In this document: positions 1-31,433 of the stretch, in pieces
How the letters are laid out: the number at the start of each line of letters is the position of its first letter
Numbering within the stretch: position 1 is the first letter of the stretch
Source: a virus
Lineage: Duplodnaviria > Caudoviricetes
Reading direction: 5' to 3' (one strand)
DNA length: 31,433 bases
IMG/VR virus record: IMGVR_UViG_3300022666_000341
Location: 1 to 31,433 of that record
Notes under the pieces: generated by a model
What the model saw: only the letters and a program-made list of their open reading frames with translations
What the model was told of the DNA's origin: nothing
The model's database searches: none
Program-made: the position numbers and the translations under genes

Positions 1-45
1 ATGAAAGCGACCACTTACGAGACCGGAGGCAGGGGTCGAATGGAT

Positions 46-234
46 GACCACTGTGACAATAAGAGCACTGTGACAATTGTCACAGTGCTTTCCAATCGGG
101 CAGATTTGCCGCAAATGCTGACTACAAGACGCTTTGAACGGTGTGACAATAAAACCGGGCAGAAAATTGTCACAGTGGTACCCCGCAACCCGACCACTGT
201 GACAATTATAAAACCGGTAATTGTCACAGTGCTC
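46..234. repeat. Array of 7 copies of TGTGACAAT (mostly CACTGTGACAAT) in both orientations; putative operator/transposition enhancer
   Basis: Forward copies at 49-60, 66-77, 142-150 and 195-206; reverse copies at 76-87, 166-177 and 220-231. Includes the perfect 26-bp palindrome AGCACTGTGACAATTGTCACAGTGCT at 64-89. Lies directly upstream of the early operon. Confidence 0.85.
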
Positions 235-270
235 ATAGCGGTAACTGAGTTTTATTCGAAGAGGCTGAGA

Positions 271-612
271 ATGAGCAAACGTAAGATCAAGACGGTGTGG
301 CTGACCGTCGAGCGGACGGCAGAACTGATGAACTGCTCCACCCGAACCGTATGGAGATACGTAACCAGCCACCAGATGAAGGTATATAAGCAACAGGTAC
401 AGATCGGCAGCACGAAGGTAAGCAAGTCCTTCCTGCTGACAGAGCCGGACATCCTGCAACTGGAGATGAGCGACTGCGAAAAGCGGGGTATCCTGCCCGG
501 CAAGTTCGTGGAAGTGGTTATCGATGTGGATGGCAAGCTGATGAATAGTGCCTTGATCTACCAGTATGTCAAAGTTGAGGATCAGAAGGGTGGATATTAT
601 GAAGCCCTATGA
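271..612 (+). CDS. Small helix-turn-helix DNA-binding protein, first gene of early operon (113 aa)
   Basis: GAGG at 261-264 precedes ATG 271. N-terminal WLTVERTAELMNCSTRTVWRY is an excisionase/MerR-like HTH. The upstream extension to base 1 only translates the repeat array. Confidence 0.75.
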   Translation: MSKRKIKTVWLTVERTAELMNCSTRTVWRYVTSHQMKVYKQQVQIGSTKVSKSFLLTEPDILQLEMSDCEKRGILPGKFVEVVIDVDGKLMNSALIYQYVKVEDQKGGYYEAL

Positions 613-2719
613 CTTCAGTATAGAGGAGTACCGGGAGTTCTTGGATGAGCAACTGCCTAATAGGGGCAGGATGCCACTCTTGAACGAGCTGCATATCCGC
701 AGAGGCAGGAAGCCTAAGCAGGAGTCAGTCCCGGTTACCCGAATGGAGCATCCTGATCCCAGTCCTATATATAATGAAGAGATCGATGGCTCAGATAGCA
801 CTGAAAGTGTTGATTGTATCGAATCACAGACTCTCCCGGCAGTAGATAGCCAACCCGATCGGCAAGAAGCCCATATCGACTTCAGTCCGGATGATCAGAT
901 CTTCAGCAAGTATGGTGGCGAGGCGAAGCTGTATGGACACTTCTGCAATGTGGTGCTCAACCGCCTGGCAGACTGCGAGTCCAAGGTAGCCGAGTGGGAG
1001 ATGATCGCATCCGAATACAATAATGGCACTCTGGCACCTGAGCTATACAGACTAAGGGGTAAACGCACCGAGCGGGCACTGCGGCTCTGGATAGAACGCT
1101 ATCAGGAAGCTCAGCAGAATATGTATGCCCTGATCCATAAGAGCCGTAACAAAGAGCATAAACGCAAGGTTACCGATCAGGAGAGCGCTCTGCTGCTGCA
1201 GGTTCTGCTGCATCCTAACCAGGTAACGATCGGTTCAGCTATCTCGGCACTCAAGACCAAAGCCAGGATGGGTTGGATCGAGTCTCCCTCCAGTGTCCCG
1301 ACCTTGAGACGCTGGTGCACTGAGTGGGCAGAGGATAATCCTGCCATCTGGAATCAAACCCGGAAGGGCAGTAAGTTCGTAGCCGAGCATATCATCAAGA
1401 CGATCATCAGGGACAATATCCTGGATGTGGGAGAAGTATGGGTAGCCGATGGTCATACTCTGGCTTTCGATATCTACAATCCCAAGACCGGGAAAGCTCA
1501 ACGCATGACCATGATCATGGTGCTGGACTGGGCAAGTCGCTATCCGGTGGGTGCCTCACTCGCCTTTACCGAGGACAGCCAGCATATCCAGATCGCCTTT
1601 AGAAACGGCTTCCTTAACTGGGGAGCGCTGCCTAAGTATGTCTATCTCGATAATGGCAAAGCCTTCAAGAGCAAACTCTTTCATGAAGCCTGGGAAGCAC
1701 ACGATCTGGAGATCGAGATGGGTGGCATCTTCCCCAAGCTCAACATCGGAGCCCAGTTCGCAGCCAGCTACAATGCCAAAGCCAAAGTGATCGAACGCTT
1801 CTTCAAGACCTTCCAGGAGCAGTTCGAGAGGTTCATCTCCAGCTTCCGGGGCTCATGCATCGATAACAAACCTGCTCCCCTGATGCGTAACGAGAAATGG
1901 GCTCAGAAGCTGTATAAGTCTGTACCTCCCACTATCGAGGAAGCGATGCAGATGATCGGCTTCTATGTCAGATACGTATATGGCGAAACACCGCATGGTA
2001 GTTTAGGAGGCAAGACACCTTGGCAGGTCTTCAGTTCTGCCCCTCTGCCAGAGGACAGACTGGTGCAACCCGGCAAACTGAACTTCATGATGCTGAGTGC
2101 CGAACGCAAGGCAGTCCGTAATGACGGTATCGTCTTCAACAAGCTTCGCTACTGGCATCCTGCCTTGATCGACCTGGTCGGCAAGCCGGTGATCTTCCGC
2201 TACGATCTGGCTGAAGCGAGGTGGATACTGGTCTATGATACCAAAGATGTATTCATCTGCCAGGCAGAACTGAGGCAGACCCAGCATCCCTTCATCAAGC
2301 TGGCAATGGATCAGCCCATGGCGCATAAAGCTCTCAAGCAGGAATACACCTATATCAAGAAGCTGCAGCGAAACACTGAGCAACGCTCCAAGATCCTCGT
2401 TCAGAAAAACCAGGAGACGGTGGATGCTCTGCTTGAGCCGTATCGCAAAGCCATAGCTGCCAGTGATAACCCTACCTTTATCCAACCGCCTGCTCTGGAA
2501 GCACCAGAGCCCGGACCCGAGCAGTTCATCGCCAACCTGGAACAGCAGGTGACCAATCTTTTGGAAGACAGAGTTGAACCGCAGGTACCGGAACATAGCG
2601 ATAACCCCGATACGGATGGGCTGGGAGATGAAGATCGACCCTTCGATCCCAGTATCATCTTCAATGACAGTTTCTCGGAGATGCTCGACCGCATCGGCAT
2701 CAACCGGGCAAGTAAATGA
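599..2719 (+). CDS. Mu-like DDE transposase (MuA family), ~706 aa
   Basis: Catalytic motifs WVADGH, YLDNGKAF and KVIERFF; HTH-like RTERALRLWIERY and PSSVPTLRRW; Mu transposase C-terminal-like VRNDGIVFNKLRY...FRYD. SD-like AAGGGTGG before ATG 599 (the ORF track starts at 566). Confidence 0.93.
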   Translation: MKPYDFSIEEYREFLDEQLPNRGRMPLLNELHIRRGRKPKQESVPVTRMEHPDPSPIYNEEIDGSDSTESVDCIESQTLPAVDSQPDRQEAHIDFSPDDQIFSKYGGEAKLYGHFCNVVLNRLADCESKVAEWEMIASEYNNGTLAPELYRLRGKRTERALRLWIERYQEAQQNMYALIHKSRNKEHKRKVTDQESALLLQVLLHPNQVTIGSAISALKTKARMGWIESPSSVPTLRRWCTEWAEDNPAIWNQTRKGSKFVAEHIIKTIIRDNILDVGEVWVADGHTLAFDIYNPKTGKAQRMTMIMVLDWASRYPVGASLAFTEDSQHIQIAFRNGFLNWGALPKYVYLDNGKAFKSKLFHEAWEAHDLEIEMGGIFPKLNIGAQFAASYNAKAKVIERFFKTFQEQFERFISSFRGSCIDNKPAPLMRNEKWAQKLYKSVPPTIEEAMQMIGFYVRYVYGETPHGSLGGKTPWQVFSSAPLPEDRLVQPGKLNFMMLSAERKAVRNDGIVFNKLRYWHPALIDLVGKPVIFRYDLAEARWILVYDTKDVFICQAELRQTQHPFIKLAMDQPMAHKALKQEYTYIKKLQRNTEQRSKILVQKNQETVDALLEPYRKAIAASDNPTFIQPPALEAPEPGPEQFIANLEQQVTNLLEDRVEPQVPEHSDNPDTDGLGDEDRPFDPSIIFNDSFSEMLDRIGINRASK

Positions 2720-2744
2720 TAACGACTAAAGATAAGGAGATAAG

Positions 2745-3461
2745 ATGAAACAAGGTCAACTGATCAAAACCAGCAACGTCCTCAAAGCCGATGCCACGAT
2801 CAAGTTCCTGCTCAACCGACCTAAGCTGGAGATGGTAGGACTGGGACTGATCTATGGCAAACCCGGACTCGGCAAGACCACCTATGCCAACCGTATGGCC
2901 TTCAGTAACGGGTATATCTATATCCGGCTGGAGGCAACCACCACACCCAAGTCCTTCGCAGTGCAACTGCTGACCTCACTCTACCGACGTTACCACCTAG
3001 GCGAGTACATCCCGGTGGGCACAGCCAACAACCTCTTCAAAGCCTGCCTGCAGGTCTTGGAAGACCATGAAGACACCATCATCGTAATCGATGAGATCGA
3101 CTATGCCTTCCGGCTGCCCCAGTTACTGGGTGCTATACGTGATATCGTGGATGAGACCCTGACAGTGGTGATCCTGGTCGGGATGCAGAATGCCAAGGAT
3201 AAGCTGAACATGATCAATGAGTATTACTTTGATCGCTGCAACAGCTTCTGCGAGTTCGGTTCCCTGACCAAGGCAGATATCAAAGCCATCGCCACCTCGG
3301 TGATGGAGGTCAAGGTCAGTCCGGAGATGGCAGAGGTTATCTACCACCGCTGTGCAGGCAACCTGCGTAAGGCGATCAAGATCATGCACATGCTGGAGAC
3401 AGCGATCATCAAGCAACCCAATATCCCCCTCTCCCAGATCGACTTCCGGGTAGCGCTATGA
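2745..3461 (+). CDS. MuB-like AAA+ ATPase (transposition B protein)
   Basis: Walker A GKPGLGKT, Walker B IIVIDEID, C-terminal GNLR motif; AAGGAG RBS; directly follows the transposase. Confidence 0.9.
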   Translation: MKQGQLIKTSNVLKADATIKFLLNRPKLEMVGLGLIYGKPGLGKTTYANRMAFSNGYIYIRLEATTTPKSFAVQLLTSLYRRYHLGEYIPVGTANNLFKACLQVLEDHEDTIIVIDEIDYAFRLPQLLGAIRDIVDETLTVVILVGMQNAKDKLNMINEYYFDRCNSFCEFGSLTKADIKAIATSVMEVKVSPEMAEVIYHRCAGNLRKAIKIMHMLETAIIKQPNIPLSQIDFRVAL

Positions 3462-3961
3462 ACACTCTACAGTTAGTGGAGAACTTCATCGACCACTATA
3501 ACAAGCCCTTCTCGACAGAGACGGTGGCAAGCATGATCCAGAAAACACCTGAAGCGATACAGACTGTCCTGGAGTCACTGTTAGCGGATAAGCGCATTAA
3601 ACTGATCAGCCAGTCGGAACGTATCTATGCCCGGGCTAACCGCTATAATGCTCAGATCGGTTATCAGCACTATAAGGGCTGGACCTTTGACCAGGGTGCA
3701 GCCCATCAACTGCTCGATGTCCTGGAGCAGGGCAAGTACAAGTCCATCCGGGACATCGCACAAGCAGTCGACAGATCAAGACAATGGGTCTATATCTACC
3801 TGGAAGCCCTGGCATCTATTGAAGTAGTCGATTTGAGGAACTTTGTCTATGTGGTTATCTCCCGCAAGAACGTCCCCAAGATCGGCAGAAAAGTCAACAA
3901 AGGCATCCTGAGCATGCTCCGTAACCTGAACAAGGTGCACGGGCACAGGATAATCACTTAA
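3458..3961 (+). CDS. Hypothetical protein, probably tandem winged-HTH DNA-binding protein
   Basis: ATGA overlap with the ATPase gene; HTH-like SIRDIAQAVDRSRQWVYIYL and FSTETVASMIQKTPEAIQTVL. Confidence 0.65.
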   Translation: MNTLQLVENFIDHYNKPFSTETVASMIQKTPEAIQTVLESLLADKRIKLISQSERIYARANRYNAQIGYQHYKGWTFDQGAAHQLLDVLEQGKYKSIRDIAQAVDRSRQWVYIYLEALASIEVVDLRNFVYVVISRKNVPKIGRKVNKGILSMLRNLNKVHGHRIIT

Positions 3962-3992
3962 CCACCAAACCCAACCAAACGAGGGTATTACT

Positions 3993-4469
3993 ATGACGAA
4001 AGAACAGAGAGAACGCTACCTCCGGCAAGACATCCATGCCATGCGGGTCAAGAAGTTCAAGTGGTCGGAAGAGGACCTGAAAGGACTACTCAAGTACTTA
4101 GGGCTGGGCGACTCGCTTACCGCATTGGATGAACTGACCCTGACCGAACTCAAGTTGGTGTTGATGCGGGTTCGCCTCACTAACAAGCCTGATGAATACA
4201 CCTATGACAAGCAGGGCATGTATATGCATTCCCTGATGATCAAAGCCAAATGGGATGAGTACAAGCTCAGAACCTTTATGATCACTCATTATCGCAAAAG
4301 CCACTGGAACCTGCTATCCAAAGACGAACGCAAAGCCGTAATCGCCATGTTGCAGAACTACATCAAGAAAACACAAACTGATCAAAACGAAAACAACTCA
4401 AATGCAAATAGAAACGATAACAACTACAAGGAGACATCTAATGGAAACCCCCAAGACCCCCAAGCCTAA
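3993..4469 (+). CDS. GemA/gp16 (DUF1018)-like regulatory protein
   Basis: Two-repeat pattern IHAMR...LKGLL...DSLTALDELTL and LRTFM...HWNLLSKDERKAVIAML resembles Mu GemA; position is typical for Mu-like phages. Confidence 0.6.
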   Translation: MTKEQRERYLRQDIHAMRVKKFKWSEEDLKGLLKYLGLGDSLTALDELTLTELKLVLMRVRLTNKPDEYTYDKQGMYMHSLMIKAKWDEYKLRTFMITHYRKSHWNLLSKDERKAVIAMLQNYIKKTQTDQNENNSNANRNDNNYKETSNGNPQDPQA

Positions 4470-5064
4470 GAAGACTGCCGACCGCACCAAGATCGATGCC
4501 AACGGACAGAGCATCCCCATCTCGATTATCAAACCGGAAATCCTCAAGCAGGATGCCATCGTCAACAAGACCATCGAACGAGCCAAGAAGTTACAAGAAC
4601 GCATCATCAGAGATAAAGCCAAGCTCTTTGAAGAAGTGGAACTCTACCTGGAAGAGGTAGCAGAGAAGAACGGACTTCAGTGGAAGGGCAATGCCATCCT
4701 CAACAGCTTTGATGGAGAGAACAGGGTGGAGATCAGGTTCAAGGAACGCATCCAGTTCGGCATCGAACTCCAGCTTGCCAAGCAGAAGATCGATGAGTGC
4801 CTGAAAGAGTGGTCTGCCGACTCCAATGCCAACCTCAGAGCTATCATCGGTGAAGCCTTCCAGGTGGATAAGAAAGGCGAGATCGCCAAGTACCGTATCC
4901 TGCGTCTGCGCAGATACAACATCAAAGACACTGTCTGGAAAGAAGCTATGGAACTGATCGACCAGGCGATCCAGGTAGTATCCACCAAGCAGTATATCAC
5001 CTTCTATGAGAAGGATGAGTCCGGACAACAGCGTCAGATCGTGCTCAACTTCAGCACCCTGTAA
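4441..5064 (+). CDS. DUF3164-like protein of Mu-like prophages (207 aa)
   Basis: AAGGAG RBS before ATG 4441; motifs KGNAILNSFDG, LQLAKQKIDECLKEWS, AFQVDKKG and WKEAMELI. Confidence 0.8.
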   Translation: METPKTPKPKKTADRTKIDANGQSIPISIIKPEILKQDAIVNKTIERAKKLQERIIRDKAKLFEEVELYLEEVAEKNGLQWKGNAILNSFDGENRVEIRFKERIQFGIELQLAKQKIDECLKEWSADSNANLRAIIGEAFQVDKKGEIAKYRILRLRRYNIKDTVWKEAMELIDQAIQVVSTKQYITFYEKDESGQQRQIVLNFSTL

Positions 5065-5075
5065 AAGAATGATTG

Positions 5076-5111
5076 GTATCCTAATGCAAGTGGATTTGAA
5101 CTAAATACGGG
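5076..5111 (+). promoter_or_regulatory. Putative middle/late promoter element, copy 1
   Basis: Intergenic 36-mer with 23/36 ungapped identity to 18206-18241; both precede morphogenesis gene blocks. Confidence 0.4.
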
Positions 5112-5163
5112 AGAATGAATAATGACATCCATGAATACCAATACCGCAGAGGAGATAAAACCG

Positions 5164-5373
5164 ATGAGCGTCTTCAATGATGAACGCAACTACCGCACGG
5201 ATGAGATTGCTGATATCCTCCGGGTCGACCGCTCCAGTGTTTACCGCTGGATACGGGACATAGAGAACCCTCTGCCTGCTTTCCGCACCAAAGAGAATGG
5301 TCAATTGCGCTGCAAGGGCAAAGACCTGAATGCCTACTTAGACAAATACAAGGTAAGACCTGAGTATGAGTAA
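5164..5373 (+). CDS. Excisionase-like HTH protein, candidate late-gene regulator (69 aa)
   Basis: GAGGAG at 5149-5154 before ATG 5164 (alternative start 5122); YRTDEIADILRVDRSSVYRWI HTH. Confidence 0.8.
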   Translation: MSVFNDERNYRTDEIADILRVDRSSVYRWIRDIENPLPAFRTKENGQLRCKGKDLNAYLDKYKVRPEYE

Positions 5374-5815
5374 TGCACTCGAGTTCCGTATCAAGCGGGA
5401 CAACTGCAAGGAAGCCTATCTGAACGGTAAGACTGATCCCACTGAGCTGGCGGTGATCTTCGGAGTATCCGATATCACCGTCCGCAAGTGGATCAAGTCC
5501 GGAAAGTGGGATGAGCTATTCAAGGAAGAGCGTAAGCTTGACCATGAGATTAGCTTAGCCCGCAAGAGGGCACTCATCCAGGCACTGCGTGAATATGCTA
5601 AGAATCCTGCGGACACCGCTCTGCAGAGCCTGGTAAGCTTAATCAAACAGAACCAGAAAGACTCTGAGCCTGCCAAGGAACTGAACGACTACATTGTGCG
5701 CTTCCTGGATCAGGTAACCGACTTTATGATCGAGAAAGGGCATGAGACAATGCTCAAACAGTTCCAGGGCATCGTCCTTGACCTTGCTGAGTACTTAAGA
5801 GTTAGAAATGGATAA
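5366..5815 (+). CDS. Probable terminase small subunit (N-terminal HTH, DUF1804-like)
   Basis: AYLNG...ELAVIFGVSDITVRKWIKSGKWDE HTH followed by a helical region; lies just upstream of the large terminase. Confidence 0.65.
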   Translation: MSNALEFRIKRDNCKEAYLNGKTDPTELAVIFGVSDITVRKWIKSGKWDELFKEERKLDHEISLARKRALIQALREYAKNPADTALQSLVSLIKQNQKDSEPAKELNDYIVRFLDQVTDFMIEKGHETMLKQFQGIVLDLAEYLRVRNG

Positions 5816-5948
5816 TATTACAGCCACGGACATGGTTGCCTCCAAGCCTACAGACCTGCCTACCCTCCAAACCCAAACCTGCCAAGCGGAGCCGTCGCCT
5901 CCGGCTCCGCACTTTCATGGTTACCCTCCTACCACTGGTTATGTCTAA
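5808..5948 (+). CDS. 46-aa Pro/Thr-rich bridging ORF between terS and terL
   Basis: ATG 5808 to TAA 5948 (MDNITATDMVASKPTDLPTLQTQTCQAEPSPPAPHFHGYPPTTGYV); overlaps the terS end and the terL start by 8 nt each. Confidence 0.45.
   Translation: MDNITATDMVASKPTDLPTLQTQTCQAEPSPPAPHFHGYPPTTGYV
5886..5916 (+). terminator. GC-rich hairpin, possible attenuator upstream of terL
   Basis: GCGGAGCCG (5886-5894) pairs with CGGCTCCGC (5902-5910): 9-bp stem, 7-nt loop, followed only by a short ACTTTC. Confidence 0.4.
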
Positions 5949-7494
5949 GAAGTTCATTCAGCGGCATAACAAGGCACTGGCGGAGATCGCTTCAAAAACG
6001 ATCTCCGTCTTGCCTTTTATAGACGATAATCCCGAAGCTAAGACCGACAGGATTAGGAGAACCACCGCAGAGGGATGGGATGCCTTCTCATTCTTCTGCC
6101 ATACCTATTTCCCGCATATCTTCCCACTACCTTTTTGCCCAGCACATGAGACTATGTTCGATGAGACTGATAAGGGCTCAGGCATCATTGGAATCACAGG
6201 TTTTCGTGGGCTGGGCAAAACGGTACTCATGGGAGTGGTCTATCCGATCTGGAAGATCATTAAAGGTGAACGCTACGTAATCCATACTGCCGCAGACGTA
6301 GATCTGGCGCAGGAGAGAACTGCCTTCACCTTACATGAACTGCAGAACAATAAGCGGCTCACTATGGATTATCCAGAGCTGCAGCCAGTGGATGCCTTTG
6401 ATCTGGATTTCTATCTCAAAAATAAAGCCAGGATACGTGCCAGAAGTATCAAACAGAGCCATCGTGGAACAATCAATCCCAAGACTGCTAAGCGGCCCGG
6501 GCTAATCGTCTGCGATGATATCGATAAAGAAGAGAACATGGGTAACCAGTCCATTGGTAAACGTAGAATGGAGAAGATCACCCAGGAGCTTGCCGGAGCA
6601 CTCTCCCCCGAGGGAAATGGCAAGATCGTCTGGCTCGGTAACCTGGTACATCCCAATTACTCCATCTGTCAGTTTCAGGAGCTCATATTAGGCGATTTAC
6701 GGGCAGATAATCCAGAATTAGACGTAACATACAAGATTGCATTAAAGACGCACCAAAAAGCGATATTGCGCTTCTCTCTCGAAGATATGCATGGCAAGTC
6801 CATCTGGGAGGAGCAGTACCCCACTGCCACTCTTCCAAACCTTCGAGCCAAGTTCGGACATACCGGTTATCAGAGAGAGATGCTAGGACAGCCGGTAATC
6901 GAAGGTAACATCTTCAAGAACCACTGGTTCACCAAGTACAGAACACTACCGGAACCATCCCAGATGAAGCGGGTCTGGCTCTATGCCGATCCTGCCTGGG
7001 GAGAGAAGGGCTGTTACAAGGCTGTTATCTCCATTGGATATGATGGTAACCGTTTCTACGTGATCCATGTCTGGATACGTCAAACTGAGAATACCAAGTT
7101 CTTCAGATACTACTACGATGCCTATCAGGAATTGGATAGAATCTACAGAGTGAAAGCCAGGGCAGCCTGTGAGACTACTTATGGTCAAGCTCGTATCCTG
7201 GCAGACTTCGATCAGTGGGCACAAGACAACCACCTGCCACCAATAAGCCATCGTATCAAGCGTATAGATAACAAGGATAACAAGAACCTGCGCATCGAGA
7301 GGACTGAGACCATCATCGAGACTACCAAGGTCCTCTTTCCGGAGGGTCAGGATACTCCCACCCTAATATCCCAGTTCCTCACCTATCCTGATGGCTACAT
7401 CGATGGCTGTGATGCTTTGGCAGGATGCCTGGAACGGTTCTCTGAATACGATATCGGCAGGAACAGGGTCAAGGTCAGGAGATTCAGTTTCTGA
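5941..7494 (+). CDS. terL: Terminase large subunit (~517 aa)
   Basis: Walker A GFRGLGKT, Walker B RPGLIVCDDID, coupling motif WLGN, nuclease motifs YADPAWG and IDGCDALAG. ATG 5941 is preferred to TTG 5836, whose extension is low-complexity. Confidence 0.9.
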   Translation: MSKKFIQRHNKALAEIASKTISVLPFIDDNPEAKTDRIRRTTAEGWDAFSFFCHTYFPHIFPLPFCPAHETMFDETDKGSGIIGITGFRGLGKTVLMGVVYPIWKIIKGERYVIHTAADVDLAQERTAFTLHELQNNKRLTMDYPELQPVDAFDLDFYLKNKARIRARSIKQSHRGTINPKTAKRPGLIVCDDIDKEENMGNQSIGKRRMEKITQELAGALSPEGNGKIVWLGNLVHPNYSICQFQELILGDLRADNPELDVTYKIALKTHQKAILRFSLEDMHGKSIWEEQYPTATLPNLRAKFGHTGYQREMLGQPVIEGNIFKNHWFTKYRTLPEPSQMKRVWLYADPAWGEKGCYKAVISIGYDGNRFYVIHVWIRQTENTKFFRYYYDAYQELDRIYRVKARAACETTYGQARILADFDQWAQDNHLPPISHRIKRIDNKDNKNLRIERTETIIETTKVLFPEGQDTPTLISQFLTYPDGYIDGCDALAGCLERFSEYDIGRNRVKVRRFSF

Positions 7495-8369
7495 TGAACT
7501 ACTACGATAAGCTCATGCTTGAGTACTACCGGGTCCTCAACAATGCCTGGAAGACCGAGATCAGAGATGCTACCCGACTAGCCATCCAAATGTTGAGTGA
7601 CATTCCACGAGCTGAGAAGCTCAACCGGGACTCCATAGATAAGCTTATGGGCATCATCAATGCGCAGTTGGGAGATGACTTCGCAGCACTGGTCAATGAG
7701 CCCACCAAAGCGATAATAGACCGCTGTGTGCGGCTCGGACTCAAGGACACGCAAGTGCAAGCTCCGACCAAGACCAGCATCGGACTCTGGGGCATTGAAG
7801 ATCAGCATCTCTCCTCGACTATCCAGAAGCAGCAGTTGTTCTGGATCGGTAATCACTTTGAAGCCGATGTCCGGCAGAACTTTGCTAATACACTCACTAA
7901 AGCCATCGAGCAGGGATACACGAAAGAGATGCTGGCAGATACTCTCAAACAACAGTTTGGGGATATCGCAGAGAAGTCATCATATTACTGGCAGGGACTG
8001 GCAGAGCATACCGCCCTAAGAATACGAGAGTTCGGAAGGTTACAGGGATACAAGAAAGCCAAAGCCAGATACTACAAACTGGTGGTGATCCTGGATGATC
8101 GCACCAGCGACATCTGCCGGGCTCTGGCTGCCCAGGATAAGACATATCCATTAAACGATGCGATTGAAGTTATGGATAACCTCATGGCTCTGGATACCAA
8201 GTCCAACAGCTTGGATGATGCCAGAGACTACATCAAAGCCCTTGCACCCTGGATCAAAGATGATCAGATCGAATACGACTCAGAGATGAACCCAGTCAGT
8301 GTCTCCGGAGCGCATACACCGTTTCCACCGTTTCATTGGAAGTGTAGGACGAGCACCGTATTTTCTTAA
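7494..8369 (+). CDS. Head morphogenesis protein (Mu gpF / SPP1 gp7 family)
   Basis: Signature motifs ILDDRTSDICR and PPFHWKCRT; TGATG overlap with terL. Confidence 0.88.
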   Translation: MNYYDKLMLEYYRVLNNAWKTEIRDATRLAIQMLSDIPRAEKLNRDSIDKLMGIINAQLGDDFAALVNEPTKAIIDRCVRLGLKDTQVQAPTKTSIGLWGIEDQHLSSTIQKQQLFWIGNHFEADVRQNFANTLTKAIEQGYTKEMLADTLKQQFGDIAEKSSYYWQGLAEHTALRIREFGRLQGYKKAKARYYKLVVILDDRTSDICRALAAQDKTYPLNDAIEVMDNLMALDTKSNSLDDARDYIKALAPWIKDDQIEYDSEMNPVSVSGAHTPFPPFHWKCRTSTVFS

Positions 8370-8384
8370 TCTATCACTTTGATG

Positions 8385-8416
8385 TTGACAGTTTTCAATG
8401 CAATTGATCCTTTGCT
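8385..8416 (+). promoter_or_regulatory. Possible island promoter (perfect -35 box)
   Basis: TTGACA at 8385-8390 in the short intergenic region upstream of the brxP RBS; no convincing -10 hexamer at canonical spacing. Confidence 0.3.
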
Positions 8417-8433
8417 ACAAAGGAGAATTGTTA

Positions 8434-10815
8434 GTGTTCAAAGTAACTTGGGACAAAAGTAATAATGGAGTGATCCTCAGTGATGGAATCCCTGAAAATG
8501 AGGCGATACAACCACCTAGACCAGTGTTTTTTGAGGAATTAGATTTACTCGGTTTCGATAAGCATTGGATATACCCGAAAAGCCTAGAACCGTTATTGTG
8601 GGCGGTAGGAAGATCATATTTTTACATGGGGGTTGAAGTTGCTCAATTGAAGGGAGGTGATATATATACTTTACCTGTACCTGAGGTTTTCTATCCCACT
8701 ATTGAAGAGCCAAATAACAAATTATTGCCTATTGATATTGACAAATTAGTATCCATAAATTCAAAATCACTTAGAAGCCTAGAAAATCAATCAATAGATT
8801 TTATACAGCGTACCTACAAGCAATTTTATAATGAGATAGACATCATTGCAGTATCATACAGTGGCGGAAAGGACTCCCAAGTAGTATTGGATTTAGCAGT
8901 AAAAACACTCTCAATTAGGGATTTTCGAATCATTTTTACTGACACAACAATGGAATATCCATTTACTTATGAGAATATCATCGAGACTCAAGAGTTTTAT
9001 AAGCGCAACCATCCTGAATTCGTTATTCACACAGCACATCCATACCGAGACTCTATCGATGATTGGAAGTTGTTCGGCCCACCAAGTAGGATTCACAGAT
9101 GGTGCTGTTCAGTTGATAAAACTGCACCCTTTTCAAGGCTGTTAAATAGCTTTGTAAATCAATCTGGTAAGAAGACACCAAGATCGTTAGTGTTTGTAGG
9201 AGTTAGAAAGGACGAGAGTGCTAATCGAGCTAAATACTCGAGAATTGCACGAGGTGTCAAACACGTTAATCAGATTAATGCTGGTGTCATTCATGATTGG
9301 AATACAACCGAGGTTTTTCTTTATATTCTTCAGAATAGGCTCCCTCTAAATATAGGATATCGAAAGGGATTGAGCAGGGTAGGATGTATGGTATGCCCAT
9401 TCAACACATCTTGGTCAGAAGCTTTAAGCGGTCATTTAAAGATACCAAAATATAGCCAGTATCTTAGCATCATAGAAGATCACGTCAGGCTTCTAGGCAT
9501 TCAAGATGAGTCCAAACTCAAAAAGTACATTTCCGAACAGCAATGGATGAAAAGAGGTGGCGGTGAGGGTGTTGATCAAAAGGGAACAAGTGTTACTTAT
9601 ACAGAGATAGACAATAATCTAATTGTGTTAATACAGAGGTCGAGAGAGAGTATTCTGGAATATATGAAGATTTTGGGCGAATTGCACAGCGTGAAAGTTG
9701 ATGGTGTAATTAGGGGCGAAGTATTATTCAGGGGATTTTCAATCCAGTTTTCATATTACGATATGAATGAATCTGTTAAAGTTGAGTTCTCCAATATTAA
9801 TCACTTGAATGATGTAAAAAGAGCTATCAAAAAAGTAATGCAAAAGGCTGCCTATTGCTCAAATTGTGGTGTATGCGAACTAGAATGTCCGCATGGTGCT
9901 CTTATCACAAATCCAAAAGTTCAAGTTTTACAGTACTGTAAGCATTGTTTAGAATGTCTGGAAGTAAGCAATAAGGGGTGTTTAATAGCTGACTCACTGT
10001 CTATATCCACGGGAGGAAAGAAGATGTCTAAAGAGCTTGATGGATTCGGTAAGTATCAAGATTTCGGAATGAGAGAGTTTTGGTTATCCTCATTCTTGCA
10101 TAATTCCGACTACTATTTTACTGAAGCTAATGGAATGGGACCCAATCAGATTCTGAGTTTTAAAGCATGGTTGCGAGATTGTGAATTGATGAAAGACAAC
10201 CATGTTACTGAGTTAACAAAAATCTTTGTCCAGCATTATAGTGCCCGGTTTGACATAATAATGCAGATTTGTTTGATAAACTTGTCATACAACTCACCCG
10301 TCTTTTTGTGGGCTATGAATAATTTGGCTTGGGGAAGCCAGCATAGCGTCAAAGAAATTATCGACAAAATTACTACTCAATACGAGGTTAGCTTAACTCG
10401 AAAAATTGATAGTGGTGTGAAGTCACTGTTCAACACTATTGAGTGTTTCGACGTAGCCAAAGAAATCGGTTTTTTGCATATCGAAGGAAACAAGAACAAT
10501 CGGACTTTGGTTAAAACTGGTAGCGAAAGCATTCATCCTATAGCATTTCTGTATTGTTTGTATAGACTTCGTGAGGTCACGAATAAGTCCGCTTTTACCG
10601 TTAATGAGCTTTTTGACAACAATGAGTGGGTAACACCCAATAAAGTTTTTGGCATATCGCGTGTATCGTTCATTAGTATGCTGAAATCATTACATAACAC
10701 CCTTCATCATCTTGTAAGGGTGGAAATAGTGGCCGACCTTGATAATGTTTTTATTCGTGAAGGTTCCAGTTCTATCAACTTATTGACTGACATGCAAGTA
10801 CTTGAATTATTATAG
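8434..10815 (+). CDS. brxP: BrxP-like protein: PAPS reductase/PP-loop domain + 4Fe-4S ferredoxin + C-terminal DUF4007-like winged-helix region (793 aa)
   Basis: AAGGAG at 8420-8425 then GTG 8434. PP-loop SYSGGKDS, RWCCSVDK, GVRKDESANR and SRVGCMVCP; ferredoxin motif CSNCGVCELECP...CKHCLEC; C-terminal YQDFGMREFWL...GMGPNQ...KAWL. Confidence 0.85.
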   Translation: MFKVTWDKSNNGVILSDGIPENEAIQPPRPVFFEELDLLGFDKHWIYPKSLEPLLWAVGRSYFYMGVEVAQLKGGDIYTLPVPEVFYPTIEEPNNKLLPIDIDKLVSINSKSLRSLENQSIDFIQRTYKQFYNEIDIIAVSYSGGKDSQVVLDLAVKTLSIRDFRIIFTDTTMEYPFTYENIIETQEFYKRNHPEFVIHTAHPYRDSIDDWKLFGPPSRIHRWCCSVDKTAPFSRLLNSFVNQSGKKTPRSLVFVGVRKDESANRAKYSRIARGVKHVNQINAGVIHDWNTTEVFLYILQNRLPLNIGYRKGLSRVGCMVCPFNTSWSEALSGHLKIPKYSQYLSIIEDHVRLLGIQDESKLKKYISEQQWMKRGGGEGVDQKGTSVTYTEIDNNLIVLIQRSRESILEYMKILGELHSVKVDGVIRGEVLFRGFSIQFSYYDMNESVKVEFSNINHLNDVKRAIKKVMQKAAYCSNCGVCELECPHGALITNPKVQVLQYCKHCLECLEVSNKGCLIADSLSISTGGKKMSKELDGFGKYQDFGMREFWLSSFLHNSDYYFTEANGMGPNQILSFKAWLRDCELMKDNHVTELTKIFVQHYSARFDIIMQICLINLSYNSPVFLWAMNNLAWGSQHSVKEIIDKITTQYEVSLTRKIDSGVKSLFNTIECFDVAKEIGFLHIEGNKNNRTLVKTGSESIHPIAFLYCLYRLREVTNKSAFTVNELFDNNEWVTPNKVFGISRVSFISMLKSLHNTLHHLVRVEIVADLDNVFIREGSSSINLLTDMQVLELL

Positions 10816-10833
10816 AGAGGGGTTAATCGCATC

Positions 10834-13800
10834 ATGTTGATATCAGATTTAGTGTCCTTACAGAAGTCGTTTGTTCCAGCAGTAGATTTAGAAAATGAGC
10901 AAGAATCCTATTGGGAAAGATTCATCCCAATCGACAGTTTTAACATAATCCTTAAGGCACTCATCAAATCAATTCAAAGCAAGGATATTCATGAGAGACA
11001 GTCGATTTGGGTTCAAGGTAGATATGGTACAGGGAAATCGCATGCTGCCATAACTATTAAACACTTGCTATCTGACAATCAGGATAAGACTTTGAATTAC
11101 TGTGCGAATGTCATAGATGACAACGAACTCAGGGCCTTGTTAAAAACAATGCGTAGTAAACACAGAATCCTACCAGTATTATTAAAGGGCACAACTAACA
11201 TATTTGATCTAAGATCATTTAATCTGGCTATTGAAAAAGCCGTAGTCAAGGCACTAACAGACAATAATTTAGTATTATCTACGAAAAGTGATTTTGCAAA
11301 GCATATTGACTATTTAAATTCGATGCAACCTAGCAATGGCTGGGATAGTTTTATTCGGGATAACATCAACTTATCTCAGTATGTTGCGAACCAGAAAGAT
11401 TTGATCCTGAAACTACAACAGGAAGATGTACAAGTTTTACGAGCCCTGGAGAATGCTCTATCATCAATTCAAGTTATGATATCTCATACGAGTATTTCTC
11501 AGTGGTTAAAGGAAGTAGTTAACGAGGTAAGGAAAACCACTGAATACACAGAAATTCTAATATTTTGGGACGAGGCAACACATCTGCTCGAATTAGTAAA
11601 CAGCGATCATTACGTAAAAGAGCTTCAAGGCATTGCGGATTTAGCTGCAAGTAATGGAATTTATCTGTATATGATTAGCCACCGAAACATCGAACAACTC
11701 AGGTCAAACATCTCAAACGACGTGCTTCAGACAGTTATGGGAAGGTTTAAGCAATTAAATTATGAGATGTCACCAATTACGACATATCAAATTATGAATG
11801 CATCTATTTGTAAAAATCGTACACCAGAGTATGTAGCCATAACAAGCTCTTTTAAAGAAAACCATGAAAATCTAGTCAGGGTTATTTCCGATCACAGTCT
11901 CGACATAAAAGCGTCCGATCAACTAACGGGTTTATGGCCATTTCATCCGTATACTGTTTTCCTCTGTTCATACATTGTGGAAAATATTGGATCTACTGAA
12001 AGGAGTGTTTTCAAGTATCTGTATGATGATAACAAAGGCTTCAAAGGCTTTATAGAAGGCCAGGAAGCTACCAGCGATTCTGTTATTACTGCCGATCACT
12101 TATGGGAGTATTTCATAGATGATTTTCTCAATAATGAATCCAGCAACTATTTAACAGTATTAACTCAGTGGGATCTCCATAAAGATTCTGTTACAAAGGC
12201 TGGGAATGAATATCTGAAAGTGTTTGAAGGCATACTATTGCTAAATGCTTTACATCGATCATCTCTATACATTCATCAGGATAAGAGTTTAACAGCGCCA
12301 AATCTTAAAAACATACTGCTGATGTTCAGTAAAACCAATTTGGAGATTGCTGTTGATATTGTGATTGAATATCTGGATAAAAATCAGATCATATACAAGA
12401 ACCCCAATGGTTTGTTATTGATTTCGAATATGAGTATTTCACCGTCTGAGCTTGAGGGATATAAAGTTCAAATGGAAGACCATTACAAAAAGAACGATAG
12501 TGTTGTACTTTCAATTTTAGACACGAAGCTTCAAAGAATAACAACACTAATAAACGAGCCTACTTATAGGCCGGTAGAAGTTTTATATTTAGATGCAAAA
12601 TACACCCTTAACCATGCCAGAAGTAAGGTTTTAGGTAAAAGTGCTTTTTCTGCGATGCATAGCATCCACTTGGTGTTCATAATTTCGCAAAGTGCTTCGC
12701 ATGTGCAGTCTGCGGAGAAAATAATCGAGGCGATGCTGGAGGAAGAAAGCTCACAAAATATTGTTTTTGTCGTTCTTGATAAGTTGTTTGACGACAAATC
12801 CACAGATAAATATATAGAAATTAGAGCTAGAGAGGAAGCTGCAAGAGTCCATAACTACAAAGATGATCAAGCTGCTTATAAGCGGAATGCTGATGATATA
12901 GTGGATAAGTGGATTCAAGAAGTTAGAAATAGCTATTTGAACATTTTTTATGTTGTGCCGGGCCAGGGTCTAACTAATTACCAAGTTCTATTATCTGCAT
13001 TCGGACTGTCAATTAACACGAGAATCGCTCCCATAATTTTTTACAAGGGATTCGATACTCTTGCAGATAAAACCACAAAATCAATCTGGGAAACGAAAAG
13101 AGCAAAGCAAGCTGCAGCTAATTTCCTTGCCTCTCCAACCCTAAGCGATGTAGTTGAAAAGTGCTCTGGCTCTTATGGGACTCTAAAAACCATAGTACAA
13201 GCAAAAAATGATCAATACATAGTCGATGAAAACTTGAACTTACTGAAAAGTTTTGGACAACACCCAACCAGTTTTGTTAGCGTAGGTATCGATGATAAAT
13301 TATCTACCTTACAAGGGGTGACTTCATTTGAACTTGCCGAGCTTATAAGTTTTTTGAGAGAGCCTCCTTATGGATACTATGGCAATACAATTACATACGC
13401 ACTTCTTGGATTCATTCTTCGAAAGTATGCTGGAGTATTTTATGAAGTTGGCAAAGGTGTACCAATCGACTCAGCGAGGATGTTAGAGTTGATTGAAAAG
13501 ATATTCAAATATTGGGAAGCTGGAAGTCCTCAAGTCTACAGTTTTCCCATTAGATTAGGGTCTCCTGAGGAAAACAAGCTCTGCTCTCTATTAGTAGATA
13601 TTTTTGGAATTGAAGCAGTAAAAGGCATTCAAAACACGAGGTGGAAGATTAGGGAATGGATAAACATAATTGGCTATCCAATCTGGGTATACAAAACATG
13701 TAACTCCCTCATAGAAAAGACCATCGATAAACTAGCTGAATTCGTACAAAGCACTGATGTTGATTTAACCAACGCGGATATTGTTACGTTGCTGAATGAA

Positions 13801-14265
13801 CTTGATGCATTGTCATTTGAGATTAAAGAAGCTTTGCAGCAAGATGCCGCAGCACTTTTCCACAAATGGATCAATTCGATAAATCCAAATTACTCCAAAT
13901 CAGAAGTTGCATTAGTGTGGAATTATGTGAAGCAGAAAATGCCTGAGAATGTTGATGTGTATGGATGGAATGAAGATAAGGTAAAAATAGCAGTTTTAGA
14001 GTATTCCCTGGATGCCGAAATCAAGTTGGGGGCTAACGAAGGGCAAGATAACGGGGATAAAAATGGTGGAAATGGAAACACAACCGAAACTAATCCTGGG
14101 GATGACTCTACCCGATTCAGCGATTCTGTTAGTAAGGTGCAAAAAGAAAAAGCAATCAAAATTGTACAGGATAACCAGAGTGACTATCTTGAGATTATGA
14201 TAGCTATGTTTGAATTATTCCCAGGTTCTGTATCCTACATTATCGAAAGATACCTGGAGCATTGA
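10834..14265 (+). CDS. brxC: BrxC/PglY-like large P-loop ATPase (1143 aa)
   Basis: Walker A GRYGTGKS, Walker B ILIFWDE, VMGRF, WPFHPYT and GSTERSVFKYL; lies between brxP and pglZ. Confidence 0.85.
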   Translation: MLISDLVSLQKSFVPAVDLENEQESYWERFIPIDSFNIILKALIKSIQSKDIHERQSIWVQGRYGTGKSHAAITIKHLLSDNQDKTLNYCANVIDDNELRALLKTMRSKHRILPVLLKGTTNIFDLRSFNLAIEKAVVKALTDNNLVLSTKSDFAKHIDYLNSMQPSNGWDSFIRDNINLSQYVANQKDLILKLQQEDVQVLRALENALSSIQVMISHTSISQWLKEVVNEVRKTTEYTEILIFWDEATHLLELVNSDHYVKELQGIADLAASNGIYLYMISHRNIEQLRSNISNDVLQTVMGRFKQLNYEMSPITTYQIMNASICKNRTPEYVAITSSFKENHENLVRVISDHSLDIKASDQLTGLWPFHPYTVFLCSYIVENIGSTERSVFKYLYDDNKGFKGFIEGQEATSDSVITADHLWEYFIDDFLNNESSNYLTVLTQWDLHKDSVTKAGNEYLKVFEGILLLNALHRSSLYIHQDKSLTAPNLKNILLMFSKTNLEIAVDIVIEYLDKNQIIYKNPNGLLLISNMSISPSELEGYKVQMEDHYKKNDSVVLSILDTKLQRITTLINEPTYRPVEVLYLDAKYTLNHARSKVLGKSAFSAMHSIHLVFIISQSASHVQSAEKIIEAMLEEESSQNIVFVVLDKLFDDKSTDKYIEIRAREEAARVHNYKDDQAAYKRNADDIVDKWIQEVRNSYLNIFYVVPGQGLTNYQVLLSAFGLSINTRIAPIIFYKGFDTLADKTTKSIWETKRAKQAAANFLASPTLSDVVEKCSGSYGTLKTIVQAKNDQYIVDENLNLLKSFGQHPTSFVSVGIDDKLSTLQGVTSFELAELISFLREPPYGYYGNTITYALLGFILRKYAGVFYEVGKGVPIDSARMLELIEKIFKYWEAGSPQVYSFPIRLGSPEENKLCSLLVDIFGIEAVKGIQNTRWKIREWINIIGYPIWVYKTCNSLIEKTIDKLAEFVQSTDVDLTNADIVTLLNELDALSFEIKEALQQDAAALFHKWINSINPNYSKSEVALVWNYVKQKMPENVDVYGWNEDKVKIAVLEYSLDAEIKLGANEGQDNGDKNGGNGNTTETNPGDDSTRFSDSVSKVQKEKAIKIVQDNQSDYLEIMIAMFELFPGSVSYIIERYLEH

Positions 14266-14267
14266 TT

Positions 14268-16667
14268 ATGTACAGAGTGCAAGAATTCAATGACATTAGC
14301 AAGTTGATCGCTGCGTTGAATGATGATATGAACAATACAACATCAGCTACCTTGAATAGATTTCCAATTCGTTTTATCCTTGTGCCCACCTTTAATGAAC
14401 TGAGACTACTAGTTAATCACTTTATCAAAAACAAGACTCCTCTTGTCAAAATTGATGCCCTACTTCCACACGCTGATGGATGGCCTTCAGTAGACCTGAT
14501 AATTAACACTGTTAAGCAGATTAATCAAACTACTGCTCTTATTCCCCTTTCCGAAGTCTTAAGATTTTCAAAGAAAGACGAATTCAATAATGTTCTTAAT
14601 AGCTTAGCACAACAAATGTCAATGGCATCATACAGAATATTCATTCCTATTGTTGGTCTTTCTCAAAGATTTAAGTCTCAGTTTTATAATTCATTTAGTA
14701 GAAAAGCAAACTGGCCAGATGTTTATCATCTTTGCGGATCAACCGACGAACACATTGTCGTAAAGCATCTACCCATTCATATGTTTCCCCAAAATAAAGA
14801 TCTCATCGTTAATAAAACCATAGTATCATCTTCATCAGATTGGTTCAAGCTATGGAGTAAGCCTATAACGAATACTGTGTATTGTACCTCAGCACTTCTT
14901 TTTCATAAGTCTATAGAATTTCAACCAGATGAATATATAGACAAACGTGATATCGTGTCTTATTCTGATGTATTGAGGGAAATTTACGATATTGAGTTAG
15001 CTATGGTATTCAAGGATGAAGACTCAGAATTTGCGGAAAATATGATAAAGTACATTAACAACAAAGGATTATGCAGTATTACAGAAGAGGCATTGTACAG
15101 CATAATTCTAAATGTCCATGATGTCTCAGAATTAGATGATGAAAAAATAGTCTCATTACTTGTCAGCAATGACTCTGAGAATGGGAAACTAAAAACTTGG
15201 CTAGTGTCGAAGCTAGTGACTGACGATTATATTATCGTCGGGCAGTACCTTAAGAGTGTGCTTTCAAAAAGTACGGGTGGATTCCATTTGCTCGATTTCT
15301 TGAATGAGCTTTGGTTTAGTATTTTTACATGGGATATCCCAAGAACTCCTGATCTATATGACCGCAGAAAGATAATTGACTTTATTTACAGACATTTTGC
15401 AACGATCACGCTTCCTGATGAAGAAAAACTACAGAAAAAGCTGGAAGCCATTTTAGTCACACAGATGCCCTTTCAAACGAAATTATTATGTTTCACAGCT
15501 GTAACTAATGCCGAAAAAGAAGTATTGGTCAGTGTTTATTCAAAGACTACAACCCATGATGAACCAATATTCTGGGATACGATTCAACCCATATACCCTG
15601 AGTTTTATTCTTATGCAAAATGGGATGTAGCAATCCATAAAGAGGATTGGATTACAAATTACTTTAAGGAGTATGTTCAGAGCAAAGCCAGAAATGAGAA
15701 GAGTGGGGTATTATCTGAGATTCTCAGTGATGTGTCTAAAGACCATGAATCATTCTGGACCTGGTATCATGAGCTATTTTCAAGAAGACCTGATATATCT
15801 GAAAGCCAAATTGTTTGGGTTGATGGATTAGGAATCGAATGGTTACCCGTTTTGTTGAAAGCACTTTTCGTAGTAGCGCAAAGTTCTGGTTATAGTATTG
15901 ACGAAGTGGTTATCTCGAGCTGCAAATTACCAAGCACAACTCAATATAACAGATATGATTCCGCAGTCAAAATCAATCTTTTAGATCAATACATCCACAA
16001 TCAGTGTCCATATAAGCATCCAAATGACTTAGTTAGAGAGATTGATCTAGTCAAGAGTATTGCGACAAAAATATTTAGCATTGGGAAAGATGATGAGTTT
16101 TGGATTGTGTCGGATCATGGTTTTACATTCCTATCACAAAAAAAATATGGCATAGAAAAGAAATATAATATTCAAAATGCCGAACACGATGGGCGTTATT
16201 TCTTTTCTAATAGTGCATATGCGGAAGACCATGAATTGTTGTCTGTGACGGACTCAAATGGAAGCAACATTGTTATGTCATTAACTCATAATTCTTTGTT
16301 TAATGTGCCTTATCGTGAAGTACATGGTGGATGTACACCGGAAGAAGTAATGATCCCTTTCATAAAAATCAAAAAGCAAGTTCCTGTGGGGCAATTTGTT
16401 GTGAAGCTATTATCCGCAGAGATTAATGTAAAGAAGCCTATTGTTAGCTTCGAAATATGTCCATCTCCCAATATTGTGTCACTAAAACTTGAGCTTACTT
16501 CAAAATGTGTAAGTATTCCTATGTATTATGATGGAGGTTTATGGCATGCAAATATTAGTAGCCACTTTAAGCCAGGTGATTACATGATTAAACTAGAAGT
16601 AGATACTGTTATTCATGAATATTCAGTTAAGTTAATAGGCGGAATGAAAGAGAGAGATTTAATATGA
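14268..16667 (+). CDS. pglZ: PglZ/BrxZ alkaline-phosphatase-fold protein (799 aa)
   Basis: GGAG at 14256-14259 before ATG 14268; metal-binding motifs VWVDGLG, LPSTT, IVSDHG and VHGG. Confidence 0.9.
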   Translation: MYRVQEFNDISKLIAALNDDMNNTTSATLNRFPIRFILVPTFNELRLLVNHFIKNKTPLVKIDALLPHADGWPSVDLIINTVKQINQTTALIPLSEVLRFSKKDEFNNVLNSLAQQMSMASYRIFIPIVGLSQRFKSQFYNSFSRKANWPDVYHLCGSTDEHIVVKHLPIHMFPQNKDLIVNKTIVSSSSDWFKLWSKPITNTVYCTSALLFHKSIEFQPDEYIDKRDIVSYSDVLREIYDIELAMVFKDEDSEFAENMIKYINNKGLCSITEEALYSIILNVHDVSELDDEKIVSLLVSNDSENGKLKTWLVSKLVTDDYIIVGQYLKSVLSKSTGGFHLLDFLNELWFSIFTWDIPRTPDLYDRRKIIDFIYRHFATITLPDEEKLQKKLEAILVTQMPFQTKLLCFTAVTNAEKEVLVSVYSKTTTHDEPIFWDTIQPIYPEFYSYAKWDVAIHKEDWITNYFKEYVQSKARNEKSGVLSEILSDVSKDHESFWTWYHELFSRRPDISESQIVWVDGLGIEWLPVLLKALFVVAQSSGYSIDEVVISSCKLPSTTQYNRYDSAVKINLLDQYIHNQCPYKHPNDLVREIDLVKSIATKIFSIGKDDEFWIVSDHGFTFLSQKKYGIEKKYNIQNAEHDGRYFFSNSAYAEDHELLSVTDSNGSNIVMSLTHNSLFNVPYREVHGGCTPEEVMIPFIKIKKQVPVGQFVVKLLSAEINVKKPIVSFEICPSPNIVSLKLELTSKCVSIPMYYDGGLWHANISSHFKPGDYMIKLEVDTVIHEYSVKLIGGMKERDLI

Positions 16668-18112
16668 ACCAGATTCTCGACAGTAAAATCAGATCAGCAT
16701 TCCCTGCTGAATCTGTGTATAAAACTCCTGATAGATATAGTGTTTTTTCCGGAAAGATACTACCTTCGTTCATAAAAGACTGGTTAATTGCAAAGTACTC
16801 TGATAGTTATGGGAATCTTGACACTCATGCAATCAGCGATTTTTTAAAAGAACATATTCCCAACAAAAACAGCAATATCAAAAGCAGGTTGCGAGTTAAC
16901 AAAGAAGAATTAGTTATATTGTCCAGACTCTTAATAGAGACGGATATAAAGAACAATTTGCTAAGATTCGCTATACCTGATCTTGGGATAAAAATCACTG
17001 AAGGATTAATTCCAGACTATATAGCAAAGAAGCATGTAGAATTGAAGGATGGTGAAGTTTGGGGAGTTATAACGATTATATACAAACCACCAATCGACAA
17101 AGTTCCGGGACATATTGAATTGATTGACTTTAAGGCTTTCAATCCTTATGATGTTGATGTGGACTATTACAAAGAAGCTCGCAAAGAATTTTCGGTAGGA
17201 GATTGGGTTGATCTGTTAATTAGGTCAATGGAATATAATCCAGATTATCAAAACTCAGACAATCCGTCGCAGAGCTTCACCTTATCAAGGAAATTACTCT
17301 TCTTGAGTAGGTTGATTATTCATGTCGAACCCAATGTAAACATGATTGAGCTTGCCCCCAAAGGTACGGGTAAGTCATACGTTTTTGGAAATTTAAGCAA
17401 GTATGGGTGGCTTGTTAGTGGGGGGGTCGTCTCACGAGCCAAGCTCTTATATGACATGCAAAGAAAAACACCAGGATTGTTGAAGTTGTATGATTTTGTT
17501 GCACTTGATGAGATTGAAACAATTAAGTTTACTGATGAGAATGAGATTCAGGGTGCGTTAAAAAACTACTTAGAGTCTGGAACATATACTGTTGCCGATT
17601 ATAGAGGTGTATCCAATTCTGGATTAATGTTGTTAGGTAATATTCAACTAAACGAGTTTTATAGACCTGTCAATAGTTCCTATTTTTCTGGATTGCCTAC
17701 AATATTTAAATCATCTGCTCTATTAGACAGATTCCATGGTTTCATTGAAGGGTGGGAACTAGTTAGAATTACTGAGGATATTAAAGTCAAGGGTCAAACT
17801 CTTAATGTGGAGTATTTTTCTGAGATTCTCCATAAACTCCGCGAGATCGGTGATTATGCTATGATTGTGAATGATATGCTTGAAATCCCAAAGAATGCCG
17901 ACACAAGGGACGTGAAAGCTGTTATAAAGCTTACGACTGCTTACCTTAAGTTACTATTCCCTCATGTTCAAACTAAGGACGATCTGACAAAAGAGGACTT
18001 CCAAAAATACTGTCTTGCCCCAGCAATCTATAAAAGATCAATTATTAGAAAGCAGCTATCCATAATGGACCCAGAATACAAGGAGCAGATGCCCATAATA
18101 ACTATTAAATAG
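16664..18112 (+). CDS. brxL: BrxL-like MCM-type AAA+ ATPase without C-terminal Lon protease domain (482 aa)
   Basis: WVDLLIRSMEYNP, ELAPKGTGKSY, VALDEI, SALLDRFHGFIEGW and TRDVKAV; the protein ends shortly after the AAA+ lid. ATGA overlap with pglZ. Confidence 0.88.
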   Translation: MNQILDSKIRSAFPAESVYKTPDRYSVFSGKILPSFIKDWLIAKYSDSYGNLDTHAISDFLKEHIPNKNSNIKSRLRVNKEELVILSRLLIETDIKNNLLRFAIPDLGIKITEGLIPDYIAKKHVELKDGEVWGVITIIYKPPIDKVPGHIELIDFKAFNPYDVDVDYYKEARKEFSVGDWVDLLIRSMEYNPDYQNSDNPSQSFTLSRKLLFLSRLIIHVEPNVNMIELAPKGTGKSYVFGNLSKYGWLVSGGVVSRAKLLYDMQRKTPGLLKLYDFVALDEIETIKFTDENEIQGALKNYLESGTYTVADYRGVSNSGLMLLGNIQLNEFYRPVNSSYFSGLPTIFKSSALLDRFHGFIEGWELVRITEDIKVKGQTLNVEYFSEILHKLREIGDYAMIVNDMLEIPKNADTRDVKAVIKLTTAYLKLLFPHVQTKDDLTKEDFQKYCLAPAIYKRSIIRKQLSIMDPEYKEQMPIITIK

Positions 18113-18135
18113 ATGATTTCCAAGTAAATCCCTTT

Positions 18136-18187
18136 AAGGACAGTCATTGTGTGTTTTTCACAATAAGCAATGACTGTCCTTTTTTTT
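18136..18187 (+). terminator. Rho-independent terminator of the BREX-like operon
   Basis: AAGGACAGTCATTG (18136-18149) pairs with CAATGACTGTCCTT (18168-18181); T8 run at 18180-18187. Confidence 0.85.
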
Positions 18188-18205
18188 CTATTCTACTTTT
18201 CTGTC

Positions 18206-18241
18206 GCATCCTTATGCATCCGTATTTGTGTTAATACAGGG
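18206..18241 (+). promoter_or_regulatory. Putative late promoter/activator site, copy 2
   Basis: GCATCC direct repeat (GCATCCTTATGCATCC); similar to 5076-5111; lies between the terminator and the first late gene. Confidence 0.45.
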
Positions 18242-18295
18242 TAGTGGCTTCCTTGCTCCAGATAGAGTATCCAATACTACTCGCAAGGAGATACG

Positions 18296-18721
18296 ATGGA
18301 AGCCACACTGTTGGAACGCATCAAAGAACAACTGGTTAGACACGAAGGTCTGAGGCTCAAGCCATACCGCTGCACTGCAGGTAAGCTGACCATCGGCATT
18401 GGCCGCAATCTCGATGACTGTGGTATTTCCCAGACCGAAGCTTATGTGCTCTTGGAGAATGATATCCAGAACTGCGAGAAACAGCTTTTGGATGAGATTC
18501 CAGAGATATACAATGCTATGGATGAAGTCCGCAAATCGGTGCTGCTGAACATGTGTTTCAATCTGGGTATCGGTGGGCTGCTTGGTTTCAACAACACGCT
18601 GGCTTATATAGCTGCCGGAGACTGGGAACGAGCTGCCAATGGTATGCTTGCCTCCAAGTGGGCAAAGCAGGTTGGTCGCAGAGCGATAGAGCTATCTGAA
18701 CTGATGAGGAAAGGTAAGTGA
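18296..18721 (+). CDS. Phage lysozyme/endolysin (T4-like GH24 fold)
   Basis: HEGLRLKPYRCTAGKLTIGIGRNL (E-x8-C-x5-T triad), LLNMCFNLG and SKWAKQVGRRA; AAGGAG RBS. Confidence 0.9.
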   Translation: MEATLLERIKEQLVRHEGLRLKPYRCTAGKLTIGIGRNLDDCGISQTEAYVLLENDIQNCEKQLLDEIPEIYNAMDEVRKSVLLNMCFNLGIGGLLGFNNTLAYIAAGDWERAANGMLASKWAKQVGRRAIELSELMRKGK

Positions 18722-19176
18722 TACCGATCCCGGTCGAGATTGATGCCATGCTGGCTATACTCAATTTGCCCAAGGAAATGGCTGATAACTGCATCTTCAA
18801 AGAACATCAGACACTGGTTCTGGAGATGGTTCGTTCGGTTGTTCTACCTGAACATTATACTAGGGCAATCCAGGAAGACATGCCTGAGGATGATCCATTC
18901 TGTGTCTCTTTTCGTTTTGGGTTCTCTTTCCTGATGCTGCACAGCACTTGTGAGTTTCTCAATTTGAAGACCCTGGGCGAGGGAATAGTCAAGACCGTAG
19001 GATTAGACCAGTCTGCCACCGAGTTGCTCACAGGGAGCGAAATTGACGCATTCAAAGCTAACCTTGAGCTGAGAGCACTGACCGGGCTTCGAGAGTATCT
19101 CAGCCCTACAGGTTTACTTCGGCTTGAGGAGCTTAAACCCAGACCCCCGAGAGTGATCCGGGTGGGAGTGATCTGA
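18718..19176 (+). CDS. Hypothetical virion protein, possible head-tail adaptor
   Basis: GTGA overlap with the lysozyme gene; helical 152-aa protein; function inferred only from position. Confidence 0.55.
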   Translation: MIPIPVEIDAMLAILNLPKEMADNCIFKEHQTLVLEMVRSVVLPEHYTRAIQEDMPEDDPFCVSFRFGFSFLMLHSTCEFLNLKTLGEGIVKTVGLDQSATELLTGSEIDAFKANLELRALTGLREYLSPTGLLRLEELKPRPPRVIRVGVI

Positions 19177-19685
19177 TGACCGACAATACAGAAGGGCAGA
19201 CACGCAGGTCTGCCCCTACGGATGAACTGATGCGGGAGATCTACCTGGCTATCTATGCAGCCTTGGATAGCCGACTGCATTTAATCGGTTCTGTAATCGA
19301 TGCCGAGTCCCGCAAGGAGATACTGGCACAGCAGATTTACGATAAGGGCGATTTCTATGGCAATGCCGGCTATCTGGTCGAGACCAGTCCTGATGCCATG
19401 ATCCTCAGAGTAGGCTCCAATGTGCGTCATGAACCTTTCGTTTTGGGCGGCAAAGTGCCTTCCTGGACTCCTATTGCTCCACTTATCGCCTGGGTCGAAC
19501 GCAAGCACCTATCTTGGACTGATAAAGAGACAGGTAAGCTACTGACCGTAGCCGAGATCGCATATCTCATCCGGGGCAAGATCAAACGGGAAGGCATCGC
19601 TGCCCGTAATGTGTTTGCTGAGGTTATCGCCAACCGGGAGCAATGGATATACCAACAATTGAACGATATAGAGGTGAATCTATGA
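19176..19685 (+). CDS. Neck/tail-completion protein (HK97 gp10-like)
   Basis: VGSNVRHEPFVLGG...PIAPLIAWV...IRGKIKREGIAARNVF pattern typical of neck proteins; coupled by TGATG. Confidence 0.6.
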   Translation: MTDNTEGQTRRSAPTDELMREIYLAIYAALDSRLHLIGSVIDAESRKEILAQQIYDKGDFYGNAGYLVETSPDAMILRVGSNVRHEPFVLGGKVPSWTPIAPLIAWVERKHLSWTDKETGKLLTVAEIAYLIRGKIKREGIAARNVFAEVIANREQWIYQQLNDIEVNL

Positions 19686-20083
19686 CCGCTCATGAGAAGT
19701 TTATCGCAGACCGGAATCGGATAGTCGATGCATTGAAGTTTTCTGATATCCCCACCATCCAGTTCAACAAAGATGCTATCCCCAAGCAGTTGCCTTGTGC
19801 CATCGTGATTCTCGACTCAGAGACAGGCAAGAATGGCACTTCCAGACAGTATGTGAGTACTGATCTGGCATGGACAGTCTTCCTAATCGTCAATGCACAG
19901 AACGTATCTGATCCAGATTCCGACTTGTACCAACTCAAAGAGAAGTTTCGGAGTTTCTACCTCAAGCTGATGAACCGGGACCTGCCCAGTGTGGAGTATT
20001 ATACCAGCCGCATCGATGGCACTCGTCTTGTACGCATTGCCAAGATCGATCTGCTCAAGGCAGGAACTGGAGCCTCTGCATGA
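19682..20083 (+). CDS. Putative tail terminator/completion protein (133 aa)
   Basis: GAGGTG RBS and ATGA overlap at 19682; LPCAIVI motif and beta-strand pattern resemble tail terminators. Confidence 0.55.
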   Translation: MTAHEKFIADRNRIVDALKFSDIPTIQFNKDAIPKQLPCAIVILDSETGKNGTSRQYVSTDLAWTVFLIVNAQNVSDPDSDLYQLKEKFRSFYLKLMNRDLPSVEYYTSRIDGTRLVRIAKIDLLKAGTGASA

Positions 20084-21267
20084 GAGTAATGCGACTGGGT
20101 GGCTATAACCTGGCAATAAGCTCTGCTGCTGGTCTCCTGGAGACCAAATACAAGCCTGAGCCGATTGACTTATCCAAACTGAGTAGAGTCGGTAAGCAAC
20201 TGATCTCCAAAGCAGCAGAGACTAAGAAAGTAGTCTCTCAGCCCTATTCTATGGGTAATCTGCTCAACCTCCTGGATACCGATGAGTACCACTCCGGTTG
20301 TGTGGATGCTCTTTCTATGGCAACTGTGATGGAGTTCGACTGCAAGAACAGCCAGGTCAAGTCGTGGATGGAAGCTGCCGAGTTTCCTGCCTGTGAAGAC
20401 CAGACCACTATCCTGGCAGAGATGATCAAGTTCTATCTCGCCTGTGGTAATGGCTTCCTGATCAAGATGCGTAATGCTCAGGGTCAGTGGATGGGACTGG
20501 AACGCATGCTGCCCAGCGAAGTGCAGATCGTGGAGAACTATGACGAGTTCGGCTTCTTTCGACCCAACTACATCCAGGTGAAGAACAACCAGAAGAAGGA
20601 CTTCGCCTATGCCGACATCATCCACATCAAGAAGAGTACCCACAAGAGTAATGCCTGGGGCTTAGCCTGCCTGCCGATAGCTATCAATGTCGAGATACTT
20701 TCTGAGATCAAGACCTTCGACTACAACAACTTCAAGAACGGTCTCATGATCGACTATTTCGTAATAGTGGAGGGTGGAACTCTACGTGATGGCACTGTAA
20801 CTGATGAGCAGGGAAATGAAGTACTGACCGATGCCTATACCGAGATTGAGAAGGCTCTCACTGAGGTCAAAGGCAATGCCAAGAGCCATTCTACTGTCCT
20901 GATCGAGAGCGAGAGCCGGGACGTGAAGATACGCCTCGAACCACTGCGTCAACAGGACAGAGAAGGTGGCTTCATCACCCTTAAGAAAGACCTGAGAGAA
21001 GGTATCTTCGCTTATCACCGGGTCCCTGCAAGGATTGTCTCCCAGCTTATCCCAGGGCAGCTTGGTGGCGATAACAAGAGCGATATGCTGATGTTCTACC
21101 ACTTCGTAGTCAAGCCGCTGCAGAATCGCCTGGCACTCACCCTGGCAATAGAGTTCAACTTTGAGTTCGGGTGGAACCTCACTCCGGACGACTTCAATTT
21201 CGGCAATCTCACCGAGAAGCTTCAATCTGCGGATGAGCAACTCTTTATGCAGAATCGCAATCTATAA
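20080..21267 (+). CDS. Portal protein (PBSX/P2-like)
   Basis: YLACGNGFL, DIIHIKK...WG, NNFKNG, AYHRVPARIV and FYHFVVKPLQ; directly upstream of the protease-capsid gene. Confidence 0.85.
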   Translation: MRVMRLGGYNLAISSAAGLLETKYKPEPIDLSKLSRVGKQLISKAAETKKVVSQPYSMGNLLNLLDTDEYHSGCVDALSMATVMEFDCKNSQVKSWMEAAEFPACEDQTTILAEMIKFYLACGNGFLIKMRNAQGQWMGLERMLPSEVQIVENYDEFGFFRPNYIQVKNNQKKDFAYADIIHIKKSTHKSNAWGLACLPIAINVEILSEIKTFDYNNFKNGLMIDYFVIVEGGTLRDGTVTDEQGNEVLTDAYTEIEKALTEVKGNAKSHSTVLIESESRDVKIRLEPLRQQDREGGFITLKKDLREGIFAYHRVPARIVSQLIPGQLGGDNKSDMLMFYHFVVKPLQNRLALTLAIEFNFEFGWNLTPDDFNFGNLTEKLQSADEQLFMQNRNL

Positions 21268-21342
21268 CACGAGCCATATTATGCAATATTTCAAACAGCA
21301 AACCAGCAATCTACAACCCATCACTAACCCTAAGGAGGTACA

Positions 21343-23082
21343 GTGAATATCTTCGGAACCAAGAGCAAGATCGTGCAGAAGGGAGAACTGCGCAACGTAG
21401 AGGTCGAGTTAGTCTCGCTCCTCTTCGGGGAAATGACTCCCGCCAATCAGAAGGGCTTTGTGGTCAAGAACGCTTCCGGACGGAGCTTTGAACACAAAGT
21501 CAACTCCACCAAGTTCAAGAGTGAGACATCAGGCACTCAGGGACGGCTATACGTTACCCTGATGGAGCCGGATATCCAGGACAGCCAGGGCGACTTCTAC
21601 TCAAAAGATGAGATACAGAAAGCCTGTGACCACTTTGCCAAGCACGGACTGGTCGGCAAGTGCGATGTGAATCACAACATGCAGCCAGTACCGGAGTTCA
21701 GCGTAGTAGAGAACTACATCCTCAAAACGGCTGACAAAGAGCATTACCCGGACACCAAAGTCGGTGCCTGGGTGCAGGTACTCAAGTGCGAAAACCTCCA
21801 GAGTGATCTATGGCAGAAGGTCGAGAAAGGCGAGTTCAAGGGTGTCTCCATCTATGGCAGAGCCGATGACTACCGCAATGCCGAAGCTAGCCTGACAGAG
21901 ATCAAGAACGAACTCAACTCCTTACGTAAGGTAGCGGAGCAAAACAACAACACCGAGCTGCAGAAAGGGATCACAGCCATCTCAGAGAAGATAACCGAGA
22001 TCGAAAAGAGCAGCGGTAACGTCATGCTCGGTGATGCCATCCACAGCATTGAGAAGAGCCTCAAAGACCTGTCAGTGACCATGTCTCGTGCTATCTCCAA
22101 GAGCATACCAGGTGAACCCGATGAGAACAAGTCTAACTTTGACCGCGAAGTGACCATCGATGGTAACAAGATAGTAGTCAAAGCTTCTCACCGTGAAATC
22201 TACAAAGGCATCTCGGATGTCGATTCCGGTAAAGCCATGAACATCCTGACCGCCAATACCACTTCGTTGTTTATCGATGAAGTGATCGGTAGCCAGCCCG
22301 GAGATACCCTCTCCGATATCTCGGTCATTCCCTTACTCAAAGACGAGAAGATCGATGTCGGGCTGATCGATGACCTGGTCTTCAAGAACAGCCTGGATGG
22401 CGCACTGACGGCTCAGGGTGTCTCCACTGCCGATCTCTCTGTCCCCACCGGGATACTCAATGCCGAGTTCACCTTAGGCAGGGATGTTGTGGAGTTCTAT
22501 AAGGACAAGTACGGCGAAGATGCCTTCGGTGCCTATGTGGAGAACCACATCGCCAAGAAGACCGAGAAAGCCATGCGCCTGCTCCTGTTCAAGGGTGACA
22601 GAGCCTCCGGCACCGATAAACTCAAAGCTTTAAACGGCATCATCAAACTCGCCACCACTGCCACTGATGTGACCGAGATCGATAACGATACCTATGTCAC
22701 CTTTGCCGAACGCTTTGAAGCCGCTCTGCTTGCCTTCTCCGATGAGATACTGGAAGAGCAGGAGAGCTTCAAGTTCTATGTCTCCCAGAAAGACCTCATC
22801 CGCATCCGATCTGAAATCGCCAAACGTGAGACCGCAGCCGGAGATCGCCTCTTACTTGAGGGCGGTAACATGTCCTTCGCAGGTATCCCCGTCAAAGCCA
22901 GGCTGATGCCGGATGACTATATCATCGGCGGACTCTCAAAGTTTATCATCATCGGTTACCGTACCGATGCCGAACTCAAGGTGGAACACCATGGAAGTGA
23001 TTGGAAGTACCACTGGTACATCCGCATCCGTCCCGGTATCACTTACATCCCCAACTTTATCAAGATATTCCATGTCGTATAA
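21343..23082 (+). CDS. Fused XkdF-like prohead protease, coiled-coil scaffold linker and major capsid protein (579 aa)
   Basis: AAGGAGG plus GTG start. N-terminal EPDIQDSQGDF...HNMQ...VVENY...GAWV...KGEFKGVSIYG (XkdF-like); central heptad-rich region; C-terminal ~280 aa with HK97-fold-like LLFKGD...NGIIK and FAGIPV. Confidence 0.75.
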   Translation: MNIFGTKSKIVQKGELRNVEVELVSLLFGEMTPANQKGFVVKNASGRSFEHKVNSTKFKSETSGTQGRLYVTLMEPDIQDSQGDFYSKDEIQKACDHFAKHGLVGKCDVNHNMQPVPEFSVVENYILKTADKEHYPDTKVGAWVQVLKCENLQSDLWQKVEKGEFKGVSIYGRADDYRNAEASLTEIKNELNSLRKVAEQNNNTELQKGITAISEKITEIEKSSGNVMLGDAIHSIEKSLKDLSVTMSRAISKSIPGEPDENKSNFDREVTIDGNKIVVKASHREIYKGISDVDSGKAMNILTANTTSLFIDEVIGSQPGDTLSDISVIPLLKDEKIDVGLIDDLVFKNSLDGALTAQGVSTADLSVPTGILNAEFTLGRDVVEFYKDKYGEDAFGAYVENHIAKKTEKAMRLLLFKGDRASGTDKLKALNGIIKLATTATDVTEIDNDTYVTFAERFEAALLAFSDEILEEQESFKFYVSQKDLIRIRSEIAKRETAAGDRLLLEGGNMSFAGIPVKARLMPDDYIIGGLSKFIIIGYRTDAELKVEHHGSDWKYHWYIRIRPGITYIPNFIKIFHVV

Positions 23083-23092
23083 GGAGGTACTA

Positions 23093-23479
23093 ATGAAGAT
23101 CACTGTCTTAGCCTTGGTGCTGATAGGCTTTCTCTGCCTTATCGCCCTGAACCTGTTTGCCCAGTACACCCTGCCTGTGGATACCCGCAAGATCGCCATC
23201 CAGATGAACAAGGGCTTCTCCTGTATGACCTACAGTCCATCTGCAGATACCCTCTGGAAAGCTATTGCTGTCCCCAGTGGAACTGTGGAAGTGGTGCTGA
23301 TCCCAGCCACGGGTGGTATCGGTGTACGAGCCGATAACAGCAATGCCAATAACTCCTATGCCACTGTCCCGGTCGGTGTTCCCATCGTGATCCCCGTTTA
23401 CAGCCAAAGAACCTTCTATATCCGACGGGCGGTTGCCGGAACAGCCAGTGTAGCCAACCTCATCTTCTATAAACTTTAG
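23093..23479 (+). CDS. Hypothetical exported beta-rich protein with Sec-type signal peptide (128 aa)
   Basis: AAGGAGG at 23081-23087 before ATG 23093; MKITVLALVLIGFLCLIALNLFA-Q signal-like N-terminus. Confidence 0.7.
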   Translation: MKITVLALVLIGFLCLIALNLFAQYTLPVDTRKIAIQMNKGFSCMTYSPSADTLWKAIAVPSGTVEVVLIPATGGIGVRADNSNANNSYATVPVGVPIVIPVYSQRTFYIRRAVAGTASVANLIFYKL

Positions 23480-23509
23480 TAATTGAAGTAAAGTAACAAA
23501 GGAGCATTC

Positions 23510-23860
23510 ATGGACTTCATCATCCAAAACCAAGCCTTCATCCTCGGACTCTTGACTACCATCATTGTCTGGATCATCTTCCGTGTCACTGGCAAGAGCC
23601 TGGACAAGACCAAGATCAACTCGGCTCTGGCGATCATCCTGGACATCATTCAGGATATCAAGACCAACCCGGCTACCAAGAACCTTGATGACTATGCCAA
23701 GAAGCAGTTGGCAGTCGAGCGGGCTACCAAGAGCCTGCCTGCCAAGCAGACCGGTCTGGTCATGAAGGTGTTCGGCACCCTCGGGGGAGCTATCGAATAC
23801 GTCTTCCACAACCGCAAGTGGCTGTTCTCTATCGGTAAAGCCATCAAGGGAGTGTTCTGA
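23510..23860 (+). CDS. Holin-like membrane protein (single N-terminal TM helix)
   Basis: AAGGAG RBS; hydrophobic AFILGLLTTIIVWIIF; DYAKKQLAVE is reminiscent of LL-H-type holins. Confidence 0.5.
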   Translation: MDFIIQNQAFILGLLTTIIVWIIFRVTGKSLDKTKINSALAIILDIIQDIKTNPATKNLDDYAKKQLAVERATKSLPAKQTGLVMKVFGTLGGAIEYVFHNRKWLFSIGKAIKGVF

Positions 23861-24405
23861 TGCCCCAGCCCATTCAACCGCCTACTTATCCGGCTCCCAT
23901 GACCGAGACGGATATGCACTTCGTCTCTCTGGTTGATGTGATGGTGGCAGATGATATCTACTTCGGGATAGGCAACTATACCGAGACGGATATCGCCACC
24001 CTCTATGCGACCCAAAGCGCAGTCAAGACCGAACTGAACACCAACTTCGACATGATGGGAGAACTGGCTGAAAAGCCCGGTAAGACCGACTCCAAGATCA
24101 CCAAGCTCAAGACCCGCAACTATACCCTGCCCGGTAAGCGCACCTCTACTGCGGAACTGAGCATCGTAGGTCTGTCCAACAAGCAGAAGAACTTCCTCGA
24201 AAGCAGCCTGTTCATGGGACGTAACACCACAATCGTAGTAGTCTCCAAAGCCTTCGACCGGGTGGTGATCTTCAATGGTTTGCGCTGGACAGTCGACTGG
24301 TCGGGAGAAGCTGACGGGCTGTTCTCGGTAGTCATCTCCACCGAGTTCTCCGGCATCACCAACGGCAAGATCTTTGTCCTCAAGGACATTCCTGCCGGAA
24401 CCTAA
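23860..24405 (+). CDS. Putative major tail tube protein
   Basis: 181 aa, Thr/Gly and beta-strand rich; lies upstream of the frameshifting chaperone; no sheath gene nearby. Confidence 0.55.
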   Translation: MPQPIQPPTYPAPMTETDMHFVSLVDVMVADDIYFGIGNYTETDIATLYATQSAVKTELNTNFDMMGELAEKPGKTDSKITKLKTRNYTLPGKRTSTAELSIVGLSNKQKNFLESSLFMGRNTTIVVVSKAFDRVVIFNGLRWTVDWSGEADGLFSVVISTEFSGITNGKIFVLKDIPAGT

Positions 24406-24435
24406 CAACATAAACCAACAACCAAGGACAAGAAC

Positions 24436-24636
24436 ATGGATTGCCAATGTAAACCTGAGATTAAAGACAAGATAGACAGTGTACATGAAGAGATCTACGG
24501 CAACGGAAACAGCAATAACTCATTGGTGACCAGAATGGCGAGAGTGGAGACGAACATGAAAATACTCCTGGGTGTCTCCACCTCCCAGTTCTTTATGCTG
24601 ATCGGCGTTGCCATCAAGATGTTCTTCAACCAATAA
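24436..24636 (+). CDS. Small C-terminally anchored membrane protein (XhlA/holin-like)
   Basis: IYGNG...LVTRMARVE coiled coil followed by hydrophobic FFMLIGVAIKMFF; AAGGA RBS. Confidence 0.55.
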   Translation: MDCQCKPEIKDKIDSVHEEIYGNGNSNNSLVTRMARVETNMKILLGVSTSQFFMLIGVAIKMFFNQ

Positions 24637-24648
24637 GGACGGCACAAT

Positions 24649-24999
24649 ATGAAAACTGAACCCAAACTAAGCTATAACCAACTACGGCAGATCCTCAGCC
24701 TGACCATCTCCAACCAAACTCTCAAAGCCAAGCTTGAGGACTTCCTCTCCGGCAAGGTGACCAAGGTATCGGAAGTGGAACTGCTTGAACTGATATCCCA
24801 ATCAGAAGTGGACAAGGAGCTTATCCGCATCATCTCCAGCCAGGACCCGGACAATATGGATGCACTTGAAGCGTTGGAGTACATCTCGGCTTTTTTCGTC
24901 TATATCAGAGCCAACAGCGAGAGGTTCAAAGGTTGGCTCGGGAGTTTCGGATTGGCGGTCAAAGCCAGTCCCGCTACCCCTACGAGAGGTTCGAAATGA
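24649..24999 (+). CDS. Tail assembly chaperone (gpG-like, 116 aa)
   Basis: Helical acidic protein between tail tube and tape measure, with an in-frame slippery heptamer T-TTT-TTC at 24891-24897. Confidence 0.7.
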   Translation: MKTEPKLSYNQLRQILSLTISNQTLKAKLEDFLSGKVTKVSEVELLELISQSEVDKELIRIISSQDPDNMDALEALEYISAFFVYIRANSERFKGWLGSFGLAVKASPATPTRGSK

Positions 25000-25100
25000 T
25001 CCTGCGTAAAATCGGCTTTACTAATGAGGATTTCGATAGTCTGACCCTGCCAGAACTGTACCTGCGGCTCTGCCTGGCTGATCCAAAAGGAGACTTCTAA
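24649..25100 (+). CDS. -1 frameshift extended chaperone (gpGT-like, ~150 aa)
   Basis: After slippage at 24891-24897 the -1 frame stays open for 67 codons (RLYQSQQREV...FDSLTLPELYLRLCLADPKGDF) to TAA 25098-25100, which overlaps the next ATG. Confidence 0.7.
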
Positions 25101-25861
25101 TGGATGCATTGATCGGATGGATCGGAGGTAAACGACTACTCCGCAAAACTATATCGCAATACGTACCCAAGGACATTCAGGGCTACATCGAACCCTTCGG
25201 TGGGGCTGCCTGGATGCTGCTTTACAAAGACAAATGGGGCGATCTTGAGGTCTATAACGATCTCGATTATCGCCTGGTCAATCTCTTCCTACAGGTGAAG
25301 TATCATCCCGATGAGTTGATCAAAGAACTGGACTGGTTGGTAGCCAGTCGTAAGCTATTTGGCGATATCCTCAAGCAGGAAGGCTTAACCGAGATACAGA
25401 GAGCGGCTAGGTTCATGTTCCTGATTACCAGATCATTTGGAAGCAAAGGGGATAGCTTCGGCACTTCTCAGAAGCGTGGCACCTCCAGTATGTATAACCG
25501 TCTGGAACGCATCAAAGAGCTGCACAAGCGTCTGGACATGGTCATCATCGAGAATCTCTCCTATGAGAAGGTGATTGAGAAGTATGATACCAAGAGCAAC
25601 TTCTTCTACTGTGACCCACCTTACATGCTTGGCTATACTTATGAGAACTCCAAGCAGTTCAGTCATGAAGCCCTGAGAGACATCCTGAAGAATATCAAAG
25701 GCAGGTTCATCCTCTCCTATGATGACAACCCGGAAGTGCTGAAGCTATACAAGGGCTATGACATCAAGCATGTCACCAGAACCAAGGGCATCAACCGCAA
25801 GGAAGGTAAATCCGAGTTCAATGAAGTGATTATCGCCAACTTCCCATTGGAGGTGCAATGA
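25100..25861 (+). CDS. DNA N6-adenine methyltransferase (Dam/D12 alpha class) 1
   Basis: WIGGKRLL, YIEPFGGAAW (SAM binding), YNDLD and catalytic DPPY; AAGGAG RBS. Confidence 0.93.
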   Translation: MDALIGWIGGKRLLRKTISQYVPKDIQGYIEPFGGAAWMLLYKDKWGDLEVYNDLDYRLVNLFLQVKYHPDELIKELDWLVASRKLFGDILKQEGLTEIQRAARFMFLITRSFGSKGDSFGTSQKRGTSSMYNRLERIKELHKRLDMVIIENLSYEKVIEKYDTKSNFFYCDPPYMLGYTYENSKQFSHEALRDILKNIKGRFILSYDDNPEVLKLYKGYDIKHVTRTKGINRKEGKSEFNEVIIANFPLEVQ

Positions 25862-26634
25862 ACAGCATCATCTCCTGGGTAGGTGGCAAGCGTCTCCTGC
25901 GAAAGAAGATCCTCCCCATGATCCCCAAGCATGACATTTACTGTGAAGTCTTTGGTGGTGCAGCCTGGATACTATTCGGGAAGAGTCCCAACAAGGAAAA
26001 CTGGCAGTTATCCAATAAGAGTAGATACACTGAAGTCTATAACGACATCAATGGTGATCTGGTGAACTTCTGGCGCTATATCAAACAGCATCCTGAAGCG
26101 TTTGTGACGGAGTTGAACCAGTACTTGGTATCGAGGGAGATGTTCGACACATTTACCCAACATGAGCCCAGAACTGAGCTTGAACGGGCTATCCGTTTCT
26201 ACTTCCAGTTATCCTGCAGCTATGGCTCACGGTCAAAGAACTTCTGCATCATGCAGGGCTATAAATACATGCCACTGCGGAATCTGGAGAAGGTGAAAGC
26301 AGCTTCAGAACGGCTACAACAGGTAATCATCGAAAAGCAGGACTTTGAGAGGATCATTGCCCGCTTTGATACACCCAATACCTTCTTCTATCTTGATCCA
26401 CCCTACTACACAAAGGAACATTTATATGACAGAGAAGACGCTGATGCCTTTACCAAGCATGAAGAACTGGCAGCCGCACTGAAGAACATCAAAGGGAAGT
26501 TCTTGTTATCTTATAATAATGATCCCTACATCCGCACACTCTACCAAGGCTTCACCATTGATGAAGTAGAAGCGCAATACACCGTCTCCGGTGCTTTTCA
26601 GACTGAAACTGAGTTACTTATCCGCAATTATTAA
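25858..26634 (+). CDS. DNA N6-adenine methyltransferase (Dam/D12 alpha class) 2
   Basis: WVGGKRLL, CEVFGGAAW, YNDINGDLVNF and catalytic DPPY; GGAGGTG RBS and ATGA overlap. Confidence 0.93.
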   Translation: MNSIISWVGGKRLLRKKILPMIPKHDIYCEVFGGAAWILFGKSPNKENWQLSNKSRYTEVYNDINGDLVNFWRYIKQHPEAFVTELNQYLVSREMFDTFTQHEPRTELERAIRFYFQLSCSYGSRSKNFCIMQGYKYMPLRNLEKVKAASERLQQVIIEKQDFERIIARFDTPNTFFYLDPPYYTKEHLYDREDADAFTKHEELAAALKNIKGKFLLSYNNDPYIRTLYQGFTIDEVEAQYTVSGAFQTETELLIRNY

Positions 26635-29483
26635 TGCCTGACCTAACTTTCAAACTCATCCTCGTCACTGACGATGCCAATGTCAAGCTTGCCGAAGTCA
26701 AGCAGGAGGCACAGTCCGCCCAATCTGTGGTGGAGAAGCCTGTTTCGGTTAAGCTATCGGCAGAACAAGCATTAGCTACTATTAGAGATGTGAAGATTGC
26801 TGTCGATGGAGTGATCCAGGTAGTCGGTGGTCTGGTGCGTTCGATGAATGGACTGTTGGATGCTTCTTTGGGTCAGCGGCAGTCGTTCAAGCTGGCTTCT
26901 ATAGCCTTTGGAGAAGCAGCATCTGAGATGAGTAAGTTCGCTTCCTCGATGCAGGAAGTGACCAACTTCGAGGATGATCAGCTGCTGGCTCTGATGTCCA
27001 AACTGTCCCAGACCTTCAAACTGAACAAGGATGAGATACAACAGCTTGTGCCATTACTCCTGGACTTTACTGAAGCCAATAAAGCTACCGGAATGAGTTT
27101 GGAATCAGCCTTTGACCTCATGGGTCGTGCCCTGAACGGACACACCGAGATGTTAGGCAGATATGGTATCGAGCTTGATGATACCCGGCTTAAGACCGAA
27201 GGTGTATCTTATCTAGTCGAGAAGCTGGGTGAGGACTATGGCGGAACTGCTACTGCCCTGGCTGATCTGCGTCTGCAGAATGCCAATGCCTGGGGAGATA
27301 TCCAGGAGACTGTAGGCGATATGCTGACAGTCCTGATTAATCCTTTGTTGTCTGGTCTGCGGTGGCTGATGGATGCCTATCAGAGCCTGTCTCCGGTCAT
27401 GCAAGGTTTCGTTGCTGGGATCGTGATAGCTTTACCTTTGATTGGCACTATTACTACTGCGATCACTGCTCTGACTGCTGCCTACCATGCGCTGCGTGTA
27501 GCCATGAACCCGGTGGCAGGAATCATTGGAGTTGCGGTGGGTGCTCTGTCTGCACTGGGACTGGGACTGGCAGCAGCTTCGGTCAAGACTGATGCTGTTA
27601 CAACTGCTCAGAAGTCCATGAACGATGAGATCAAAGACTGTGGAAAGCAGGTGTCAGTGGAGGCCGAGAAGTTCTCTCTCCTGGCTAATCGGCTCTTGGA
27701 ACTGCGCTCACAGACCACCCTTGCCAATGCCGATAAAACCGAGATGAAGAACATCATCAGGTCACTTAATGAAAACTACTCGGAATACATAGGCAATATC
27801 AACCTCGAGACTTCATCCTACAATAACCTGGCAACTGCTTTGCGTAACGCTTCAGATGCCCTGGTGCAGAAGAAGATAGCCGAGGTCTATGGAGAGAAGT
27901 ATAATGCTCAGATCAGGAAGGTAGCCGAACTGCAAATCCAGATCGACTCTCAACAGGCTGAGGTGGACAGGGTCCGCGCCCGTAAACAGCAGTTGATGAA
28001 CTCAGTCGACTGGGAGTTTCTGACCAGTGACCGCAATGCCATGGGCTTCAATCCTGCTACCTACTTCGGTAATGATGGAGAGTGGCTCAAGTTAGAAAGA
28101 CGGCTCAACCAGTTCAGTGCTTTGCATGGACAATTGAGAGCTGCTAAGAGCGACCTGCAACAGATAGGTGCCGCATATCGCCAAGCTATGCTTGATGCTC
28201 CCGACCTGACCTTTACTCCGACCTCAGGTTCTGGTGGCGGTGGAAGTAATGCAGGCAATGACTATGATGAGCGTCAGCGTAAACTGGAGCAGTTGGCTCA
28301 ACTGCAGCAGAGATATGATACCCTGGCAATAGACGACCTGGTTGCCCGTAAGCAGCGTGAGTTGGAGATTGAGCGGGATGCTGAACTTGCCAAGGCTCAG
28401 TCGCTCGGAGCCTCAGAGACTCTACTTCAATCCATCAGGGATCACTATGCCGATGAGTCAGTCAGGGTGGCAACTGAAGCTGCCGATGCCCGAACCAAGA
28501 AACTGGAAGCGGAAGCTCAGGAAGCCAAGCGCATAGCCGAAGCCACTGCCCGGGAACAGCAACGCCTGGCAGAAGAGGAACAGCGTAGGCAGGAGGAGCT
28601 GGCAGATACCCGGTATGAGTTTGTGAATCGTGGTTTGGAGTTGACTGGCAATACTTATGAGGCAGAGCTTAGGGCTATCGACCAGTATTATGCCAAGCGC
28701 AGGGAGAAGCTGCTTGCTGCCGGCTTTACCGAACAGCAGATCACTCAACAGACCGAGATGGCTAAGTCCAGGATCAGAGACCAGTATGACCAGAAGCACT
28801 TTGAAGGCGTATCTCAGATGCTGGGTAACCTGGCAAAGGCAACCGAGGTATTCGGAAAGAAAGGCTTTGCCCTCTGGAAGACCCTTGCCGTAGCCCAAGC
28901 TATGATGGATACTTATTCATCAGCTACTGCAGCTTACAAGGCAATGGTGGGTATCCCGGTCGTAGGACCCGGTCTGGCGGTTGCTGCTGCCGCTGCTGCA
29001 GTGGCGGCTGGTCTTGCCAATGTAGCGGTGATCTCTAGCACTGAACCACCAAAGGCAGCCACTGGTGGTCTCTTAGTAGGTAAGTCCCATATTGAAGGTG
29101 GTATCCTGATTGAAGCCGAAGGTGAGGAGTATATCACCGCCAAGGACAGGGTCAAGGCACTGGGCAGGAACCTCTTCGACTTCCTCAACTTTGCTCCCAT
29201 CGAATCGGTGAAGCTTGCCTTTGCCGGGATGCCAGTTCCATCAGTGCCTATTCCTGCCAACATCGGCTCATATTACGCATCAGGTGGCGGTATAAGTGGA
29301 AGTGGTAGTATAACTGCGCTGCTCAATATAATGAGCGAAATGCGGGATCAGATGATAACCCTTACCGAGAAGGTTATGGAGTCCAAACCTGTCTTTGACA
29401 TCCATGTCGATCCCTTATCCAATGACCCGGTTAAGGTATCCCAGATAGCCGATACGGGTAAGCTGATTAGGAGTGAAGTGTAG
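26634..29483 (+). CDS. Tail tape measure protein (949 aa)
   Basis: Long Ala-rich helical protein with hydrophobic segments and coiled coils; C-terminal ATGG...GKSHIEGG...EAEGEEYI motif; TAATG coupling. Confidence 0.9.
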   Translation: MPDLTFKLILVTDDANVKLAEVKQEAQSAQSVVEKPVSVKLSAEQALATIRDVKIAVDGVIQVVGGLVRSMNGLLDASLGQRQSFKLASIAFGEAASEMSKFASSMQEVTNFEDDQLLALMSKLSQTFKLNKDEIQQLVPLLLDFTEANKATGMSLESAFDLMGRALNGHTEMLGRYGIELDDTRLKTEGVSYLVEKLGEDYGGTATALADLRLQNANAWGDIQETVGDMLTVLINPLLSGLRWLMDAYQSLSPVMQGFVAGIVIALPLIGTITTAITALTAAYHALRVAMNPVAGIIGVAVGALSALGLGLAAASVKTDAVTTAQKSMNDEIKDCGKQVSVEAEKFSLLANRLLELRSQTTLANADKTEMKNIIRSLNENYSEYIGNINLETSSYNNLATALRNASDALVQKKIAEVYGEKYNAQIRKVAELQIQIDSQQAEVDRVRARKQQLMNSVDWEFLTSDRNAMGFNPATYFGNDGEWLKLERRLNQFSALHGQLRAAKSDLQQIGAAYRQAMLDAPDLTFTPTSGSGGGGSNAGNDYDERQRKLEQLAQLQQRYDTLAIDDLVARKQRELEIERDAELAKAQSLGASETLLQSIRDHYADESVRVATEAADARTKKLEAEAQEAKRIAEATAREQQRLAEEEQRRQEELADTRYEFVNRGLELTGNTYEAELRAIDQYYAKRREKLLAAGFTEQQITQQTEMAKSRIRDQYDQKHFEGVSQMLGNLAKATEVFGKKGFALWKTLAVAQAMMDTYSSATAAYKAMVGIPVVGPGLAVAAAAAAVAAGLANVAVISSTEPPKAATGGLLVGKSHIEGGILIEAEGEEYITAKDRVKALGRNLFDFLNFAPIESVKLAFAGMPVPSVPIPANIGSYYASGGGISGSGSITALLNIMSEMRDQMITLTEKVMESKPVFDIHVDPLSNDPVKVSQIADTGKLIRSEV

Positions 29484-29505
29484 AGTATGATATTGTGGGA
29501 TTACT

Positions 29506-30993
29506 ATGTCTAATTTATTCAGAATAGACTTTGTTCAGGGCAAGACCGATGCGATGGACTATAACCAGGTCAAGCACAGCCTGATCGATACTGCCACCAA
29601 TAGAGCTATCATCACTCTGTCTGTATCTGGCGATAAGCTTCAAGCAGTATCCAACTATTCCAGAGAACCTAAACGGCTCATCTTCGAGTGTTTCCCCACT
29701 ACCTGGATACAGAACAACATCCTCTCAGGATCAAACGAGCATGAGCGTTACATCTCACACTTTGAAGTGAAGGTCTATCGGGATAATCTGCTGTTCTTTA
29801 CGGGGATCATAGACACATCTCAACTATCTTTCGATGTCAGCACCGGCATCCTCAAGTTCACCTGTTATGACAAGATCAAGCTGTTGTCTGTCTTTTCCGA
29901 TCTCACTCACTACTATTCGCTTACAGCAGGTTATCAGCCGATCTGGATACTGGGTTACTTCCTACAGGATATTGAGCAGAAGATACCTGTCTCCATACCC
30001 TACACTAATCAGTTCACTTTGCCGACTCTGAACATCCCTATGGGTGAAGCTCTGACCATAGTCCATGTTGACTTTGATGACCTGCTTGCCTTTCCCAATC
30101 CTCCCGGAGGCTGGACCTACTCCTATCACAATTCAGGCTGGCCGGGTCCTTATTGGGGATATCTCATCGATACGCCCGGAAACAAGGTTACCTTCGCCTT
30201 TGCCTATAAGAAGGTGATCCAGGCTACCTATCCCAGTCCGGCTGCCACCCGATATCAAGGCAGGTTCAGAGGAAAGGTCTTCCGTTTCTATAATGGTATC
30301 TGCCCGGTAGTAGCTGAGTATGATGAGAAGACCGACTGGGTGGAAGACCTCACTTCCTTAGACAATGCTTATAACGAGTTCCTCAGCTTCTTTACCGATA
30401 ATGGCATCACCAGCAATACTCTCTTCACGGGACTCAGCAGTACCGGCTCTCTGGATGGCAGAAGCTATGGTAGCGGTCATTATGTCAATCACTGGATCGA
30501 AGCTCACTGTCATGGCAATATCTTTCCCAGCCGTATCCAACCCGGCAAGTCCTATGAGACCAGTCAGTCAGAGCAGACCGATAACCTCAAAGTCCTGCAA
30601 GCCATGCTGATGTTCTACAATGCCACCATCTTCACCAATACAGCCGGACAGATCATACTCAAGAACAAGGATGCCTATTCCTCTGCTATAATAGACATAG
30701 CAGACGATGATGTGGTGTCCTTCATAACCAAGCGTGGCAATCAGGAGAAGCCGGAGATCAAGACCATCGATGTCCTGGCAGGAGATACTACCCAACTTCA
30801 GGGTATAATCAAAGACTACCTGATCGGCTTCTATGACTCCAAGTGGAGCCTGGAAACAAACATCGACCAGTTATCCAAATACAGCCTATCCATCCAGTCT
30901 AAGATTAGGATAAGAAACCTGGTCTATGCAATAACTGAACTGGAGCGGGATTACATAAATGATGAATATAAGGTGAAAGCATGGCTGCTATGA
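29506..30993 (+). CDS. Putative tail tip/hub protein (495 aa)
   Basis: Follows the tape measure gene; VKVYRDNLLFFTGII...LKFTCYDKIKLL pattern typical of tail hub proteins. Confidence 0.6.
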   Translation: MSNLFRIDFVQGKTDAMDYNQVKHSLIDTATNRAIITLSVSGDKLQAVSNYSREPKRLIFECFPTTWIQNNILSGSNEHERYISHFEVKVYRDNLLFFTGIIDTSQLSFDVSTGILKFTCYDKIKLLSVFSDLTHYYSLTAGYQPIWILGYFLQDIEQKIPVSIPYTNQFTLPTLNIPMGEALTIVHVDFDDLLAFPNPPGGWTYSYHNSGWPGPYWGYLIDTPGNKVTFAFAYKKVIQATYPSPAATRYQGRFRGKVFRFYNGICPVVAEYDEKTDWVEDLTSLDNAYNEFLSFFTDNGITSNTLFTGLSSTGSLDGRSYGSGHYVNHWIEAHCHGNIFPSRIQPGKSYETSQSEQTDNLKVLQAMLMFYNATIFTNTAGQIILKNKDAYSSAIIDIADDDVVSFITKRGNQEKPEIKTIDVLAGDTTQLQGIIKDYLIGFYDSKWSLETNIDQLSKYSLSIQSKIRIRNLVYAITELERDYINDEYKVKAWLL

Positions 30994-31433
30994 AGGGCTG
31001 GAGACTGATCCGGCAGACACCCCAATCCGTTAACTACTTCAACTGCTCCAACGGGCAGGTAGAGTACTCTCCCAAGCGTAAGTACAGGATAGAGAAGCGG
31101 AATGCCTTTGATCCTTCCAAACTCACTCAGAGAGAAGAATATAGAGAAGACTCTTTCGACCTGCAGGCAGTGCTCAATCCTGATGAGTACTACACCCTGA
31201 TGAGCTTCATAACCGCAACAGGTAATCTCTATCTGGAATACAATGCCTACAATGAGATCAGAAGCCAGTTCCCGGTCACAGTATCCCAGTTCCCCAAGTG
31301 TCCGGACGATCTGCACGACTTTCCCGAAAAGGTGAAGTTCTCACTTGAATCCAGATACATCGGATCACCAGGCTACATAGACTTCGGAATCATCATCATC
31401 GAGGACGATGGCGATGATATCACTTCAAGTTAG
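30981..31433 (+). CDS. Hypothetical tail-region protein (distal tail-like); start 30981 or 30990
   Basis: Overlaps the previous stop (ATGA at 30990); complete ORF ending in TAG 31433; function inferred from position only. Confidence 0.55.
   Translation: MAAMKGWRLIRQTPQSVNYFNCSNGQVEYSPKRKYRIEKRNAFDPSKLTQREEYREDSFDLQAVLNPDEYYTLMSFITATGNLYLEYNAYNEIRSQFPVTVSQFPKCPDDLHDFPEKVKFSLESRYIGSPGYIDFGIIIIEDDGDDITSS

What the first reader, a model, noticed from the sequence alone, without database searches (positions are those of the whole stretch)
8370..18187. Four-gene BREX type 4-like (probable DNA phosphorothioation) cassette carried inside a Mu-like transposable phage
Seen: four intact, tightly linked AT-rich genes (PAPS-reductase/4Fe-4S/DUF4007-like fusion, large ATPase, PglZ, BrxL) inserted between gpF and the late lysis-head-tail operon, with their own terminator. 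Known: brxP-brxC-pglZ-brxL defines BREX type 4, which has a PAPS-reductase protein related to DndC/SspD instead of the PglX methyltransferase and has been linked to phosphorothioate modification. Inference: the phage delivers this modification/defence system to lysogens, where it could exclude competing phages or mark phage DNA as self. The system type is known; I do not know of it as cargo of a replicative-transposition phage.
Basis: partly seen in the sequence, partly recalled or inferred. Interest (0 to 1): 0.85.

Follow-up and report, generated by a model that had tools for sequence, protein, structure and literature searches.

The report
BREX-4 cassette in jumping-phage cargo slot
A jumping (Mu-like) prophage of an uncultured Cloacimonadota bacterium carries an intact four-gene BREX type 4 system, likely to mark DNA with sulfur and predicted to block rival phages, in a roughly 10-kb swap-in slot that related phages fill mostly with restriction-modification genes.

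Summary
Four intact, AT-rich genes match BrxP, BrxC, type-4 PglZ and BrxL in canonical order, show purifying selection, and end in a strong terminator hairpin. One unbroken contig covers the cassette and both junctions at host depth, so a chimera is unlikely. The carrier is a 34.2-kb Mu-like prophage of Cloacimonadota with a 5-bp target duplication and TA ends. The larger result is the site. The gpF–endolysin interval is a family-wide cargo slot: 73 measured slots hold 56 distinct cargo sets (3.5–11.4 kb, median 9.6), and 43 of 56 carry restriction-modification genes. Three separate BREX-4 lineages occupy it. Phosphorothioation is likely, by homology to the validated Bacteroides system and a host NifS-like gene. 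Anti-phage action, expression and virion packaging were not tested. BREX-4 is known, and so are prophage defence hotspots. A slot three times the P2 average that holds BREX and type I RM was not found in my ten literature searches. This scan noted the slot, and a prophage-borne BREX-4, earlier on other DNA.

The parts
566..2719 (+). DDE transposase (MuA-like)
   Evidence: Pfam Mu-transpos_C E 3e-17, rve; PHROG 310 transposase E 8e-76
2745..3461 (+). MuB/TniB-like AAA transposition ATPase
   Evidence: PHROG 296 E 1e-25; Pfam AAA_22, TniB
5366..7494 (+). Terminase small and large subunits
   Evidence: PHROG 1889 (E 3e-8) and PHROG 38 (E 8e-59)
7494..8369 (+). gpF head morphogenesis gene; the left wall of the slot, with homology to relatives ending at about 8350-8352
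   Evidence: Pfam Phage_Mu_F; junction listing; loose ends at 8350/8352 in runs X2-X4
8385..8433 (+). Candidate cassette promoter (TTGACA at 8385, no good -10 box) and ribosome-binding site
   Evidence: a TTGACA lies at a similar distance upstream of brxP in the closest non-phage relative G038. Function not tested.
8434..10815 (+). brxP: PP-loop PAPS-reductase (SspD-like) + ferredoxin-type Cys cluster + DUF4007/SspB-like fusion, 793 aa
   Evidence: PADLOC BrxP E 1e-231; PF01507 above cut-off; SxGKDS residues and 9 Cys invariant in 34 homologs; model pLDDT 87 matches APS/PAPS reductases and SspB 6JUF
10834..14265 (+). brxC: SspC-like ATPase, 1143 aa, with Walker A at 62-69 and Walker B at 243-247
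   Evidence: PADLOC BrxC E 3e-196, SspC E 4e-27; motifs
14262..16667 (+). pglZ (brxZ), type 4, 801 aa
   Evidence: NCBIfam BREX_PglZ_4 444 bits against cut-off 140; PADLOC PglZ E 2e-113
16664..18112 (+). brxL: N-domain plus AAA+ ATPase, without the Lon protease domain, 482 aa
   Evidence: TIGR02688 456 bits against 329.3; matches residues 32-456 of the 679-aa BrxL in PDB 8EMC
18136..18187 (+). Intrinsic terminator hairpin and U-tract closing the cassette
   Evidence: z -6.55
18197..18295 (+). Conserved leader upstream of the late operon; the right wall of the slot
   Evidence: Conserved in the complete slots listed
18296..18721 (+). Endolysin, first gene of the late operon
   Evidence: Pfam Phage_lysozyme E 7e-15
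20080..23082 (+). Portal and protease-capsid fusion
   Evidence: Pfam Phage_portal, Peptidase_S78_2; PHROG 12, 3017, 1623
23860..24405 (+). Probable tail tube protein
   Evidence: ESM Atlas lead only: Phage_TTP_16 cluster at rank 12, score 0.93
25100..26634 (+). Two tandem Dam-family adenine methyltransferases in the phage backbone
   Evidence: PF02086 above cut-off for both
26634..29483 (+). Tape measure protein, 949 aa
   Evidence: PHROG 3336 E 7e-18

Best explanation
This is an intact BREX type 4 operon (brxP-brxC-pglZ-brxL) filling the ~10-kb exchangeable cargo slot of a Cloacimonadota Mu-like prophage, where it likely puts sulfur into the lysogen's DNA backbone and is predicted to block unmarked incoming phages. 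Shown: gene identities, order, intact motifs, purifying selection, the prophage ends, and the slot's variable, mostly restriction-modification cargo. Inferred, step 1: a host NifS-like desulfurase supplies sulfur, BrxP (PP-loop, Fe-S cysteines, SspB-like DNA-binding domain) and the BrxC ATPase install phosphorothioates at a short motif, as brxP plus brxC do in Bacteroides. Inferred, step 2: PglZ (nuclease/phosphodiesterase fold) and the BrxL ATPase act on DNA that lacks the mark. Inferred, step 3: because the phage copies itself inside the host chromosome, progeny DNA would carry the mark too. Inferred, step 4: cassettes are picked up from chromosomal defence islands and swapped between phages by recombination in the conserved walls, with size limited by what the head can package.
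For: Profiles; fold; invariant PP-loop and cysteines. dN/dS against the closest relative is 0.08 (brxP), 0.14 (pglZ) and 0.01 (brxL). brxP and brxC with host SufS suffice for phosphorothioation (PMC12914056, section read). The host genome G001 has a NifS/IscS-like gene with PLP-lysine and catalytic-cysteine motifs, and its only DndC-like match is this brxP. Prophage ends, 5-bp duplication and restored host ORF; empty site in a related strain in run X2. Slot: 73 measured, 56 cargo sets, 40 of 56 between 9.0 and 11.4 kb; 43 of 56 with RM genes; left arm nearly constant, 9.4-9.7 kb in 15 of 16. Three BREX-4 lineages in the slot. The closest relative (82% BrxP) lies among RM genes with no phage genes seen on its contig.
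Against: No modification, restriction or expression was measured. PMC12914056 says anti-phage activity of these systems awaits investigation, and that brxZ and brxL are not needed for modification. The cassette has no cysteine desulfurase, and the host candidate scores below every NCBIfam cut-off. No clear -10 box follows the TTGACA. The prophage is at host depth in X1, so there is no sign of induction. The slot also carries non-defence cargo (surface proteins, radical-SAM clusters, efflux pumps). dS values are near saturation and brxC dS could not be computed. The size cap has exceptions in broken elements: about 13.2 kb in G134, and about 11.9 kb in G087 if its truncated cassette is complete. 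Four long slots could not be resolved. A more distant relative in G001 has an empty slot.
Confidence: 0.72

Rival explanations
1. The operon works mainly as an addiction module. PglZ and BrxL harm unmodified DNA, so losing the prophage or brxP kills the cell, which keeps the element in the chromosome; defence is secondary.
For: A brxP deletion could not be obtained in B. salyersiae (PMC12914056). BREX-4 cassettes persist intact while the flanking phage genes are broken in G088, G087, G037 and G134. RM-rich cargo fits selfish behaviour (recalled).
Against: A brxC deletion, which removed all phosphorothioates, was viable in the same study. Retention in remnants is equally expected if the host benefits. 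Some slots hold only non-toxic-looking cargo.
Confidence: 0.12
2. The cassette modifies DNA but does not restrict. The sulfur mark serves as epigenetic or redox cargo, or shields phage DNA from host nucleases.
For: Modification needs only brxP and brxC, and no restriction test for type 4 was seen in the sections read. The backbone carries two methyltransferases and avoids GGCC (10 observed, 162 expected), so anti-restriction matters to this phage.
Against: pglZ and brxL are intact, translationally coupled and under strong purifying selection. They take 3.9 kb of a size-limited slot. All three slot lineages keep all four genes where the contig is long enough to tell. Type 1 PglZ is a nuclease that contributes to defence (bioRxiv 2025.03.26.645558, passages).
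Confidence: 0.1
3. The element no longer makes virions and moves only as a large cargo transposon, so the slot size reflects history rather than packaging.
For: Single-copy depth in X1. No tail fibre or adsorption gene was recognised. Many relatives are broken remnants.
Against: Terminase, portal, protease-capsid, tape measure and endolysin ORFs are intact. Slot sizes pile up just under 11.4 kb while the left arm stays constant. Left ends with 39 different flanks show many separate insertions.
Confidence: 0.1
4. The cassette-phage join is an assembly chimera.
For: The only contig that bridges both junctions is from X1, which the tool marks as a possible source of this DNA, so it is not independent. 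All evidence is from short-read contigs.
Against: A 9,974-bp X1 contig spans 8268-18241 with no differences at depth 134.7, against 136-142 for host flanks. L081 in G001 has the same join. Other cargo sets break at the same two points, and other BREX-4 lineages sit in the same slot.
Confidence: 0.02

Closest known systems
BREX type 4 (brxPCZL) phosphorothioation systems, validated in Bacteroides salyersiae (PMC12914056; surveyed in PMC12839542)
   Same: Same four genes and order; BrxP is an SspD-SspB-like fusion with the extra ferredoxin-type Cys cluster; no PglX; relies on a host desulfurase, as 44% of type 4 loci do.
   Different: Minimal operon with no mcrA, brxR or desulfurase; carried inside a transposable prophage. 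The word prophage does not occur in the main text of either paper. Motif and activity unknown.
Prophage defence hotspots of P2-like phages and P4-like satellites (PMC9122126)
   Same: A fixed site between conserved phage genes, filled with many unrelated AT-rich systems, enriched in defence genes and limited by capsid size.
   Different: P2 and P4 slots average 3.2 and 2.6 kb and lack BREX and type I RM. This slot has a median of 9.6 kb, about 29% of the genome here, and holds both. The carrier transposes instead of integrating at a fixed site.
Phage Mu and D3112-type transposable phages (saltoviruses)
   Same: Repressor, DDE transposase, AAA partner, gpF, repeated end motifs and a 5-bp target duplication.
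   Different: Ends read TA, not TG, in 33 of 39 left ends; D3112-group genomes start with TGT (PMC5977238). PBSX-like portal and protease-capsid fusion. Accessory DNA is 29% against the 6-10% quoted for Mu-like phages (bioRxiv 2024.10.15.618418).
SspABCD-SspE phosphorothioate defence
   Same: BrxP matches SspD and SspB, and BrxC matches SspC.
   Different: No SspE; PglZ and BrxL stand in the effector position.

Membership tests
BREX type 4 | BrxP: PAPS-reductase domain, usually fused to DUF4007/SspB | tested here: met
   PADLOC BrxP E 1e-231; PF01507 above cut-off, DUF4007 E 9e-5 below cut-off; fold matches PAPS reductases and SspB
BREX type 4 | BrxC/SspC-like ATPase with Walker motifs | tested here: met
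BREX type 4 | Type-4 PglZ | tested here: met
   NF033445 444 bits against 140
BREX type 4 | BrxL | tested here: met
   TIGR02688 above cut-off; Lon domain absent
BREX type 4 | Order brxP-brxC-pglZ-brxL with no PglX methyltransferase | tested here: met
BREX type 4 | Linked cysteine desulfurase (in 56% of taxa, so optional; PMC12839542) | tested here: not met
   None in the cassette; a NifS-like gene lies elsewhere in G001
BREX type 4 | Phosphorothioate DNA modification | not testable with these tools
   Inferred from PMC12914056
BREX type 4 | Phage exclusion | not testable with these tools
   No assay; open for these systems in print too
Mu-like transposable phage | DDE transposase plus AAA transposition ATPase and repressor | tested here: met
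   S24 repressor left of the window in G001
Mu-like transposable phage | 5-bp target duplication and repeated inverted end motifs | tested here: met
   empty site in run X2
Mu-like transposable phage | TG...CA terminal dinucleotides | tested here: not met
   This element reads TA at both ends; family left ends: 33 TA, 5 TG, 1 CA of 39
Mu-like transposable phage | Virion and packaging genes | tested here: met
   TerL, portal, protease-capsid, tape measure, endolysin; tail tube is an Atlas lead; no fibre gene recognised
Mu-like transposable phage | Replicative transposition and packaging with host DNA | tested here: inconclusive
   Many different flanks across the family, but this copy is at host depth in X1
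Prophage defence hotspot (P2/P4 kind) | Fixed position between conserved genes with highly variable cargo | tested here: met
   56 cargo sets in 73 slots
Prophage defence hotspot (P2/P4 kind) | Enrichment for defence systems | tested here: met
   43 of 56 with RM genes; others include BREX-4, SIR2-HerA, TIR and DndD-like cargo
Prophage defence hotspot (P2/P4 kind) | Lysogens are protected by the cargo | not testable with these tools
   Uncultured host; no assay

The most novel reading that the evidence does not exclude
These Cloacimonadota transposable phages give up nearly a third of their headful to a swappable DNA-identity slot. Each phage marks its own progeny with a methyl or sulfur code and excludes relatives that carry a different code, so the slot is a kin-discrimination locus and the main vehicle by which whole BREX-4 and type I RM systems spread and are left behind in this phylum.
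Probability: 0.3. Interest if true: 0.75.

Novelty: new variant of a known kind. Interest (0 to 1): 0.52.

Why it matters
Large multi-gene systems such as BREX and type I RM were reported absent from the best-studied prophage hotspots. Here a transposable phage family carries them in a slot of about 10 kb, and 5 of 11 BREX-4 loci whose context I checked in this phylum lie in that slot. That offers a concrete route for the spread of DNA phosphorothioation. The bare four-gene operon is also a clean unit for testing whether BREX-4 restricts phages, which is still open, and lysogen and empty-site strains of the same host exist in nature. The slot's unannotated cargo is a source of candidate defence genes.

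Tried and rejected
Chimera: rejected. Cassette as its own mobile unit: no recombinase in it, and no flanking repeat pair among the 20 direct families and 25 inverted pairs shown. Single-protein scans of viral contigs with BrxP and BrxL found nothing, although L022 in that collection holds a BREX-4, so these scans reach close relatives only; the metagenome scan gave one locus without phage genes. GenBank phage collection: four 'Bacteriophage sp.' scaffolds match BrxC and BrxP. I checked 2 of them (MT835511, MT835506; both marked UNVERIFIED) and found no capsid, terminase or portal hit at E 1e-8, so I do not count them as phages; the others were not checked. No RNA holder was listed, which says nothing about expression. 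PDB sequence search with PglZ gave no hit. Four-mer bias gave no candidate for the modification motif. The IQ-TREE run timed out; I used FastTree, which warns of long-branch joins, the slot label was not more clustered than shuffles (82 of 500 as low), and the one-clade test was not run. A -10 consensus for the conserved leftward TTGACA was not found. Weak partial 'mad3' PADLOC hits were not counted as defence. Goldfarb 2015 is not held.
Full report
Observation. The four ORFs are present and intact at 8434-10815, 10834-14265, 14262-16667 and 16664-18112. Their GC is 0.35-0.38 against about 0.50 for the phage genes. A hairpin at 18136-18181 with a U-tract folds better than all 200 shuffles. brxP most likely starts at GTG 8434 rather than ATG 8398. 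One X1 contig of 9,974 bp covers 8268-18241 without a difference, at depth 134.7, and host flanks in the same run are at 136-142. X1 may be the source of this DNA, so this is not independent support. Locus L081, in the Cloacimonadota genome G001, has the same join at 100% identity.

Identity of the genes. PADLOC gives BrxP (E 1e-231), BrxC (3e-196), PglZ (2e-113) and BrxL (6e-205). NCBIfam places the third gene in BREX_PglZ_4 and the fourth in BrxL, both above cut-off. In 34 of the 120 listed BrxP homologs that I aligned, the PP-loop residues and nine cysteines are invariant. The predicted BrxP model (pLDDT 87) matches APS/PAPS reductases and SspB. Walker motifs of BrxC and BrxL and phosphatase-like motifs of PglZ are present (the motif patterns are recalled, not aligned to a structure). 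BrxL lacks the Lon domain. Against the closest relative, G038 (68-90% identity), dN/dS is 0.08, 0.14 and 0.01 for brxP, pglZ and brxL; dS is near saturation and could not be computed for brxC.

The carrier. The window is a trimmed part of a prophage. In G001 the element extends 1,182 bp to the left and 1,581 bp to the right, 34,196 bp in all, with a 5-bp target duplication and inverted end motifs. It interrupts a DUF3795 gene whose frame closes again when the element is removed. A related strain in run X2 shows the empty site. A repressor, DDE transposase, AAA partner, terminase, gpF, endolysin, portal, protease-capsid and tape measure are present. The ends read TA, as do 33 of 39 family left ends. 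Depth equal to the host gives no sign of induction.

The slot. gpF searches returned the best 80 of 218 viral hits and 78 loci from the best 80 of 86 genome hits. I kept 128 of these 158 loci (gpF end present, at least 1.5 kb downstream). The slot was complete in 55. A search of 22 longer ones resolved 18 more by coordinates, assuming contig identity for three MAG loci; four stayed unresolved. The 73 slots hold 56 distinct cargo sets, 3.5-11.4 kb, median 9.6, with 40 of 56 at 9.0 kb or more and none empty. The left arm is 9.4-9.7 kb in 15 of 16 elements. Both walls are sharp: homology stops in the last gpF codons and resumes about 100 bp before the endolysin. Cargo is wholly on the minus strand in 40 of 56 sets, and a leftward TTGACA sits 100-105 bp before the endolysin in 40 of 46 distinct junctions. 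The window is one of two all-plus sets, lacks that hexamer, and has its own TTGACA and terminator.

Cargo. I scanned 275 of 293 cluster representatives with PADLOC at E 1e-20. 43 of 56 sets hold at least one RM gene, of types I, II, IIG or III. This count transfers labels across 40%-identity clusters, includes lone methyltransferases, and sees only the first 10 kb of long slots. The other 13 include BREX-4 (2), SIR2-HerA, TIR, a DndD-like cluster, radical-SAM clusters, surface proteins and an efflux pump. Against a strict cap or a need for cargo: G134's slot is about 13.2 kb, G087's would be about 11.9 kb, both in broken elements, and a 60%-identical relative in G001 has no cargo and no endolysin.

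BREX-4 in the slot. 13 of 232 genomes of the phylum match BrxP at E 1e-30. I checked context for 11; G202, G238 and a second G219 hit were not checked. Five lie between slot walls (G001, G088, G087, G037, G134) and six showed no phage gene of this family nearby, one of them cut by a contig end. Slot-borne BrxP falls into three groups at 28-36% mutual identity over full length: the window; L022/G088/G087/G037, in the opposite orientation; and G134. A FastTree tree needs three changes of the label, and the window's sister is the non-phage G038 locus among RM genes. This fits repeated capture, but the tree is unrooted, warns of long branches, and no one-clade test was run. In four of the five genomes the flanking phage genes are broken while the cassette genes seen are whole.

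Mechanism. Shown in print: brxP and brxC with a host desulfurase make phosphorothioates, brxZ and brxL are not needed for that, and anti-phage activity is untested (PMC12914056; abstract, one results section, discussion and passages read). [quoted passage not shown] G001 has a NifS-like gene and no other DndC-like match. I therefore infer that lysogeny switches on DNA phosphorothioation, that PglZ and BrxL act on unmarked DNA, and that progeny made by transposition are marked. Headful packaging, as in Mu (PMC5977238, passages), is my inferred cause of the size limit. Addiction, modification without restriction, and loss of virion formation are the rivals.

Comparison and novelty. The operon passes every sequence test for BREX type 4 (PMC12839542, passages and the type-4 section). 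Prophage defence hotspots are known, but P2 and P4 slots average about 3 kb and lack BREX and type I RM (PMC9122126, one section and passages). Type I RM does occur in phages generally, at 9% of RM systems in gut phage genomes (bioRxiv 2024.10.26.620412, passages). Lone SspD and DndC genes were noted in Sinorhizobium prophages (PMC12429752, passages). Passages of PMC10121019, PMC13232261 and bioRxiv 2024.10.15.618418 gave no BREX-4 on a transposable phage. Ten searches (listings only, unless named above) found no description of this slot or of BREX-4 on a Mu-like phage. The library lacks most subscription papers, and I read no supplements; the locus tables of the BREX surveys may list such loci. 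Earlier notes of this scan describe the same slot and phage-borne phosphorothioation loci on other DNA; I saw them after my own analysis.

Verdict. The finding is real and correctly named. The system is known; the carrier and its large, RM-dominated slot are a new variant of the prophage hotspot. Interest 0.52.

Noticed in passing
G001:C1:7426 and G001:C2:266551 (element ends); family left ends: The ends read TA rather than TG: 33 TA, 5 TG and 1 CA among 39 left ends. This departs from the Mu/D3112 rule.
   Followed up: partly
About 100-105 bp upstream of the endolysin in related loci (e.g. L012, L053): A leftward TTGACA in 40 of 46 distinct junctions, pointing into the slot, where most cargo is on the minus strand. 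It may be a built-in cargo promoter; no -10 consensus was found.
   Followed up: partly
L129:6285-11701: Slot cargo with a DndD above cut-off and a DndE-like plus HerA-like ATPase fusion, with three small unknown genes and no DndC: a second phosphorothioate-related cargo type.
   Followed up: partly
L052, L011, L042, L113, L120, L134 slots: Large surface proteins, several with T9SS/FlgD-like C-terminal tails and some with S8 protease domains, occur as cargo.
   Followed up: partly
L001, L021, L107 slots; L097 and L103 slots: Radical-SAM/SPASM clusters, some with ABC transporters, and an RND efflux set occur as cargo.
   Followed up: no
L124:639-4466: A Pycsar-like cyclase and effector with E1-E2 and JAB genes next to a type I RM system in the slot.
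   Followed up: no
L223 (G001:C13:67500-73500): A related element (gpF 60%) with an empty slot and no endolysin: gpF is followed within about 160 bp by the head gene.
   Followed up: yes
window 25100-26634: Two tandem Dam-family methyltransferases in the tail region. The backbone strongly avoids GGCC (10 observed, 162 expected), CGCG and CTAG.
   Followed up: no
window 45-237: Several direct and inverted copies of a TGTGACAAT-type motif at the start of the early region, also near the left end in L160; possibly repressor or transposase sites.
   Followed up: no
L180:5580-7814, L181:14152-16320, L186:3999-6041: Non-phage BREX-4 loci have a 680-745 aa gene with an RNA polymerase alpha-CTD-like domain just upstream of brxP; the window's cassette lacks it.
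   Followed up: no
L053:16396-17685 and its cluster: The commonest cargo protein has no PADLOC hit at E 1e-20 or Pfam hit at E 1e-5; the ESM Atlas points to an HSDR_N-type restriction domain.
   Followed up: partly
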